Shown: positions 1 through 64,000 of the stretch, piece after piece
How the letters are laid out: each line of letters begins with the position of its first letter
Position numbering within the stretch: the first letter of the stretch is position 1
Assembly (NCBI GenBank): GCA_040384725.1
Contig: JAZKIS010000002.1
Span: forward strand, 7,682 to 71,681
DNA from: Patescibacteria group bacterium
Lineage (GTDB): Bacteria; Patescibacteriota; Minisyncoccia; Phycocordibacterales; Phycocordibacteraceae
Length of the DNA stretch: 64,000 bases
Reading direction: 5' to 3'
Translations under genes and position numbers: made by a program
Notes under the pieces: model-generated
Databases searched by the model: none
Told to the model about the DNA's origin: nothing
The model's input: the letters and a program-made list of their open reading frames with translations, nothing else

Positions 1-329
1 AGGCTTTCATGCAGTTCTCGTCTGACCTCGATGCGAACACCAAGAAGCAGATCGAGGCAGGACAGCGCATGACGGAGATGCTCAAGCAGGGCAACGGCAA
101 GCCGATCGCGTTCGAGATGGAGTCTGCGATCATCTTCGCCGCGACTAACGGCTACTTCGATGGCTTCGCGCCTGAGGAGACCGCCGGCGCGGAGATACGT
201 CTTCAGGACTTCCTCAATCGCGAGGCGATGGGCGTCCTTGCAGCGATCCGCACCACCAAGGAGATCGGCGAGGCAACGGAGAAGGATCTCCGCACTGCAC
301 TCGATAAGTTCGTAGAGCGTTCTGCATAG
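1..329 (+). CDS. atpA: F1F0 ATP synthase alpha subunit, C-terminal fragment (5' end outside window)
   Basis: ORF in frame to the window edge; translation ...KKQIEAGQRMTEMLKQGN...FLNREAMGVLAAIRT matches the conserved C-terminal helical domain of AtpA; directly followed by atpG-atpD-atpC. Confidence 0.9.
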   Translation, partial: AFMQFSSDLDANTKKQIEAGQRMTEMLKQGNGKPIAFEMESAIIFAATNGYFDGFAPEETAGAEIRLQDFLNREAMGVLAAIRTTKEIGEATEKDLRTALDKFVERSA

Positions 330-337
330 CATCATCC

Positions 338-2660
<2,323 letters not shown>

Positions 2661-2662
2661 GT

Positions 2663-2911
2663 ATGGCGAAGACCTTCCACCTCACTATCGCGAACGTCGG
2701 AGAGAATCTCTTCGATGGTGAGGCGCTGTCGGTTACCCTTCCGGGAGCCGAAGGAATGTTCACCGTTATGGCAGGACATGAGGCCTTCGTTACGCCGCTT
2801 AAGGCAGGCGTCGCGCTCGTGAAGACCACCGACGGCGCCGAGACCTCCTACACGCTTCACCCAGGTGGCATCGCAGAAGTTTCGGGCGGGCAGGCGACCG
2901 TTCTTCTATAA
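2663..2911 (+). CDS. atpC: ATP synthase epsilon subunit, short form (N-terminal beta-sandwich only, 82 aa)
   Basis: MAKTFHLTIANVGENLFDGEALSVTLPGAEGMFTVMAGH... matches the epsilon beta-sandwich; stop followed immediately by an intrinsic terminator. Confidence 0.85.
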   Translation: MAKTFHLTIANVGENLFDGEALSVTLPGAEGMFTVMAGHEAFVTPLKAGVALVKTTDGAETSYTLHPGGIAEVSGGQATVLL

Positions 2912-2923
2912 GAAATAAGTAAA

Positions 2924-2960
2924 GCACCGCCCGGGTTCTCCCCGGGCGGTGCTTTACTTT
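2924..2960 (+). terminator. Rho-independent terminator of atp operon
   Basis: GCACCGCCCGGG-ttctc-CCCGGGCGGTGC perfect 12-bp stem followed by TTTACTTT. Confidence 0.85.
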
Positions 2961-2989
2961 ACACAGGTACGTACCATACTTACCCACAT

Positions 2990-3409
2990 ATGAATGAAGA
3001 CGGCGAGTTCGATCCAGTTCCTAAGGCGCCTTCGCATTACCATGGCGACACGGTGCGTGCCTATTTTCTTATTGCGGCCGTACTCATCTTTATAACGAGG
3101 TTCATTGGCGCTGAGCTGCCGTTCTCGTCGGGAGCTCAGATGCTTCTTATCCTTACGCTCGTTATCTTGGCAGGACTGACGAATCCAGCACAGAAAATGA
3201 TTCATTACGCCAACATGCTCGTCTCCATTGCGGGCGTCCTTACGTTCAGCGGCCTTGCGTTCTCACGCATTGAAACTCCCGAAGCCCTGTTCTCTGGAGC
3301 AGGTCTCGTGGTTATAATTGCGCTCGTGTTCCTTGCGACATTGTATTTCGCAACGCGTACCGTACGCGGACTCTCCGTGCCGCACATCCACATGCCTTCC
3401 GAAGACTAG
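2990..3409 (+). CDS. hypothetical membrane protein (3-4 predicted TM helices)
   Basis: 139-aa ORF with long hydrophobic stretches (AVLIFITRFIGAEL..., LLILTLVILAGL..., VVIIALVFLATLYF). Confidence 0.5.
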   Translation: MNEDGEFDPVPKAPSHYHGDTVRAYFLIAAVLIFITRFIGAELPFSSGAQMLLILTLVILAGLTNPAQKMIHYANMLVSIAGVLTFSGLAFSRIETPEALFSGAGLVVIIALVFLATLYFATRTVRGLSVPHIHMPSED

Positions 3410-3466
3410 TTTCGTCTACGCATCCCCAAGCGAGGCTTTTTCTGGTTGTGATAAAATAGGGTACAT

Positions 3467-3697
3467 ATGATTCAGAAATTCCTCGTACGCCAGGCTCTTA
3501 AGATGAAGATGAAGGATATGCCCGAAGCGCAGCGGGAGCAGATCCTAACACTCGTCGAGAAGGATCCGGAACTCTTCAAGAAGATCGGCGAAGAAGTGGA
3601 TCGCCGCGTGAAGGGAGGCGAGAACCAGATGAAGGCCTCCATGGAGGTTATGAAGAAGTACCGCACAGAGCTCTCGGGACTCGTGGGTCCTCAGTAG
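3467..3697 (+). CDS. hypothetical small K/E-rich protein
   Basis: 76-aa ORF, unbiased composition, no SD; upstream TGTGATAAAAT -10-like element. Confidence 0.4.
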   Translation: MIQKFLVRQALKMKMKDMPEAQREQILTLVEKDPELFKKIGEEVDRRVKGGENQMKASMEVMKKYRTELSGLVGPQ

Positions 3698-3705
3698 TAG
3701 TCTCT

Positions 3706-4290
3706 ATGAAAGCGAAGCGCATATTCATTCTTCTCGGCCATCCGGATTCCGGGATGGAGCCGATGTCTCGTACTCTAGCTGATACCTATGAGCAGGCTGC
3801 AAAGGACGCTGGACACGAAGTTCGAAGAATAAATATCTTCGACCTCTCGTTCGATCCGGTCTTGCATAAAGGATATCGCGCGATTCAGGAACTCGAGCCG
3901 GACCTGAAGACGGTGCAAGAGAACATAACGTGGTCCGAGCATTTCGTACTCGTGTATCCGAACTGGTGGGGCGGCATGCCCGCGCAACTTAAGGGCATGT
4001 GGGATCGCATGTTCCTGCCGCGCTTCGCGTTTCGTATGTGGAAGAACCGGTTCGGCTGGGACGCGCTTCTGAAGGGGCGCACGGCGCGCGTCCTCATAAC
4101 CTGCGGAAATCCAGCAATTCTCGACCATCTCGCGTTCGGCGACTTCACGTCTTCGATCAAAAGGTCGTTGCTTCAGTTTGCAGGATTCAGGACCTGGGTA
4201 TCCGCGTTCGGACATAGCGAGCACGCGTCAGAGAAGACGCAGGAACGTTGGAAGCGAGAGGTACGTTCGCTCGGACGGAGGGGACGATAA
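3706..4290 (+). CDS. flavodoxin-like fold NAD(P)H dehydrogenase (quinone) family protein (MdaB/KefF/azoreductase-like)
   Basis: MKAKRIFILLGHPD...HFVLVYPNWWGGMPAQLKGMWDRMF matches the Flavodoxin_2 family signature (FVxPxWWxxxPAxLKxxxDRV). Confidence 0.75.
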   Translation: MKAKRIFILLGHPDSGMEPMSRTLADTYEQAAKDAGHEVRRINIFDLSFDPVLHKGYRAIQELEPDLKTVQENITWSEHFVLVYPNWWGGMPAQLKGMWDRMFLPRFAFRMWKNRFGWDALLKGRTARVLITCGNPAILDHLAFGDFTSSIKRSLLQFAGFRTWVSAFGHSEHASEKTQERWKREVRSLGRRGR

Positions 4291-4361
4291 GTATAGAAAC
4301 TAACAGAGCCCCAATTCTAGCGGGCGTATGTACGTGTAGATTTGAGGCTCTGAAGAAGTTG

Positions 4362-4580
4362 TTACTTCTTAGTGACCTCCTTGATTTCGAACGTTCCCCA
4401 GACGTTAACGAGTACCAAGAGGCCTATGAGGGCCGGTATGTTCGAGATCATATAGAACACGAGTATCTGCCACCAGGCAAAGGTCGTGAAGATATGCATC
4501 CCTGCGAGTGGCCAAAGAATGAGGCCGACCGCGAGACTTACCAGTCCGACGAGAATGTACTTGTTCGTAACCTTGAGCAT
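4362..4580 (-). CDS. hypothetical small membrane protein (2 TM)
   Basis: 72-aa ORF, two hydrophobic helices (ILVGLVSLAVGLILWPLAG; ILVFYMISNIPALIGLLVLV). Confidence 0.4.
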   Translation of the reverse strand: MLKVTNKYILVGLVSLAVGLILWPLAGMHIFTTFAWWQILVFYMISNIPALIGLLVLVNVWGTFEIKEVTKK

Positions 4581-4647
4581 TGAAAACTCCTTTCGCTAAG
4601 GTACGGGTGAGTAATACCACCCGCATGCATGCATGTCAAACGAGCCC

Positions 4648-4676
4648 TTGACAATTTATATAAGAAGCGCTATATT
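4648..4676 (+). promoter_or_regulatory. sigma-70-type promoter (TTGACA-17-TATATT)
   Basis: Consensus -35 TTGACA at 4648-4653, 17-nt spacer, -10 TATATT at 4671-4676. Confidence 0.6.
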
Positions 4677-4683
4677 CATTCCA

Positions 4684-4818
4684 GGAAAGCAGACGGCGAA
4701 ATAAGCCAAGGACTTCTTCACCGAAAGAAACCCAGCACGTGGGAACGGAAAGATAGTCTTCTGCAGACCCAAGTCCCCGCGAGGCGCAGCAGCTGCGACC
4801 CGGGGACTTTTATTTTTA
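4684..4818 (+). ncRNA. candidate small RNA or terminated leader between promoter and intrinsic terminator upstream of ychF
   Basis: ~135 nt between consensus promoter and hairpin GTCCCCG...CGGGGAC followed by TTTTATTTTTAT (4773-4818); no ORF can start downstream of the promoter. Confidence 0.35.
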
Positions 4819-4842
4819 TACATAACCGCGTAAGGTGAACGT

Positions 4843-5937
4843 ATGAAAATCGGCATCGTAGGACTTCCGAACGTCGGGAAGTCCACTCTCTTTAATGCGC
4901 TCACCAAGGCCGCGGTCCCCGCGGAGAATTATCCGTTCTGCACCATAGACCCGTCTGTTGGTGTCGTGGGTGTTCCGGACGAGCGCCTAACGCGCCTCGC
5001 TGAGCTTTCGAAGTCAGAGAAGACCATCCCCGCAGCAATCGAGTTCGTTGATATCGCAGGACTCGTTAAGGGCGCGTCAGAGGGCGAGGGTCTCGGAAAC
5101 CAGTTCCTCTCTCACATCCGCGAGGTGGATGCCATTCTCCAGATGGTCCGTTTCTTCGACGATCCTGACGTTATCCATGTGCATGGGGACGTTGATCCGG
5201 TTCGCGACATCGAGATCATCAATCTCGAGCTCATCCTCGCGGACCAGCAGTCCGTATCTGGACGCCGCGAGCGCTTAGTGCGTGATGTTAAGGCTGGGAA
5301 CAAGGATGCAGTTGCCGAGGATGCTGTGCTCACCCAGATCGAGCAGGCGCTCCTCTCCGGAAAGCTGGCACGAACGGTAGAGCTCTCGGACGAGGACGCG
5401 AAGCGCATCAAGTCACTGAACCTCCTTACCTTGAAACCAATCCTCTACTCCTTCAACGGAAAGGCAGGCGGACACAATCTCTCCGAGATGAATGACGGGC
5501 GTGCGCAGGCTGCGTACGACCTCGTTGAGTCCTTGGGCGGGCGTTATGTAGAGGTTGATGCGCGTACCGAGCATGAGCTGAACGACGTTGCCTCGGAGGA
5601 CAAGGATATGTTCCGTTCCGAGCTCGGGGTGCAGGTAGACGGGCTCGAGGCGCTCATCCGTGGCGCGTACGATACGCTCGGCCTCATCACTTTCTTTACG
5701 ACGGGCCCTAAGGAGACACGGGCCTGGACCATTACGCGCGGAGCATCTGCGCCTGAGGCAGGAGCAGCCATCCATAACGACTTTAAGGACAAGTTTATTA
5801 GGGCCGAGGTTGTTGGATGCGATACGCTCGTTGCAGACGGCTCATGGAGCGCTGCCAGGGATAAGGGTGATATACGAACCGAAGGGAAAACGTACATCGT
5901 GAATGATGGGGACGTGATGGTGTTTTTGCATAGTTAG
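4843..5937 (+). CDS. ychF: ribosome-binding ATPase YchF (Obg-family GTPase)
   Basis: [21 protein letters not shown]...; C-terminal TGS domain; SD AAGGTGA upstream. Confidence 0.95.
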
Positions 5938-5974
5938 ATCACAGCAATAGAGGACACGGCAGTGCACTGCGTCC

Positions 5975-6006
5975 AAAAGGTTCGATCCCTCAGACTGCCA
6001 GCAATA
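5975..6006 (+). repeat. copy a of ~35-nt intergenic repeat family (aAAGGTTC..ATCGTCCCAGACTGCCAGCgATA)
   Basis: AAAAGGTTCGATCCCTCAGACTGCCAGCAATA. Confidence 0.45.
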
Positions 6007-6010
6007 TTTG

Positions 6011-6060
6011 TATAAAAAGAAAAGCCGCCCGGAGGAGCGGCGGGGAAGTAATTCCTCCGG
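6011..6060 (-). terminator. intrinsic terminator for minus-strand gene 6076..6399 (also separates it from ychF)
   Basis: CCGGAGGA...TCCTCCGG 8-bp stem; on the minus strand followed by CTTTTCTTTTTATAC. Confidence 0.55.
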
Positions 6061-6075
6061 GCTGCCTCGAGCGAC

Positions 6076-6399
6076 TTAGCGGCTCTGTTCTGTCAGGAGC
6101 CCTTCGGCGGCACTGACACATGAATAGAAGGTGTAATCCTTCTCTGGAGCGGTGCGCAAATCTCTGTTCCTGTCAGGAACCGGACTGCACATTCGTTCCG
6201 CTGCAGTGCGTAGGTCGCCATCCCAAACGATCTCACGATCGCCACGCGCGGAACCAGTCCGCGAAGGCTCGTACCCTATACGGCCGGTCTGGTAGGTGAC
6301 CTGTGTCGGTTCGGTATGAGTGTTGCTCGTGACCGTGACCGACAGTAGAGCCAGGGTGCCTCCAAAGAGAGCACCCCAGACAAACGATGAAGTAGACAT
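6076..6399 (-). CDS. hypothetical secreted protein (signal peptide, 2 Cys)
   Basis: Start at MSTSSFVWGALFGGTLALLSVTVTS with GGAGA SD 8 nt upstream; the longer ORF-track start lacks an SD. Confidence 0.5.
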   Translation of the reverse strand: MSTSSFVWGALFGGTLALLSVTVTSNTHTEPTQVTYQTGRIGYEPSRTGSARGDREIVWDGDLRTAAERMCSPVPDRNRDLRTAPEKDYTFYSCVSAAEGLLTEQSR

Positions 6400-6490
6400 G
6401 CTTTCTCCCAAGGAACGGTTTGATTCTATATAGTTATACTCTATATAAGTATATTTGTCAAGTATGATTTGATGCATAAAAGGTCCGCGC

Positions 6491-6513
6491 TTCGTCCCTG
6501 TCTGCCAGAAATA
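6491..6513 (+). repeat. copy f (degenerate) of the intergenic repeat family
   Basis: TTCGTCCCTGTCTGCCAGAAATA. Confidence 0.3.
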
Positions 6514-6542
6514 CTAAAGGGCTCGTCATATTCAGACGAGCC
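6504..6542 (-). terminator. intrinsic terminator of gene 6532..6720
   Basis: GGGCTCGTC-atattca-GACGAGCCC overlapping the stop codon, followed on the minus strand by TTTAGTATTT. Confidence 0.55.
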
Positions 6543-6720
6543 CCATGAATTTTAGAAGAAAGTAGACTGCAACACAGGCGAGGATTACCAAGAACACTAT
6601 TCCCAGTATTTCGGCCAAGTCATTTGCAGCTTCCCTTGCTTCCTCCCCCAGGATTCCCGTTATCCCTAGAAGAAGGAACGCGGGATTGGCGGCAAAGACA
6701 AAGTACCAGAACCAATACAT
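6532..6720 (-). CDS. hypothetical small membrane protein (2 TM)
   Basis: 62-aa ORF MYWFWYFVFAANPAFLLLGITGIL...; SD GGGAGAAAAG upstream. Confidence 0.45.
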   Translation of the reverse strand: MYWFWYFVFAANPAFLLLGITGILGEEAREAANDLAEILGIVFLVILACVAVYFLLKFMGLV

Positions 6721-6780
6721 GCTTTTCTCCCTGAACTTTCAGTATGAATAATACACTACAAACTATGTTTGTCAACAGTA

Positions 6781-6817
6781 AGGTAGGTTCCTCTATCGTC
6801 CCAGACTGCCTGCTATA
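6781..6817 (+). repeat. copy b of the intergenic repeat family
   Basis: AGGTAGGTTCCTCTATCGTCCCAGACTGCCTGCTATA. Confidence 0.45.
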
Positions 6818-6819
6818 CT
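6811..6819 (+). promoter_or_regulatory. extended -10 (TGcTATACT) 8 nt upstream of ATG, leaderless promoter
   Basis: TGnTATACT followed by tctcgcat-ATG. Confidence 0.5.
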
Positions 6820-6827
6820 TCTCGCAT

Positions 6828-7256
6828 ATGGAACTAAGCAATCTCATGGGTCCTGTAGAAATACAGTTTGTTATCGGTCTCGGGCTCTCCCTTATCCTCG
6901 GCTACCTTGTCGGCGCCGAGCGTGAGATGCGTCGCAAGGATGCAGGCATCAGCACGCACATAATGGTTATCGCGGGCTCGATGCTTTTCACGCTTCTTTC
7001 GAACGTGGTTGATCCGCTTTCAACCTCCCGCATCGCGTCCCAGATCGTAGTTGGTATCGGATTCCTCGGAGCCGGCCTCATCCTCAGGGAGGGGACGAGC
7101 GTTAAGAACCTCACGACGGCTGCGAGCGTCTGGTTCGCAGCTGCTATCGGCATGGCGCTCGGTTTCGGCTTCTACATCGTTGCGATTCTTGCGGCGCTCG
7201 TTATCGCGCTCGTACCGCGCATCCCGAGCCTGCACGAAGAGAAGCACGAGGAATAA
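6828..7256 (+). CDS. MgtC/SapB family membrane protein
   Basis: GLGLSLILGYLVGAEREMRRKDAGISTHIMVIAGSMLFTLLS is the MgtC N-terminal signature; start at MELS 8 nt after TGcTATACT, so leaderless. Confidence 0.7.
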   Translation: MELSNLMGPVEIQFVIGLGLSLILGYLVGAEREMRRKDAGISTHIMVIAGSMLFTLLSNVVDPLSTSRIASQIVVGIGFLGAGLILREGTSVKNLTTAASVWFAAAIGMALGFGFYIVAILAALVIALVPRIPSLHEEKHEE

Positions 7257-7269
7257 AAGTCTAGAGGCG

Positions 7270-7278
7270 TGGTATAAT
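7270..7278 (+). promoter_or_regulatory. extended -10 (TGgTATAAT) 8 nt upstream of ATG, leaderless promoter
   Basis: TGGTATAAT then ccgcgcat-ATG. Confidence 0.5.
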
Positions 7279-7286
7279 CCGCGCAT

Positions 7287-8264
7287 ATGGAAAACACCCC
7301 CGCTGCAGCGCCCTCCGCATCGAAGACGACACCGCGTGACTTCTTCTTCTGGGCAGGGCTCCTTGTAGCGCTCATCGGAAGCGTCATCTCGCTCACGACG
7401 CTTCTCTTCTCCTATATAAACTTTGCGTTCCCTGATCCGCTCGCGTACTACGGCGATCCGTACGGCGGCGAAGTACGTGTCGCGATGGCGTCCGTGATCG
7501 TATTCATCCCGACGGCGCTCATCCTCGCGCATCTGATCAGGCAGACCATCGTGAAGGAGGCTGGCAAGGCGAACATCTGGGTTCGTCGCTGGGCACTCGG
7601 TCTCATACTCTTCGTCGCGACCTTAACTATCCTCACGGACCTCATCACGCTCATCATGACGTTCCTCGGGGGCGAGATAACGATCCGCTTCGGTCTTAAG
7701 GTGTCGGTGGTGCTCCTGGTAGCGGCATTCATGTTCCTGCATTTCCTCGCGGACCTGAAGGGGTACTGGCTCGAGAACGTTAAGAAGGCAGGGCTCGTAT
7801 CGTCTTCGATACTCGCAATGGCGCTCGTCTCGGTTGTCGCCGGCTTCTTCATCATCGGTACGCCAGGCGAGATCCGCATGATGCGCTTTGACGAGCAGAA
7901 AGTAATGGACCTCCAGAGCATCCAGTACCAGGTGATGAACTACTACCAGCAGAAAGAGGAGCTCCCTGAGTCCCTTGCGGCACTCAACGATCCTATCTCA
8001 AGCTTCATGACGCCGGTTGATCCTCAATCTGGAGCGGCATACCAGTATCGCGTAACGAGCGCGCTCACGTTCGAGCTCTGCGCGGCATTCAATAAGCCGA
8101 CACCGGACACCCGCGGCCAAGGAGGGTACCCGGCTCGCGATATGAGCTACCCGTCCATGGGCATGGGAGTCGATGAGAACTGGCTGCATGAGGCGGGCGA
8201 TACCTGCTTCACGCGCACCATCGATCCTGAGCGCTACCCGGCCTTCGAGAAGCCTCTCCAGTAG
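7287..8264 (+). CDS. DUF5671-like multi-pass membrane protein with C-terminal soluble domain
   Basis: 325-aa ORF; N-terminal half four hydrophobic helices (FFWAGLLVALIGSVISL..., LVAAFMFLHFLADL...); architecture typical of DUF5671 proteins. Confidence 0.55.
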   Translation: MENTPAAAPSASKTTPRDFFFWAGLLVALIGSVISLTTLLFSYINFAFPDPLAYYGDPYGGEVRVAMASVIVFIPTALILAHLIRQTIVKEAGKANIWVRRWALGLILFVATLTILTDLITLIMTFLGGEITIRFGLKVSVVLLVAAFMFLHFLADLKGYWLENVKKAGLVSSSILAMALVSVVAGFFIIGTPGEIRMMRFDEQKVMDLQSIQYQVMNYYQQKEELPESLAALNDPISSFMTPVDPQSGAAYQYRVTSALTFELCAAFNKPTPDTRGQGGYPARDMSYPSMGMGVDENWLHEAGDTCFTRTIDPERYPAFEKPLQ

Positions 8265-8273
8265 AAACGGTAT

Positions 8274-11141
8274 ATGGCGAAAGAACGGTTCGATCACATT
8301 GCGATTGAGAAGTCCGCCCAGGAGAAATGGGAGGCGCTCGATATCTACGCAACGGATCTAACCGACTCCGAAAAAGAATCGTATTACCTACTGTTCGAGT
8401 TCCCGTACCCTTCGGGAGATCTCCATATCGGCCACTGGTTCGCGTTTGCCCTTACGGACATATTCGCGCGCTTCAAGCGCATGCAAGGGAAGAACATATT
8501 CTTCCCGATGGGATTCGATTCCTTCGGTCTTCCGGCCGAGAACGCCGCCATAAAGAACGGTGCGGATCCGGCCGTGTGGACCGAGGCGAACATGGAGCGC
8601 ATGCGCGCGCAGGTACGGACGATGGGAACCTCGGTAGATTGGTCCAAGGAAGTCGTGACGTCGAGCCCTGAGTACTACAAGTGGACCCAGTGGCTCTTCT
8701 CGAAGCTCTATGACCACGGACTCACGTACCGCAAGGAAGCGGCCGTTAAGTGGTGCCCGAAGGACCAGACCGTGCTCGCGAACGAGCAGGTAATCGACGG
8801 CAGGTGCGAGCGCTGCGATTCTGAGGTTGAGGAGAAGTTCCTCACCCAGTGGTTCATGGGAATCACAAAGTATGCGGAGCGCCTCCTTACGGACCTCGAT
8901 CCGCTTCCGTGGCGCGAAGAGATCAAGGACGCACAGCGCGCATGGATAGGAAAGTCAGAAGGCGCGAAGCTCTCCTTCCGTGTCCTCTTTGCAGACGACC
9001 AGAAGAACGAGTGGCGTGACGAGGAGGGAAATCCGGCTCAGGTTGCCGTATTCACTACGAGGCCTGATACCACCTTCGGAGCAACGTATGTCGTGCTCGC
9101 TCCCGAGCATCCATGGGTAGCGGGAGCGCTTGAGCACGGCACTGACGTATTTTCAAACGAGGAAGAGGTCCGTGCGTATATACAGGAGACGTCGAAGAAG
9201 ACCGAGCGTGAGCGCCTCGAGAACAAGGAGAAGACCGGCGTGAAGCTCGAAGGCGTCCGTGCCGTTAACCCAGCAACCAAGGAAGAAATCCCGGTCTATA
9301 TCGCTGACTACGTGCTTGCGTCCTATGGAACGGGTGCGGTTATGGCAGTACCGGCCCATGACGAGCGCGATTATGCGTTCGCGAAGAGGTTCAACCTCCC
9401 TGTTACGCCTGTTATCGATCCGGTCACCGGGGACGAGCAGGAGGACCCGCTCCATAAAGGAAAGATCGTCGCTGTCGTTGAGCATGAAGGGAGGGTGCTC
9501 TCGATACACTGGAAGCCAGAGCTCGGCGGCCGGCTTCTCGTGGGCGGCACGGTCGAAGAAGACGAGGACCCTGCCGTAACGGCTGCACGGGAGATTACGG
9601 AAGAGACCGGCTATACCGATCTCGAGCTCGTGGAGCGTGCCGAGGAGATGGTGCATCACGGGTATTTCGCCTTCTCGAAGAATCAGGCGACCCTCGCGCA
9701 TACCACGCTCCTCCACTTCAGGTTGAACAGCGACGCGTGTGACGAGCAGAAGCTCGAAGACAACGAGAAAGGAAAGTTCGAGGTCGAGTGGGTTACGGTC
9801 GAAGAGGCGGAACGCGAGATCCATGACGACCAGCATCTCTATGCGCTCGCGCGCTTTATGAAGCCAGGTGCCTACGTAGGAGACGGCCTCCTACGGAATT
9901 CCGGCCAGTTCGATGGCAGGGATAACCGCGAAGCGATGAGCGAGATCGTCGACTTCGTCGGAGGCGAACGCGTCACGAACTATCGGCTCCGTGACTGGCT
10001 CGTCTCTCGTCAGCGCTACTGGGGCTGCCCGATACCGGTCGTCTACGACCCTGAAGGCGCCGTACACCTGATCCCGTCCGAGCATCTCCCGTGGACCCTG
10101 CCAACGGATGTCGACTTCTCGCCGTCAGCAGAGTCTCCGCTCGCGACCTCGAAGGAGCTCAAGGAGCGCGTCGAGCGCATCTTCGGCGAAGGATGGACCC
10201 CTGAATACGATACGCTCGATACCTTCGTCGATTCTTCGTGGTATTTCCTACGCTATCTCGACGCAAACGACGAGAACGACTTCTCGGACCAGTCGCTTCT
10301 GAAGAAGTGGCTCCCGGTTAATCGGTACTCAGGGGGCAGCGAGCACACGACCATGCACCTGCTGTATTCGCGCTTCTTCCATAAGGCGCTCTACGACCTC
10401 GCGCTCGTGCCGACGCCCGAGCCGTTCGAAGAACGCTTCAATCGCGGACTCATCCTCGGCACCGATGGGCAGAAGATGTCGAAGCGCTGGGGCAACATCG
10501 TCAATCCGGACGAGATGGTCCAGAAATTCGGTTCCGATGCGGTGCGCATGTATCTCGCCTTCATCGGTCCATATAACGAACCGGGGAGCTATCCGTGGAA
10601 GCTTGATGGTGCGGTGGCGATGCGAAAGTTCCTCGACCGCGTCTTCCAGCTCTCAGAGAAGGTTGCGGACGAAGCAATGACCGAGAGCGAGCGAGTGTCG
10701 CTCGCAAAGGCCATAAAGAAGATAACGGGAGATACCGAGCGCTTTAAGTTCAATACGGCCATATCAGGACACATGGTGTTGGTTCGCGAGCTCGAGAATG
10801 CTGACGTCGTCTCAAAGGAAGCGTACCTCGCTCTCGTATCGCTTATGGCGCCGTTCGCTCCGCACCTTGCAGAGCATCTATGGGAGCGGATGGGGGGCGA
10901 GGGTAGCGTGCATACTGCTTCATGGCCGGAAGAGATCGCTGTTGAGGAGGATACCGTCGTTATAGGGGTACAGGTGAACGGGAAGCGAAGGGGGGAGATC
11001 AGCCTTGCTAAGGGCGCCTCAGAGGAGAAGGCCATGGAGGCGGCGAAAGCCGATGAGACCATTGGCCGCCTCCTTCATGAAGGCGTCCTGGACAAGGTGG
11101 TCTACGTTCCAGGCCGGATCCTGAACCTGGTGATAACATGA
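8274..11141 (+). CDS. leuS: leucyl-tRNA synthetase with an inserted NUDIX hydrolase domain
   Basis: HIGH-type motif (PYPSGDLHIGHW), CP1 editing motif TTRPDTTFGATY, KMSKR; 955 aa with ~130 extra residues carrying a perfect Nudix box GGTVEEDEDPAVTAAREITEETGY. Confidence 0.95.
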   Translation: MAKERFDHIAIEKSAQEKWEALDIYATDLTDSEKESYYLLFEFPYPSGDLHIGHWFAFALTDIFARFKRMQGKNIFFPMGFDSFGLPAENAAIKNGADPAVWTEANMERMRAQVRTMGTSVDWSKEVVTSSPEYYKWTQWLFSKLYDHGLTYRKEAAVKWCPKDQTVLANEQVIDGRCERCDSEVEEKFLTQWFMGITKYAERLLTDLDPLPWREEIKDAQRAWIGKSEGAKLSFRVLFADDQKNEWRDEEGNPAQVAVFTTRPDTTFGATYVVLAPEHPWVAGALEHGTDVFSNEEEVRAYIQETSKKTERERLENKEKTGVKLEGVRAVNPATKEEIPVYIADYVLASYGTGAVMAVPAHDERDYAFAKRFNLPVTPVIDPVTGDEQEDPLHKGKIVAVVEHEGRVLSIHWKPELGGRLLVGGTVEEDEDPAVTAAREITEETGYTDLELVERAEEMVHHGYFAFSKNQATLAHTTLLHFRLNSDACDEQKLEDNEKGKFEVEWVTVEEAEREIHDDQHLYALARFMKPGAYVGDGLLRNSGQFDGRDNREAMSEIVDFVGGERVTNYRLRDWLVSRQRYWGCPIPVVYDPEGAVHLIPSEHLPWTLPTDVDFSPSAESPLATSKELKERVERIFGEGWTPEYDTLDTFVDSSWYFLRYLDANDENDFSDQSLLKKWLPVNRYSGGSEHTTMHLLYSRFFHKALYDLALVPTPEPFEERFNRGLILGTDGQKMSKRWGNIVNPDEMVQKFGSDAVRMYLAFIGPYNEPGSYPWKLDGAVAMRKFLDRVFQLSEKVADEAMTESERVSLAKAIKKITGDTERFKFNTAISGHMVLVRELENADVVSKEAYLALVSLMAPFAPHLAEHLWERMGGEGSVHTASWPEEIAVEEDTVVIGVQVNGKRRGEISLAKGASEEKAMEAAKADETIGRLLHEGVLDKVVYVPGRILNLVIT

Positions 11142-11143
11142 AG

Positions 11144-11172
11144 TTGACTTTAAAAGCTCAATCTGGTATAAG
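11144..11172 (+). promoter_or_regulatory. sigma-70-type promoter TTGACT-17-TATAAG
   Basis: TTGACT 11144-11149, 17-nt spacer, TATAAG 11167-11172, ~17 nt before ATG at 11190. Confidence 0.55.
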
Positions 11173-11189
11173 AATACCACACTAATCGT

Positions 11190-12281
11190 ATGGCAAAATC
11201 AACAAAGAAGGCGGCTCCGGCCCCAAAGAAGGCTCCCGCAGCCAAGAAGAAGGCCGTAGCGTCTATCTCATTTGATACAACTACGCTCGTAAAGCGTCTT
11301 CTCGCTGAGGTGCCTGAGCGTGCTCGCGAGGTGCTCGTATTCCGCTTCGGTCTCGGCGCTAAGTCGAGCCGTGACACCCTCGAGGCTATCGGCGAGCGCT
11401 GGAGCATCACGCGCGAGCGCGTACGCCAGATCGAAGCTGCAGGCATCGAGTCTATCCGCAACAGCAAGGCCTTCAAGGACTCTCAGGACTCCTTTGACGA
11501 GCTCTGCCAGTACATGACCGCGCTCGGCAGCATCATCCCTGAGGACGAGCTTCTCGAGGGCCTCGCAACGGATGAGAAGTCCAGGAACCGCTTCCGTTTT
11601 CTCCTCGTCGTTGGAAGCTCCTTCTTCCGCGAGCGCGAGACCGACGATTTCTATGCACGATGGCATGTTGATCAGAAAACCGCCGAAGCGGTGCATGGCG
11701 CACTCTCTCGCCTCTATGAGACACTCGACGACGCTGAGGTGCTCGCTGAGGGCGATATCATCAACCGCTTCCTCGAGGAACTGAAGGACGTGAACAGCGC
11801 GTACCGCAACGAGGAGATTCTTAAGCGCTGGCTCACCATCTCGAAGACCATCGCGAAGAACCCGCTTTCAGAGTGGGGTAAGGCGCACGCGCCTGCGATC
11901 CGCACGAAGGGTATCCGCGACTACGCGTACCTCGTGATCAAGCAGAAGGGCGAGCCTATGCACTTCGGTGACGTGGCGAAGTCTATCGTCGAGGTCTTCA
12001 ACAAGAAGGCGCATGTCGCAACGACTCATAACGAGCTCATCAAGGATTCCCGCTTCGTACTCGTCGGTCGCGGCCTCTACGCGCTCGCTGAATGGGGCTT
12101 CTCTCCAGGCGTTGTGCGCGACGTGATCAAGAACGCGCTTGAGAAGGGTCCTCTCAATCGTGACGAGATCATCAAGGAGGTGAAGAAGGTCCGCTACGTG
12201 AAGGACAACACCATCCTCGTGAACCTCGGCGACACGCGGTACTTCAAGCGCAGCAAGGACGGCACTTACACAGCGGTGTAA
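11190..12281 (+). CDS. sigma-70 region 4 (HTH) domain protein with K/A-rich histone-H1-like N-terminal tail
   Basis: MAKSTKKAAPAPKKAPAAKKKAV tail; EVPERAREVLVFRFGLG...RWSITRERVRQIEAAGIESIRN is a sigma-70 region-4 HTH; no region 2. Confidence 0.7.
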   Translation: MAKSTKKAAPAPKKAPAAKKKAVASISFDTTTLVKRLLAEVPERAREVLVFRFGLGAKSSRDTLEAIGERWSITRERVRQIEAAGIESIRNSKAFKDSQDSFDELCQYMTALGSIIPEDELLEGLATDEKSRNRFRFLLVVGSSFFRERETDDFYARWHVDQKTAEAVHGALSRLYETLDDAEVLAEGDIINRFLEELKDVNSAYRNEEILKRWLTISKTIAKNPLSEWGKAHAPAIRTKGIRDYAYLVIKQKGEPMHFGDVAKSIVEVFNKKAHVATTHNELIKDSRFVLVGRGLYALAEWGFSPGVVRDVIKNALEKGPLNRDEIIKEVKKVRYVKDNTILVNLGDTRYFKRSKDGTYTAV

Positions 12282-12299
12282 ACACATTCCGTACACACA

Positions 12300-12335
12300 G
12301 AACGCCTCGCTCACTGCGAGGCGTTCTTGTTTTGT
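12300..12335 (+). terminator. Rho-independent terminator
   Basis: GAACGCCTCGC-tcac-TGCGAGGCGTTC followed by TTGTTTTGTT. Confidence 0.8.
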
Positions 12336-12350
12336 TGCTATACTTCGAAC

Positions 12351-13730
12351 ATGTCATCAGGCGGACACGGCGGAGGGGGACTACCGTTCCTCGATATTAT
12401 CGAGAACTGGGTGCATGGCGTGCATGAGGAAGGAGGTACAGCGGTTCAGCTCAAGCCGCTCCTGATCGCGTTTGCCGCCGAGATCATAGCGTTCTTCTTC
12501 GTGGCGCCTGCGCAATCCGTTACGAACTTCCAGTTCCTGCTGTTCGCTGCCCCGCTCTGGATACCGATCGTCTTGTACCCGTTCACGCTGAAGCGGTATA
12601 TCGATGCGAACAAGCTCGCATTCATCGCGAAACAGGATCACGTGCTGCTCGAGATTAAGATGCCGCGTGATACGCGTCGTACGCCCTTGGCTATGGAGAC
12701 GGTATTCTCGAGCATGCATATCGGCGGCGGCGAGACGACCTGGTACAAGCGCATCATCGAGGGGCGGTCACGCCCTTGGTACTCCTACGAGATAGCCTCC
12801 ATCGGAGGGCGTGTGCACTACTTCGTCTGGATGCGTGCCGGCTGGCGGCGTCCGTTCGAGAGCTATATCTACGCGCAGTATCCTGGCGTCGAGGTTATCG
12901 AAGCCATGGACTACTCCCGCCTCATTGATCCGTCGCATGAGCCGTATACCATGACGGCGTTCGAGTTCATGAAAACGAAGCCGGCCCCGTATCCCATAAA
13001 GACGTATGTCGAGTACGGACTCGACAAGGTGCAGAAGCCGGAGGAGCAGGTTGATCCGCTCGCGCAGATGCTCGAGGTTATGGGATCCCTCGGACCCAAG
13101 GAGCAGCTCTGGCTGCAGTTCGTGGTGCGTATCCATAAGGGAGAGAAGTATGGCGAGGACCAGAAGCGCACCTGGAAGGACGAAGCGAAGGAGGTTCTCT
13201 CTGAGCTGAAGGAGGAAGACGCCGTTACGAACGAGTACGTTGATGCGAATGGCGTAAAGAAGACGAGCGTTAGCTACCCGAACCCAACGCGCGCCATGGC
13301 GAGCCGCATCGAGGCTATCGAGAAGAATACCGGCAAGCAGGCGTACGACGTCGGCATCCGCGGTATCTATTGTGCGCCGAAGGATTCTGCGTACGGCACC
13401 ATGGGCGGCGTGCTCGTTAACCTCTTCAAGCCGTACAACTCAGAGCAGTTCAACTCCCTCATGCCGAGTAACGGCCGCTGGTCAAACCATTTCAATGATT
13501 ATCCTTGGGAGGACAAGCACGGGCATCATGCTGCGCACGCTAATCATGGCGTGCTTGAGTTCTATCGCATGCGTGCGTTCTTCCATCCACCGTATATCGG
13601 CGAGTACAACGTCATGAGCATCGAAGAGCTCGCAACCATGTACCATGTGCCATCGAGCTCGGTTACGACGCCATCCTTGCCGCGCATCCAGTCGACGACG
13701 AGCGAGGCGCCGAGCAATCTTCCTACGTAG
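12351..13730 (+). CDS. hypothetical protein (Gly-rich N-terminus, 2 TM, large soluble domain)
   Basis: Start at MSSGGHGGGG 6 nt after TGcTATACT (12336-12344); the ORF-track start 12327 is TTG inside the terminator T-tract. Confidence 0.5.
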   Translation: MSSGGHGGGGLPFLDIIENWVHGVHEEGGTAVQLKPLLIAFAAEIIAFFFVAPAQSVTNFQFLLFAAPLWIPIVLYPFTLKRYIDANKLAFIAKQDHVLLEIKMPRDTRRTPLAMETVFSSMHIGGGETTWYKRIIEGRSRPWYSYEIASIGGRVHYFVWMRAGWRRPFESYIYAQYPGVEVIEAMDYSRLIDPSHEPYTMTAFEFMKTKPAPYPIKTYVEYGLDKVQKPEEQVDPLAQMLEVMGSLGPKEQLWLQFVVRIHKGEKYGEDQKRTWKDEAKEVLSELKEEDAVTNEYVDANGVKKTSVSYPNPTRAMASRIEAIEKNTGKQAYDVGIRGIYCAPKDSAYGTMGGVLVNLFKPYNSEQFNSLMPSNGRWSNHFNDYPWEDKHGHHAAHANHGVLEFYRMRAFFHPPYIGEYNVMSIEELATMYHVPSSSVTTPSLPRIQSTTSEAPSNLPT

Positions 13731-13768
13731 TCGAGCGGGTTTCAAGCCTACTCCGTCAGCAATTGAAA

Positions 13769-13795
13769 CAGCCGCCCGATGGACTCGGGCGGCTG
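13769..13795. terminator. bidirectional hairpin between convergent genes
   Basis: CAGCCGCCCG-atggact-CGGGCGGCTG perfect 10-bp stem. Confidence 0.6.
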
Positions 13796-13805
13796 TGCCG
13801 TTCGG

Positions 13806-14276
13806 CTATGCGGCCGGTTTAAGAACCTGTCCAGTTTTCGTGACGACCACCGTTGCTCCGGGAGCATGGTCCTCTCGGTTGACCGGCCAGTCAATGATAT
13901 AGCTGACCTGATCTGGAAGCTTCACGCCGGGGTGTCGTTCCTGAAGCGCCTTGATCGCAAACGGAAGATCGGTGAAGCGATCGAACCAAACCGCGATGTC
14001 CCGATACTCGTCGTTGGTGAGCATCACCTGGCCGAAAATGCCGGAATCAGTAAAGCCTTCTTCGAAACTCAAGGCGTATTTGCCCGGAGGCATCCTCATC
14101 TTAAATTTCTCCATGCCTGGTTCGGCATCTCGCTTGTTGTTCAGGCGTTCGATAACGGCCGTGTCATAAATAACCAGCAGCAGGTCCGGATCATGCTTCT
14201 GGCCGAAGAACCTAGGCTGTTCTCCCGGTTCTCTGGGTTGGCGCTCTTCGACCACGATTCTTGTCACCATATCCAT
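13806..14276 (-). CDS. hypothetical protein
   Basis: 156-aa ORF with balanced composition and strong SD AAAGGAGG 6 nt upstream; the overlapping + ORF 13779..14369 is Arg/Cys-rich and judged a shadow ORF. Confidence 0.55.
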   Translation of the reverse strand: MDMVTRIVVEERQPREPGEQPRFFGQKHDPDLLLVIYDTAVIERLNNKRDAEPGMEKFKMRMPPGKYALSFEEGFTDSGIFGQVMLTNDEYRDIAVWFDRFTDLPFAIKALQERHPGVKLPDQVSYIIDWPVNREDHAPGATVVVTKTGQVLKPAA

Positions 14277-14318
14277 GGCAACCTCCTTTCATCTAGACAG
14301 AAGCTAGCACGCATTGCA

Positions 14319-14355
14319 GAAAGGTTCCAACATCGTCCTAGACTGCCAGCGATAA
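14319..14355 (+). repeat. copy c of the intergenic repeat family
   Basis: GAAAGGTTCCAACATCGTCCTAGACTGCCAGCGATA. Confidence 0.45.
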
Positions 14356-14371
14356 GTGCTACAGTTTAGCT

Positions 14372-14614
14372 ATGAATAAAAGAGAAGCCGTTCAATCAGG
14401 GAAAACATACGAGCACTACAAGGGTGGGCGCTACACGGTCCTTTTCGTTACTGAAGAGACTACAAATGCTCGGAAGGGTAATGCGGGTGGAGTTGTATAT
14501 GTCTCTCATACATATGGCAAGATCAAGCACCGAGACTTTGACGAGTTTACAGAAGAAATCGAGTGGCCTGATGGTGTTGTGCGCCCGCGCTTCATCCTTG
14601 CTGAGAAAGAATAG
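14372..14614 (+). CDS. DUF1653 family protein
   Basis: YEHYKGGRYTVLFVTEETTNAR...VVYVSHTYGKIKHRDFDEFTE...VRPRFI matches the DUF1653 pattern (YRHYKGGxY...VVY...RP). Confidence 0.7.
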   Translation: MNKREAVQSGKTYEHYKGGRYTVLFVTEETTNARKGNAGGVVYVSHTYGKIKHRDFDEFTEEIEWPDGVVRPRFILAEKE

Positions 14615-14645
14615 CTCTGACATCGTTCCCGACTGCTCGCAGCAA
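14615..14645 (+). repeat. copy d (partial) of the intergenic repeat family
   Basis: CTCTGACATCGTTCCCGACTGCTCGCAGCA. Confidence 0.35.
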
Positions 14646-14686
14646 AAGAAAACCGCCCAATCCACTTCCGTGGTATACCTTCATGC

Positions 14687-15715
14687 ATGAAAGGAGCGCG
14701 CGTATTCGTCGGTCTATCAGGCGGCGTTGACTCTGCCGTAACGGCGGCCCTCTTGAAAAAGGACGGTGCTGATGTCGTCGGCGTATTCATCAAGGGCTGG
14801 TATCCGCCCGGCATGCCCTGCACCTGGACACAAGATCGGAGAGACGCGATGCGTGTCGCGGCCAGACTCCATATACCGTTCGAGACACTGGACGCTTCGA
14901 GCGAGTACAAGCAGGGCGTCATAGACTATCTGCTCGCAGAATATAAGCGAGGACGAACCCCGAACCCGGACGTCATGTGTAACCGAGAGGTTAAGTTCGG
15001 AGCATTCTATCGCTACGCGAAGGAGCGCGGTGCAGACTACATCGCAACGGGGCACTACGCACGTGCCGAGAACGGACACTTGTATCGGGGCATCGATGCA
15101 AGCAAGGATCAGAGCTATTTCCTCTGGGCGGTGCCTAAGGATGCTATGTCCATGACGCTCTTTCCGCTCGGAGGGACGCGAAAGGTCGATACGCGCGGAC
15201 TCGCGAAGCGCTTCCATCTTCCGAATGCTGCGAAGAAGGATAGTCAGGGCATATGCTTCCTGGGCTCTATCTCCATAGAGGAGTTCCTCGTCTCAGAGTT
15301 CGGTAGCGAACCCGGTGTGGCACAGGACGCACAGGGAAATCAAGTGGGGCTCCACGACGGCGCCATACTGCACACGCTTGGCGAACGCATCGCACTTAGG
15401 GACGCTGATGCGGGTCCTTGGTATGTCGTACGGAAAGATATCGAGAGAAACCTCCTCGTTGTATCAGAGGAACGTCACACGACTGAATCAACCCAGGGAA
15501 TCAACCTTACCGATACCAACTGGTTCCAGGAACCGGAACCCGATGAGCGATTCTCCGCTCAGTTCAGATATCACGGCTCCCGTATCAGCGGTTCTCTTTC
15601 TGAAGACCGGTCTCTGTTCCTGCTGGACGCGCCGCTCCCCGAGCCGCTCGCCAGCGGCCAATCCCTTGTTATCTATAGAGGCGACGCAGTTGTCGGAGGC
15701 GGCATCATTGCCTAA
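14687..15715 (+). CDS. mnmA: tRNA-specific 2-thiouridylase
   Basis: PP-loop SGGVDS, NPDVMCN, catalytic Cys in QGICFLG context; TGgTATACC 7 nt before ATG. Confidence 0.92.
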   Translation: MKGARVFVGLSGGVDSAVTAALLKKDGADVVGVFIKGWYPPGMPCTWTQDRRDAMRVAARLHIPFETLDASSEYKQGVIDYLLAEYKRGRTPNPDVMCNREVKFGAFYRYAKERGADYIATGHYARAENGHLYRGIDASKDQSYFLWAVPKDAMSMTLFPLGGTRKVDTRGLAKRFHLPNAAKKDSQGICFLGSISIEEFLVSEFGSEPGVAQDAQGNQVGLHDGAILHTLGERIALRDADAGPWYVVRKDIERNLLVVSEERHTTESTQGINLTDTNWFQEPEPDERFSAQFRYHGSRISGSLSEDRSLFLLDAPLPEPLASGQSLVIYRGDAVVGGGIIA

Positions 15716-15750
15716 GAGCCTTAAAATCGAGGATGCTATGATACGGGTAA

Positions 15751-16584
15751 ATGAAGCCTGAGATCATCAAAGCAGACGGGACCGTAGAGATATTCGACGG
15801 CGTAAAGCTCGAGGCTTCGCTCGTGCGTGCCGGAGCAACCCAGTCGACCGCTGAGCGCATTCGCCACACCATCGAGTCCTCAATGGGCAACTCGGCGGAG
15901 AGTGCAGAGATATATCGCCGCGCATTCCAGATGCTTCGCCAGGAGGCTCGTCCCGTAGCCGCTCGCTATAGTCTACGGCGTGCGCTCTTCGATCTCGGTC
16001 CGTCAGGGCACCCGTTCGAAGACTTCGTTGCGGAGCTCTTCAAGAAGGAGGGATGGACCGTTGAGGGAAGGAGAATGATTCCAGGAAAGTGCGTACCGCA
16101 CGAGGTAGACGTATACGCGAAGCGCGGAAACGAGCACCTCGCTGCAGAGCTCAAGTACCACAACAGCCCTGGCTATAAGACTGACGTGAAGGTAGCGCTT
16201 TATGTAAAGGCGCGTTTCGACGATATCTGGCAGTGCAAGGAGGATGATGCGAAGACGTGCCCGGTTGATCTCGGGTATCTCATCACGAACACGAAGTTCA
16301 CGCGCCAGGCGATCGATTACGCAACTTGTTCCGGCATGGGTCTCCTTGGCTGGAGCTATCCTCACGAGGGGAATCTCTATGACCGCATCATCGCGAACAG
16401 CTTGTTCCCCGTAACGGCACTCACCACGCTCAAGAAAGCGGAGAAGCGGCTCCTTATCGACAAGGGTATCGTTACCTGCGACCAGGTGCGCGAGAACCGC
16501 GATGTTCTGCGAAGCGTCGGCCTTACGCCTGAGCGCATCGGGACGGTAGTGGCTGAGGTTAATACGCTATGCGCGAAAGATTAA
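15751..16584 (+). CDS. ATP-cone domain fused to Mrr-like (restriction endonuclease fold) domain protein
   Basis: N-terminal IIKADGTVEIFDGVKLEASLVRAG resembles the NrdR/NrdA ATP-cone; the middle FEDFVAELFKKEGWTVE...VDVYAKRGNEHLAAELKYH resembles the Mrr_cat core. Confidence 0.6.
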   Translation: MKPEIIKADGTVEIFDGVKLEASLVRAGATQSTAERIRHTIESSMGNSAESAEIYRRAFQMLRQEARPVAARYSLRRALFDLGPSGHPFEDFVAELFKKEGWTVEGRRMIPGKCVPHEVDVYAKRGNEHLAAELKYHNSPGYKTDVKVALYVKARFDDIWQCKEDDAKTCPVDLGYLITNTKFTRQAIDYATCSGMGLLGWSYPHEGNLYDRIIANSLFPVTALTTLKKAEKRLLIDKGIVTCDQVRENRDVLRSVGLTPERIGTVVAEVNTLCAKD

Positions 16585-16585
16585 T

Positions 16586-17368
16586 ATGACTGACTTCAAG
16601 CGATACAACCCGAATCGGAGTCCGGACTGGAACTATGGCGGCAAGAAGTGGCGCTTGTCGCGCTCAAAGATTGAGTTCTTCGTAGAGTGCCCGCGTTGCT
16701 TCTATGTAGACAATAAGCTCGGAACCAAGCGCCCTGGGTATCCTGAATTCACGCTCAACAAGGCGGTGGACGCGCTTTTCAAGAAAGAATTCGATGCGCA
16801 TCGGAAAGCCGCAACGGCGCACCCGCTTATGCAGCAGTACGGCATCGATGCGGTCCCGTTCGTGCACGCGAAGATGGATACATGGCGGGAGAACTTCGAG
16901 GGCGTTGAGTTCAAGCATCCTTCTACAGGATTCGTTATCTCGGGAGCCGTAGACGATATTTGGATAAACAAGGCAGGGGAACTCATCGTTGTTGACTACA
17001 AGGCAACGTCAAAGCCGGGCACCATAGAGACGCTCGGAGATTCGAGCTGGAACGAGCAGTACAAGCGTCAGATGGGCGTGTACCAGTGGCTTCTCCGGAA
17101 TAACGGATTCGAGGTCTCTTCGATGGGATACCTGGTCTATGCGAACGCGAGCGCGGACAAGGAGGCATTCGATGGCAGGCTCGAGTTCGAGGTAACGATC
17201 GTTGAATGCGAAGGACAGTCGGAATGGATAGATGAGATTCTGCCGAAGATAAAGGAGACACTCGAGAGCGATGCGATACCGGCTATTGGAGAAGCGTGTG
17301 AGTTCTGCCCATACCGCGAGGCTGCGGGAAAGAAGCTTCTCGCAATGCACCAAGCAAAGAAAAAATAA
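16586..17368 (+). CDS. RecB/Cas4-like PD-(D/E)XK nuclease with CxxC...CxxC (putative Fe-S or Zn) cysteines
   Basis: ELIVVDYKATSK (RecB-type hhhDYK), QYKRQMGVYQWLL (QxxxY), Cys pairs CPRC near the N-terminus and CEFC near the C-terminus. Confidence 0.65.
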   Translation: MTDFKRYNPNRSPDWNYGGKKWRLSRSKIEFFVECPRCFYVDNKLGTKRPGYPEFTLNKAVDALFKKEFDAHRKAATAHPLMQQYGIDAVPFVHAKMDTWRENFEGVEFKHPSTGFVISGAVDDIWINKAGELIVVDYKATSKPGTIETLGDSSWNEQYKRQMGVYQWLLRNNGFEVSSMGYLVYANASADKEAFDGRLEFEVTIVECEGQSEWIDEILPKIKETLESDAIPAIGEACEFCPYREAAGKKLLAMHQAKKK

Positions 17369-17371
17369 CTT

Positions 17372-18037
17372 ATGGAGGTTCGCATCGAAGAATCTTGGAA
17401 GAATAGACTGAAGGAAGAATTTGAAAAGCCTTACTTTCTGGAGCTTACGAAGCTTGTAAAGGAAGAATATGAGAATGGCACGGTCTATCCGCATCCGAAG
17501 AACATATTTCGAGCGTTTGAGTTAACGCCCTTCGATGCAGTCAGGGTCGTGATCCTTGGTCAGGATCCGTATCACGGACCGAAACAGGCGATCGGCCTAT
17601 CGTTCGCGGTTGAAGACGGAATTGCCCTTCCGCCTTCCCTTCGCAATATATACAAAGAGATCGAGAGCGATCTCGGAGAGAAGCCCAAGCCAAACGGAGA
17701 TCTATCACGATGGGCAACGCAGGGAGTGCTTCTTCTAAACGCTACCCTCACCGTTCGTGCGAGCTCTGCTGGCTCGCATCAGGGAAAGGGCTGGGAAGAG
17801 TTCACCGATGCAGCTATACGAGCTCTTTCAGAAGAACGAGAGCATCTCGTGTTCATACTGTGGGGCAATTATGCGCGTTCGAAAGGTGCTCATATTGATC
17901 GAACGAAGCATTTGGTTATCGAATCGCCACACCCGTCTCCGTTTTCAGCGAGCAACGGATTCTTCGGTTCAAGGCCATTCAGCAAGGCGAATGAGTATCT
18001 TACTAAGCAGGGGTTGCAAGCAATAGACTGGCTTTGA
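17372..18037 (+). CDS. ung: uracil-DNA glycosylase, family 1
   Basis: GQDPYHGP water-activating loop, LLLN, HPSPFS motifs. Confidence 0.92.
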   Translation: MEVRIEESWKNRLKEEFEKPYFLELTKLVKEEYENGTVYPHPKNIFRAFELTPFDAVRVVILGQDPYHGPKQAIGLSFAVEDGIALPPSLRNIYKEIESDLGEKPKPNGDLSRWATQGVLLLNATLTVRASSAGSHQGKGWEEFTDAAIRALSEEREHLVFILWGNYARSKGAHIDRTKHLVIESPHPSPFSASNGFFGSRPFSKANEYLTKQGLQAIDWL

Positions 18038-18073
18038 TTTGCCGCTCTTCTTGGGCGCTGGTATCGTCTACCT

Positions 18074-19831
18074 ATGACTGCACTTAAAACCGAGTGGGAC
18101 CTATCCGTGTTTTATAAGGGTGTTACTGATCCTGCGATCGAACAGGATCAAAAGATGGCTGACAAGGCTATGGCAGCGTTCGCGAAAAAGTATCGCGAGG
18201 ACAAACGGCACTTGAAGAATGCGAAGGCACTCGCGGAAGCGCTCACCGCTTACGAAGGGCTCATAGCGCTTCCCGCCGCGCGTGCCAGCTACTACGTCTT
18301 CTATCGGAAGGATCTCAATATCGAGGATAAGGAGGCCGAGGCGCTCGCAGCGCGCCTTGAGGAGCGAGGCACAAGGCGCGGGAATCAGATTCTTTTCTTT
18401 ACGCTCGAGCTCGGAAAGATCTCATTGGAAAAGCAACGCGAGTTCTTGAAGGCAACAGCGCTCGCGCCTTTCAAGTACTGGCTCGAGCAGGTATTCGAGA
18501 ACGCTCGGTACGACCTCTCAGAAGCCGAGGAGAAGATACTTTCCCTCAAGGAGGACGTGTCGCACGGGCGGTGGGTGCAGCTCACGGATAACGTGCTCAA
18601 CAAGAAGACAGTGGAGTTTAACGATACGATGCTTCCGCTCCCTGAGGCAGTTGGCATCCTTGCGAACCAGCCTACAGCGAAGCGCCGCAAGCTCGGTACG
18701 CTCCTTAACGAGGCGTACGAGAGCGTCGCGGACGTAGCGGAAGGCGAAATCAATGCGATCTACACTGACAAGAAGATCGAGGACGAGCTTCGCGGGATGA
18801 AAGAACCGTACGAGGCGACGATCCGTGGTTACCAGAACGACGTGAAGAGCGTGCTCGCGCTCGTCGAGGCTGTTGAAAAAAGCGCAAAGATCTCCCATCG
18901 CTTCTACGAGGCGAAGAGGAAGCTTCTGAAGCTCAGCCATCTCACGTATGCGGACCGCAGCGCCTCTATCGGCGAGTTGAAGACGAAGATGCCTTTCGAG
19001 AAGGCAGTACCTATCGTCCGCGAAGTATTCGAAGAGCTCGATCCAGCATACGCTCAAATCTTTGACCGCCTAATCGAGAACGGACAGGTAGACGTCCACC
19101 CGAAGAAAGGAAAGGCTGGAGGCGCTTACTGCGCATCGGGCCCTGGCGTACCGACCTTCGTGCTTTTGAACCACACGGACACGTTCGATTCGGTGAAGAC
19201 GCTCGCGCACGAGATGGGGCATGCCGTACACGCGGAACGCTCCAAAGACCAGCGCCCACTGTATGAAGGGCACCCAATCTCAACCGCTGAGACCGCAAGC
19301 ACATTCTTCGAGTACGCGGCATTAAAGCGCCTCGTTGCGAACCTTCCTAAGGAAGAACGCATTATCGCGCTCCATAACGTCATTCAGGACGATATAAGCA
19401 CGGTCTTCAGGCAGATTGCCTGCTTCAGCTTCGAGCGCTCGCTTCACGCGCTCATACGCAAAGAAGGCTACGTGCCGAAGGAACGCATCGCCGACCTCAT
19501 GAACGAGCGCATGCAAGCGTATCTTGGCCCTGCGTTCAAGCTTACGCGCGGGGACGGATACTTCTTCGTTAACTGGAGCCATATACGCCGATTCTTCTAC
19601 GTGTACTCGTATGCGTACGGCCAGCTCATCAGCAAGGGCCTGCATGCGAAGCTCGAGAAGGATCCTGCATTCATTAAGAAAGTGGACGGGTTCCTGTCAG
19701 CAGGCGAGAGCATGTCTCCCGAGGATATCTTCAAGAGGTGCGGCCTGAACACGAAGAAGCCAGACATCTTCCTTGAGGGGCTGAAGGCTATTGAGAAGGA
19801 CGTGGCGCAGCTCGAGCGGCTTATCAAATAA
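18074..19831 (+). CDS. pepF: oligoendopeptidase F (M3B family metallopeptidase)
   Basis: HEMGH zinc motif in LAHEMGHAVHAE, 585 aa; TGgTATCGT 6 nt before ATG. Confidence 0.85.
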   Translation: MTALKTEWDLSVFYKGVTDPAIEQDQKMADKAMAAFAKKYREDKRHLKNAKALAEALTAYEGLIALPAARASYYVFYRKDLNIEDKEAEALAARLEERGTRRGNQILFFTLELGKISLEKQREFLKATALAPFKYWLEQVFENARYDLSEAEEKILSLKEDVSHGRWVQLTDNVLNKKTVEFNDTMLPLPEAVGILANQPTAKRRKLGTLLNEAYESVADVAEGEINAIYTDKKIEDELRGMKEPYEATIRGYQNDVKSVLALVEAVEKSAKISHRFYEAKRKLLKLSHLTYADRSASIGELKTKMPFEKAVPIVREVFEELDPAYAQIFDRLIENGQVDVHPKKGKAGGAYCASGPGVPTFVLLNHTDTFDSVKTLAHEMGHAVHAERSKDQRPLYEGHPISTAETASTFFEYAALKRLVANLPKEERIIALHNVIQDDISTVFRQIACFSFERSLHALIRKEGYVPKERIADLMNERMQAYLGPAFKLTRGDGYFFVNWSHIRRFFYVYSYAYGQLISKGLHAKLEKDPAFIKKVDGFLSAGESMSPEDIFKRCGLNTKKPDIFLEGLKAIEKDVAQLERLIK

Positions 19832-19849
19832 TGGTATCGTCATAGCACT

Positions 19850-21766
19850 ATGACCGTATCTGAAGTCCGCAAGCGATTCCTCGCGTTCTACGAGGCAAGG
19901 AGCCACGCTATCGTGCCGTCCGCTCCGATCGTTCCCGGAAACGACCCGACAACCCTCTTTACCTCGAGCGGTATGCAGCCGTTGGTGCCGTATCTTCTTG
20001 GCGAGCCGCATCCAGCGGGTACGCGCATTGCGGACGCGCAGCTGTCCTTCCGTGCAGGCGACATCGAAGAGGTGGGAGACAATCGTCATACGACGTTCTT
20101 CGAGATGCTCGGGAACTGGTCTCTTGGCGACTATTTCAAGAGAGAACAGCTCCCGTGGATCTTCGAGTTCCTTACCTCCAAGGAAGTGGGGTTGGGATTC
20201 GATCCTGAGCGGGTGTACGTAACAGTCTTCGCCGGAGACCCGAGTACGGGTGTTGATGCGGACACCGAAGCGGTTGAGCTCTGGAAAGGACTCTTTAAAG
20301 AAAAGGGAATCGATGCAGGATTCGCATCCATTGGCACCGAGGAGGAGGGGTACGCACGCGGCATGAATCCTGGAGAGCGAATCTTTGCCTATGGCGACAA
20401 GAACTGGTGGAGCAGGGTTGGCGCGCCGTCCAAGATGACGGCAGGAGAGCCAGGAGGCCCTGATTCCGAGATGTTCTACGACTTTGGTACGCCGCACGAC
20501 ACGAAGTGGGGCGAACACTGCCACGTGAACTGCGATTGCGGGCGATTCGTTGAGATCTGCAACTCCGTATTCATGCAGTTCCTTAAGAACGAGGACGGCA
20601 GCTTCTCCGAGCTTCCGAAGCAGAACGTTGATTTCGGTGGAGGTCTCGAGCGTATCGTCGCCACGAGCATGGGGGAGTCCGATGTCTTCCTTATCGACGT
20701 CTTCGATTCCGCCCGCGCTGTTCTGGAGGCTCGTACCGGCAAGAAATACCTCGAGGACGAGGCGAGCACCCGTGCGTTCCGTATCATCATGGATCACATG
20801 CGTGCGAGTGCGTTCATGCTCGCGGAAGGCATCCTGCCGTCGAACACCGAGGCCGGCTACGTGTTGCGCAGGCTCCTGCGCCGGGCCATACGCGAATCAG
20901 ATCGCCTCGGTATCAAGGACGCGGTCCTCGCAGACGTCGCGAAGGGCTATGGCCAGGTCTATGCGGATCAGTATCCACATGTACTAGAGAACGCAGACAA
21001 GATCCGTGAAGAGATAGCGAAGGAAGAGGAGAAGTTCAGGAAGACCCTTACGAGCGGCATGCGCGAGCTCGAGAAGCTTTCTTCGAACGGAACTATCAGT
21101 GCTGAGAACGTATTCACCCTTTTCACTACCTTCGGCTTCCCTGTCGAGCTTACCGAAGAGATCGCGAACGAGCGTGAGATTGAGATAGACCTTACGGCAG
21201 TCGTAGCACTGATGAGGCAGCATCAGGAGACCTCACGCGCAGGAGGTGCACAGCGCTTCGCGGGAGGGCTTGCAGACCATGCGGAGCAGACCGTCCGGTA
21301 TCACACCACGCACCATATTCTTTTGAAGGCGCTTCAGATGGTGCTGGGATCTGAAGTTAAGCAGCGAGGCTCAAACATAACCTCAGAACGTCTTCGTATA
21401 GACTTCGCATCTCCCGGCAAGATGTCGGACGAGCAGAAGGCTGAGGTTGAGAGAATCGTGAACGAGACCATATACCAGGATCTTCCGGTTACGCGCACCG
21501 TTATGCCACGCGAAGAGGCTGAGAAGCTCGGAGCTGAGATGGAGTTCGGTGTTAAGTATCCGGACATGGTGTCCGTGTATTCGGTCGGACCTATCCATGC
21601 CACAGAAGCGACACCGGATATTCCGAACGCCTTCTCGCTTGAATTCTGCGGAGGTCCGCATGTTTCAAACACGAGCGAGATACATGCAGACGGACGTACG
21701 TTTCGGATCCAGAAAGAGGAAGCCGTTGCGAGTGGCGTTCGGAGGATCAAAGCGGTGTTGGACTAA
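19850..21766 (+). CDS. alaS: alanyl-tRNA synthetase, short form lacking the C-Ala domain
   Basis: Class II catalytic core plus editing-domain HxxxH (HTTHHILLKAL); only 638 aa. Confidence 0.9.
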   Translation: MTVSEVRKRFLAFYEARSHAIVPSAPIVPGNDPTTLFTSSGMQPLVPYLLGEPHPAGTRIADAQLSFRAGDIEEVGDNRHTTFFEMLGNWSLGDYFKREQLPWIFEFLTSKEVGLGFDPERVYVTVFAGDPSTGVDADTEAVELWKGLFKEKGIDAGFASIGTEEEGYARGMNPGERIFAYGDKNWWSRVGAPSKMTAGEPGGPDSEMFYDFGTPHDTKWGEHCHVNCDCGRFVEICNSVFMQFLKNEDGSFSELPKQNVDFGGGLERIVATSMGESDVFLIDVFDSARAVLEARTGKKYLEDEASTRAFRIIMDHMRASAFMLAEGILPSNTEAGYVLRRLLRRAIRESDRLGIKDAVLADVAKGYGQVYADQYPHVLENADKIREEIAKEEEKFRKTLTSGMRELEKLSSNGTISAENVFTLFTTFGFPVELTEEIANEREIEIDLTAVVALMRQHQETSRAGGAQRFAGGLADHAEQTVRYHTTHHILLKALQMVLGSEVKQRGSNITSERLRIDFASPGKMSDEQKAEVERIVNETIYQDLPVTRTVMPREEAEKLGAEMEFGVKYPDMVSVYSVGPIHATEATPDIPNAFSLEFCGGPHVSNTSEIHADGRTFRIQKEEAVASGVRRIKAVLD

Positions 21767-21822
21767 AGACACTGGCGATGCTTAGATGAGGCCAGACTAA
21801 GGAACCGTATAAGGAGAGGCGA

Positions 21823-22035
21823 ATGATTGCGTTCGAGATTACTCAGCACAATGAAGTTGAAATCAAATCCTGGCTCGAGAGGCATGACAAAACCTGCATG
21901 TTCAAGGCACGTTCAGGCCAAGGAGCAGTTGGAGGCCGTTTGACCTACAGCTTCAGTCCAACGGATGTCGGCGTGATGAAAAAAGTCTCATGTGCCTGCG
22001 GCGCAGAGACTAGTATCGGCCTCAATGATCTCTAG
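21823..22035 (+). CDS. hypothetical small protein
   Basis: 70-aa ORF with SD AAGGAGAGG 6 nt upstream; followed by a terminator. Confidence 0.45.
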   Translation: MIAFEITQHNEVEIKSWLERHDKTCMFKARSGQGAVGGRLTYSFSPTDVGVMKKVSCACGAETSIGLNDL

Positions 22036-22051
22036 GGCTCAGGTATACGTT

Positions 22052-22086
22052 GAAGGGCCGCTTCATCGCGAAGCGGCCCTTTTGCC
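22052..22086. terminator. intrinsic terminator (between convergent genes)
   Basis: GAAGGGCCGCTTC-atcgc-GAAGCGGCCCTT then TTTGCC. Confidence 0.7.
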
Positions 22087-22114
22087 TATTGGTTCGAAAC
22101 TCGTTCGAAGCTAC

Positions 22115-22987
22115 TTAGTCCTGAACGGTAATAGCGGTGCCCAGTGGCGCCCATTCATAGAGCTCCCTCGCCATAGCAAGCGGCACGTTCACGCAGCCGT
22201 GCGACCACTGCTGCCCGAACTTGGTATGCCAGTACGCGCCGTGTATGGCGCCGCCTTCCTTGGTGAAGTACATATTCCACGGAACCCCGGGGAGGTCATA
22301 GTAGTCCTCGGAGACGTCGGGAAGCGGCCCCTGCATGTAGCGGCTCGGCGTCTTCTTGAAGACTCTGAAGCTTCCTCGGGGCGTTGGTGTCAGGTCGTGT
22401 CCCGTTGAGATCGTCGTCTTGAGAGCGAGCTCCTCACCGTCATAGGCATAGAGCATCTGCTCGGAACGATCGACAACGATACGCTTCGTCGTCGTCTCGT
22501 CTCCTGGCAGCAAAAGCGTCGTGCCTGGATCATAGAACGCCCGTACCTGATCGCTCGCGACGTACCAGTCTTTCGCAACGCGGTCCTTGTAGCGAATCCA
22601 CTCACTGAACTCCACCTTGTACCAGACACGACCAGATGCGTCCGTCTCGGTCTCTTTTGCTATAGGAAGTACCGTTCCCGTGCGCAACTTTCCGATCGCC
22701 GGAGCCGAGGTAGTTGCCTCCATACGGATGTTCACGCAGCTGCCGGAGAAATCAGCGCCGCACCCGTCGAGCACTTCAATGTACGTAGGGAGCTCTATCT
22801 TAGGTTCCTCCGCAGACACGAGCTCCGAAACCGCAGTAGCTGCTTCCTCAAGCGTGACGCTCTTGCCGTTAAGGAATAGGAACGCAAGGACCGCAACAGC
22901 GAGCATGACGATCCCGAGCGCGATGAGGAGAATCTTCCTATTCCTATGCATGTCCCTAGAGTACAACACAAGGGTGCCCTTGGTCAT
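22115..22987 (-). CDS. L,D-transpeptidase (YkuD domain) with N-terminal TM anchor
   Basis: Catalytic SHGCVN motif near the C-terminus, preceded by HGAYWH; N-terminal hydrophobic anchor ILLIALGIVMLAVAVLAFLFL. Confidence 0.85.
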   Translation of the reverse strand: MTKGTLVLYSRDMHRNRKILLIALGIVMLAVAVLAFLFLNGKSVTLEEAATAVSELVSAEEPKIELPTYIEVLDGCGADFSGSCVNIRMEATTSAPAIGKLRTGTVLPIAKETETDASGRVWYKVEFSEWIRYKDRVAKDWYVASDQVRAFYDPGTTLLLPGDETTTKRIVVDRSEQMLYAYDGEELALKTTISTGHDLTPTPRGSFRVFKKTPSRYMQGPLPDVSEDYYDLPGVPWNMYFTKEGGAIHGAYWHTKFGQQWSHGCVNVPLAMARELYEWAPLGTAITVQD

Positions 22988-23005
22988 CCTGGTATACTGG
23001 CCCGT

Positions 23006-24172
23006 ATGGCTCTTTTTCCGTTCGGAAAGAAGAAGGCGCGCTCCGTCGCGCTGATTGATATCGGTTCAGCGTCGGTAGGCGGCGCGTATGTGCACTACGA
23101 GGAAGGGAAGCCACCGATAATCTACTACACCGCGCGCGTTGACGTTGAGGTGCGCGAAGGCGAGACCATCAGGGACGGCATGCTCCGCTCACTCGCCTTC
23201 CTCGAGCGGCTCCTCATCGAAGAAGGGGCTCCTGCGCTCCGACGTGAGACGGGGAGTGCGGTTATTGAGAAAGTGCTCGTGTCCGTAGCGGCTCCCTGGC
23301 AGGACACGCTCGTTTCAACGACTAATATCCAGCAGAAGAATCCTTTCACGTTCACGTTCACGCACATGCATCTTGCGGATGCGGTTAAGAAGACCTCGGT
23401 GGTACCCAAAGACCGGGTAAGCTCAGGACACACCGTCATCGCAACCATCCTGAACGGATACGAAACGCCGAGTCCCTTCGGAAAGCGCGTAACTCGTGCA
23501 GAGCTCGTGATTCTCGCGTCGACGCTTGAGAAGGAGGCGGCGCACGCTATAGAAGCATCTTTGCGAAAAGCATTCCATACGAATGAGATCGAGCTAACCG
23601 CATTCGCGCCCGTTGCGTATACGGTCTTCAGGGATCTGTACCCACACCAGAAGGATTTCGTAGTGCTCGACGTGTCCGGAACCGGGACTGACGCGGCATT
23701 CGTGAAGCGCGGGCTCCTCGTAGAGGTCCGGAGCGTTGCCTACGGCACGCAGGACCTCCTTATCGCTGCACGCAAAGCAGGGCAGCGGGCGCACCTGTCT
23801 TCCGTTGATATGATCGATCCGGTTGCGAACGAATCCTTCGCGAAGGAATCCGAGGAGGCAGAGCGCATCTGGCTCGACGGATTGCATGGAGCGTTCGCGA
23901 GCGTCGCGAGCGTGCAGGCGCTTCCGCGCACCCTCCTTCTGCTTGCAGACACCGAAGCGCGTGACTACCTGAAGCGCACCCTTGAAGAGAGTGGACTGCG
24001 TACGCTCTGGCTTTCGGACGAACCCCTGTCCGTTATACCGATCACGCCGTCGCACCTTGCCGCGAGAGTGAAGACGAGGGGGCTCGGGGACGGGGACCTT
24101 TTCCTTGCTCTCCTTGCGCTCTATGCCGCCAGAGGCACCAGTCTTCCAGAGGCGGTGCCTGAATCGGTCTAG
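23006..24172 (+). CDS. actin-like ATPase fold protein (FtsA/PilM-like), putative
   Basis: SVALIDIGSASVGGAYV and FVVLDVSGTGTDAAFVKRGLL resemble the two phosphate-binding motifs of the FtsA/PilM/MreB superfamily; start moved to an internal ATG to avoid the convergent gene. Confidence 0.4.
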   Translation: MALFPFGKKKARSVALIDIGSASVGGAYVHYEEGKPPIIYYTARVDVEVREGETIRDGMLRSLAFLERLLIEEGAPALRRETGSAVIEKVLVSVAAPWQDTLVSTTNIQQKNPFTFTFTHMHLADAVKKTSVVPKDRVSSGHTVIATILNGYETPSPFGKRVTRAELVILASTLEKEAAHAIEASLRKAFHTNEIELTAFAPVAYTVFRDLYPHQKDFVVLDVSGTGTDAAFVKRGLLVEVRSVAYGTQDLLIAARKAGQRAHLSSVDMIDPVANESFAKESEEAERIWLDGLHGAFASVASVQALPRTLLLLADTEARDYLKRTLEESGLRTLWLSDEPLSVIPITPSHLAARVKTRGLGDGDLFLALLALYAARGTSLPEAVPESV

Positions 24173-24258
24173 GCGTTATACCCTTCGAGAACGAAGGGCT
24201 CCTTGTGCGGGTGTATACTTACCCGGTACTACTCATATCGAGGCTTTTCTACGTAGAT

Positions 24259-25530
24259 ATGCAAAAGAATCTGAATGACATCATCCCTCCATCACGGAGA
24301 CGTGCTATGGAAGGCAGCGAGGACGCTCCGGCATACACCTCATCTGCAGTCCCGCCGCCCGTTCCTCCCGAGCGACCTGCCTACGCGCGTCCTCTTGCGC
24401 CGCGTCCGAAGCGCTCGTTCCCCGTTGGGACCGCCATCGTTGCAGCGATCGTTATCCTCGGCTCTATCGGCGCGCTGTTTGCGTTCTCAGGCGCTGAGGT
24501 AAAGGTAACGGCAACCGAGAATCAGACTGCCGTATCAGGCGAGTTCCTTGCCACCGGTTCCGGAGGCGATCTCCCGTTCGAGATCCTCACCGTCGAGAAG
24601 ATAGCGAGCGTCGAGGTTGAGAGCGAGGGAACCGAAACGGTTAACCAGTCCGCCCAGGGCACTCTCACCATCGAGAACAAGCAGGACGTTCCGCAGCAGC
24701 TCATCAAGAACACCCGCTTCGAGACGCCGGACGGCCTCATATTCCGTATCCGTGACTCCGTAACGGTGCCAGCCGCCAAAGGCGGCGCACCCGGCACCCT
24801 CGTCACGACCGTCTACGCGGACGCGACCGGAGAAAGCTATAACGTAGGCGCAACCACTTTCACGCTTCCGGGTCTTAAGGGCGGCGCGACCTTCACGCAG
24901 GTAACCGGACGCTCCACCGAATCCATGAAGGGCGGATTCGCCGGACCTCGCCCGAGCGTTAAGGCAGCGACCCGTGAGGCGAAAGGACAGGAGATTCGCA
25001 CGAAGCTCGGCTCTGATATCGAAGCAGCGATCAGGGATGCTGTTCCTGAAGGGTACATCCTCGTTCCCGGCGGAAGCCGCGTGACGTACGAGCCTCAGCC
25101 GGACCAGGCAGCGGCAGGGAACTCCGTGCAGCTTTCAGAGAAGGCGATCGCTTCGGTCGTAGTCTTCCCGAAGGAAGCGCTCGCACGCGCTATCGCGTAC
25201 CAGGTCGTGGGTTCCTATAGCGGCCAGCCTATCACCATCGAGGACGCATCAGGCCTTACCTTGGCGCCCGTAGGGGACCTACCTGTCCCAGGAACCGAGG
25301 AATTCGCGTTCTCCCTCGCGGGGAATACCAAGGTCTTGTGGAGCGTAGACCCGTCAAAGATCGCAAGCGCGGTGGCCGGAAAGACTGCGGATCAGGCTGA
25401 AACCGTACTCGCGGGATACCCTGAAGTGGAGCGCGCGGCGCTCGTCTTGCGCCCTTTCTGGAACCGTTCCTTCCCGGCAGACCCGGCCAAGATCGACGTA
25501 AAGGTCGAGAACGCTCCGAAACCCAAGTAA
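24259..25530 (+). CDS. hypothetical membrane-anchored protein (Pro-rich linker, single TM, large extracytoplasmic domain)
   Basis: TM segment VGTAIVAAIVILGSIGALFAF after a PPPVPPERP stretch; no recognizable catalytic motif. Confidence 0.5.
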   Translation: MQKNLNDIIPPSRRRAMEGSEDAPAYTSSAVPPPVPPERPAYARPLAPRPKRSFPVGTAIVAAIVILGSIGALFAFSGAEVKVTATENQTAVSGEFLATGSGGDLPFEILTVEKIASVEVESEGTETVNQSAQGTLTIENKQDVPQQLIKNTRFETPDGLIFRIRDSVTVPAAKGGAPGTLVTTVYADATGESYNVGATTFTLPGLKGGATFTQVTGRSTESMKGGFAGPRPSVKAATREAKGQEIRTKLGSDIEAAIRDAVPEGYILVPGGSRVTYEPQPDQAAAGNSVQLSEKAIASVVVFPKEALARAIAYQVVGSYSGQPITIEDASGLTLAPVGDLPVPGTEEFAFSLAGNTKVLWSVDPSKIASAVAGKTADQAETVLAGYPEVERAALVLRPFWNRSFPADPAKIDVKVENAPKPK

Positions 25531-25546
25531 ACTAGGGATAACGCGG

Positions 25547-25578
25547 TTGACGCTCCTGCCAGTCCTTGGTAGGATAAT
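25547..25578 (+). promoter_or_regulatory. sigma-70-type promoter TTGACG-17-TAGGATAAT for the infA operon
   Basis: TTGACG 25547-25552; TAGGAT/GATAAT 25570-25578; ATG 10 nt downstream (near-leaderless). Confidence 0.55.
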
Positions 25579-25588
25579 GAAGCTTCAC

Positions 25589-25804
25589 ATGGAGGTAAGT
25601 AAAGAAGGCGCAGCAACCGGCTCCGTAGAGGAGGTGCTTCCTAATTCCCTTTTCAGGGTTAGGATGCCGACGGGAGAGCTCCAGCTTGCTTACCTTGCAG
25701 GAAAGATGCGCCTGCACCGGATACGCGTTCTGGTAGGTGACCAGGTAGAACTGGTTATCGACCCGTATGGCGGCCGGGCACGCATCGTGAGGCGGCTTAG
25801 CTAA
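25589..25804 (+). CDS. infA: translation initiation factor IF-1
   Basis: [26 protein letters not shown]...[24 protein letters not shown] aligns to E. coli IF-1 (S1-like OB fold); alternative start at 25577. Confidence 0.88.
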
Positions 25805-25815
25805 ATATCCTAACG

Positions 25816-25932
25816 ATGAAGGTACGCGCATCCATTAAAGTCCAGCAGCCTGGAGATATCATCGTCCGCCGTCGCGGACGCTTGTACCGTATCAACAAGC
25901 GCAACCCTCGCCGCAAGGCACGTCAGGGCTAG
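25816..25932 (+). CDS. rpmJ: ribosomal protein L36, Cys-less (zinc-independent) form
   Basis: 38-aa [41 protein letters not shown] (too short for the ORF track); conserved position between infA and rpsM. Confidence 0.85.
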
Positions 25933-25974
25933 AGCCGTCTTACTTTCTTTTACCTTACTTAATTCTCGTATCCC

Positions 25975-26355
25975 ATGCGTATCGCCGGTGTAACCCTTCC
26001 AGACGACAAGCAGCTCGCCTACGCGCTGCCTCTTATCTTTGGTATCGGACCGACGCGTGCGCTCGACATCCTCAAGGCTGCAAAGGTTGAGCCTACCCGC
26101 AAGGGAAGCGACCTCTCTGCTGACGAGGAGCAGACGATCCGTACTCTTGCGGAGGCCTACACCATCGAAGGAGAGCTCCGCCGCGAGGAGGGACAGAACG
26201 TAAAGCGCTTGAAGGACATCCGTTCCGCACGCGGTATCCGCCATGAGCGCCGTCTCCCGGTCCGCGCACAGCGCACCAAGACGAACTCCCGCACCGTCCG
26301 TGGCAACACTCGTAAGACGATGGGTTCTGGTCGCCGTACGCTCGAGAAGACATAA
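25975..26355 (+). CDS. rpsM: ribosomal protein S13
   Basis: MRIAGVTLPDDKQLAYALPLIFGIGPTRA... canonical S13. Confidence 0.95.
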   Translation: MRIAGVTLPDDKQLAYALPLIFGIGPTRALDILKAAKVEPTRKGSDLSADEEQTIRTLAEAYTIEGELRREEGQNVKRLKDIRSARGIRHERRLPVRAQRTKTNSRTVRGNTRKTMGSGRRTLEKT

Positions 26356-26382
26356 TCCGCGGACATACACTTTTAATTCACT

Positions 26383-26817
26383 ATGGGAAAGAAACGAATC
26401 ATCAAGAAGTCGGGCAAGGGCATGGACCAGGGCCGCAAGGACCGTGCGATGTCCAAGGCCGTCAAGAAGCGTCTCGAGCGCGGCGTACTTCACGTCGAGG
26501 CAACCTTCAACAACACGAAGGTCGTGCTCACGGACGAGGCTGGGAACGCGATCATGTCTTCTTCTGCAGGCGCCCTCGGCTTCTCTGGTGCTCGCAAGTC
26601 CACTCCGTACGCCGCTACCAAGGTCGGCGAGCTCATCGGCGACAAGGCGATCCTCATCGGCCTCAAGGAGGCTTCCGTGGTTATCCGTGGCATCGGTGCA
26701 GGACGCGAGTCCGCGCTCCGCGGCTTCTCGACCAAGGGCATCGCTATCCGTTCCATCAAGGACGCGACTCCGGTCCCGCATAACGGCCCCCGCCCTAAGA
26801 AGGCTCGTCGCGTATAG
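26383..26817 (+). CDS. rpsK: ribosomal protein S11
   Basis: VLHVEATFNNTKVVLTDEAGNAIMSSSAGALGF... canonical S11. Confidence 0.95.
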   Translation: MGKKRIIKKSGKGMDQGRKDRAMSKAVKKRLERGVLHVEATFNNTKVVLTDEAGNAIMSSSAGALGFSGARKSTPYAATKVGELIGDKAILIGLKEASVVIRGIGAGRESALRGFSTKGIAIRSIKDATPVPHNGPRPKKARRV

Positions 26818-26838
26818 TCTTTCTCATCCTCTCTACCT

Positions 26839-27453
26839 ATGAAAATCGGACCTAAGTACAAGATCGCGAAGCGCCTCGGCGCATCCGTCTTCGAGAAGAC
26901 CCAGACCCAGAAGTTCGCTATCGCGGAAGAGCGCGCTGCGCGTAACAAGAAGGGACGTCGCCAGAACCAGACTGAGTTCGGCAAGCAGCTCCTTGAGAAG
27001 CAGAAGGTACGCATGACTTACGGCCTTTCTGAGCGCCAGTTCTCGAACTACGTCGCGACCGCAACGTCCACCCACTCGGCCCCTCCGGCTCAGACCCTCC
27101 ACCGCCTTCTTGAGCTCCGTCTCGACAACATCGCGTATCGCCTCGGGTTGGCCCCGACGCGCCGTGCTGCTCGCCAGATGGTCTCGCACGGTCACCTCAC
27201 GGTGAACGGCGTGAAGACCACGATTCCGTCGCGTGCGATGAAGATCGGTGACAAGATCGCGGTTCGCGAAGGTTCGAAGAGTGCGGTGCTGTTCGAGAAT
27301 TTCGCCGAGAAGTTCCTAGAGCGCCCGACCCTGTCGCCGTGGCTTTCATGGAATCCTAAGGCGATGGAGGGCAGTGTGAACGAGGTTCCGACCGAGGAGG
27401 CAGCGTCTCCTGCAGGCGATCTCGTTGCGGTGCTCTCGTTCTACAGCCGCTAG
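26839..27453 (+). CDS. rpsD: ribosomal protein S4
   Basis: MKIGPKYKIAKRLG...; S4 RNA-binding domain RLDNIAYRLGLAPTRRAARQMVSHGHLTVNG. Confidence 0.93.
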   Translation: MKIGPKYKIAKRLGASVFEKTQTQKFAIAEERAARNKKGRRQNQTEFGKQLLEKQKVRMTYGLSERQFSNYVATATSTHSAPPAQTLHRLLELRLDNIAYRLGLAPTRRAARQMVSHGHLTVNGVKTTIPSRAMKIGDKIAVREGSKSAVLFENFAEKFLERPTLSPWLSWNPKAMEGSVNEVPTEEAASPAGDLVAVLSFYSR

Positions 27454-27500
27454 TCTTTATACGTTTTTCAGCTTTATTGTTGGTTTAATCTGATTGAGTT

Positions 27501-28454
27501 ATGGAATACCACATCACGCTCCCGTCGAAGCCCCGTGTCGTCTCAGAAGAAGGCGTTCAGGGCGTTTATGAGATCGATTCTCTGTACCCAGGCTACGGCC
27601 ATACCCTCGGCAACTCGCTTCGCCGCATCATCCACGCATCGCTTCCGGGCGCTGCAGTTACCTCCGTTAAGATCGAGGGCGTCTCGCACGAGTTCGCTAC
27701 CATGGACGGCGTGCGCGAGTCCGTCATGGAGGTGCTTCTTAACTTGAAGCGCGTGCACTTCTCGCTTCACGGCGATGAGGCGCAGACCATTTCGCTCTCG
27801 GTTAAGGGACCGAAGCAGGTTACCGCTGCTGATTTCAAGCTTCCGTCTCAGGTAGAGATCGCGAACCCTGACATGCACATCGCGGACATCTCCGGAAAGG
27901 TAGCATTCGAGCTCGAGGCAACCATCGAGCGCGGCCTCGGCTACGTACCGCGCGAGACTCTTACGAAGGAGAAGGTTGATATCGGCACCATCGCGCTCGA
28001 TGCCACGTTCACCCCTATCCGCCGCGTTAACTACGAGGTAGAGAACATGCGCGTTGGCGACCGTACGGACTTCAACCGTCTCCGCATGCTCATCGAGACG
28101 AACGGTACGATCTCTCCTCGCGAGGCGCTCGAGCGCTCTATCGAGACCATGATCCAGCAGCTTTCCGCGGTTATCGGATTCCAGGACTCCCGTGAAGAGT
28201 CTGCAGATTCCTCTTCGAAGGCTGTCGCTGACGACAAGTCGGCAGGAAAGGATCCTGCGAAGGTGAAGGTTGAGGAGCTAGAGCTCGGGGGCCGCGTAAC
28301 AACCGCCCTTCAGGACGCAGGTATCAAGAGCGTTGCCGGCCTCGTTAAGAAGACGTCCGCTCAGCTCCTTGAGCTTGACGGCGTCGGCGAGAAGGCCGTC
28401 GTTGATATCTCTGAGGCCCTCGACAAGCTCGGACTCGAGCTTAAAGGCGAGTAA
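27501..28454 (+). CDS. rpoA: DNA-directed RNA polymerase alpha subunit
   Basis: N-terminal dimerisation domain and C-terminal alpha-CTD HhH (LELGGRVTTALQDAGIKSVAGLV). Confidence 0.95.
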   Translation: MEYHITLPSKPRVVSEEGVQGVYEIDSLYPGYGHTLGNSLRRIIHASLPGAAVTSVKIEGVSHEFATMDGVRESVMEVLLNLKRVHFSLHGDEAQTISLSVKGPKQVTAADFKLPSQVEIANPDMHIADISGKVAFELEATIERGLGYVPRETLTKEKVDIGTIALDATFTPIRRVNYEVENMRVGDRTDFNRLRMLIETNGTISPREALERSIETMIQQLSAVIGFQDSREESADSSSKAVADDKSAGKDPAKVKVEELELGGRVTTALQDAGIKSVAGLVKKTSAQLLELDGVGEKAVVDISEALDKLGLELKGE

Positions 28455-28491
28455 TTTGGACGCCGTAAGGAATTCGTGTTAAAAAAGATAT

Positions 28492-28845
28492 ATGCGCCAT
28501 CATCACAAAGGAAGGACGTTCGGACGACCGCATGACCAGCGCGTAGCGTTGATGCGTTCCCTGATGCGTTCCCTCATCATCCACGAGCGCATCTCGACGA
28601 CCGAGGCAAAGGCTAAGGAGCTCCGCCCGATCATCGAGAAGCTCGTATCCCACGCCCGCGTGGACTCGGTGGCTAACCGCCGCCTCGTGGCTGCACGCCT
28701 CGGCAACGATGACGAGTCGACCGCGAAGCTCTTCGCGACGATCGCTCCTCGCTATACCGAGCGTCCTGGTGGCTACACCCGTATCGTGAAGCGTGCTGCA
28801 ACCGCGACCGACGGACGTAAGCAGGCCTACATCGCATTCGTATAA
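28492..28845 (+). CDS. rplQ: ribosomal protein L17
   Basis: MRHHHKGRTFGRPHDQRVALMRSLMRSLIIHERISTT canonical L17. Confidence 0.95.
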   Translation: MRHHHKGRTFGRPHDQRVALMRSLMRSLIIHERISTTEAKAKELRPIIEKLVSHARVDSVANRRLVAARLGNDDESTAKLFATIAPRYTERPGGYTRIVKRAATATDGRKQAYIAFV

Positions 28846-28849
28846 CATC

Positions 28850-29227
28850 ATGACTACCACTAAGACCCAGAAAGGAGAGCGCACGCTCTACACCATCGAC
28901 GCCACAGGAGGCGCACTCGGACGCGTCGCGTCTGAAGCGGCTTCCGTACTTCTCGGAAAGAAGTCTGCGAACTACATGCAGAACGAGGTCATGCCGGTTG
29001 AGGTTGAGATCGTGAACGCGTCGAAGCTCGTCATGACGGAGAAGCGCATCGCTGGCAAGGAGTACACCCGCTACACGGGCTACCCAGGCGGCCTTCGCAT
29101 TACTTCGCTCGCAAACCTCCTTCAGAAGAAGGGTGTCGGCGAGGCACTCTGGAAGGCTGTTGACGGGATGATCCCACGCAACAAGCTTCGCAAGGAGCGC
29201 ATGAAGCGTCTTACCATAACTGATTAA
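28850..29227 (+). CDS. rplM: ribosomal protein L13
   Basis: MTTTKTQKGERTLYTIDATGGALGRVASEAASVLLGK canonical L13; start at an internal ATG 2 nt after the rplQ stop. Confidence 0.93.
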   Translation: MTTTKTQKGERTLYTIDATGGALGRVASEAASVLLGKKSANYMQNEVMPVEVEIVNASKLVMTEKRIAGKEYTRYTGYPGGLRITSLANLLQKKGVGEALWKAVDGMIPRNKLRKERMKRLTITD

Positions 29228-29228
29228 T

Positions 29229-29633
29229 ATGCCCGAGAACACCCAGAACTACGTCACCGCCGTCGGACGCCGCAAAACGGCATCCGCACGCGTGAAGCTG
29301 ACTCCCGCGGACAAGAACTCAGTTACAGTTAACGGCATGGATGCGCGTGAGTATTTCAATACCGCAGAGCGCGAGTCCGTTACCGGAGACGCCTTCCGCG
29401 TCGAGGAGCATAAGAACAACTACGAGGTTATGGCGCGCGTCCAGGGTGGCGGCAAGAGCGCTCAGGCCGTAGCGGTTCGTCACGCGATCTCGCGCGCGCT
29501 CACTCTCATCGAGGAGGGTAGCCGTCCCGCTCTTAAGGCTGCAGGCTTCCTCAAGCGCGATCCTCGTGCTGTGGAGCGCAAGAAGCCAGGTCTTCGTAAG
29601 GCACGCAAGAGTCCTCAGTGGTCCAAGCGTTAG
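29229..29633 (+). CDS. rpsI: ribosomal protein S9
   Basis: YVTAVGRRKTASARVKL...C-terminal ...KARKSPQWSKR. Confidence 0.95.
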   Translation: MPENTQNYVTAVGRRKTASARVKLTPADKNSVTVNGMDAREYFNTAERESVTGDAFRVEEHKNNYEVMARVQGGGKSAQAVAVRHAISRALTLIEEGSRPALKAAGFLKRDPRAVERKKPGLRKARKSPQWSKR

Positions 29634-29650
29634 TTTTCCTATCGAACGTC

Positions 29651-29690
29651 GATCAAAGGCTCCAGATATGGAGCCTTTGATCGTTTGTTG
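29651..29690 (+). terminator. Rho-independent terminator of the ribosomal alpha operon
   Basis: GATCAAAGGCTCC-agatat-GGAGCCTTTGATC perfect 13-bp stem then GTTTGTTG. Confidence 0.85.
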
Positions 29691-29756
29691 ACGGCATGCC
29701 GGGAGCCATGTAATCTCCCCATAGACTCTGTACTCTGTCAATTGGAGGACTTCCCC

Positions 29757-30599
29757 GTGATAAATCGAAAGAAGCTTTGGGCGGCGGTCCTCACTAGTTG
29801 GGGATACACGCTCATGGGCATGTTCAACATCCTGTTCATGTGCGTGCTGGCTACGGTCATAGCGTCTCGGGTCATCGGGCCCGAGGCGATCATGCTGCTG
29901 CTCATGCCTGCCCTCGCACTCATGTTCGCTACGTTCATGCTGGGCGAGGTGGTCGTGAACTTCTACATGAACGCCGAGACGCCGCACCCAATCAGGGATA
30001 AGCGGTATCTGGACGCGGTCAGGAGCGTGTCTCGAAAGGCGCGCATGCTGATCCGTCCTCGCGCATGGATCGTCTCCATCGGAGGCAAGCCGAACGCGAT
30101 GGCCTACGGCCCCGGCCTGCCGTTCATGGCAGCGATCGGCGTGAGCCGTGAGCTGATCGACATGCTCGATCAGGAAGAGCTCGAAGCCGTGCTCGCGCAC
30201 GAGTTCGGGCACATCAGGTGTCGGGATACCGGCATCCTCGCGATCATAAGCCTTATCTTAGGACTCATAAACAAGCTGCATGGAGCACTGAAGGTCCGAA
30301 CGGCCCTCTTGCTTCAGAATCCCTTGTTGTTCGTGCTGGGTTGGGTCGTATACCTGCTCGGCAAGATCGCGACCTACGTGTCTCGATTCTCTGTCTCGCA
30401 GGAACGCGAACTCGCAGCCGATGCGTTAAGTGCCTATTACATGGATACGCCGGAACCGCTCATACGCGCGCTGACGAAGCTCGATGCTTCGCACGCACGA
30501 AGGGACGAGTCCGAGAGACCCATGTTCGAAGAGCTTATGCTCGCTCATCCCGGTCTTGAGGAACGTATCGCGTCCCTCAGATCCCTCACCACTGCTTAA
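29757..30599 (+). CDS. M48 family zinc metallopeptidase (HtpX/Ste24-like), membrane
   Basis: HExxH in AVLAHEFGHIRCRD; four TM segments; GTG start with SD GGAGGA 8 nt upstream, chosen because the longer ORF would run through the terminator. Confidence 0.8.
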   Translation: MINRKKLWAAVLTSWGYTLMGMFNILFMCVLATVIASRVIGPEAIMLLLMPALALMFATFMLGEVVVNFYMNAETPHPIRDKRYLDAVRSVSRKARMLIRPRAWIVSIGGKPNAMAYGPGLPFMAAIGVSRELIDMLDQEELEAVLAHEFGHIRCRDTGILAIISLILGLINKLHGALKVRTALLLQNPLLFVLGWVVYLLGKIATYVSRFSVSQERELAADALSAYYMDTPEPLIRALTKLDASHARRDESERPMFEELMLAHPGLEERIASLRSLTTA

Positions 30600-30608
30600 G
30601 GAGAAGCA

Positions 30609-32186
30609 ATGACTACCCACTCAACTCGCCATCACGGGAAGGCGAAGGTGGCACTGGTGAACCTTGCGGTTACCGGTGTCGTCCTCGTCGGCATGTATTT
30701 CCTGTTTCCGAGCATCCTGCAGGACCTGGTCTTCGACCTGGGCATTCGGAAAGGGTGGTATGTGCTGCCCTGGCTCATCGTCGGCGCGGTCGCCCTGAGC
30801 TATTACCGGAATCATCCGGGCATCGGGCCGCACAACGTCGCGGAGCACCGACGGCCGCTCGCGGTCCTGGTGACGCTCGTGGTCCTTGCCGCGATCGCAA
30901 ACATTGGGGTGTTCGCGACCTTCGACCTCATGGCTTACCGGCTCGAGGTCGGGAGGTTCGCACCCCGTCAGGGGCTCATTCCAGCGTCGGTGGAGGCGAC
31001 GAGGTTCACACCTCGCGCAAACGCCTGCACTGACATGAGCAACTCAGTGTCGGCGACCGGCGAGCATGTGGACTGCAAGTATGTCCAACCCATGATCACT
31101 GATCACGGCTTCGGCTACGTCGCGCCCATCACTCCGTCAGGGATAATCAATACATTCCTGTCGAAGAACCCGGGCTTCCTCAGGCTCGACGACGCAGCAT
31201 CGGTGAACGGCGATCCGACCAGGCGACTGGTTCGGATCGACGAACGCCAAGAAGTCGGCCAAGGCATGCACTGGTTCGATGACGTGAAGTATGTGCTCGC
31301 TCGCACCGACTTCTTCGCCAGCTACGATACGCCGCATTTCCTCGCGCTCGATCCGACGACGCCCGACGTTCTCACGCTGGTCGTTCCGAAGATCAAGTAT
31401 CGGTATTTCCGATTCCCGTACTGGGGCGGCGTCGTGCTCATCCATTCGGATGGGCGCGTCGAGAACCTGTCGGCGGACGAGGCGATGAAGGATCCCCGGC
31501 TCGCCGGGAAGTGGATCTATCCGCTCAGCCTCGCGCGGCGGTATGTGAAGCTTCAGAACTACGCGGCGGGCCACGGCATTATGACGCCGTTCGTCCGTCT
31601 CGTCGGGAAGTTCCAGATCGAAGACATCCCGGGGAATAACGAGTTCCCGCTTCTGACGCGCGGCGCCGATGGGAGAACCTATCTCGTCACCGCGACCAAA
31701 GGGGAAGGGTCGGCCAAAGGCCTGTTCCGGATGTATTTCACTGACGCCACGACGGGCCGGACGACCTATCATCAGTTCGGCTCGCACGAGGTCGTGTACG
31801 GCGTGGGCGCGTCGCTTGACCGCATCACCAATATCCCGGGCTACCAGTGGCGACACGGGGACACCGGGGTGATGGAGGCGATCGAGCCGGTGTATATCGT
31901 TCGCCAGCACGATCCGACCTTGTACTGGAAGTTCACCATCACCAATCTGGACCACTCGGGCATCTCCGCAACTGCGGTTGCGAACGCTTCGAGACCTGAT
32001 GACGTGCGGGTGTTCACCAGGAGGGCTGATTTCGAGGCCTGGCTGCGGGGCACGGAGACCGGACCTTCCGGCCAAGGTGCTCAACAGCAAGGCACACCGG
32101 AGCAGGCCATGCTTGCGACGCTTGCCGGGCTCGAGGCCCAGCTGAAGACTCTGCGCGAGCAGGTCACAGCGCTTCCGGGCGACTAG
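30609..32186 (+). CDS. hypothetical membrane protein (high GC, N-terminal TMs, C-terminal coiled coil)
   Basis: 525-aa ORF with SD AAGGAGAAG; GC clearly higher than flanks; no recognisable motifs. Confidence 0.55.
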   Translation: MTTHSTRHHGKAKVALVNLAVTGVVLVGMYFLFPSILQDLVFDLGIRKGWYVLPWLIVGAVALSYYRNHPGIGPHNVAEHRRPLAVLVTLVVLAAIANIGVFATFDLMAYRLEVGRFAPRQGLIPASVEATRFTPRANACTDMSNSVSATGEHVDCKYVQPMITDHGFGYVAPITPSGIINTFLSKNPGFLRLDDAASVNGDPTRRLVRIDERQEVGQGMHWFDDVKYVLARTDFFASYDTPHFLALDPTTPDVLTLVVPKIKYRYFRFPYWGGVVLIHSDGRVENLSADEAMKDPRLAGKWIYPLSLARRYVKLQNYAAGHGIMTPFVRLVGKFQIEDIPGNNEFPLLTRGADGRTYLVTATKGEGSAKGLFRMYFTDATTGRTTYHQFGSHEVVYGVGASLDRITNIPGYQWRHGDTGVMEAIEPVYIVRQHDPTLYWKFTITNLDHSGISATAVANASRPDDVRVFTRRADFEAWLRGTETGPSGQGAQQQGTPEQAMLATLAGLEAQLKTLREQVTALPGD

Positions 32187-32279
32187 CTCTTGACGACGAT
32201 GCCGCAGACTTCTGGTCTGCGGCATTTTCCTTGCCAGGATCCTAAGGAAGGGTATGATTTTCCTAGAGGAGGACCAGAG

Positions 32280-32477
32280 ATGGCCACAGCAAGAGACTGC
32301 GAGTGCGGAAGGCGCATCATGGTGTTCCAACGGGGCAAGGGCATGGTGCCCGCTCCGGACAAGAACCATGATCTCTGCCAGAAATGCTGGGATGCCCTGT
32401 TGGCGTCCTTCGCGAGAAAGGCCCAGGAATTCTTCCGTGGCATTATGTCAGCCCTAGGAATGAATCTGCGCCGGTGA
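32280..32477 (+). CDS. hypothetical small zinc-ribbon-like protein (CxC...CxxC)
   Basis: 65-aa ORF MATARDCECGRRIMVFQRGKG...HDLCQKCWDAL with SD GGAGGA 6 nt upstream. Confidence 0.5.
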   Translation: MATARDCECGRRIMVFQRGKGMVPAPDKNHDLCQKCWDALLASFARKAQEFFRGIMSALGMNLRR

Positions 32478-32484
32478 TTTCGAA

Positions 32485-32520
32485 AGGGGGCCTTGCGTTT
32501 GCAAGGCCCCCTTCTTCATA
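32485..32520 (+). terminator. Rho-independent terminator
   Basis: AAGGGGGCCTTGC-gttt-GCAAGGCCCCCTT then CTTCAT. Confidence 0.75.
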
Positions 32521-32570
32521 GCTTCCTAAGGAAGTGTCGGGGTATCCTTACAGGACTAACCCAAACAAGC

Positions 32571-32963
32571 ATGAAAGGATTCATAAACGACATCGAAGCG
32601 GAGACCCTAGAGAACAAGAATTTCCGTAAGGTGCTCTACACCGCGTCGTACATGCAGCTCGTGTTGATGAGCATTCCGGTCGGAGAAGACATCGGAGAGG
32701 AAGTGCACGGCCAGGACCAGTTCATCCGTATAGAGGCCGGGAGCGGGCAAGCAATCCTAGACGATGTCTCGCACGATATCGCGGACGGCTCAGCTATCGT
32801 TATACCGGCGGGCACCAAGCACAATATCGTAAACGGCGGACACGAGGACCTAAAGCTCTATTCGATATACGCGACACCGCATCACAAGGATGACGTCGTG
32901 CATAAGACGAAAGCTGATGCGGAGAAGGATGAGGAAGAGTTCCTCGGGGATACGACCGAATAA
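32571..32963 (+). CDS. cupin domain protein
   Basis: Two-motif cupin pattern: GEEVHGQDQFIRIEAGSG ... AIVIPAGTKHNIVNGGHEDLKLY. Confidence 0.7.
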   Translation: MKGFINDIEAETLENKNFRKVLYTASYMQLVLMSIPVGEDIGEEVHGQDQFIRIEAGSGQAILDDVSHDIADGSAIVIPAGTKHNIVNGGHEDLKLYSIYATPHHKDDVVHKTKADAEKDEEEFLGDTTE

Positions 32964-32964
32964 G

Positions 32965-33002
32965 GAAGGGTTCGATTCCTAGCCTCCCAGCACTGCTATA
33001 AT
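32965..33002 (+). repeat. copy g (divergent) of the intergenic repeat family
   Basis: GAAGGGTTCGATTCCTAGCCTCCCAGCACTGCTATAAT. Confidence 0.35.
32994..33002 (+). promoter_or_regulatory. extended -10 (TGcTATAAT) 7 nt upstream of ATG, leaderless promoter
   Basis: TGCTATAAT then tcaggtc-ATG. Confidence 0.5.
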
Positions 33003-33009
33003 TCAGGTC

Positions 33010-33510
33010 ATGAGCGAACACATGGGTCGACCAGAAAGTAGGGAGAGAATAAGCGCTCCACTTGTAATCAGCGGATTTCCTGGAATTGGAAAAAGTACCC
33101 TGTTCGAAAACTCGGGCGAGTGTTCGTACTCAGATAGCGACTCAACCAATTTTTCGTGGAAAGATTCCAGCAAGCAGGAGCGTAACCCGGAATGGCCGAA
33201 AAACTATATTGATCACATTAGGTCAAATACTTCTAAAAACGATGCTTTATTCGTTTCGACTCATAAAGAAACTCGTGATGCGCTCAAGTCCTCCAACATC
33301 CCATTTGTCCTGGTCTACCCATCACTCGAGATGAAAGAAGAATATATACAACGGTATATAGACCGAGGGAGTGATGAGAAATTTATTGAATTGTTACGGA
33401 ATAATTATGAATCATGGGTTACAGAACTTATGACTCAAGAGGGATGTAAGCACGTGGTTCTGAAACCAGGTCAGTATCTTTCTGACGTTATGGAACAGAT
33501 AAGGACTTAG
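33010..33510 (+). CDS. P-loop NTPase/kinase-like protein (low GC, probably acquired)
   Basis: Walker A ISGFPGIGKST; AT-rich codon usage (~42% GC) unlike neighbours. Confidence 0.6.
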   Translation: MSEHMGRPESRERISAPLVISGFPGIGKSTLFENSGECSYSDSDSTNFSWKDSSKQERNPEWPKNYIDHIRSNTSKNDALFVSTHKETRDALKSSNIPFVLVYPSLEMKEEYIQRYIDRGSDEKFIELLRNNYESWVTELMTQEGCKHVVLKPGQYLSDVMEQIRT

Positions 33511-33517
33511 AGAATTA

Positions 33518-33553
33518 GAAAAGTTTCAACATCGTCCCAGACCCGGTAAGGAC
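33518..33553 (+). repeat. copy e of the intergenic repeat family
   Basis: GAAAAGTTTCAACATCGTCCCAGACCCGGTAAGGAC. Confidence 0.45.
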
Positions 33554-33582
33554 TTCTCCTATATGGCGTCTATACTAGTAGT

Positions 33583-34134
33583 ATGAAAAACCCATTCGTA
33601 TTCCTAGCGATAGCTCTGGCAATGTTCGCAATTCCCGCCATAACCAAGGCGGAGAGTCCGATGATGTGCACCATGCAGTACGATCCGGTCTGTGGCACGG
33701 AAAAGGGTGTCTATAAGACCTACGGGAACGGATGCGTGCTTGGTGCAGAAGGCGCTACCTATCAGCACGAGGGCGAATGCACAGCGACGGAACTTAATGG
33801 AGAGCAGGAGGGAACCTATACGCCGCCCGCACACTGCACCGCATGGTTTGACGGTTGCAACAGCTGCAGCAGGAACGCGAACGGCCAGAGCATGTGTACG
33901 CTCATGGCATGCATGGGAGAGCCTAAGGCTGGGTACTGTAGAGCGTATGGAGAGACACAGACCGAAGGACCTCCAGCACCTCCTAAAGGCAATGGATCGA
34001 GCGGCATCGTTACCCCTGCTGAAACCGTTGAGACAGACGTAGCGGTAGAGGCTACAACAACGGTTGAGACCGACCCGGGATTCTTCTTCGGGATCTGGAG
34101 GGCTATCACTGCCTGGTTCAGGGGATTCTTCTAA
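33583..34134 (+). CDS. secreted Cys-rich protein with Kazal-type inhibitor-like domain
   Basis: Signal peptide MKNPFVFLAIALAMFAIPAITKA; CTMQYDPVCGTEKGVYKTYGNGCVLGAEGATYQHEGEC follows the Kazal spacing (C..YxPVCGxxGxTYxNxC....GxC); second Cys-rich module; hydrophobic/aromatic C-terminus. Confidence 0.6.
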   Translation: MKNPFVFLAIALAMFAIPAITKAESPMMCTMQYDPVCGTEKGVYKTYGNGCVLGAEGATYQHEGECTATELNGEQEGTYTPPAHCTAWFDGCNSCSRNANGQSMCTLMACMGEPKAGYCRAYGETQTEGPPAPPKGNGSSGIVTPAETVETDVAVEATTTVETDPGFFFGIWRAITAWFRGFF

Positions 34135-34176
34135 TCTCTTTGACGGTCCTGTCCGTTTCGGGCATAGTCTTTGTAT

Positions 34177-34731
34177 ATGGATGAGAACGAAGACCTAACG
34201 ATAGAGCGCGACGGCTCTGAAGAAGACGGCATGAGCGAGGTTGAGCTCGAGGAACGCGAGTCCCGCGCTGACACGAAGCTCTCAAAGATCAAGAAAGAAC
34301 TTGATACCTGCAAGCAGGAGCGCCAGGAACACCTCGACGGATGGCAGCGTGCAAAGGCGGACTATGTGAACGCTCTGAAGCGCTTCGAAGAGGAACGCAT
34401 GGAGGCCGTAAAGCTCGGTACCGTTAAGGCGTCGCGTGCATTCATAACCGCCATGGACTCTCTTGCGCGCGCCGAGTCTGCAGGGGAGATCCCAGCATCC
34501 TTCCAGGCGATCGCAAAGCAGCTCCACGATGCCGCGAATTCGCTCGGACTCGAGACCTTCGGAGCAAGTGGAGAAGCATTCGATCCGATGCTGCATGAGG
34601 CCCTTGGCCAGGACCCGGTAGACGCGCAGGAGAAGGACGATACCGTAACGGCCGTGCTTGAGCCAGGATGGAAGGCAGGGGATCATGTGGTGCGTCCAGC
34701 CAAGGTTCGCGTCGGAAGCTTCGAAGGCTAG
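34177..34731 (+). CDS. grpE: nucleotide exchange factor GrpE
   Basis: Coiled-coil N-terminus, WQRAKADYVNALKR, C-terminal FDPMLHEALG...RPAKVRV. Confidence 0.9.
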   Translation: MDENEDLTIERDGSEEDGMSEVELEERESRADTKLSKIKKELDTCKQERQEHLDGWQRAKADYVNALKRFEEERMEAVKLGTVKASRAFITAMDSLARAESAGEIPASFQAIAKQLHDAANSLGLETFGASGEAFDPMLHEALGQDPVDAQEKDDTVTAVLEPGWKAGDHVVRPAKVRVGSFEG

Positions 34732-34826
34732 GGACTTGAACCCAGCTGCAGGAAGCGTAAAATAGAGGCACTTGGGCGCATGGGCGTTTTTGTAAGGGTT
34801 TCTCTAACAACCTAACTAATTTCACT

Positions 34827-36719
34827 ATGGGAAAGATTCTCGGTATCGATCTCGGCACGACCAACTCCGCCATGGCTATCATGGAGGGCGGCGAGCCGCG
34901 CGTTCTTGAGAACGCAGAGGGGACGCGCACGACCCCTTCGGTTGTTGCTATCGCGAAGAACGGCGAGCGCCTCGTGGGTACGCTCGCGAAGCGCCAGGCC
35001 GTTACAAATCCGAAGAACACCATCTACGGTATCAAGCGCTTCATGGGTCATGCCTTCAAGGATGATGTGGTGCAGAAGGACAAGGACGTGGTGCCGTACG
35101 AGATCAAAAGCGGACCGAACGGTGGCGTTGAGGTGCGCCTTAGCGACAAGGACTATCGTCCTGAGGAGGTTTCCGCGATGATTCTCTCTAAGATGAAAGC
35201 GGACGCCGAGAAGAAGCTCGGCGAGACCATCACGCAGGCGGTTATCACGGTACCTGCGTACTTCGATGACGCGCAGCGCGCGGCAACGAAGGCAGCCGGA
35301 CAGGTGGCGGGTCTCGAGGTTCTTCGCATCATCAATGAGCCGACAGCAGCGGCGCTCGCCTACGGCTTCAACAAGAAGAAGGAAGAGAAGATCGTGGTCT
35401 ACGACTTCGGAGGAGGTACGTTCGACGTATCCGTACTCGAGGTTGGCGACGATGTTATCGAAGTGAAGTCTACCGATGGCGACAGCCACATGGGCGGCCG
35501 CGATATCGACCAGAAGATCGTCCGGTACCTCGCGGACGAGTTTAAGAAAGAGTCGGGTATCGATGTCACGAAGGATCCACTCGCGCTCCAACGCCTCGAC
35601 GAAGGTGCAGAGAAAGCGAAGCACGAGCTATCTACGTCTTCAGAGACCGAAGTGAACATCCCGTTCATCACCGTTGGTTCTGACGGGAATCCGCAGCATC
35701 TTCTCGTTAAGCTTACGTGTGCGAACCTTGAGTCCCTTTCAGACGAGTACATCTCACGCTCGATCGATATAACGAAGCGTGCGCTCGAAGTGTCCGGTAT
35801 CAAGGCGTCTGACGTGAACGAGGTCATCCTCGTGGGCGGCCAGACCCGCATGCCAAAGATCCAGGAAGAGGTCGAGAAGCTCTTCGGCAAGAAGCCGCAC
35901 CGCGACGTGAACCCGGACGAGGTAGTTGCTATCGGTGCTGCTATCCAGGCAGGTATCCTCCAGGGCGACGTGAAGGACATCCTTCTCGTGGATGTTATTC
36001 CGCTCTCGCTCTCGATCGAGACCATGGGAGGCGTCGCGACGAAGCTCATCGAGCGCAATACAGCCGTGCCTACCTCGCGCAGCCAGACGTTCTCGACAGC
36101 GTCAGATAACCAGACGAGCGTAGAGATCCATGTCACGCAGGGCGAGCGCGCCATGGCAGCCGACAACAAGTCGCTCGGCCGCTTCATGCTCGACGGCATA
36201 CCGCCGGCTCCTCGCGGACTCCCGCAGGTAGAAGTCTCCTTCGACCTCGACACGAACGGCATCCTTACCGTTAAGGCGGTAGAGAAGACAACCGGCAAGG
36301 AACAGTCCATCCGCATCGAAGGTTCTACAGGACTCTCTGAAACTGACATCGAGAAGATGAAGGCTGACGCTGAGACGCACGCAGGAGAAGACGCGAAGCG
36401 AAAGGAGCTTGTAGAAGCGAAGAACCTCGCTGAGCAGATGATCTACACGGCAGAGAAAGCGGTGAAGGATGCAGGTGAGAAGGCTCCTGCCGAGGTTGTT
36501 ACCGAGGTGAACGAGAAGGTTGCAGCGCTCCGTACGGCACGTGACGGAGACGACATGGAAGCAATCAAGAATGCTTCTGAGGCTCTCTCCGGCTCGCTCT
36601 CAAAGATCGGCGAAGCAATGATGAAGGATCAGGGACAAGCGGCTCCGGAAGGCGAAGCAGCGCCTGACACTTCGGCAACCGATGCAGAGTTCAGCGAAGA
36701 GGAGAAGCCAAAAGAGTAA
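34827..36719 (+). CDS. dnaK: molecular chaperone DnaK (Hsp70)
   Basis: [22 protein letters not shown] (DLGGGTFD-type), EKAKHELS motifs. Confidence 0.97.
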
Positions 36720-36734
36720 GGCATAAGGGATGTT

Positions 36735-36772
36735 GCAATAGCCATGACCTTGTCGTGGCTATTGACTTTTAG
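36735..36772 (+). terminator. intrinsic terminator after dnaK
   Basis: CAATAGCCA-11 nt loop-TGGCTATTG 9-bp stem then ACTTTTAG. Confidence 0.55.
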
Positions 36773-36838
36773 TACTAAATGGTGTATTGTTAGAACAACG
36801 TTTAATCAGCCTTCGGGCACGGATACGGAGTTCCTTCC

Positions 36839-37420
36839 ATGGTTGCCTATGTCAAAGAGAAGTTGCCGTTCTTGCTGCTGTGCCTCGTGGGCATAGTGGT
36901 GGGTCTCACCAGCTTCCCGTCGCTCTCAAAGGCGCAAGAAGCTCCGTCCTGCCGTGACCGCGAGGCCATGGGGGAGATGGTTCTCGCATGTCCCGACGGT
37001 CTGTACCAGATGCTCAACCTGAGCTCGGGTCGCATCATCGTCAAGATCGACACCGGAGGCGTGGACCCCAGGTCCTGTAGTCCCGAGGTCTCTCATGGCG
37101 CAATCGTCGCTCGATGCGGCGAACATCGCTACGAGTGGCAGCGGGTGAACGGCCTGCTCAGCCTGCGACTGATTCCCGAAGTCAGTCGCGAGGAGGCGCA
37201 ACGCCTGATCTATCTGGACAGCGCGCGGCAGCGTTCGGCGGTGTACGGATACGTTCCGCCCGAATGCGGCGTCATGATCGAGCGCAACACGCAACGATGC
37301 GACGACGCACGCTGGCGACGACGCAATGTCGTTCACTGTTACGGCCCCTATACGGGAACACCCGTGTATGAGGCCGAAACGTGCATCAGCTGGCGCGAAC
37401 AGCGCCGATTCGGCAACTGA
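36839..37420 (+). CDS. hypothetical secreted Cys-rich protein (high GC) inserted between dnaK and dnaJ
   Basis: Signal peptide LPFLLLCLVGIVVGLTSFPSLSKA; 10 Cys; own promoter-like TTGACT-17-TATTGT upstream and own terminator. Confidence 0.5.
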   Translation: MVAYVKEKLPFLLLCLVGIVVGLTSFPSLSKAQEAPSCRDREAMGEMVLACPDGLYQMLNLSSGRIIVKIDTGGVDPRSCSPEVSHGAIVARCGEHRYEWQRVNGLLSLRLIPEVSREEAQRLIYLDSARQRSAVYGYVPPECGVMIERNTQRCDDARWRRRNVVHCYGPYTGTPVYEAETCISWREQRRFGN

Positions 37421-37423
37421 AAG

Positions 37424-37462
37424 GAGGGCGGTCTTCGAACGAAGACCGCCCTTTTCATTTTC
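37424..37462 (+). terminator. Rho-independent terminator
   Basis: GAGGGCGGTCTTC-gaac-GAAGACCGCCCTT then TTCATTTTC. Confidence 0.85.
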
Positions 37463-37521
37463 TATACAGAACCAGTAGGTTACTTTGCCTCTCTAAACGC
37501 GGAAGCGTATAGTAGGTACAC

Positions 37522-38592
37522 ATGGCAAAGAACTATTACGACATCCTCGGCGTCGACAAGAAGGCCACGCAAGACGACGTCAAGAAGGCGTTCCGTAAGC
37601 TCGCGCAGAAGCACCATCCTGACAAGGGAGGAGACGAGTCGAAGTTCAAGGAGATAACGGAAGCCTATAGCACGCTATCGGACGAGAAGAAGCGTCGCGA
37701 ATACGATTCATACGGACAGACCTTCCAGGGCGGAGGTGCGGGAGGGTACGGGGGCTTCGATCCGTCTCAGTTCGGCGGCTTCGGACAGGGCGGGGTGGAA
37801 TTCGATCTGAACGATCTCTTCGAAGGGTTCGGGGATATATTTGGTGGGCGAGGCGGGCGCTCTCGTGCGAAGCGCGGGCGGGATATCTCCATAGATATCG
37901 AAGCCTCATTCAAGGAGTCGATCCTTGGCGGCAGCCGCTCCGTACTGCTTACGAAAGTAGGCACCTGTGACACCTGCGAAGGCTCCGGCGCGAAGCCGGG
38001 GACCGAGCTTGAGACCTGCAAGACCTGTAACGGGCAGGGGAAGATGCATGAGACCCGCAACTCGCCACTTGGCGCCTTTACGAGCGTGCGGACTTGCTCT
38101 ATCTGTGAAGGCTCGGGGAAGATTCCGAAAGAGAAGTGCGCAACGTGCTCAGGGCACGGAGTGCAGCGTCGTGAGGAGGAGATCAAGATTCAGATCCCTA
38201 AGGGCATCGATGGCGGAGAGATGATCCGGATGCCGGGTCAAGGCGAGGCGATAAAGGGTGGCACGTCAGGGGACTTGTACGTAAAGGTGCATGTGAAGCC
38301 GCATGCAGTGTTCAAGAAGGAGGGCATGAATCTCGTGATGAACATGCCCATGAAGCTCACGGACGCGCTTCTTGGTACTACTGCTACGATAACGACCATC
38401 GATGAGAAGAAGCTCGAGGTGAAGATACCCGCCATGGCCGAGGCGCAGCAGACACTCCGCCTCAAAGGAAAGGGTGTCTCGATCGACGGGCATGAGGGCG
38501 ACCTTCTCATTCGTCTCACCGCGACCCTGCCGAAGAAGATTTCCGCGAAGGCGAAGAAGGCGATCGAGGAACTGAAGAGCGAAGGGCTCTAG
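37522..38592 (+). CDS. dnaJ: chaperone DnaJ
   Basis: J domain with HPD (KHHPDKGG), G/F-rich region, four CxxCxGxG zinc-finger repeats. Confidence 0.95.
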   Translation: MAKNYYDILGVDKKATQDDVKKAFRKLAQKHHPDKGGDESKFKEITEAYSTLSDEKKRREYDSYGQTFQGGGAGGYGGFDPSQFGGFGQGGVEFDLNDLFEGFGDIFGGRGGRSRAKRGRDISIDIEASFKESILGGSRSVLLTKVGTCDTCEGSGAKPGTELETCKTCNGQGKMHETRNSPLGAFTSVRTCSICEGSGKIPKEKCATCSGHGVQRREEEIKIQIPKGIDGGEMIRMPGQGEAIKGGTSGDLYVKVHVKPHAVFKKEGMNLVMNMPMKLTDALLGTTATITTIDEKKLEVKIPAMAEAQQTLRLKGKGVSIDGHEGDLLIRLTATLPKKISAKAKKAIEELKSEGL

Positions 38593-38616
38593 AGTTCACA
38601 GTTCGCATGCCGAGGC

Positions 38617-39150
38617 ATGGCGTGCGTCTGCTATGCTGATGCTATGGATGCACTTAATCAGTTTGCGACAGGAGGGTTCGGATCGATCGTAACGTTCTTC
38701 GGCAACTTTCTCGTTCTCGTCGTTATCGCGGCATTGCTGTTCTTCTTCGCACTCAGGGCGGGACGAGCGATGCTCATATCGCTCATACTTGCCCTCTATG
38801 TAGGCTTCGCGCTCTTTACGGTATTCCCGTACAAGGAGATGTTCCTCGTGGGGGATTCGGCGCTCGTGCGTGCGGTTGCCGGCATTGCACTCTTTGCCGT
38901 GTTCACGTTCTTTCCATACATACTGCTCAGGCGTGTAGCGACCTCCGGCTCGATGCAGATCAATCCGGTCGTACTTTCAGCACTCGCGCTCGTTACAGGC
39001 GGCTTCGTGCTCGCGCTCGGGTACCACGTGCTCGATATCGCAGCTGTTATCCCGCTCACACCGTCCCTCGATGCGTTGTTCGCTCCGGACAAGTACTTCT
39101 TCTGGTGGTTCCTGGCACCGCTCGCGGGCGTCTACCTTACGGCCCGTTAA
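38617..39150 (+). CDS. hypothetical membrane protein (5 TM)
   Basis: 177-aa ORF of hydrophobic helices; true start possibly at MDALNQF (38644). Confidence 0.5.
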   Translation: MACVCYADAMDALNQFATGGFGSIVTFFGNFLVLVVIAALLFFFALRAGRAMLISLILALYVGFALFTVFPYKEMFLVGDSALVRAVAGIALFAVFTFFPYILLRRVATSGSMQINPVVLSALALVTGGFVLALGYHVLDIAAVIPLTPSLDALFAPDKYFFWWFLAPLAGVYLTAR

Positions 39151-39172
39151 TTAGGCCACGTGCGGCTTTATG

Positions 39173-39197
39173 AAGTTCGTGGTATAATCACGAACTT
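39173..39197 (+). promoter_or_regulatory. 9-bp inverted repeat AAGTTCGTG/CACGAACTT bracketing a TGgTATAAT -10 directly upstream of the ABC exporter ATG (putative operator plus leaderless promoter)
   Basis: aAAGTTCGTGgTATAATCACGAACTT-ATG. Confidence 0.45.
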
Positions 39198-41000
39198 ATG
39201 ACGCCTCCTGTAGAAACGACAAAGATACCGAGACGCTCGATGCCGGTTATCCGTGACTATTTTACGGCCGCGAAGAAGTATCCGTGGCTTTTGATACTGG
39301 TATTCGTCGGCAGCTTCATCATTGAGTTGGCGAGCATCATCTCCCCGCTCTTCATAAAGCAGTTCATCGATCGCATCTCTGCGGGCGATATCTCTGATGC
39401 GGTCGTGATGGGGCTCTTCGGCGTTCTTGTAATGTATGGAGGCTCAGCACTCCTCGGATGGACGGGACGCCGCATACAGATGCTCTCGCTTATGTACCTT
39501 GAGGCGAAGGTCATGGTTGACCTGTATAACCGCGCATTCGCGTACCTCATCGGCCATTCGCATGACTTCTTCTCGAAGAACTTCGCCGGGTCCCTGCAGA
39601 GGCGCGTGAGTCGCTATGCGCAGTCCTTCGAGTCGGTTATCGACATCTTCACGTTCAACTTCTTCTCAACGGCTGTATTCGCCGTGGGTGTCGTTATCGT
39701 ACTCATCCAACGAAATGTCTATATCGGCCTCGGCATCCTCGGCTGGACGATTGTCTTCATCTGGATACAGATCCTCATGACCAAGTGGCGCCAGCCGCTT
39801 CGAGTTGCGCGCGCCGCAGAGGAAAGCAACGTTACGGGCGTGCTTTCTGATTCCGTGAGCAACCAGTCCACCATTAGCCTCTTTGCCGCAGACACGCACG
39901 AGCGCGGCATTCTCGGAGACGCGCTCACTAAGTGGTACAAGGCCACGATGAAGTCGTGGACGGCTGACGTGTGGATCATGGCCATACAAGGCATCCTCGC
40001 TATCGCTATCGAGCTCGCGCTCCTTGGCGGAGCGGTACTCCTCTGGCAGGAGGGCCTTATTACGGTCGGAGACTTCGTGCTCATCCAGGTATACATCCTC
40101 GGCCTTATTGACCGCGTGTGGGGCATCGGCGGGTCCATGCGTCGCATGTTCACCGCGTTCGCCGATGCGAACGAGATGATCGAGATCTTCGATACGCCGC
40201 ACTCGGTCATGGACGCTCCTGATGCTCGTCCGCTTATCGTTGATAAGGGGCAGATCAGCCTTGAGAAGGTGTCGTTCGGGTTCAGCGAGGAGCGCGTTAT
40301 CCTCTCTGACTTCAATCTGGTTGTCGCACCTGGCGAGAAGATAGCGCTCGTAGGGCCGTCCGGAGCCGGCAAGTCCACGGTTACGAAACTCCTTCTGCGC
40401 ATGTATGACGTAACGTCGGGAAGCATTCGCGTAGACGGACAGAATATCGCAGAGGTTACGCAGACGAGCTTGCGCGATGCCATCTCATTCGTTCCGCAGG
40501 AGCCCATCCTCTTCCATCGCTCGCTACGAGACAATATCCGCTACGGGCGTCCCGAGGCTACCGACGACGAGGTTATCGACGCTGCAAAGAAGGCGCACTG
40601 CCATGAGTTTATCGAGAGCCTTAAGGAAGGCTATGAGACTCATGTTGGGGAGCGGGGCGTGAAGCTCTCTGGGGGCGAGCGTCAGCGTGTCGCTATCGCG
40701 CGTGCCATCCTTAAGAACGCACCGGTTCTCATTCTGGACGAGGCGACGTCTGCGCTCGATTCCGAATCGGAAGCCCTCATCCAGGATGCACTACGCGTTC
40801 TCATGCAAGGGAAGACGGTTATCGTTATCGCGCACCGGCTCTCAACCATCATGACTATGGATCGCATTATCGTTATCGAAGGCGGGAAGATCGCTGCCGA
40901 AGGAACTCATGACGAGCTCGTGACGCACAAGGGAGGCCTATACCAGAAGCTCTGGAGTATTCAGGCTGGAGGGTTTCTCGACGATAGCAAGTCTCTGTAG
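39198..41000 (+). CDS. ABC transporter, fused permease/ATP-binding subunit (MsbA-like exporter)
   Basis: Six N-terminal TMs; Walker A GPSGAGKST, signature LSGGERQR, Walker B ILILDEATSALD. Confidence 0.9.
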   Translation: MTPPVETTKIPRRSMPVIRDYFTAAKKYPWLLILVFVGSFIIELASIISPLFIKQFIDRISAGDISDAVVMGLFGVLVMYGGSALLGWTGRRIQMLSLMYLEAKVMVDLYNRAFAYLIGHSHDFFSKNFAGSLQRRVSRYAQSFESVIDIFTFNFFSTAVFAVGVVIVLIQRNVYIGLGILGWTIVFIWIQILMTKWRQPLRVARAAEESNVTGVLSDSVSNQSTISLFAADTHERGILGDALTKWYKATMKSWTADVWIMAIQGILAIAIELALLGGAVLLWQEGLITVGDFVLIQVYILGLIDRVWGIGGSMRRMFTAFADANEMIEIFDTPHSVMDAPDARPLIVDKGQISLEKVSFGFSEERVILSDFNLVVAPGEKIALVGPSGAGKSTVTKLLLRMYDVTSGSIRVDGQNIAEVTQTSLRDAISFVPQEPILFHRSLRDNIRYGRPEATDDEVIDAAKKAHCHEFIESLKEGYETHVGERGVKLSGGERQRVAIARAILKNAPVLILDEATSALDSESEALIQDALRVLMQGKTVIVIAHRLSTIMTMDRIIVIEGGKIAAEGTHDELVTHKGGLYQKLWSIQAGGFLDDSKSL

Positions 41001-41028
41001 AGTTGCTCCGTGATACGATATTCACACC

Positions 41029-42492
41029 ATGTCAGCATTCGATGAGATACGCGCTGAGAAGCTTCGCAAACTGTCGCTCCTTGAAGCGGCAGGCAAGAAT
41101 CCGTATCCGAACAATTCCCGCCGCACCCATGAGATCGGTCAGATCTTAGGAGGCTTCAGCGTGCTAGAAACTGAAGGCGGCAGCCTTGTAGCTGACGGCA
41201 GGATCCGTTCCATCCGTACCCACGGCGGCTCATCTTTCATCGATATCGATGATGGGACAGAAAAGATGCAGCTCTTCCTTAAGAAGGATGAGATCGGCGA
41301 GGAAGCATTCACGCTCTTTATCGACACCATTGATGTCGGGGACTTCGTCGAAGCAACGGGCGTACCTATGCGCACTAAGAGCGGGCAAGAGAGCCTGCTT
41401 GTCTCTGACTGGCGCATACTCTCGAAGGCCCTTCGTCCGATTCCAGACGAATGGTACGGATTCTCTGACGAGGACGAGCGGTTCCGGCGCCGGTATCTCG
41501 ACATGCTCCTTAACAAGGAGGTGCTCGAGAACGCAAAGAAGCGCTCGGTCTTCTGGAACGCGTTCCGTACGTACCTCCTTACGCGCGAATTCGTAGAGGT
41601 AGAGACTCCCGTGCTCGAGAACACAACGGGAGGTGCTGAGGCACGCCCTTTCATAACGCATCATAATGCGCTCAATATCGACGTATTCCTCCGTATCTCG
41701 GCAGGAGAGCTCTGGCAGAAGATGCTGCTCGTTGGAGGGCTTCCGAAGACCTTCGAGATAGGTCGCATCTTTAGGAACGAGGGAATGTCGAGAGAGCATC
41801 TCCAGGATTACACGCAGCTCGAGTTCTACCAGGCCTATTCGGATTACGAGGAGGGCATGCGCATGGTTACGGATATGTACCGTTTCGTTGCGCAGGAGAC
41901 CTTCGGCACCCTTGCGTTCACTATCGGCGAACACGAGGTTGATCTCGGGAAGGAATGGGAGGTCTATGACTTCTGTGAGGTTCTTAAGAAAGAGTACGGC
42001 CTGGATCCCCTTACCGCCACCTTAGATGAGGTAAAGGCTGCACTCAAGGATGCTGGGATCGAGAAGGATGCTGACTCTATGAGCATCGGGCGCGGCGTCG
42101 ATCTCCTCTGGAAGCGCATCCGGAAGGGTATTGCAGGTCCCGGATTCCTCATCGGCGTACCGGTATATCTCGAACCGCTCGCGAAGAGGAGCGAGAAGAA
42201 CGGGGAGGTTGTAGAGCGATTCCAGGTGCTTCTTGCAGGAAGCGAGATGGGCAAGGGCTTCTCTGAACTCAACAACCCGATTGATCAGAAAGACCGCTTC
42301 CTCGCGCAGCAGGCGCTTCGGGACGCCGGGGACGACGAGGCGCAGATGGCCGACATGGACTTCGTCGAGGCGCTCGAGTACGGCATGCCGCCCGCGTTCG
42401 GATTCGGGGTATCCGAGAGACTCTTCAGCTTCCTCATGAATAAGGATGTGCGGGAGACGCAGCTGTTTCCGCTGATGCGGCCAAGGGATTAA
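41029..42492 (+). CDS. lysS: lysyl-tRNA synthetase, class II
   Basis: N-terminal OB anticodon-binding domain, class II motifs (FRNEGMSREH, GSEMGKGFSELNNP). Confidence 0.93.
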   Translation: MSAFDEIRAEKLRKLSLLEAAGKNPYPNNSRRTHEIGQILGGFSVLETEGGSLVADGRIRSIRTHGGSSFIDIDDGTEKMQLFLKKDEIGEEAFTLFIDTIDVGDFVEATGVPMRTKSGQESLLVSDWRILSKALRPIPDEWYGFSDEDERFRRRYLDMLLNKEVLENAKKRSVFWNAFRTYLLTREFVEVETPVLENTTGGAEARPFITHHNALNIDVFLRISAGELWQKMLLVGGLPKTFEIGRIFRNEGMSREHLQDYTQLEFYQAYSDYEEGMRMVTDMYRFVAQETFGTLAFTIGEHEVDLGKEWEVYDFCEVLKKEYGLDPLTATLDEVKAALKDAGIEKDADSMSIGRGVDLLWKRIRKGIAGPGFLIGVPVYLEPLAKRSEKNGEVVERFQVLLAGSEMGKGFSELNNPIDQKDRFLAQQALRDAGDDEAQMADMDFVEALEYGMPPAFGFGVSERLFSFLMNKDVRETQLFPLMRPRD

Positions 42493-42502
42493 CTTGTGTA
42501 AG

Positions 42503-43036
42503 CTATTGCTTACTGGCACGTACTTTTGCTGCAAACTCTGCAATCTCCTCTTGCGACATCAAGGTGATTGAGAGATTCTCGGCGGCCTGCATTATCTTCT
42601 TATCGGCCTCATCCTTTTCACTGAGGTCTGCAACGACTATCTCGAGTTCTGCATGATACTTCCAGTCCTCGCTCCACTTGAGCGCAATTTCTACCTCTCC
42701 ATACTTAAAATTAGTTCTCTTCTGCGTACCCGCTATGATCTGCTGAGGCTCGCTGATGGCATGGCATATTGATCGCATGGTCTCATACTGATCTGCAGGA
42801 AAGGGCACTTCGAACTCCTGAAAAGACGAGCCTTCTCCGAGCGCGTTCAGCTTGAGGGAGAGTACACCCGTGTTCTTTGAAAGATTGTTAACTACTTTCA
42901 AGAGCTTATCGGGGAAGATGATATATTCTACTTCTTTATCATCTTGGCCGATCAGTGTCCCTTCCTGTGTCAGCTTTTCGAGGAGAGCAGTATAGCTATC
43001 CTCGGTTAACAGCGTGCGGTGTTCTATCTCGTACAT
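42503..43036 (-). CDS. CYTH-like (triphosphate tunnel metalloenzyme/CyaB-like) domain protein, paralog 1
   Basis: N-terminal YEIEHRTLL (ExExK-type start) and C-terminal acidic EVEIALKWSEDWKYHAELEIVV strands typical of the CYTH tunnel. Confidence 0.5.
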   Translation of the reverse strand: MYEIEHRTLLTEDSYTALLEKLTQEGTLIGQDDKEVEYIIFPDKLLKVVNNLSKNTGVLSLKLNALGEGSSFQEFEVPFPADQYETMRSICHAISEPQQIIAGTQKRTNFKYGEVEIALKWSEDWKYHAELEIVVADLSEKDEADKKIMQAAENLSITLMSQEEIAEFAAKVRASKQ

Positions 43037-43039
43037 ACG

Positions 43040-44296
43040 CTAGATAGTAGCATTCGACTTCCTACACACGACAGCGTTAACCCTATGTGAATCGTCTCCG
43101 GCGCGCGCAATAACTTCAAAGCCTTCTTTTTTTAGGTTCTGGACCATGCGCCCATAGGTCATATATGCCTTGCGCCTTCGCTGTCTTGCCTCATCGGGCT
43201 CAAAGTGGGTGATGAAATCGAATATGAAGAGACCGTTGTTTTTGAGGACACGGGAGTGTTCCTTGATGAAAAGATTTACGTACGCCTTCCCGACATGAGA
43301 AATGAGGACACCCCGGGAACAGACGAGATTGAAATACTCATCCTCATAAGGAAGATCGAGACTATTTGCGAGGATGTAGTGCCTCATCGATGAGTCTTTA
43401 TCGGCGTGCTCGAGCATTCGAGGAGAGATATCCACCGCCACTACCTGATAGCCCTTGGTATTAAGCTGCTTTGCAATTACGCCAGTCCCACAACCGGAAT
43501 CTAATGCGAGCTCAGAGTTACCGCTCTTAGTATCTGGCACCTGCGCTTCTATAAAATCAAGGAAACGTGAATATCCATCCTCGATATTCACGTAATGAGA
43601 CGGGTCCTTAATCACAGTGTCCCAGGTTTCAGCTTCTTTATCCCAGTTATCTCTTACTTCGCTGGCTTTGAAATAGCTTGATTCCTTCAGACGCTTTATG
43701 GCGTCAGTGATCTTTGGCAGGTCCGCATCATAGAGCTGCGCACTGAGGATGAACGCGGTCACCTGACCCCTTGAAATTTGCAGCGAACGAGCTATCTCTG
43801 CATGGACAGCAGAGAGCTCTACCATGTCGGGTATGAACTTCTTTGCAAGGTCGCTACTCTTGAATATAACGTTCATTGAAATCTGACCGTTTCTTACAGC
43901 GAAGTTTATCTCGCTCACACATGGCTGCTTACGCGAGTTTGGATCAGCAAGGATTATCGTCGCTGACCTAGTCAGTGGCTCTGCCTGCAGCCTCTCGATC
44001 ACACGCGATACCTGATCAATGCCGTTCATGGCACGCATGAGCGCATAATAGTTGCGCCCTGTTGCAGGATCTCCGGAAGGCGAGTAGATCCTGCGCATGT
44101 AGTCAAGATACTCGCTGCCGAAAAGGTCGATGTACTGGGGAGTTTCGATCTCAAATGCGTTTGCGTATGATATTTCTAGGTTGCGAATCTCGAGAAAAGG
44201 CTCGCTATCATCGACCTTGTTTCCTTGAATTGCAGTACGGATAGCCTGAAGCCAAGCACCCTCAAGGGTATTCTTAACGGCATTTGAAGATTTCAT
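43040..44296 (-). CDS. fusion: thymidylate-synthase-fold (ThyA/dNMP hydroxymethylase-like) N-domain + class I SAM methyltransferase C-domain
   Basis: N-half: QVSRVIERLQAEPLTRSATIILADPNSRKQPCVSEINF...KSSDLAKKFIPDMVELSAVHAEIA parallels ThyA [53 protein letters not shown] (catalytic Cys retained). C-half: motif I LDSGCGTGV, motif II-like FNLVCSRGVL. Confidence 0.6.
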   Translation of the reverse strand: MKSSNAVKNTLEGAWLQAIRTAIQGNKVDDSEPFLEIRNLEISYANAFEIETPQYIDLFGSEYLDYMRRIYSPSGDPATGRNYYALMRAMNGIDQVSRVIERLQAEPLTRSATIILADPNSRKQPCVSEINFAVRNGQISMNVIFKSSDLAKKFIPDMVELSAVHAEIARSLQISRGQVTAFILSAQLYDADLPKITDAIKRLKESSYFKASEVRDNWDKEAETWDTVIKDPSHYVNIEDGYSRFLDFIEAQVPDTKSGNSELALDSGCGTGVIAKQLNTKGYQVVAVDISPRMLEHADKDSSMRHYILANSLDLPYEDEYFNLVCSRGVLISHVGKAYVNLFIKEHSRVLKNNGLFIFDFITHFEPDEARQRRRKAYMTYGRMVQNLKKEGFEVIARAGDDSHRVNAVVCRKSNATI

Positions 44297-44298
44297 GC

Positions 44299-44913
44299 TT
44301 AGCTATGGTCTAGGTACTTTCGGTACTGCTTATCCTCGTCGCGCATATGGCGGAGGATAAGGTTACGAATAAATTCGGACCTATTAATTTTATACGTGAA
44401 GCTTGCCCAATCCAAATAGTTTTCTATCTCCTTTGTGAGTACGATATTGAACTTCACGACCGGCCTTGCACCGTTGTTATTCAGGAAGTCATTGAGAATA
44501 TCCGCGAGGTTGGAATCGTCATACTCGACCACCTTGAGGAGAGGAGAGGTTAGGCCTGCAAGGAAGGAGTCCTTCGGCTTGCCGCCTTTCTTTGGACCTG
44601 GAGCCTTCTTAACGAGGAAGAGGGTAGGCTTATTCTTCGAAAGCCCGAGCGTAACCTGATGTCCAACACTAAAGCTCGTAACCGTTCCTTCGATTATGAC
44701 CACATCTGAGGCGAGAATGGAGGCGACGACGCTGTTGTAAACCTCTTCGCGATCAAGAGTACTGACCGCCTTCTGCTCTACAAGCTTGATTGCTTCTTCG
44801 AGCCAATCACGACTGATACTATGCCCCATCTCCTTAATAAGGGAGCATATCTGCCTATAGTCATCCTTGTAGGTTTCCAGCTCGGAAGTTGAGCAGGCGA
44901 AGTGGACTTTCAT
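44299..44913 (-). CDS. fusion: DNPH1/nucleoside 2-deoxyribosyltransferase-like domain + C-terminal ribbon-helix-helix
   Basis: KVHFACS...ASDVVIIEGTVTSFSVGHQVTLGLSKNKPTLFLVKK parallels DNPH1 ALYFCGS...QADVVVAEVTQPSLGVGYELGRAVAFNKRILCLFR. C-terminus KFNIVLTKEIENYLDWASFTYKINRSEFIRNLILRHM is a beta-alpha-alpha RHH pattern. Start at MKVHFAC. Confidence 0.55.
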   Translation of the reverse strand: MKVHFACSTSELETYKDDYRQICSLIKEMGHSISRDWLEEAIKLVEQKAVSTLDREEVYNSVVASILASDVVIIEGTVTSFSVGHQVTLGLSKNKPTLFLVKKAPGPKKGGKPKDSFLAGLTSPLLKVVEYDDSNLADILNDFLNNNGARPVVKFNIVLTKEIENYLDWASFTYKINRSEFIRNLILRHMRDEDKQYRKYLDHS

Positions 44914-44987
44914 GCTGTTTTTATAACACAAGTGTGTATCATATGCAATATTGTGTATATATGTAAGTGTGTATACCATACATACTT
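44914..44987. promoter_or_regulatory. AT-rich divergent promoter region with three direct TGTGTAT repeats (candidate RHH operator)
   Basis: TGTGTAT at 44933, 44952, 44968 (spacing 19 and 16 nt); also ACACAagTGTGT inverted element. Confidence 0.4.
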
Positions 44988-46502
44988 ATGAACCTTAAAG
45001 GCAGACGTAGGGTTACTGGCCGCAAAAACCTAGGAACTGGGGAGGCAGTAGCTGTCCTTATGGTCGGGTTTGGCCCGCACGCACAGCGTATCCATTTCCC
45101 AGCCATTCAAAAGAATGGAGCAGAATTCAATGCATACGTAGCTGCGATCGTTGAGCTTCAGTCAAAGGAGGAGGATGTACGGTCGTATATAGCAGGCCTG
45201 TCATTAGCAGTGGAGCCAGAGCTTCTGTTTCTACCAGATAGCCAGGCAGGGTCTGAACTTAGTCAAGCATTCAGAAGTAAGCTCGACCTTTATGTACAGA
45301 CTTTGGGTATCTCTGCAGTTATCATTGCTACCGAGCCTCTCGCGCACATTCCGTATGCACGCTGGGCACTTAAGAAAGGTCTTCATGTTCTCATGGACAA
45401 ACCGATCTCGACGAAGAAGAATGCGTCTTGTGATATAGCCGCTGCACGCGAAATAGCTAAAGATTATGATGACTTGCTCGCACTTCTTAAGCGCTCTAGG
45501 CTTCAGAACCCTTCCTTAGTGTTTGATCTTGTTGCGCAGCGCAGATTCCATCCTGCCTTTTTACTGCTGCAGAGTCTTGTGACAGAAGTAGCGGAGCGGA
45601 CAGGCATGCCCATATCATCAGTGTCGTCGGTCCATAGTGACGGACAATGGCGCATGCCTGATGAGATTATTGATATCGACTACCATTCCTACAACCAGGG
45701 ATACGGGAAGTGTTCCCATTCCGGATATCATTCACTCGACATACTCTCTTGGCTCATTGAGACGACCACACCGGATTCGAAAAGGCCCGATGCGATAGAT
45801 GTTTTCAGCAACTTCATGCGCCCGCAATCGTTCTACAAGCAGCTAACACGAAATGATTATCAGAAAATATTTCCTGACTACAGCTCAGTCTCTGTAAGGT
45901 CTGATAGGAAGCTGCAAACTAAGTTCACGGGCATGGGGGAGATCGATGCTCTCCTCTCACTAACCTTCAAGAAGAAAGGAGTACCGATGACGTTAGCATC
46001 CATAAGCCTCCTCCATAACGGCACTTCACAACGCGGATGGGTTAATTCTAAAGATAGAGACCTCTACAAGGGAAACGGCAGAATTCGTCATGAATCCCAC
46101 TACATCGTTCAAGGGCCTTTTCAGGCAATATCCTTTGTCTCGTACCAGAGCAAGGAATACGGCCAGTCGCGGAATGATATATACGGCATGGGAGGGGAGC
46201 ACCACCTCGATGTGCATGTATTCAGGAATGACTCGCTATTTCCTGACTGGGAGGCCCGGAGAACGTATACGTTCAAAGATATCTCCGCAGTAGAGAGTGG
46301 CGGTGCATCACAAGGCCATCAGGAGGATGCCAGACGCCTGTGCATCAAGAATTTCTTTGAGCAGGTGCACACCGGAAATCTAAACTCGAACTCCTCCCTT
46401 GAAGATCACCGCACGTCTGCACATCTGCTTAGTGCAGTATATGAATCAGCATGCAAGAGGCTGGGGACTGAGAACCCCTTGGTTACCTTACAAACTGTAT
46501 AG
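44988..46502 (+). CDS. Gfo/Idh/MocA family NAD(P)-dependent oxidoreductase
   Basis: Rossmann N-domain VLMVGFGPHAQRIHFPAI...IIATEPLAHIPYARWALKKGLHVLMDKP typical of Gfo/Idh/MocA; start uncertain (alt 45060). Confidence 0.65.
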   Translation: MNLKGRRRVTGRKNLGTGEAVAVLMVGFGPHAQRIHFPAIQKNGAEFNAYVAAIVELQSKEEDVRSYIAGLSLAVEPELLFLPDSQAGSELSQAFRSKLDLYVQTLGISAVIIATEPLAHIPYARWALKKGLHVLMDKPISTKKNASCDIAAAREIAKDYDDLLALLKRSRLQNPSLVFDLVAQRRFHPAFLLLQSLVTEVAERTGMPISSVSSVHSDGQWRMPDEIIDIDYHSYNQGYGKCSHSGYHSLDILSWLIETTTPDSKRPDAIDVFSNFMRPQSFYKQLTRNDYQKIFPDYSSVSVRSDRKLQTKFTGMGEIDALLSLTFKKKGVPMTLASISLLHNGTSQRGWVNSKDRDLYKGNGRIRHESHYIVQGPFQAISFVSYQSKEYGQSRNDIYGMGGEHHLDVHVFRNDSLFPDWEARRTYTFKDISAVESGGASQGHQEDARRLCIKNFFEQVHTGNLNSNSSLEDHRTSAHLLSAVYESACKRLGTENPLVTLQTV

Positions 46503-46559
46503 CCTGGCAACTACTATGTAACTTCGCCAGGCAACAGCATCAAAAGAAAGGAGGAGACG

Positions 46560-47276
46560 ATGATCTTTACAGTTGGATTTGAAGGCGTAAACCGCACAGG
46601 AAAAGGGACTCAGATTGGTCTGCTCCGCACTAAGCTGGAGCTCCAATCGATCCCCACACTCGTACTACGGGGTAATGGATCGCGCGAAGCACAGGGAAGT
46701 CACAAAGGTGATCCGCTCTCTGCTTGGTGGGATAAGGCTAACGACCTCCGGGATGAGATGTTTGACGCAGGGTGGTGGGTGCGCGCGAGCGTTAGGCTCG
46801 CGCGTGAATACCTGGCATGGCGCGAGTATATCTTTCCGCGCTTTCTCGAGCGCACTGGTAACACCGACGGGATTATCCTAGTGGACAGGACTGTCCTATC
46901 TGCGTTCATGTTGCTACTTGAAAATGGCGACACGGACTGGAGAAAGCTGTATCCGCCCCATGCAGGACCAAGAGGTACTGAGATCTCCGGCGAGCTAGTG
47001 TGCCCTGATCTTATCTTTAACTTCATTGCCCCAGCAGCGGCCTTGCTCCCTCGGTTAGCACCTGACGATCCGAAGCATGACTTCAGAAAGGGGCTGATCG
47101 AGCGGAACGCTGGTAAGTACGCCATAGCGTCCGCACTAGTACCCCCTGATGTGCGCCGCAGAATCCATGAGTTGGACGCTTCGCTCACTGAGGAAGTCTT
47201 GCATGAAAGCATCGTGGCAACCCTTGGGTGCTATGCACCAAAACGTATTGGAGACGCGCTTCATGCGAATCCATAA
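46560..47276 (+). CDS. thymidylate-kinase-like P-loop nucleotide kinase with divergent P-loop
   Basis: IFTVGFEGVNRTGKGTQI aligns to the dTMP kinase I(A/T)FEGxDGSGKTTQ; LID-like basic region; 238 aa. Confidence 0.5.
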   Translation: MIFTVGFEGVNRTGKGTQIGLLRTKLELQSIPTLVLRGNGSREAQGSHKGDPLSAWWDKANDLRDEMFDAGWWVRASVRLAREYLAWREYIFPRFLERTGNTDGIILVDRTVLSAFMLLLENGDTDWRKLYPPHAGPRGTEISGELVCPDLIFNFIAPAAALLPRLAPDDPKHDFRKGLIERNAGKYAIASALVPPDVRRRIHELDASLTEEVLHESIVATLGCYAPKRIGDALHANP

Positions 47277-47281
47277 CAACT

Positions 47282-47316
47282 TTCACCCTCCGAAGAGTAT
47301 CGGAGGGTGAACTTTA
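47282..47316 (+). terminator. hairpin after the kinase gene (weak T-tract)
   Basis: TTCACCCTCCGA-agagta-TCGGAGGGTGAA perfect 12-bp stem then CTTTAG. Confidence 0.4.
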
Positions 47317-47338
47317 GAAATCGTGATAACTTGATTAT

Positions 47339-47908
47339 ATGAATGAATACGAGGTAAAGCTCACTGGCCTAGACAAGGCATCTGTAAGAGAAGTGCTCGC
47401 GCGAACCGGCACACTAGAGAACGCGGAGCATGTACAGCACAATCTCGCCTATCACCTTCCCCCAGGAAGGGAGATCGAGGGAGGATGGCTTCGCATCAGG
47501 AACGAGAACGGATGCATAGCGATGAGCCTTAAGATAATCGCGAGCGACCGCATAGAGGATCAATTCGAATACCGTCTTGTAGCGAGCAGCATGGAAGAAG
47601 CGAGAGGGTTCCTTGAGCTCATGGGCGCTACACAGAAAGCCGAACAGGAAAAGAAAAGGGAAATATGGCGTGTGGACGATTGTGAAGTGGTAATAGATGA
47701 GTGGCCATTCCTCGAAGCGTATCTCGAAGTTGAAGGGCCTTCAGAAGCATCGGTTAAGGCTGTAACGGAGAAGCTTGGTTTTGATTACGCATCAGCACGT
47801 GTCTGCTCAGCCTCACGGCTCTATACTGAAAAGTACGGTGTACCGGAGAAGACAGTAAACGACGAGACTCCTATTCTTATATTTGGGATGGATAATCCCT
47901 TCACCTAG
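47339..47908 (+). CDS. CYTH-like domain protein, paralog 2
   Basis: MNEYEVKLTGL start; EIWRVDDCEVVIDEWPFLEAYLEVEG acidic tunnel strands; shares motif layout with the 42503..43036 gene. Confidence 0.5.
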   Translation: MNEYEVKLTGLDKASVREVLARTGTLENAEHVQHNLAYHLPPGREIEGGWLRIRNENGCIAMSLKIIASDRIEDQFEYRLVASSMEEARGFLELMGATQKAEQEKKREIWRVDDCEVVIDEWPFLEAYLEVEGPSEASVKAVTEKLGFDYASARVCSASRLYTEKYGVPEKTVNDETPILIFGMDNPFT

Positions 47909-48015
47909 ACTGGTTAGATACTTTGGTTTAACGATATTGACTATTCTAATAAAAGAAGTATCGTAAATCCACGTTAGCGAAAGCATGGTGCTAACAACAT
48001 AGAGAGGAGAGGTAC

Positions 48016-48357
48016 ATGCGTAAGATTGTTCTTGCCGCTTTAATCGGTTCGGCTCTGATGTCTTCGAGCGCAGAAGCGTCTGGACGAAACGGAAGGATTG
48101 AACGGCTTCGCGTAGAAATCGAGCAGTGCCTTGCACGTCAGGAGCACTGTGAAGGCGCGTATCTCCGGGTTCGTGGGGAACGCGGGACCATGCCTTTCCT
48201 GAGAGTATCCAGGGAGGCAGGGGCCGGAAGCATTTCGTTCGACGAGCTCGGGGATCTGTACGAGAATCGTCCGCTTCTAAGGGACGTAGGAATCGGCCTG
48301 GTTTTCAGGAACGAACCGTCCTGGATCCAGATTCACGAGTCCGTAACAAGACAGTGA
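48016..48357 (+). CDS. hypothetical secreted protein
   Basis: Signal peptide MRKIVLAALIGSALMSSSAEA; SD GAGAGGAGAGG; promoter-like TTGACT-16-TATCGT upstream. Confidence 0.5.
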   Translation: MRKIVLAALIGSALMSSSAEASGRNGRIERLRVEIEQCLARQEHCEGAYLRVRGERGTMPFLRVSREAGAGSISFDELGDLYENRPLLRDVGIGLVFRNEPSWIQIHESVTRQ

Positions 48358-48520
48358 CGCAAATTGCGAAGAAACTAGGTATGAGGGCGGTCTTGGAATC
48401 TCCAGGCCGCCCTTCTTCTACAACCAGTAGACCGAGCGAAGGACTTGCAATTTATAATGATTGTGCTATAGTTTTATAGCCGTAATGGGTGCGCCATTAC
48501 ATGAACCTTAGGAGGGCCGC

Positions 48521-49147
48521 ATGGCCGAAGATATTGCGATCGGCTGCAACCTTGCAGCTGGTCTGCTTGTTCTCGTCGCGTTTGCGGTCTACAACCTCAA
48601 AGACGCCAAGATCAGCACCGGCACCTGGATCATCCTCGCGTTTGGAGATTCGCTCGACCTCGCGTCGTACTTCGAAATGACCGACGAGTGGTGGAAATCC
48701 ATCGTTCCCGCCGCCTTCGCCTTGGGAAGCATCCTCACCTTCGGGATTGGGTGCATCCGGAGACGTTTCTCGTGGCCCGACGGCTATGACTGGTTCATCG
48801 TTCTACTCGATGTGGCCATCATCGGCGTCTGGTCGTGGTCCGAGACGAGAGGGATGCCGTTCAGCATCGGATCGTACGAGTTTGCCCCGCCCGCGGCGGC
48901 AAACCTGGCGCTCCAGGCAACGGCGGTGATCGCCTTCATTCCGATGTATCGAGGCCTACTGACCGGAAGGGAGCGTGAACATGCGTTGCCGTGGGTCCTG
49001 TGGACCTCCGCCTTCGTACTGTTCTGCATCTCGTCCGTATCCACCTTCAGCACTGTCGAAGAAGTGGCATATCCGGTCGTGGGACTTCTTACCCACGCGC
49101 TGGTAGCCGCAATCGCGTTTGCTGCTATCAAGCCCCTCCGCACCTAA
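48521..49147 (+). CDS. hypothetical membrane protein (6 TM, high GC)
   Basis: 208-aa hydrophobic ORF, SD GGAGGG; upstream TTGCAA-16-TATAGT promoter-like element. Confidence 0.5.
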   Translation: MAEDIAIGCNLAAGLLVLVAFAVYNLKDAKISTGTWIILAFGDSLDLASYFEMTDEWWKSIVPAAFALGSILTFGIGCIRRRFSWPDGYDWFIVLLDVAIIGVWSWSETRGMPFSIGSYEFAPPAAANLALQATAVIAFIPMYRGLLTGREREHALPWVLWTSAFVLFCISSVSTFSTVEEVAYPVVGLLTHALVAAIAFAAIKPLRT

Positions 49148-49204
49148 TTGGCGGAGGGGTTTCTGCATACGGCATGGTATAATAACGACATTAAGTGATT
49201 TTCA

Positions 49205-49408
49205 ATGAAATCGACCTTTATTTACATTGGTTTGTTCCTGGCAATCTGCATCTCGATGTACTTTATGTACGAGCGATCCTTCGTGACCCGTGACTTTGAA
49301 GTAGTGAATTCCGAAGAAGCTTCTGTGGAAGAGGAACTGGCACCAGAGGAAGTCGTTCCTGAAGAAGAGGAAATGTTACAAGCCGAGATTAGCGAGATCG
49401 AAGAATAG
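49205..49408 (+). CDS. hypothetical small protein (one TM plus acidic tail)
   Basis: 67-aa ORF IYIGLFLAICISMYFMY then an E-rich tail; no SD. Confidence 0.3.
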   Translation: MKSTFIYIGLFLAICISMYFMYERSFVTRDFEVVNSEEASVEEELAPEEVVPEEEEMLQAEISEIEE

Positions 49409-49423
49409 CCCGATCACGACAAT

Positions 49424-50500
49424 ATGAAAGATTCTTCTCCAGTTTGGTCTTGCAACGAATGGGATCCTCTCGAGGAAGTGATCGTTGGCAGCGTCGAGGG
49501 AGCGATTGTGCCTGAGCTGGATGAGGCAGTGGATGCCATCATGCCCGAGCATGCAGAATGGTTCTTCAGGGAGTATGGAGGAAAGCCCTTTCCCGAGGAC
49601 ATGATTCAAAAGGCGACGGTCGAGCTCGACAACCTCTCGAACGTTCTTTCTGATCTTGGCGTAACGGTCAGGCGGCCTGAGCCAATGGCGTTCTCAGAAG
49701 AATACAAGACGCCGTGGTGGAAAAGCTACGGCCTCTATGCTGCCATGCCTCGTGACGTGTTTATGGTCTTCGGGGATACGATCATTGAAGCCCCGATGGC
49801 ATGGAGGAGCCGCTACTTCGAGCATTTCTCGTACCGAACACTCATGAACGAGTACTTCGATAAGGGCGGCCGCTGGCTTGTTGCTCCTAAGTCAACCATG
49901 GGTGCCGGGTTCTACGATGAGTCGTATGATTCAAACAACCCAACCACTAAGGACGGCAAGAAGCGCTTTGTTATTACAGAGAACGAGATAGCGTTCGACG
50001 CGGCAGATTTCATTCGCTGCGGAAAGGATGTGTTTGTTCAGAAGAGCAACGTGACGAACGAGAAGGGCATCGAGTGGGTGCGTCGGCATGCCGGCTCAGA
50101 ATTTACGATCCATGAAGTGGAGTTCGGCGACTCGCATCCGATGCATATAGACACGACTATCGTCCCCCTCGCGCCTGGAAAGATCCTCATCAACCCTGAG
50201 TGGGTTAAGAAGCTTCCGCCTATATTTGATTCGTGGGATGTGCTCGTTGCGCCGCCTCCAACCAAGTCTGAGGATAAGGCCCTCTATTTCTCTAGCGACT
50301 GGCTTACGATTAACACGCTTAGCGTTGACGAGAAGCGTATCATCGTTGAAGAACAGGAAACGCCGCTCATTGAGGCGCTCAAGGGGTGGGGATTTGAACC
50401 GATTCCTGTGCCGTTTAGGAACTTCTACCCCTTCGGAGGATCGGTACACTGCGCAACCCTCGATGTCCGCCGTAAGGGTATCCTGAAGTCCTACTTCTAA
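49424..50500 (+). CDS. amidinotransferase (glycine/inosamine-phosphate amidinotransferase family, AGAT/StrB1-like)
   Basis: Collinear match to vertebrate AGAT: SCNEWDPLEEVIVG, AMPRDVFMVFGDTIIEAPMAWRSRYFE, FDAADFIR (catalytic Asp), HPMHIDT (His), GGSVHCATLDVRR (catalytic Cys). Confidence 0.85.
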   Translation: MKDSSPVWSCNEWDPLEEVIVGSVEGAIVPELDEAVDAIMPEHAEWFFREYGGKPFPEDMIQKATVELDNLSNVLSDLGVTVRRPEPMAFSEEYKTPWWKSYGLYAAMPRDVFMVFGDTIIEAPMAWRSRYFEHFSYRTLMNEYFDKGGRWLVAPKSTMGAGFYDESYDSNNPTTKDGKKRFVITENEIAFDAADFIRCGKDVFVQKSNVTNEKGIEWVRRHAGSEFTIHEVEFGDSHPMHIDTTIVPLAPGKILINPEWVKKLPPIFDSWDVLVAPPPTKSEDKALYFSSDWLTINTLSVDEKRIIVEEQETPLIEALKGWGFEPIPVPFRNFYPFGGSVHCATLDVRRKGILKSYF

Positions 50501-50586
50501 CCGAACTCCGGTTCAGGCCGTGTGGTATCATTCGGCCAACAAAAGTTTATCCGCCCTAGAGACTTACGATATTAATTTCGACGCAT

Positions 50587-51432
50587 ATGGACATGGACGA
50601 AGCATTTAGCTCCATAGATCTTGTAACGCAGTGTCTTACCGACAAGAAGCGTACGGATAAGTTTCAAACGGTTATCGATCGGGTCGTAAAGCCGGGAGAT
50701 GTAGTGCTCGACTCCGGCACGGGTTCAGGTGTGCTTGCCCTCATGGCGGCGAGGGCTGGAGCTAAGAAAGTTTTCGCGATTGAGTACGACCCCTATATTG
50801 CGAAGCTCGCAGCGCAAAGCGTTCTCCTGAACGGCTTCTCTGATGTTGTCGACATCGTGGTCGGTGACGTGAGGAACGTTAATTTCCCGAAGGATACGGT
50901 CTTCGATGTCGTTATCATGGAAATGCTCACCACCGGCATGATTGATGAGTACCAGGTGTGGACCATGAATAATCTCCATGCGAAGGGATACATAACTAAG
51001 GAGACGCGTCTCATACCGCAGAGACAGGATACGTATATCTCTCTCGCTAACGCGGACTTCACTAACTACGGCCTCACCATGCGTATGGTGCGCCACATCT
51101 GGGAGCCGCACAGCACGATCGATTTGAGCATTCTTACGAAGACGGAGCTATTGAATTCGATTGCGTTCAATACTACGAATTCACTATCTTCCAATACGAT
51201 TACGGTCTTTACGGCGGAAAAGGCAGGAACGGTCAACAGTGTCTATATTACGAGCAAGACCATACTCGACGAAGAGACCGAGGTCGGTGATACGGCTGCC
51301 CTTAACGCACCGGTGGTGTGGCCGCTCGAGAAGGATATTGAGGTTGAAAAGGGCGATTCGCTCGAGGTTGCGATCAATTACAGTTTTGGCGGCGGTTTCC
51401 GCAACTTCAGCGTTCAGGTCCGCAAACTATAG
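50587..51432 (+). CDS. class I SAM-dependent methyltransferase with PRMT-like (arginine/guanidino N-methyltransferase) motif layout
   Basis: VVLDSGTGSGVLALMAARAGAKKVFAIE vs PRMT motif I [27 protein letters not shown]; post-I acidic, DIVVGDV, FDVVIMEMLTTGMIDE vs VDIIISEWMGYCL double-E loop; no THW loop seen. Confidence 0.55.
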   Translation: MDMDEAFSSIDLVTQCLTDKKRTDKFQTVIDRVVKPGDVVLDSGTGSGVLALMAARAGAKKVFAIEYDPYIAKLAAQSVLLNGFSDVVDIVVGDVRNVNFPKDTVFDVVIMEMLTTGMIDEYQVWTMNNLHAKGYITKETRLIPQRQDTYISLANADFTNYGLTMRMVRHIWEPHSTIDLSILTKTELLNSIAFNTTNSLSSNTITVFTAEKAGTVNSVYITSKTILDEETEVGDTAALNAPVVWPLEKDIEVEKGDSLEVAINYSFGGGFRNFSVQVRKL

Positions 51433-51447
51433 GGTATACTTTTTTCA

Positions 51448-53064
51448 ATGGATTTATTGTGTCCTTGGGAAGCTCCGCAATATTTGATCTTCTCGTCAAA
51501 TATTCCTACGCTCCATTACTATTCTCACCTGGTCGCCATTCTTGCGGCGGTAGTGTTCGCATTCGCACTCATCGGTCGCTTCCGAGAAAGCAGCACCGTG
51601 CGCTGGCTCTTCGTTACAATCTTCCTCTTCTCTATCTGGACGGCGATCGACACGCTGCTGTGGGCATCCAACAGGCCTGACCTGGTTCTATTCCTTTGGA
51701 ATACACAGATACTGCTCGAAGCACTCTTCTACGCTTCTGCATTCTGCTTATCCTACGCATTCATTACCAACAAGGATCCGGGAGCGATTAACGTGTCACT
51801 TCTGGCCGTCCTGGTTCTGCCTATCATTGCCGTTATACCGACGGGCCATGCGCTGGAAGGGATAGATATTGCATACTGCAATGCGCTTGAGACGCCATTC
51901 ATTATTTTCTACACCTATGCGGTGCAGATACTGATCGCGCTTTCCATCCTGTTCCTAACCTTTAGAGAGTCGGCCCGTTCGCAGGGCCGCGCGCTACCCA
52001 TACAGCTCTTTGCTGCAGGCATGATCATCTTCCTGATCGCGTTCTCTTCGGGCAATATCATCGGAAGCATTACGGATGACTGGGAGCTGGCTCAGGCCGG
52101 TCTTCTGGGAATGCCTATATTCATCGGATTCCTCGCCTACACAACGGTTAGGTTTAGGACATTCAACGTTAAGATCCTTGGAGCGCAGGCGCTCGTGGTG
52201 TCACTCTGGCTCGTTACGTTCTTCCAGCTTTTCGTAAGGTCTGTCGAGAACATGCGACTCATCATCGGCGTGAATCTGGTGCTCTTCAGTATCATCGGGT
52301 ATTTCCTTATAAAGGGCGTGCGCAGGGAGGTCCAGCAGCGCGAACGAATTCAGGTGCTTGCCGCAGATCTTGAGAAGGCAAACAAGCAGCAGGTCACCCT
52401 TATCCACTTCATCACGCACCAGATCAAGGGCTTCGTTACTAAGTCACGCAACATATTCTCGCTTATGCGTGAAGGTGATCTCGGTCCGATCCCTGAAGCG
52501 ATGAAGCCTATGATCGAGGAAGGATTCCGCTCTGATACGAAGGGCGTGACGACTATTCAGGAGATCCTCAACGCCGCTAACATCAAGAGCGGGAAGGTGA
52601 CCTACAGCAAGGAGCCGTTCGATCTGAAGGCGCTTATCGATGAGATTCTCCAAGATCTCAAAGCCGCCGCCGACGCTAAAGGTCTCGTCCTCCAGACAAA
52701 CACCGGCGATACGCCTCTCATGTACCCAGGAGATAAGGCGCAGCTCACGAACGCGCTTAAGAACCTTATCGACAACTCGATCAAGTACACCATGCAGGGT
52801 GAGGTTCGCGTTACGCTTGCACAAGAGGCCGGCAAGGCTCGCTTCACCGTAGAGGACACCGGTGTCGGTATCACTCCCGAGGATATGGCGCATCTCTTTA
52901 CCGAGGGCGGTCACGGAGCGAACTCAGCGAAAATAAACGTTGAGTCCACAGGCTTCGGTCTCTACATCGTGAAGAACATCGTCGAGGCGCATAACGGCAA
53001 GGTCTGGGCGGAATCAGACGGGGAGGGCAAGGGTTCCCGATTCATCGTTGAGCTTCCGGTATAG
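51448..53064 (+). CDS. sensor histidine kinase with 7-8 TM N-terminal domain (orphan, no adjacent response regulator)
   Basis: H-box LIHFITHQIKGFV, HATPase_c N/G1/G2 boxes (LKNLIDNSIKYT, EDTGVGI, STGFGL). Confidence 0.85.
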   Translation: MDLLCPWEAPQYLIFSSNIPTLHYYSHLVAILAAVVFAFALIGRFRESSTVRWLFVTIFLFSIWTAIDTLLWASNRPDLVLFLWNTQILLEALFYASAFCLSYAFITNKDPGAINVSLLAVLVLPIIAVIPTGHALEGIDIAYCNALETPFIIFYTYAVQILIALSILFLTFRESARSQGRALPIQLFAAGMIIFLIAFSSGNIIGSITDDWELAQAGLLGMPIFIGFLAYTTVRFRTFNVKILGAQALVVSLWLVTFFQLFVRSVENMRLIIGVNLVLFSIIGYFLIKGVRREVQQRERIQVLAADLEKANKQQVTLIHFITHQIKGFVTKSRNIFSLMREGDLGPIPEAMKPMIEEGFRSDTKGVTTIQEILNAANIKSGKVTYSKEPFDLKALIDEILQDLKAAADAKGLVLQTNTGDTPLMYPGDKAQLTNALKNLIDNSIKYTMQGEVRVTLAQEAGKARFTVEDTGVGITPEDMAHLFTEGGHGANSAKINVESTGFGLYIVKNIVEAHNGKVWAESDGEGKGSRFIVELPV

Positions 53065-53071
53065 ATAGAAG

Positions 53072-53102
53072 AAGCCGCTCCCTAGGGAGCGGCTTTCAGT
53101 TT
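53072..53102. terminator. bidirectional intrinsic terminator
   Basis: AAGCCGCTCCC-tag-GGAGCGGCTT then TCAGTTTG; convergent GNAT gene on the other side. Confidence 0.7.
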
Positions 53103-53109
53103 GAATTCA

Positions 53110-53763
53110 TCAGGGTTGTTGGTTAGTTTCTTTCGTTACGCGCTTGCGTTGCAGCGCCGTGAGTTTCGGGAGCGTTCTTGAGGATTGGTACTTCCCCCAG
53201 ACACGCTCCCAATCCTCGCGGAAGCACTCGAGGACGAGCACGTCGACGTAGGCGCCTTCGTGAAAATCATGGGCCTTCCTGCGACCGATGATCTTATAAC
53301 CGCACTTCAAGAGGTGTCCGAGGCTCGGCGCATTGAACGCCTTCACCTCGGACAAGAGCTTGCGCAGCCCGAGGATCTTGAACGCGTGATACTGCATCCA
53401 GAGCTTCGCTTCAGTACCGTATCCTTTCTCGCGCGCGTTATCAGCGCCGAGCACGGATCCGGTTGTAGCATGTCCCGAGGGCCACTCCACATCGTGGATG
53501 CCCGCGTGTCCGAGATAGCGGTACTCCCGACCCGTCTCCGTGTCCTCGTGCGCGAGGACCGCGAAGACTTCGTGCACGCCTTTGCCCTTACGGAGCTTTT
53601 CGATCCATTCGTCGAAGTCTTCGGGGTAGTAGGGCGGGCGCTGGAGCGTTCCGCTGATCGCGGTGCGCCGGTTGGGCCACGGAAGGTACTCCGGGCCGTA
53701 CATGCGCTGCATAAGGGCCAGCGACATGGTTATGCCTTCATACGCGATGATATGCGTAGCCAT
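53110..53763 (-). CDS. GNAT family N-acetyltransferase (RimJ/RimL-like)
   Basis: Acetyl-CoA motif A REKGYGTEA; 217 aa; SD AAAGGAAC. Confidence 0.75.
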   Translation of the reverse strand: MATHIIAYEGITMSLALMQRMYGPEYLPWPNRRTAISGTLQRPPYYPEDFDEWIEKLRKGKGVHEVFAVLAHEDTETGREYRYLGHAGIHDVEWPSGHATTGSVLGADNAREKGYGTEAKLWMQYHAFKILGLRKLLSEVKAFNAPSLGHLLKCGYKIIGRRKAHDFHEGAYVDVLVLECFREDWERVWGKYQSSRTLPKLTALQRKRVTKETNQQP

Positions 53764-53807
53764 CGTGTGTTCCTTTCAAAGAACGTGCTCTGCTCCAAAA
53801 ACGAGAA

Positions 53808-53841
53808 AACCTCGGCTTCTGCAGAGCCGAGGTTTTTCTTT
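53808..53841 (+). terminator. orphan intrinsic-terminator-like hairpin in divergent intergenic region (upstream of GNAT start)
   Basis: AACCTCGGCT-tctgcag-AGCCGAGGTT 10-bp stem then TTTTTCTTT; T-rich on both sides. Confidence 0.45.
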
Positions 53842-54068
53842 ACGGAAACGTGGGGAAAGAAGAATCGCGGCTATGCATAAGCAACAGAAAAGGCGAGGTC
53901 GGTGAGGACCTTCGACATGATCTGCTCTGCATATCCGCGGTTGTTCATCATGCACATAGAATATAAGAAAGTGCGCTTATGTCAAGAAATATTTTGACTA
54001 GTAGCTGAAATACTGTTATTCTGCGCCGAGATGTGCATTTCGTGCATTGATAGCTGAGAGGAAGCAGG

Positions 54069-54809
54069 ATGAAAGACGTGAGAGAGACCGCTACTGCTGT
54101 GGCGGGGAGAGTCGTTGAGCTGTTCCCGGGCAAACGGGTGCAGCCGCGGCTCAGCAATATGAGTCCCTTCACCCACGACGACGGTACGTTGTGGGGCATG
54201 GCCTTCGACGGCGGCGATTCCTCTCAGCGTAGGGGGATTGAGAAAATCCAGGATGCGTTCGGGATTACCGGCCAACGCTCCCTCGGAGAAGGGATGGATT
54301 CCGCGAAGCTTACCGGCATCGGAAACCGTTCCATCCAGGTACGTCCGAGTCCGTCGCGGCTTCGCAACAGCTACGATATGGACACGGGCATCCATGTCGT
54401 CAGCTACAACATGGAGTTGCCCGAGGGTCTCAATCTCGAGAAAGGCGCCGTTCAAGGGCTCTGGAACAAGAGCTCTTTCCTTTTCGTCAGCCAAGACGAC
54501 GAAAAGGACCACCTTCGGGTGGTGGAGAAAGCGCTCCGGCGCTTGGACGCGGCGATCTTCCTGTCCGACAAGAAGGCGTTCGGCTTCTTCATCCCGTCTG
54601 TGGCGCCTGCCTGGTTCCTGGACAAACTCAACGATCGAGACGTGAGGGAAGTGCAGGCTCGGCACAAGAGGCTCGAAGACGAAGAGAAGGCCCGTCTCGA
54701 GAAGCAGAACTTCGACGCCGACTGGAAGGGCGACAGCATCCTCGATGCTGAAAGCCCGAGGGAGCCGGCACAGCCAGCGACCGGCGGCGCCGAAACCAAG
54801 GCCGCGTAG
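54069..54809 (+). CDS. hypothetical protein (C-terminal coiled coil)
   Basis: 246-aa ORF with SD GAGAGGAAG; the antisense 282-aa ORF is Arg/His/Pro-rich and judged a shadow. Confidence 0.5.
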   Translation: MKDVRETATAVAGRVVELFPGKRVQPRLSNMSPFTHDDGTLWGMAFDGGDSSQRRGIEKIQDAFGITGQRSLGEGMDSAKLTGIGNRSIQVRPSPSRLRNSYDMDTGIHVVSYNMELPEGLNLEKGAVQGLWNKSSFLFVSQDDEKDHLRVVEKALRRLDAAIFLSDKKAFGFFIPSVAPAWFLDKLNDRDVREVQARHKRLEDEEKARLEKQNFDADWKGDSILDAESPREPAQPATGGAETKAA

Positions 54810-54830
54810 AACGCGCGGCAGACAACACAT

Positions 54831-54872
54831 CCGCGAGGAGAAGCTACGGCTTCCCTCGCGGATTTTTCTTTT
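54831..54872 (+). terminator. intrinsic terminator
   Basis: CCGCGAGG...CCTCGCGG stem then ATTTTTCTTTT. Confidence 0.7.
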
Positions 54873-54877
54873 CCCTC

Positions 54878-54886
54878 TGCTATACT
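54878..54886 (+). promoter_or_regulatory. extended -10 (TGcTATACT) 6 nt upstream of the tyrS ATG
   Basis: TGCTATACT cgcttc ATG. Confidence 0.5.
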
Positions 54887-54892
54887 CGCTTC

Positions 54893-56143
54893 ATGAACCT
54901 GGCGGATGAACTCGAAGCACGCGGCCTTATAGAGCACGTTTCAGCACCACTTGAGACCATCCTTAAGGAGAAGCGCACGGTATATCTCGGGGTCGATCCG
55001 TCTGCGGATTCGATGCACGCAGGGAACCTGCTCGTGGTGCTGATGATGAAGCGGCTCGCGCTCGCGGGGCATAAGATCATGCTCCTCGTCGGCGGAGGGA
55101 CCGGTATGATCGGCGATCCGCGCGAGAGCGGAGAGCGCGTGCTTTCCGATAGGAAGGTCGTCGAGAGGAACAAGAAGGCACTGAAGGCTCAGATGCAAAG
55201 GATCGTGGGCACGAACGTGACCGTTGTCGACAATGCTGACTGGCTCCTCAAGGTGCACCTCATCGATTTCCTCCGGGACATCGGGAAGCACTTCACGGTG
55301 AACGAGCTCGTGAAGCGCGACATCATAAAACGCAGGCTCGAGAATCCAGACGACAGCATCTCCTATACCGAGTTCGCCTACTCCTTGCTGCAGGGGTACG
55401 ACTACCTCGTCCTTAACAAGGAAAAGGGTGTTGATCTCCAGGTAGGGGCGAGTGATCAGTGGACTAACATCCTTTCTGGCGTAGAACTTATTCGACGCAA
55501 GGAAGGAAAGACCGCATACGCGCTCTGTACACCGCTTGTTACGGACTCGACCGGAAAGAAGTTCGGCAAATCGGAAGGGAATGCTATCTGGCTCGATGCC
55601 GAGAAGACCTCGCCCTACGCGTTCTACCAGTTCTGGCTCAATCAGCCGGACGACATGGTGGGAACGTACCTGAAGATGTTTACGTTCCTTCCTATCGAGG
55701 AAATCGATACGCTTCTCGACTGGCATAAGGACAATGCACAGGCACGAAAGGCGCAGAGAACGCTCGCGCACGCCGTAACCGAGCTCGTGCATGGCGTCCG
55801 TGCCGCTGACGCTGCAGCGTCGGCCTCGAGCGCGCTCTTTGGCGAGATGGCACTCTCTGAGCTCGATCAAAGCGCGCGCTCTATAGTACTGAAAGAGGCT
55901 CCGACGCTTTCAGTGCTGAAGAGGGATCTCGCGCATGGCCTCACCGTCCTTGACGCTCTCGCGACGAGCCCGCTCAGCTCCTCTAAATCAGATGCCCGGC
56001 GGCTTATCGAAGGCAAGGGCGTGAGCCTGAACGGCATAAGTGTCGACTCGACCGATCAGAAGCTTGCTGAAGGCGATTTCTCGGGCGGGCTCGGGCTCCT
56101 TAAGAAAGGAAAGCGGGAGATGTGCATCCTCGTTTTGAAATAG
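54893..56143 (+). CDS. tyrS: tyrosyl-tRNA synthetase
   Basis: HIGH-type DSMHAGNL, KMSKS-type KFGKSEG, C-terminal S4 domain. Confidence 0.93.
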   Translation: MNLADELEARGLIEHVSAPLETILKEKRTVYLGVDPSADSMHAGNLLVVLMMKRLALAGHKIMLLVGGGTGMIGDPRESGERVLSDRKVVERNKKALKAQMQRIVGTNVTVVDNADWLLKVHLIDFLRDIGKHFTVNELVKRDIIKRRLENPDDSISYTEFAYSLLQGYDYLVLNKEKGVDLQVGASDQWTNILSGVELIRRKEGKTAYALCTPLVTDSTGKKFGKSEGNAIWLDAEKTSPYAFYQFWLNQPDDMVGTYLKMFTFLPIEEIDTLLDWHKDNAQARKAQRTLAHAVTELVHGVRAADAAASASSALFGEMALSELDQSARSIVLKEAPTLSVLKRDLAHGLTVLDALATSPLSSSKSDARRLIEGKGVSLNGISVDSTDQKLAEGDFSGGLGLLKKGKREMCILVLK

Positions 56144-56172
56144 ATACGGCATATCGTATACTCGGGCGTATT

Positions 56173-56258
56173 GCGTCGGTGGTAGAGTGGTCAATTACAA
56201 CAGGCTGTAAACCTGTCGGCTTCGGCCTTCGTTGGTTCGAATCCAACCCGGCGCACCA
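56173..56258 (+). tRNA. tRNA-Tyr (anticodon GTA), class II with long variable arm, CCA encoded
   Basis: Manual cloverleaf: acceptor GCGTCGG/CCGGCGC, D-arm GTAG/TTAC with GG loop, anticodon stem ACAGG/CCTGT loop CTGTAAA, 14-nt variable arm, T-arm GTTGG-TTCGAAT-CCAAC, discriminator A, CCA. Confidence 0.9.
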
Positions 56259-56262
56259 TAGA

Positions 56263-56287
56263 AAAGGCCTCCTTGGAGGCCTTTTCG
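56263..56287 (+). terminator. Rho-independent terminator after tRNA-Tyr
   Basis: AAAAGGCCTCC-ttgg-AGGCCTTTT then CGCG. Confidence 0.75.
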
Positions 56288-56300
56288 CGTCTCCTTGGCG

Positions 56301-56309
56301 TGGTATCGT
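56301..56309 (+). promoter_or_regulatory. extended -10 (TGgTATCGT) 6 nt upstream of the trpS ATG
   Basis: Same TGGTATCGT element precedes pepF (18059) and alaS (19832). Confidence 0.5.
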
Positions 56310-56315
56310 AGCGGT

Positions 56316-57272
56316 ATGGAATCAGACAAGCCCATCCTCCTTTCCGGCATCAAGCCGACCGGAGCCGCTCATATCGGAAATTACTTCGGCGCTATCAAGC
56401 AGTGGAAGGAATTCCAGACGGTAGGCTCTCATCAGTGCTACTTCATGATCGCCGACTATCATGCGCTCAATTTCGTGCAGAGCGCAGGCGATATGCGCGA
56501 CCTCACGCGCGACCTTGTCCTCACCTATCTCGCCGCGGGCATCAATCCCGAGAAAGTGGTCCTTTTCAAGCAGTCTGACGTGCCGGCGCACACCGAGCTC
56601 GCGTGGATATTCGACACCATCACCACGATGCCGTACCTCGAGCGGGCGCATGCGTATAAGGACGCAGAAGCGAAGGGCAAGGAAGTATCGGTAGGCACTT
56701 TCAACTATCCGATGCTCATGGCAGCGGACATCCTGCTCTATGACGCGGCTCGCGTTCCCGTTGGCCAGGACCAGAAGCAGCACATCGAGTATGCCCGCGA
56801 TACCGCGGAGAAGTTCAACCGTATCTACGGGGACACGTTCACCCTTCCTGAGGAGTTCATCATTCCGGAAGTGGCTACCGTGCCCGGCGTCAACGGCCGC
56901 AAGATGAGCAAGAGCTACAGCAACACCATCCCGCTCTTCTCCACGCGCCATGAGATCGAAGACCTCGTGATGAGCATCGTTACGGACTCCTCGGGAGACA
57001 GACCGGAGAATGTCTATGCCATCCACAGGCTCCTTAAGACCGAGCGCGAGCTCGATGCGCTCTATGACGAGCACCAAGGACGGTACAAGGCGCTCAAGGA
57101 GGCTCTTGTCGAAGACCTCGATGCATTCATCAAGCCGCTTCGCGAGAAGTATCACGAGCTCGCATCAGATCCACGCACCGTAGAGGACGTGCTGGAGAAG
57201 GGCGGTCAGCTGGCGCGCGAGCGGGCGAACGCGAAGATTGAGCAGGTGCGAAGGGCTGTAGGTGTTAGCTGA
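56316..57272 (+). CDS. trpS: tryptophanyl-tRNA synthetase
   Basis: GIKPTGAAHIGNYFG (HIGH-type), KMSKS; start at ATG 56316 rather than the TTG at 56295. Confidence 0.92.
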   Translation: MESDKPILLSGIKPTGAAHIGNYFGAIKQWKEFQTVGSHQCYFMIADYHALNFVQSAGDMRDLTRDLVLTYLAAGINPEKVVLFKQSDVPAHTELAWIFDTITTMPYLERAHAYKDAEAKGKEVSVGTFNYPMLMAADILLYDAARVPVGQDQKQHIEYARDTAEKFNRIYGDTFTLPEEFIIPEVATVPGVNGRKMSKSYSNTIPLFSTRHEIEDLVMSIVTDSSGDRPENVYAIHRLLKTERELDALYDEHQGRYKALKEALVEDLDAFIKPLREKYHELASDPRTVEDVLEKGGQLARERANAKIEQVRRAVGVS

Positions 57273-57276
57273 TACC

Positions 57277-57411
57277 ATGGGTTCTGATACAGGTACAGAA
57301 GAACTACTCGCTGCGATCGAGTTGCGTGCTCGTGAGAAGATTGATACGGCTGCACAGGAACTCGAGCATCAACTAACGCTCGCAGAGGCTGAACTACGCT
57401 ATGGAGCATGA
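57277..57411 (+). CDS. possible 44-aa coiled-coil micro-ORF overlapping the start of the next gene
   Basis: ATG 5 nt after the trpS stop; MGSDTGTEELLAAIELRAREKIDTAAQELEHQLTLAEAELRYGA; stop overlaps the downstream start (ATGGAGCATGA). Confidence 0.2.
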   Translation: MGSDTGTEELLAAIELRAREKIDTAAQELEHQLTLAEAELRYGA

Positions 57412-58459
57412 ACCTAACGCCAGGTCGCTTGAACAGGTACCAACACCGGCTGAGAGGCTAGGTAATCGCGTGAATTCTTTCATCGACGCCCTGCAAAAGG
57501 CCGGGAAGGATAGTGTGAGTCCAGGATCGATGGATCGAATGTACGGGGCGGCACGCCGGATGGTGAAGGCGGTGAGCTACACCGCACTTACGATGTCGCT
57601 TGCCGCAACCATGAACCATGCACGCACCCGTTACGAAATAACAGAGACAGCGAGCGCCGAGGGAGGGGTGGTGTACGAGCATGAAGATGAGCGGACCACG
57701 CAGATTATGCGTTTCCTAACCGGCGCCGGCGAGCTTCCTCCTGAAGACCGCACGATGTTCATACGAGAGGCAGTCCGGGCTGAGTTTGGAACATACAATG
57801 CCGAGATCGAGGCGAGTCTTCCTGGCATTCCTGAGGATTTTGAATCTCTAGACGAGGCCGCTCTCCGCACGCTCCTTCTTACGCGTTTTGAAGCGGTAGA
57901 GGAGCACATGAAGAAAATATTTCCTGAGCACAGGAGTGGAGGACGTGGGAGGAGAGTGTATTCTAGCGATCGCGTTGAGGAGATATTCAAAGAAGCCGTG
58001 GAGTCTCCAATGGAGAACGACCCCGAATATGCACAACTCATCTGGGAACTCCAGCAACGCGTTGGCGCCCCGAGAATCAGATGGGCTGCAGAAGGTGAGG
58101 ATGGCCTCGCGAGCTTCATGGCGCATCATGCAGGTGACGGGAACTCCTTTTACAATCCTGTAACGAACACGGTGTATCTCGCGCCACATTACTCAATCAA
58201 CGCTCTCGCATCAGAAGACGCACACTCGCTTCAGTTCAATGAGCGCCCCATCCTCTCCTACGCACACGGCATCTCGAGTTACGCGAGTACCGTTATGCTC
58301 GCATTGAGCGGCAAAGGAACTCTGAGCATTAGCCACCAGGGCCAGTACCAACACCCGGGAAGCTTTGAGCACGAGGCGCACTCAGTTATCGAGCCCCAAC
58401 TAATAAAAGACATCCAGGAAGAAGAGGATAGGATTGATGTCTTACGAGGGGAACAATAG
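57401..58459 (+). CDS. hypothetical protein
   Basis: 352-aa ORF with protein-like composition; no recognizable motif. Confidence 0.5.
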   Translation: MEHEPNARSLEQVPTPAERLGNRVNSFIDALQKAGKDSVSPGSMDRMYGAARRMVKAVSYTALTMSLAATMNHARTRYEITETASAEGGVVYEHEDERTTQIMRFLTGAGELPPEDRTMFIREAVRAEFGTYNAEIEASLPGIPEDFESLDEAALRTLLLTRFEAVEEHMKKIFPEHRSGGRGRRVYSSDRVEEIFKEAVESPMENDPEYAQLIWELQQRVGAPRIRWAAEGEDGLASFMAHHAGDGNSFYNPVTNTVYLAPHYSINALASEDAHSLQFNERPILSYAHGISSYASTVMLALSGKGTLSISHQGQYQHPGSFEHEAHSVIEPQLIKDIQEEEDRIDVLRGEQ

Positions 58460-58506
58460 TCATACCTGCGCGCGGAATGTGCCCGGGCGTGGTATTTTAG
58501 GCCTAT

Positions 58507-59862
58507 ATGCAGGACCGCACGATGATAGGGGACCTTGCCGCAAAGGCAGGGGAATCAGTAACGATAAAAGGTTGGGTAGACGTCAGACGTGACCAGGGCA
58601 AGCTCGTCTTCTTCGACTTCCGCGATAGGTCAGGAACCGTTCAAGGAGTCGTGCTGCCCGGGGACGAAGCTCTCATGGAAGCGGCGAAGAGCGTCCGCCA
58701 CGAGTTCGTCGTATCGGTCGAAGGAATCGTTAATAAGCGTCCTGAGAAGAACGTGCAGGAAGGGAAAGTGAACGGAGATATAGAACTCGAGATCAAGGGT
58801 ATCGAGACACTCGTTGCTCCAGAGGAGGTTCCCTTCGACAAGGACGCAGACGACCTGACTATCGAGACGCGTTTTGATTACCGGCCGTTCACACTTCGAA
58901 GCCAGCGAGACCGAGACATATTCCGCGTGCAGTCGACCGTCCTTACCGCGTTCAGGAACTCGCTCGCAGAGCAGAGCTTCACTGAATTCCAGGCACCCGT
59001 GCTCGTAGGCGGAGACGCCGAAGGCGGCGCGGCCGTATTCGAGATTCCTGATTACTACGGCAAGCGCGCATTCCTCGCGACCTCCGGTCAGCTCTACAAG
59101 CAGATCATGGTAGGGCCCTTCGAGCGCGTGATGACGATCGCGAAGACGTTCCGTGCCGAGAAGAGCGCTACGACGCGCCACCTCTCGGAAATCGTACAGC
59201 TCGAGTTCGAGCTGGGATTCGTGAAGTCGCACGAAGATGTAATGGACGTGCTCGAATCAGTAGCACGCTCAATTTCCCAAGCGGTTGCAGACGCACACGC
59301 GGACGTGCTCGAAAGATTCAAGGTAGTCCCAGCGCTCCTTCCAGAAGGGACGTTCCCCCGCTTCACTCTTAAAGAAGCGCAAGAGATCATCGAGCGCGAG
59401 TTCGGCACTAAATGCATCGGCGAGCCGGACCTTGAGCCGGAGCACGAGCGACAGATTTGCGAGTATGCGAAGAGGGAGCTCGGTTCTGACTTCGTATTCG
59501 TGACGCATTTCCCGACCACCAAGCGTGCGTTCTACACCATGGCCGATCCTGAGGACCCGGAGCGCTCGCTCTCGTTCGACCTCCTGTTCCGCGGACTTGA
59601 GATCAATAGCGGCGCTCAGCGCATCCATGACTATGAGGAGCTCGTAGCGAAGATGAAGAGCCGCGGCATGGACCCGGAAAAATTCTCGTATTACCTCCAG
59701 GCTTTCAAGTACGGCATCCCGCCGCACGGCGGCTGCTCGACAGGACTCGAGCGCATAACCGCGCGTATGCTGGAACTACAGAACGTTAAGGAGGCGTCGA
59801 CGTTCCCGCGCGATATGAACCGTATCGACCTGCTTCTCTCAGAGGCGCAGCCTGAAGGATAG
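58507..59862 (+). CDS. aspS: aspartyl-tRNA synthetase (short archaeal/eukaryal-like class IIb form)
   Basis: N-terminal OB fold, motif 2 FRAEKSATTRH, motif 3 GGCSTGLERI; 451 aa; TGgTATTTT 8 nt before ATG. Confidence 0.9.
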   Translation: MQDRTMIGDLAAKAGESVTIKGWVDVRRDQGKLVFFDFRDRSGTVQGVVLPGDEALMEAAKSVRHEFVVSVEGIVNKRPEKNVQEGKVNGDIELEIKGIETLVAPEEVPFDKDADDLTIETRFDYRPFTLRSQRDRDIFRVQSTVLTAFRNSLAEQSFTEFQAPVLVGGDAEGGAAVFEIPDYYGKRAFLATSGQLYKQIMVGPFERVMTIAKTFRAEKSATTRHLSEIVQLEFELGFVKSHEDVMDVLESVARSISQAVADAHADVLERFKVVPALLPEGTFPRFTLKEAQEIIEREFGTKCIGEPDLEPEHERQICEYAKRELGSDFVFVTHFPTTKRAFYTMADPEDPERSLSFDLLFRGLEINSGAQRIHDYEELVAKMKSRGMDPEKFSYYLQAFKYGIPPHGGCSTGLERITARMLELQNVKEASTFPRDMNRIDLLLSEAQPEG

Positions 59863-59867
59863 GACCT

Positions 59868-61286
59868 ATGAAGATATCATTCGCGAAGACTGCTATAGGC
59901 TCTGCACCGAAGGGATATCTTCGGATGCGCTTTACCGAGGAACCGAGAGGCACGAAGAAATTCGTTCGGGAAGACGGCACTGAATGGCTTGAGCTCGGGA
60001 TTGGAAAAGCAAAGGACCTCACCAATCGCAAGTTCACTATCCTCATCCGCTCTCTCGTGCAGGCGGCGAAGCAGCAGGGAGCGCGCAAGATCGCCGTCTC
60101 CTTCGAGGCAACCCCACAGCTGTGGGAGAACATCTCGTTCGCGTCGGAAGAGCGCGGTGCGCAATCGTTCGCGGAGAACGTTGTTATGGCGAACTTCGAG
60201 TTCCGCACCTTCAAGACCGCACCCAAGGATGGGTGGAAGGACGTTCAGGAGATCCTTATCTGCGACGCTGCAACGCCCGCGATGCGTGCAGGCATCAAGA
60301 AAGGCCTCATCATCGGAGAGGCCGTAAACGCGACGAGGGAACTCTCGAACACTCCTGGCGGCTCCATGACCCCGAAAGGGCTTGCGAAAGCAGCGAAAGC
60401 TGCCGTAGCAGGGCTTCCGGTAACGGTTGCCACCTTGGACCGTGCAGCGCTCAAGAAGCTCGGCATGGGACTCCTTGCAGGCGTGGGTGCCGGCTCTTCC
60501 GACGAGCCTACGTTCACCGTTATGACGTACAAGGGCGGTAAGCCTTCCGAGAAGCCGATCGTGCTCGCCGGGAAAGGCATAACCTTTGATTCGGGTGGCC
60601 TTAACATCAAGCCGTCGAACAGCATCTATGAGATGCATCTCGATATGTCGGGCGCGGCGAGCGTTATCTATGCAGTGGCCCTTGCAGCAAGACTCAAACT
60701 GAAGAAGAACGTCATCGCGCTGGTGCCTGCAGCCGAGAACATGCTCGGGAACGACGCGACGCGTCCCGGCGACATCCTTACGTCCCTTTCCGGAAAGACC
60801 GTCGAGGTAACCGATACCGATGCGGAAGGACGGCTCGTGCTCGCTGACGCAATCACCTACGCGAAGCGCTTAAAGCCGGGTGTGGTTGTCGATGTCGCGA
60901 CGTTGACGGGCGCAGCTATGGTTGCGCTCGGTTTCCATGCATCAGGCCTCATGACCAAGGACGATACGCTCGCGAACCAGCTTCTCGCGCTTGGCGAAGA
61001 GTCCGGAGACTATGTATGGCGCCTGCCGCTCTGGGACGAGTACGAGACGGTTATCAAGAGCGACTTCGCTGACATACAGAACCACTCGATTGCAGGCGGG
61101 CGTTACGGAGGCGCTACGAACGGAGCCATATTCTTGTGGCAGTTCGCACGCGAGCTGAACTGCCCATGGGCCCATCTTGATATCGCCCCGAGAATGACAT
61201 CAGCGCGTGGCGAGGAGCTCGCGAAAGGCGCTGCAGGAGCGCCGGTGCGGCTTCTCATAGCGTTTATCGAATCATGGAAGGCGTAA
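59868..61286 (+). CDS. pepA: leucyl aminopeptidase (M17 family)
   Basis: NTDAEGRLVLADAITYA signature and upstream metal ligands. Confidence 0.92.
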   Translation: MKISFAKTAIGSAPKGYLRMRFTEEPRGTKKFVREDGTEWLELGIGKAKDLTNRKFTILIRSLVQAAKQQGARKIAVSFEATPQLWENISFASEERGAQSFAENVVMANFEFRTFKTAPKDGWKDVQEILICDAATPAMRAGIKKGLIIGEAVNATRELSNTPGGSMTPKGLAKAAKAAVAGLPVTVATLDRAALKKLGMGLLAGVGAGSSDEPTFTVMTYKGGKPSEKPIVLAGKGITFDSGGLNIKPSNSIYEMHLDMSGAASVIYAVALAARLKLKKNVIALVPAAENMLGNDATRPGDILTSLSGKTVEVTDTDAEGRLVLADAITYAKRLKPGVVVDVATLTGAAMVALGFHASGLMTKDDTLANQLLALGEESGDYVWRLPLWDEYETVIKSDFADIQNHSIAGGRYGGATNGAIFLWQFARELNCPWAHLDIAPRMTSARGEELAKGAAGAPVRLLIAFIESWKA

Positions 61287-62014
61287 CCGCATACACGGGG
61301 TTCACGATACGCACCGGCTCGTTTGAGGGGCCCTACGACCTCATCCTCGACCTCATCGACAAGCGGAAGCTCTCGGTGAACGAACTGTCGCTTACGCAGG
61401 TTACCGACGACTACATCGCGTTCGTGCGCGGGCACGAGGCATTCCCGATGGAAGAGGCCGCTCAGTTCATCGGCGTCGCCGCGACGCTTCTTCTTATCAA
61501 GTCGAAGTCGCTCATTCCGGAGCTCGAGCTCTCCATGGAAGAAGAGGAGGATGTCGACGATCTAAAAAGGAGACTCGCGATGTACGAGAAGGTACGCGAG
61601 GCACGCTCGGAACTCTCACGGATATTCGGGAGGAACGTCATGGTGTCCGCGGGCGAGCGCGCGCCCACCCCGATGTTCGCGCCCGCCCGCGATCTTACGC
61701 TTAAGAACCTTTCAGACGCATTGGCGACCGCGCTCGCCACTCTCGAGAAGGCTGAAGAGAAGCTTCCAGAGGCTCGCGTACGCCCTTTGGTTACCATAGA
61801 GGAGATGATGGATACGCTCCTCTCTCGCGTGCAGCGCGCCATGACGCTCTCCTTCAAGGAATTCTCGGCCGGCAATACCGAGAAGGTCGAGGTTATCGTC
61901 TCATTCCTCGCGCTGCTTGAGCTCGTTAAGCAAGGCGCCGTTGAGGCAGCACAGCACGATCCCTTTACCGACATCAGGATCACGAACACGTCAGCGGGGG
62001 TACCACGCTATTAG
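61274..62014 (+). CDS. scpA: segregation and condensation protein A
   Basis: FEGPYDLILDLIDKRKLSVNELSLTQVTDDYIAF N-terminal ScpA signature. Confidence 0.85.
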   Translation: MEGVTAYTGFTIRTGSFEGPYDLILDLIDKRKLSVNELSLTQVTDDYIAFVRGHEAFPMEEAAQFIGVAATLLLIKSKSLIPELELSMEEEEDVDDLKRRLAMYEKVREARSELSRIFGRNVMVSAGERAPTPMFAPARDLTLKNLSDALATALATLEKAEEKLPEARVRPLVTIEEMMDTLLSRVQRAMTLSFKEFSAGNTEKVEVIVSFLALLELVKQGAVEAAQHDPFTDIRITNTSAGVPRY

Positions 62015-62016
62015 TT

Positions 62017-62559
62017 ATGACTGTACGCATCACTTATTTTGTACACGGGACCACGACCGATAACGAGAACGGTCTATCTTCCGGATGGAATGACGTAGAT
62101 CTTTCGGCGCGCGGTATTGAGCAGTCGAAGGAATTGCCAAGCCTCCTTGCTGATAGCTCGTTCGACGTCGTATTCTGCTCTGATCTTAAGCGTGCAGTCC
62201 GCTCCGCGAGCCTTGCGTTCGGAGGCATCTATCCGATCATAGAGGATTCCCGACTGCGCGAGTGCAACTACGGAGACATGAACGGATTGCCGTCAGGTGC
62301 GGTAGAGCCGATGCAGGAGACTGCCATTACGACGCCCATGCCAAACGGGGAGAGCTATGAGGAGGTTAAGGTGCGCATTGCTGATTTCCTAGACATGCTC
62401 AAGAAGGAACATGATGGGAAGCATGTTGCGATCGTTGCGCATAAGGCACCGCAGCTTGCGCTCGAGGTACTGCTCAAGGGTAAGTCCTGGGACGAGGCGT
62501 TCGCCGAGGATTGGCGCAAGACGAAGGCGTGGCAGCCCGGATGGGAGTACGTGCTTTAG
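62017..62559 (+). CDS. histidine phosphatase family protein (phosphoglycerate mutase-like)
   Basis: VHGTT-type RHG motif (ITYFVHGTTTDNE), C-terminal His in AIVAHKAP. Confidence 0.7.
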   Translation: MTVRITYFVHGTTTDNENGLSSGWNDVDLSARGIEQSKELPSLLADSSFDVVFCSDLKRAVRSASLAFGGIYPIIEDSRLRECNYGDMNGLPSGAVEPMQETAITTPMPNGESYEEVKVRIADFLDMLKKEHDGKHVAIVAHKAPQLALEVLLKGKSWDEAFAEDWRKTKAWQPGWEYVL

Positions 62560-63368
62560 TAAAGAACAATAGAGAAGAAGAGCACCGCGAGTACGATGCG
62601 ATAGATGCCGAACGGTATGAAAGTGTAGCGGCGCACGATCTGCAGCAGGAAGCGCATCGAAAGGAGCGCGACGAGGAAGGCGGTTACGAAGCCGAGTGCG
62701 AGGAGACCGAAGTCGTCGGTTGCGAACGTATCCGCTGACTTCAGAAGGTCGTATCCTGTAGCCGCTATCATGGTTGGCACCGCAAGCAGGAACGAGAACT
62801 CGACGATTGCTACCCTGCGCATGCCGGCCACAAGACCTCCTATGATAGTTGCAGCAGATCGGGATACTCCAGGAATAATCGCGATGGACTGGAAGAGACC
62901 TACGAGGAGCGCCTGCCTGTAGGTTATCTCTTTCGCGCCCTCAAGTGATTCCGGCTTCTCCTTATGCATGAGCTCGAAGAGAATCAGTATGATGCCACCG
63001 ATAAAGAGGGAGGTGACCACGACCAACGAATTCCCGAGCAGGAACCCTTTCACATACGGATACACGAGGAACCCAACGAGGCCGGTGGGCAGGAAGGCTA
63101 CGAAGAGCTTCTTCAGGAACGTAAAGTCGAGGAAAGACTTCCAGTAGAGGAAGATGACGGCCGCGATAGCGCCGAGCTGTATTGCGATCTGGAACGACGA
63201 CAGGAAGGCGCTCGGGGGGATGCTGAGGAGCTCGCTTGCGAGTATGAGGTGGCCCGTAGAGGAGATCGGGAGGAATTCGGTGATGCCCTCGATAATGCCA
63301 AGGATAACGCTGTCGAGCGGAGTCATAGTGGAAAAAGTATACCAGGGCTTTCTCGTCCCCAGTCCCAA
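62556..63368 (-). CDS. uppP: undecaprenyl-diphosphate phosphatase
   Basis: ILGIIEGITEFLPISSTGHLIL signature, eight TMs. Confidence 0.9.
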   Translation of the reverse strand: MGLGTRKPWYTFSTMTPLDSVILGIIEGITEFLPISSTGHLILASELLSIPPSAFLSSFQIAIQLGAIAAVIFLYWKSFLDFTFLKKLFVAFLPTGLVGFLVYPYVKGFLLGNSLVVVTSLFIGGIILILFELMHKEKPESLEGAKEITYRQALLVGLFQSIAIIPGVSRSAATIIGGLVAGMRRVAIVEFSFLLAVPTMIAATGYDLLKSADTFATDDFGLLALGFVTAFLVALLSMRFLLQIVRRYTFIPFGIYRIVLAVLFFSIVLY

Positions 63369-63409
63369 AGGGTTGCCGTACCAGCGTTTGACGGTATTCT
63401 TTAGGGACT

Positions 63410-63952
63410 ATGGCGCTCGCGCTCTCATCCCGGCTTGAAGCCCTTCTCTTTGCCTCTGGCGAACCGCTTACGAAGAAGCGACTCGCGGCATTTCTGGATA
63501 CGAATCAAGACGGTATCGAGGATGCTCTGAACGCGCTCAGGATCACGCTCGAGGATAGAGGACTCATGCTCGTTGAGGCAGGAGAGACAGTCGAGATGCG
63601 CACGAGCCCTGAGGCTGCCGACACTATCCAGAAGCTGCGCGAGAGCGAGCTTTCAAGGGACCTCGGAAAGGCGAGCCTGGAGACGCTCGCTATCATCCTC
63701 TATAAGGGAGGCTCGACGCGCGGGGAGATCGACTGGGTACGCGGCGTGAATTCAGGAGCGGCTATCCGCGCACTTCTCTTGCGGGGACTTATCGAGCGCA
63801 CCGAAGACAAGGACGACAAGCGCCGTGCCTTCTATAAGCCGACCGTCGATGCGCTCGCGCATCTTGGCGCAGGCAAGCTCGAGGACCTTCCTCGCTATGC
63901 AGAACTGCACGAGGCACTTGCCGCGAACGAAGCAACCGCATCCGACGTATGA
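63410..63952 (+). CDS. scpB: segregation and condensation protein B
   Basis: LEALLFASGEPLTKKRLAAFL...; two winged-helix repeats. Confidence 0.88.
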   Translation: MALALSSRLEALLFASGEPLTKKRLAAFLDTNQDGIEDALNALRITLEDRGLMLVEAGETVEMRTSPEAADTIQKLRESELSRDLGKASLETLAIILYKGGSTRGEIDWVRGVNSGAAIRALLLRGLIERTEDKDDKRRAFYKPTVDALAHLGAGKLEDLPRYAELHEALAANEATASDV

Positions 63953-64000
63953 CCACACCCGCTCCAGACCTGAAGACGCTCATACGGAGGCTCGAGAAGC
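63949..64000 (+). CDS. 5' fragment of an unidentified CDS (continues beyond window)
   Basis: ATG overlapping the scpB stop (ATGA); MTTPAPDLKTLIRRLEK... open to the window end. Confidence 0.3.
   Translation, partial: MTTPAPDLKTLIRRLEK

Follow-up and report, generated by a model that had tools for sequence, protein, structure and literature searches.

A putative seven-transmembrane histidine kinase module of Patescibacteria and its candidate guanidino-amine enzymes

The amidinotransferase (AT) and methyltransferase (MT) genes studied here share an operon with a GPCR-like, putatively seven-transmembrane (7TM) sensor histidine kinase (HK). On our best reading, it represents a variant of a conserved Paceibacteria-type module built on this kinase and on an acidic-tailed transmembrane (TM) peptide, a module that has repeatedly been joined by enzymes making or modifying arginine-derived guanidino-amines. 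No comparable system was found in the literature that we searched, and within that literature the repeated wiring of a 7TM-kinase module to guanidino-polyamine-making genes was previously undescribed. The host belongs to the ultra-small Patescibacteria, and here an AT and an enzyme of the eukaryotic PRMT fold stand in one operon with a GPCR-like HK. A first-pass annotation had proposed a candidate guanidino-compound pathway; its observations are confirmed, while its interpretation is partly supported.

In the window, by which we mean the whole 64-kb stretch of DNA analysed (64,000 nucleotides), the open reading frames of the three proteins were confirmed, all on the + strand. They encode an L-arginine amidinotransferase of the AGAT/HsvA/SxtG family (358 aa, 49424..50500; identified by homology and catalytic residues), a SAM-dependent MT with a two-domain PRMT fold (281 aa, 50587..51432; sequence matches, motifs and model) and the HK (538 aa, 51448..53064; HATPase_c, hydropathy and model). 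The acidic-tailed peptide (67 aa, 49205..49408, + strand) ends 15 bp before AT; 86 bp separate AT from MT and 15 bp MT from HK. As annotated earlier, small membrane proteins lie upstream: the 67-aa peptide has one TM segment, and hydropathy marks a 208-aa protein (48521..49147, + strand) as polytopic (type A). A 113-aa protein further upstream (48016-48357) has an N-terminal hydrophobic stretch that looks signal-peptide-like by eye, and the hydropathy scan gave no TM segment for it. The promoter-like site 5' of the 208-aa gene (TTGCAA-16-TATAGT with TG, 48445..48472, + strand) is a weak candidate, since shuffled sequence gives such matches at least as often. The 208-aa protein matched nothing in Pfam or NCBIfam and has homologs at L002-L004, L007, L082, L084 and L173. 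A small membrane protein akin to it recurs immediately 5' of the MT gene in related modules, and a relative is fused to MT in P0298 and precedes a SET-domain gene at L174. Downstream, a hairpin with a perfect 10-bp stem (53072..53095) lies between HK and a convergent GNAT acetyltransferase gene (Acetyltransf_3, 53110..53763, - strand), and is probably a bidirectional terminator that closes the operon. The convergent HK/GNAT arrangement is also found at L173, and the GNAT gene may belong to the module.

The constant element is the HK. It was found at 31 Patescibacteria loci, mostly together with the tiny acidic-tailed TM peptide, and it adjoins AT at 13 loci, lies directly 3' of MT at 13 and 3' of a SET-domain protein at two. 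The AT-MT pair, which had been put forward for a co-occurrence analysis, proved not to be a conserved unit and is confined to the window and its three nearest relatives (L002-L004). Elsewhere HK loci carry AT without MT (13 loci) or MT without AT (nine), and hence the two enzymes do not require each other. MT stands directly 5' of HK in all of its 13 contexts, with gaps from -4 to +15 bp and in some cases an overlap with the HK start, and this adjacency persists at 33% MT identity (L094). AT and HK share a strand in the window and at L002-L005 and are divergent at L006-L017; their adjacency recurs in a distant class, the Berkelbacteria (L025), where the AT falls in a clade other than that of the HK-linked Paceibacteria ATs. 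In front of more distant orthologous HKs that have an adjoining REC-REC protein, the place of MT is taken by a SET-domain protein, a type that usually methylates lysines in proteins. Far from being the incidental terminal orphan that had been assumed, the HK is the invariant partner of both AT and MT. It is an orphan insofar as the 64-kb window holds no receiver domain or response regulator; four orthologs (L025, L174, L176 and L178) have a neighbouring response regulator.

The HK carries a HATPase_c domain (PF02518, 7.3e-27) with its N box at 439, G1 at 470 and G2 at 502. Hydropathy gives about eight hydrophobic segments, and the model of the N-terminal domain (residues 1 to ~290) resembles 7TM GPCR bundles. 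This domain has the conserved motifs CPWE, WASNRPD and CNALE and stayed without a Pfam match at a threshold as loose as E<=1; two HK homologs have a precomputed match to PF16927. It runs straight into a predicted DHp region with the candidate H-box THQIKG at residue 323, followed by HATPase_c. The HK of the window gave no PF00512 match at E<=0.01, and its H324 aligns with the SHQLR H-box of the HisKA-matching orthologs L084, L172, L173 and L180. In the acidic-tailed peptide, a TM helix at the N-terminus is followed by a juxtamembrane motif (Y-x-R-x-[FVI]-[VI]-x-[RQ]-[DN]-[FY]; YERSFVTRDFE in the window) and by a long tail rich in Glu and Asp. The peptide occurs beside HK in the window, at all of L002-L017 and at L082, L084, L086, L089/L169, L172 and L178, and is a conserved companion of the kinase.

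AT is, by sequence, a genuine AGAT-family amidinotransferase, and the collinearity with AGAT noted earlier holds over the full length. Phmmer against PDB matched SxtG (1.3e-111), HsvA (3e-108) and human AGAT (9e-102) over residues 2-358; StrB1 also matched at full length (4.3e-63), and a StrB1-type inosamine-phosphate amidinotransferase was rejected on the distance between this value and the ~1e-111 of SxtG. Identity is 46% to human AGAT and 47% to HsvA. The motifs FDAADF (at 191), HPMHIDT (at 238) and SVHCAT (at 340) are present, and D111, D192, H241, D243 and C343, invariant among the 84 homologs aligned, correspond to AGAT D170, D254, H303, D305 and C407. The Cys-His-Asp triad of amidinotransferases has been defined (PMC3684758); aligned with AGAT, C343, H241 and D192 would be catalytic and D111 and D243 guanidino-binding. 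W260 replaces AGAT R322 and is Trp in 17 out of 17 HK-linked Paceibacteria ATs. Elsewhere among the 84 sequences only HsvA has Trp at this position; members of the SxtG/cyanobacterial clade carry F or Y there, and R predominates in the rest. Reportedly, R322 of AGAT contacts the amino-acid carboxylate, and Arg is expected in glycine- or amino-acid-specific members. Since the clade has Trp in its place, as does HsvA, and since spermidine synthase and AdoMetDC genes stand at related AT loci, a glycine acceptor, and with it the proposed creatine logic, is unlikely. In a neighbour-joining tree the HK-linked Paceibacteria ATs were monophyletic and HsvA was not their sister. AT is not StrB1-like, and no aminoglycoside-biosynthesis family turned up among the Pfam-scanned ORFs of the window, many of which match no Pfam family. 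The first-pass annotation called the family rare in bacteria, which does not hold: there are 5,726 homologs at E<=1e-20, and two peptide patterns by themselves recovered 311 confirmed loci in GTDB species representatives.

The likeness of MT to protein arginine methyltransferases, seen earlier in its motif I, post-I and double-E regions, was borne out. Its best PDB sequence matches (residues 5-154) are all PRMTs, led by PRMT6 (1.7e-13) and followed by PRMT7, CARM1 and PRMT1. The model, a Rossmann domain with a C-terminal beta-barrel, has the complete PRMT fold; it superposes on PRMTs, which compare best before a steep fall to all other methyltransferases. The double-E pair E112-x8-E121 has the spacing of PRMT1 and aligns with the PRMT6 loop. 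D19 and R22 (SAM-carboxylate, D-x-x-R of helix aY), motif I (DxGTGSG, 41-48) and E66 form the cofactor motifs and do not vary across 32 family members or the distant fusion proteins; E112, E121 and P144 are further family invariants. In an alignment with the PRMT1 C-terminus made by eye, the THW loop is replaced by D-T-x-x-L-N-x-P (T236, L239, N240, P242), with no His-Trp. Past residue 133 the model contains no helix of four or more residues and would accordingly have no helical dimerisation arm. Public annotation calls the protein '50S ribosomal protein L11 methyltransferase', yet, judged by the curated PrmA family score together with the N-terminal L11-binding domain, PrmA was rejected. GAMT was likewise rejected on sequence and fold similarity. 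Archaeal relatives bear winged-helix domains, a point against the main reading given below.

Genes of arginine and polyamine metabolism surround both enzymes. The gene order is AT-EamA-SpeE-DUF2617-AdoMet_dc at L013 and L015, and AT-aminotransferase-AdoMet_dc-SpeE-like, with PvlArgDC in addition, at L019 and L020. In seven of eight independent informative neighbourhoods, MT-HK has a gene of arginine, agmatine or polyamine metabolism within ~3 kb on its 5' side. This gene is AT in the window group and a member of the AdoMet_dc family at L004, L082, L084, L172 and L178; L169 has an AdoMet_dc-family remnant, and the MT context of L086 has no polyamine gene. L082 also encodes SpeY, whose score of 583.8 bits exceeds the cutoff of 500 for the NCBIfam equivalog '1,9-bis(guanidino)-5-aza-nonane synthase', and at L180 MT is accompanied by an AR-fold decarboxylase, SpeY and an arginase-family gene. 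The SpeD homologs beside MT fit arginine or AdoMet decarboxylases, and their sequences do not decide between the two. SpeD homologs converted to arginine decarboxylases cluster with speY and are present in CPR (PMC10407285), and SpeY couples two agmatines to a bis-guanidino triamine (PMC13625781). In P0395, on two contigs, a pyruvoyl arginine decarboxylase (PF01862, 8e-24) is fused to a full-length MT domain with the family signature. SET-MT and membrane-domain-MT fusions were found as well. Because relatives of MT adjoin or are fused to arginine decarboxylases and adjoin SpeY, a role of MT on guanidino compounds gains independent support. Methylated guanidino metabolites built with this pair of enzyme types, amidinotransferase and arginine methyltransferase, have some precedent, which tempers the earlier suggestion of an undescribed methylated guanidino metabolite: saskemycin contains N-methylagmatine and methylguanidino units, and its cluster has both enzymes (PMC12637814).

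From genes, folds, conserved residues, neighbourhoods and domain fusions we infer the substrates and signalling roles. Our tentative view, to which we give somewhat less than an even chance, is that AT makes a guanidino-amine, MT N-methylates its guanidino group, and the 7TM HK and the peptide form a membrane sensor. Cys343 of AT would take the amidino group from L-arginine, releasing ornithine, and pass it to a primary amine without an alpha-carboxylate, most likely putrescine, spermidine or a similar polyamine-type acceptor. This step is suggested by the mechanism of the family, by the gene context and by the Trp that AT shares with HsvA in place of R322. The product would be a guanidino-amine resembling agmatine or amidinospermidine, and is probably of polyamine type rather than guanidinoacetate. 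MT may bind SAM through D19/R22, motif I and E66 and clamp the guanidinium between E112 and E121 for N-methylation, a step to which fold, motifs and fusions point. Its target is probably a small molecule, most likely the free guanidino-amine made by AT, or else arginine or agmatine entering the same pool. More speculatively, the 208-aa membrane protein, the peptide and the 7TM HK could transport and/or sense the polycation, and HK could signal to a response regulator encoded elsewhere.

The main alternative, which we regard as less probable but serious, takes MT for a true protein arginine methyltransferase that acts on a protein of the signalling complex and tunes kinase output, much as CheR tunes chemoreceptors by methylation. 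Its substrate would be the 7TM HK, the TM peptide or the small polytopic membrane protein, with SET proteins doing likewise on lysine in other lineages; AT and the polyamine genes would then not act in steps before MT, but would be controlled by the system or supply the ligand that it senses. To our knowledge the PRMT fold is known for protein substrates only, and the fixed place of MT, or of SET, 5' of the kinase speaks for such a role, as do the SET-MT and membrane-domain-MT fusions. The peptide also offers a conserved Arg just past its TM helix, although it occurs at AT-only loci without MT. At HK position 46, kinases linked to MT or SET have R or K, and nine of the 11 AT-only HKs examined have Pro, the exceptions being L005 (Ala) and L025 (Lys), yet a test of K/R columns in HK yielded no convincing site. 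Moreover, protein-modifying PRMTs use both the dimerisation arm and the THW loop, which the MT model lacks and replaces, respectively, and methylation of the kinase poorly explains why MT should be fused to an arginine decarboxylase and why SpeY, SpeD and arginase genes keep turning up in its neighbourhood.

Two further explanations carry little weight. One starts from the synteny of housekeeping genes that fill much of the region, with GrpE, DnaK, DnaJ, an AspRS-like protein, TrpRS, S9 and L13 flanking in many relatives; some adjacency may therefore be inherited rather than functional, a caveat for the main reading too. Taken to its end, this would mean that there is no functional unit, that MT is a ribosomal-protein or RNA methyltransferase, in line with its public annotation, and that AT is an independent arginine/ornithine enzyme. 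We consider this highly improbable: the AT-HK adjacency withstands inversions and recurs in Berkelbacteria with an AT of another clade, MT keeps its place beside HK across the divergence described above, and fusions link MT to arginine decarboxylase, SET and a membrane protein. The least probable account is a creatine-like pathway, in which AT would make guanidinoacetate or another guanidino acid, MT a creatine-like compound, and HK would be unrelated. It would suit the resemblance of AT to human AGAT, catalytic residues included, and the AT-MT adjacency of the window and L002-L004. It fits poorly with the clade-wide Trp, with the separate linkage of AT and MT to HK in most genomes and with neighbours that are polyamine rather than glycine or creatine genes.

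Among known systems, HsvA of the phevamine hsv pathway (Pseudomonas syringae/Erwinia amylovora, PDB 5WPI) shares with AT the family, the catalytic residues and the Trp at the R322 position. HsvA is a spermidine amidinotransferase (PMC6187163), using arginine as donor and a polyamine as acceptor; it sits in a virulence-metabolite operon, whereas AT stands in a kinase-centred module, and the window has no HsvB/HsvC ATP-grasp partners. The creatine pathway (AGAT/GATM, then GAMT) has in common the Cys-His-Asp triad and the logic of amidinotransfer followed by N-methylation, but differs in the Arg-to-Trp exchange, in a methylase of GAMT and not PRMT fold, and in that the window has a polyamine context and an AT-MT pair unconserved beyond one small clade. 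Compared with PRMT1, 6, 7 and CARM1, MT has only 281 aa and ~20% identity, with the THW loop replaced and, in the model, no helical arm; unlike them, it comes from a bacterium, shares an operon with a histidine kinase and has relatives fused to arginine decarboxylase. The SpeDA/ADC-SpeY-ureohydrolase homospermidine pathway (PMC13625781, PMC10407285) runs via N1,N9-bis(guanidino)homospermidine and yields free guanidino-polyamines resembling arginine side chains. SpeY, SpeD homologs and an arginase-family gene adjoin MT-HK at L082 and L180; in the window these genes are absent and AT stands in their place, and the published pathway has no methyltransferase, kinase or amidinotransferase. The saskemycin cluster (PMC12637814) is a bacterial precedent for an amidinotransferase and an SznE-like guanidino N-methyltransferase in one cluster, there an actinomycete antibiotic cluster without a kinase module. 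Bacterial 7TM-receptor kinases (HisKA_7TM, PF16927; 7TMR-DISM) join a multi-helix sensor directly to DHp and HATPase_c, as HK is predicted to do, while HK is set apart by its own membrane-domain motifs and by its fixed partnership with a tiny peptide and with AT, MT or SET.

The five genes of the locus run in the same direction. A polytopic membrane protein of 208 aa (48521-49147, +) and a 67-aa transmembrane (TM) peptide with an acidic tail (49205-49408, +) precede the amidinotransferase AT (49424-50500, +), the methyltransferase MT (50587-51432, +) and the histidine kinase HK (51448-53064, +). From the peptide gene onward the gaps are 15, 86 and 15 bp, and a perfect 10-bp hairpin (53072-53095) lies immediately 3' of the HK stop codon. 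The upstream surroundings (ATP synthase, LeuRS, AlaRS, S4, RpoA, GrpE-DnaK-DnaJ, an ABC transporter and an AspRS-like gene) are a housekeeping block typical of CPR. The AspRS-like gene is followed by a lower-GC insert (42.5-48.4 kb), the AT-MT-HK locus, a GNAT gene, TyrRS, tRNA-Tyr, TrpRS and a second AspRS-like gene. Two tRNA-synt_2 genes (class-II AspRS/AsnRS/LysRS-type; 41029-42492 and 58507-59862, +) bracket the locus, and the same pair of families also frames the HK region in relatives. The GNAT gene (Acetyltransf_3; 53110-53763, -) is convergent with HK, as in locus L173 of another genome (2545-3141), and could encode a polyamine N-acetyltransferase.

The stretch at 42503-47908 has a GC content of 0.475-0.505 compared to about 0.56 and is missing in two relatives with synteny, L002 and L003. 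Its genes encode two CYTH proteins (42503-43036, -; 47339-47908, +), a class I methyltransferase fused to a thymidylate-synthase-like domain (43040-44296, -), a long GFO/IDH/MocA-type oxidoreductase (44967-46502) and a thymidylate-kinase-like protein (46560-47276). The stretch resembles a cassette for nucleotide modification that was inserted at this place. Elsewhere in the window, the leucyl-tRNA synthetase (8274-11141, +) carries a NUDIX insertion (PF00293, 2.4e-12; residues 399-523) directly past its editing domain. Just 5' of grpE, a small protein (33583-34134, +) matches Kazal-type (2e-06) and pacifastin-type (6e-05) protease-inhibitor domains, which are unusual in bacteria.

For a comparison across genomes, 80 AT loci were fetched from GTDB representatives, together with the contexts of MT and HK homologs, and a panel of query proteins was mapped on all of them. 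An HK ortholog, with homology extending through the membrane domain, is held by 31 loci, a limited sample that was partly selected via AT or MT. MT lies directly 5' of HK in 13 of these 31 (window, L002-L004, L082, L084, L086, L089, L094, L169, L172, L178 and L180). The two genes overlap by 4 bp at one extreme and are 15 bp apart at the other, and the adjacency persists down to 33% MT identity. Another 13 HK loci (L005-L008, L010-L017, L025) have AT adjoining HK without MT; the two genes share one strand in L005 and L025 and diverge in the rest. Two of the 31 loci, both Moraniibacteria-type (L174, 5243-8300; L176, 5233-8340), carry a SET-domain protein of 161-176 aa directly 5' of the orthologous HK. 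Here, the gap between the ORFs is about 9 bp, assuming that HK begins at the first in-frame start codon, and a 280-aa REC-REC protein, consisting of two receiver domains and no output domain, follows 3' of HK. A single locus (L173) has just a small membrane protein 5' of HK. When the N-terminal domain of HK was used as query, most matches were fragments, so that the search gave no unbiased context sample.

HK is the common denominator of the module, and the peptide is its second constant. The peptide gene adjoins HK in the window as well as in every one of L002-L017 and in L082, L084, L086, L089/L169, L172 and L178; within L002-L017 it occupies the apparently intergenic gap of the divergent HK/AT pairs. 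Its product consists of a TM helix, the motif Y-x-R-x-[FVI]-[VI]-x-[RQ]-[DN]-[FY] and an acidic tail. Small polytopic membrane proteins of two or three distantly related types (156-209 aa) are encoded 5' of the methyltransferase gene in nearly all MT loci and likewise in the SET loci. No Pfam family matched the N-terminus of HK, the membrane protein of 208 aa or the 67-aa peptide. HK itself matches HATPase_c (7e-27), with N, G1 and G2 boxes present, and its atypical H-box THQIKG (H324) aligns with the canonical SHQLR of HisKA-matching orthologs. No response regulator is encoded within the 64-kb window. We also searched 24 HKs, aligned by context (MT-, SET- or AT-linked), for a column with Arg next to MT and Lys next to SET. 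The classes part only at position 46, in a short loop after TM1, with R/K on one side and mostly Pro on the other; this could simply be an effect of the positive-inside rule.

The general view of PRMTs is that they are eukaryotic enzymes acting on proteins. The best Pfam match of MT is PrmA (1e-13), covering the Rossmann part only, and the NCBIfam prmA model gives 43 bits against a cutoff of 183. Among the 60 PDB sequence matches listed, the best 54 are PRMTs, and non-PRMT chains such as PH0793 (9e-07) appear only near the bottom. An alignment of 32 family sequences revealed the invariant or near-invariant motif FSS-ID...C-L-x-D19-x-x-R22-T, corresponding to PRMT helix-aY, whose Arg binds the SAM carboxylate. 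Equally conserved are motif I (D-x-G-T-G-S-G), the acidic post-I residue E66 and P144. In the segment M-E112-M-L-T-T-G-M-x-D-E121, the two Glu are spaced E-x8-E, as in the double-E loop of PRMTs, and D-T-x-x-L-N-x-P stands in place of the THW loop. The predicted model has no helix past residue 133, where PRMTs carry their dimerisation arm. With an MT profile, 265 proteins were found at E<=1e-30 among 1.84 billion cluster representatives (50% clustering). They are mostly 270-300 aa long, some are archaeal and one source is a gammaproteobacterium. None of the 265 has a name other than 'L11 methyltransferase' or 'RNA methylase', if it is named at all. A metagenome scan with the MT alignment gave just about 10 true relatives among an excess of generic motif-I methyltransferases. 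PrmA, GAMT and Trm5/Taw2 were rejected as identities for MT. An aminopropyl-transferase role, using dcSAM from the neighboring AdoMet_dc, was also set aside, because the SAM-carboxylate Arg22 is invariant and GGGDG, the motif of spermidine synthases, is absent. MT belongs to an uncharacterised, PrmA-misannotated prokaryotic branch of the PRMT fold, and the literature searched contained nothing relevant on PRMTs in bacteria or CPR.

Several members of this family are fused to other domains. P0395, present on two contigs (one of 33.7 kb), joins a pyruvoyl-dependent arginine decarboxylase (PF01862, 8.4e-24, residues 24-183) to a full-length MT domain. P0360 is a SET+MT fusion, and P0298 and P0345 combine a polytopic membrane domain with MT, the N-terminus of P0298 being homologous to the membrane proteins 5' of SET (L174) and 5' of SpeD-MT (L178). 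Furthermore, we found a PRMT7-like tandem MT (P0327), a radical-SAM-like C-terminus on MT (P0315, P0417) and winged-helix N-termini in archaeal relatives. Compared with the MT of the window, these fused domains share 32-42% identity and have retained S8, C16, D19, R22, E66, D94, E112, E121, Q123, P144, H170, W172, N217 and T236. In P0378, an MT is fused to a C-terminal domain that resembles LPG_synthase_C (PF09924, 7.5e-06, 25.7 bits, under the cutoff of 27.5). By eye, a 316-aa ORF 5' of AT in the Andersenbacteria loci L019/L020 (around 7000-8000) likewise looks DUF2156/LPG_synthase_C-like, so that such a protein may go with the family. Both could be a hint of aminoacyl-transfer chemistry in certain versions of the module.

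AT adds one more member to a known family; Pfam gave no match for it. A phmmer search against the PDB recovered SxtG (1.3e-111), HsvA (3e-108), human AGAT (9e-102) and StrB1 (4.3e-63), with identities of 52% to SxtG, 47% to HsvA and 46% to human AGAT. A StrB1 identity was rejected, the StrB1 score lying far below that of SxtG. Residues D111, D192, H241, D243 and C343 correspond to AGAT D170, D254, H303, D305 and C407, which include the AGAT catalytic triad (PMC3684758). The first-pass annotation had called this family rare in bacteria, a view that did not survive the search: there were 5,726 protein matches at E<=1e-20, with Parcubacteria/Paceibacteria-type MAGs supplying the best hundreds, and GTDB species representatives contain 311 confirmed loci. 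In a simple neighbor-joining tree of 84 sequences, the ATs of the window and of L002-L017 form one clade, whose members are 64-87% identical to the window AT, while all others reach at most 56%. Humm et al. are said to have reported in 1997 that AGAT Arg322 touches the substrate carboxylate. All 17 clade members have Trp (W260) at this position, which within the 84 sequences is otherwise found in HsvA only; the SxtG/cyanobacterial group has F/Y and most bacteria, including the ATs of Andersenbacteria and Berkelbacteria, have Arg. The preferred amidination substrate of HsvA is spermidine (PMC6187163). Judging from the family scores, W260 and this preference of HsvA, AT is neither StrB1-like nor a plain glycine amidinotransferase, and the most economical reading would be an acceptor that lacks an alpha-carboxylate. 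No relevant literature on amidinotransferases in Patescibacteria was found in our searches.

The gene neighborhoods contain many functions of arginine and polyamine metabolism. AdoMet_dc-family (SpeD) genes lie beside MT-HK in L004, L082, L084, L172 and L178. In L169 (4321-4509; also L170 and L171), only the C-terminal (alpha-chain) half of such a gene is left, beginning at the ESH processing site with stop codons before it; it is apparently a decayed SpeD homolog, and the MT-HK pair downstream is intact. Directly 3' of this HK (9618-10607), an ATP-grasp-like protein with weak GSH-S_ATP and RimK matches recalls HsvB/HsvC, the ATP-grasp ligases acting on amidinospermidine. The MT-HK pair of L082 has a deoxyhypusine-synthase homolog beside it that scores 583.8 bits (cutoff 500) with the NCBIfam equivalog '1,9-bis(guanidino)-5-aza-nonane synthase', that is, SpeY. 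That of L180 adjoins an alanine-racemase-fold Orn/Arg decarboxylase, SpeY and an arginase-family gene. Beside AT, we found spermidine synthase (PF01564, 3e-56), DUF2617 and AdoMet_dc (L013, L015), or AdoMet_dc, a spermidine-synthase-like gene and a pyruvoyl arginine decarboxylase (L019, L020), and in many loci an EamA transporter. Near SET-HK, there is a saccharopine-dehydrogenase-family gene (L174) or an EamA transporter (L176). SpeD homologs have repeatedly turned into arginine or ornithine decarboxylases, also in CPR, and arginine-specific ones cluster with speY (PMC10407285). The MT-adjacent homologs may be either arginine or AdoMet decarboxylases: the diagnostic Pro described there is present in those of L082, L084 and L004 and absent in L172, and their NCBIfam scores straddle the cutoff. 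SpeY converts two agmatines into N1,N9-bis(guanidino)homospermidine (PMC13625781). This published SpeD/SpeY chemistry explains the neighbor set of MT-HK; neither study mentions an amidinotransferase, methyltransferase or kinase.

From sequence, predicted structure, neighborhoods and fusions, we tentatively favor the following scheme. AT would amidinate a polyamine-type amine, and the PRMT-fold MT would N-methylate a guanidino group of that pool. HK, a predicted 7TM kinase, would form a membrane-associated transport or sensing side together with the acidic-tailed peptide and the small membrane protein. The scheme leaves the order of methylation relative to amidino transfer or decarboxylation free. 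Free guanidino-amines are proposed as MT substrates because the active site resembles the arginine-guanidinium clamp of PRMTs and because the genomic partners make look-alikes of the arginine side chain, namely agmatine (arginine decarboxylase, including the direct fusion), bis-guanidino-homospermidine (SpeY) and the putative product of the HsvA-like AT of the window. The same fusion, together with the SpeY and arginase neighbors, counts against the main rival, in which MT, and SET in other lineages, would methylate a protein of the HK complex. Such a protein substrate would suit the known biology of the PRMT fold. It is also favored by MT-HK and SET-HK adjacency without any break, by the fusion of SET with MT and by the Arg that is conserved in the peptide. 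However, the peptide also occurs in loci without MT, and we regard protein methylation as possible, if rather unlikely.

Two further readings are poorly supported. That MT is a PrmA-type enzyme held at the locus by mere synteny seems highly improbable. Still less credible is the creatine-like pathway of the first-pass annotation, in which AT and MT would act in succession on a guanidino compound; within the 31 HK loci, the AT-MT pair is confined to the window and its three nearest relatives. A more far-reaching reading, which we consider doubtful, is that compact PRMT- and SET-fold enzymes of Patescibacteria modify free polycations rather than proteins, and that HK, as a GPCR-like 7TM kinase, senses the modified polyamines together with the acidic-tailed micro-protein. 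The PRMT-fold enzyme would then act on the guanidino end of agmatine-type polyamines, a mimic of the arginine side chain, and the SET enzyme on the amino end, a mimic of the lysine side chain. If true, such a system for modifying and sensing polyamines would be new, and it could reveal a role of PRMT/SET-type enzymes before their recruitment to proteins.

The physiology of Patescibacteria depends on host-derived arginine. HK, the peptide and the associated AT, MT or SET form a widely conserved, unstudied signaling unit of these bacteria, and the literature searched contained nothing on this module or its link to guanidino-polyamine genes. In the compact prokaryotic family of 265 representatives, the PRMT fold is complete and its active-site motifs are present, and the family is tied to arginine/agmatine metabolism and a membrane kinase. 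If MT methylates the HK complex, arginine methylation would control a two-component kinase, for which we found no precedent in the literature searched. Whichever reading of MT holds, the module lends itself to concrete, cheap experiments. If MT methylates free guanidino-amines, this would be a new reaction class for the PRMT fold, and methylguanidino-polyamines would be a new branch of bacterial polyamine chemistry. A bacterial precedent for the N-methylagmatine and methylguanidino units proposed here is saskemycin, which contains both and whose cluster encodes an amidinotransferase and an arginine methyltransferase (PMC12637814).
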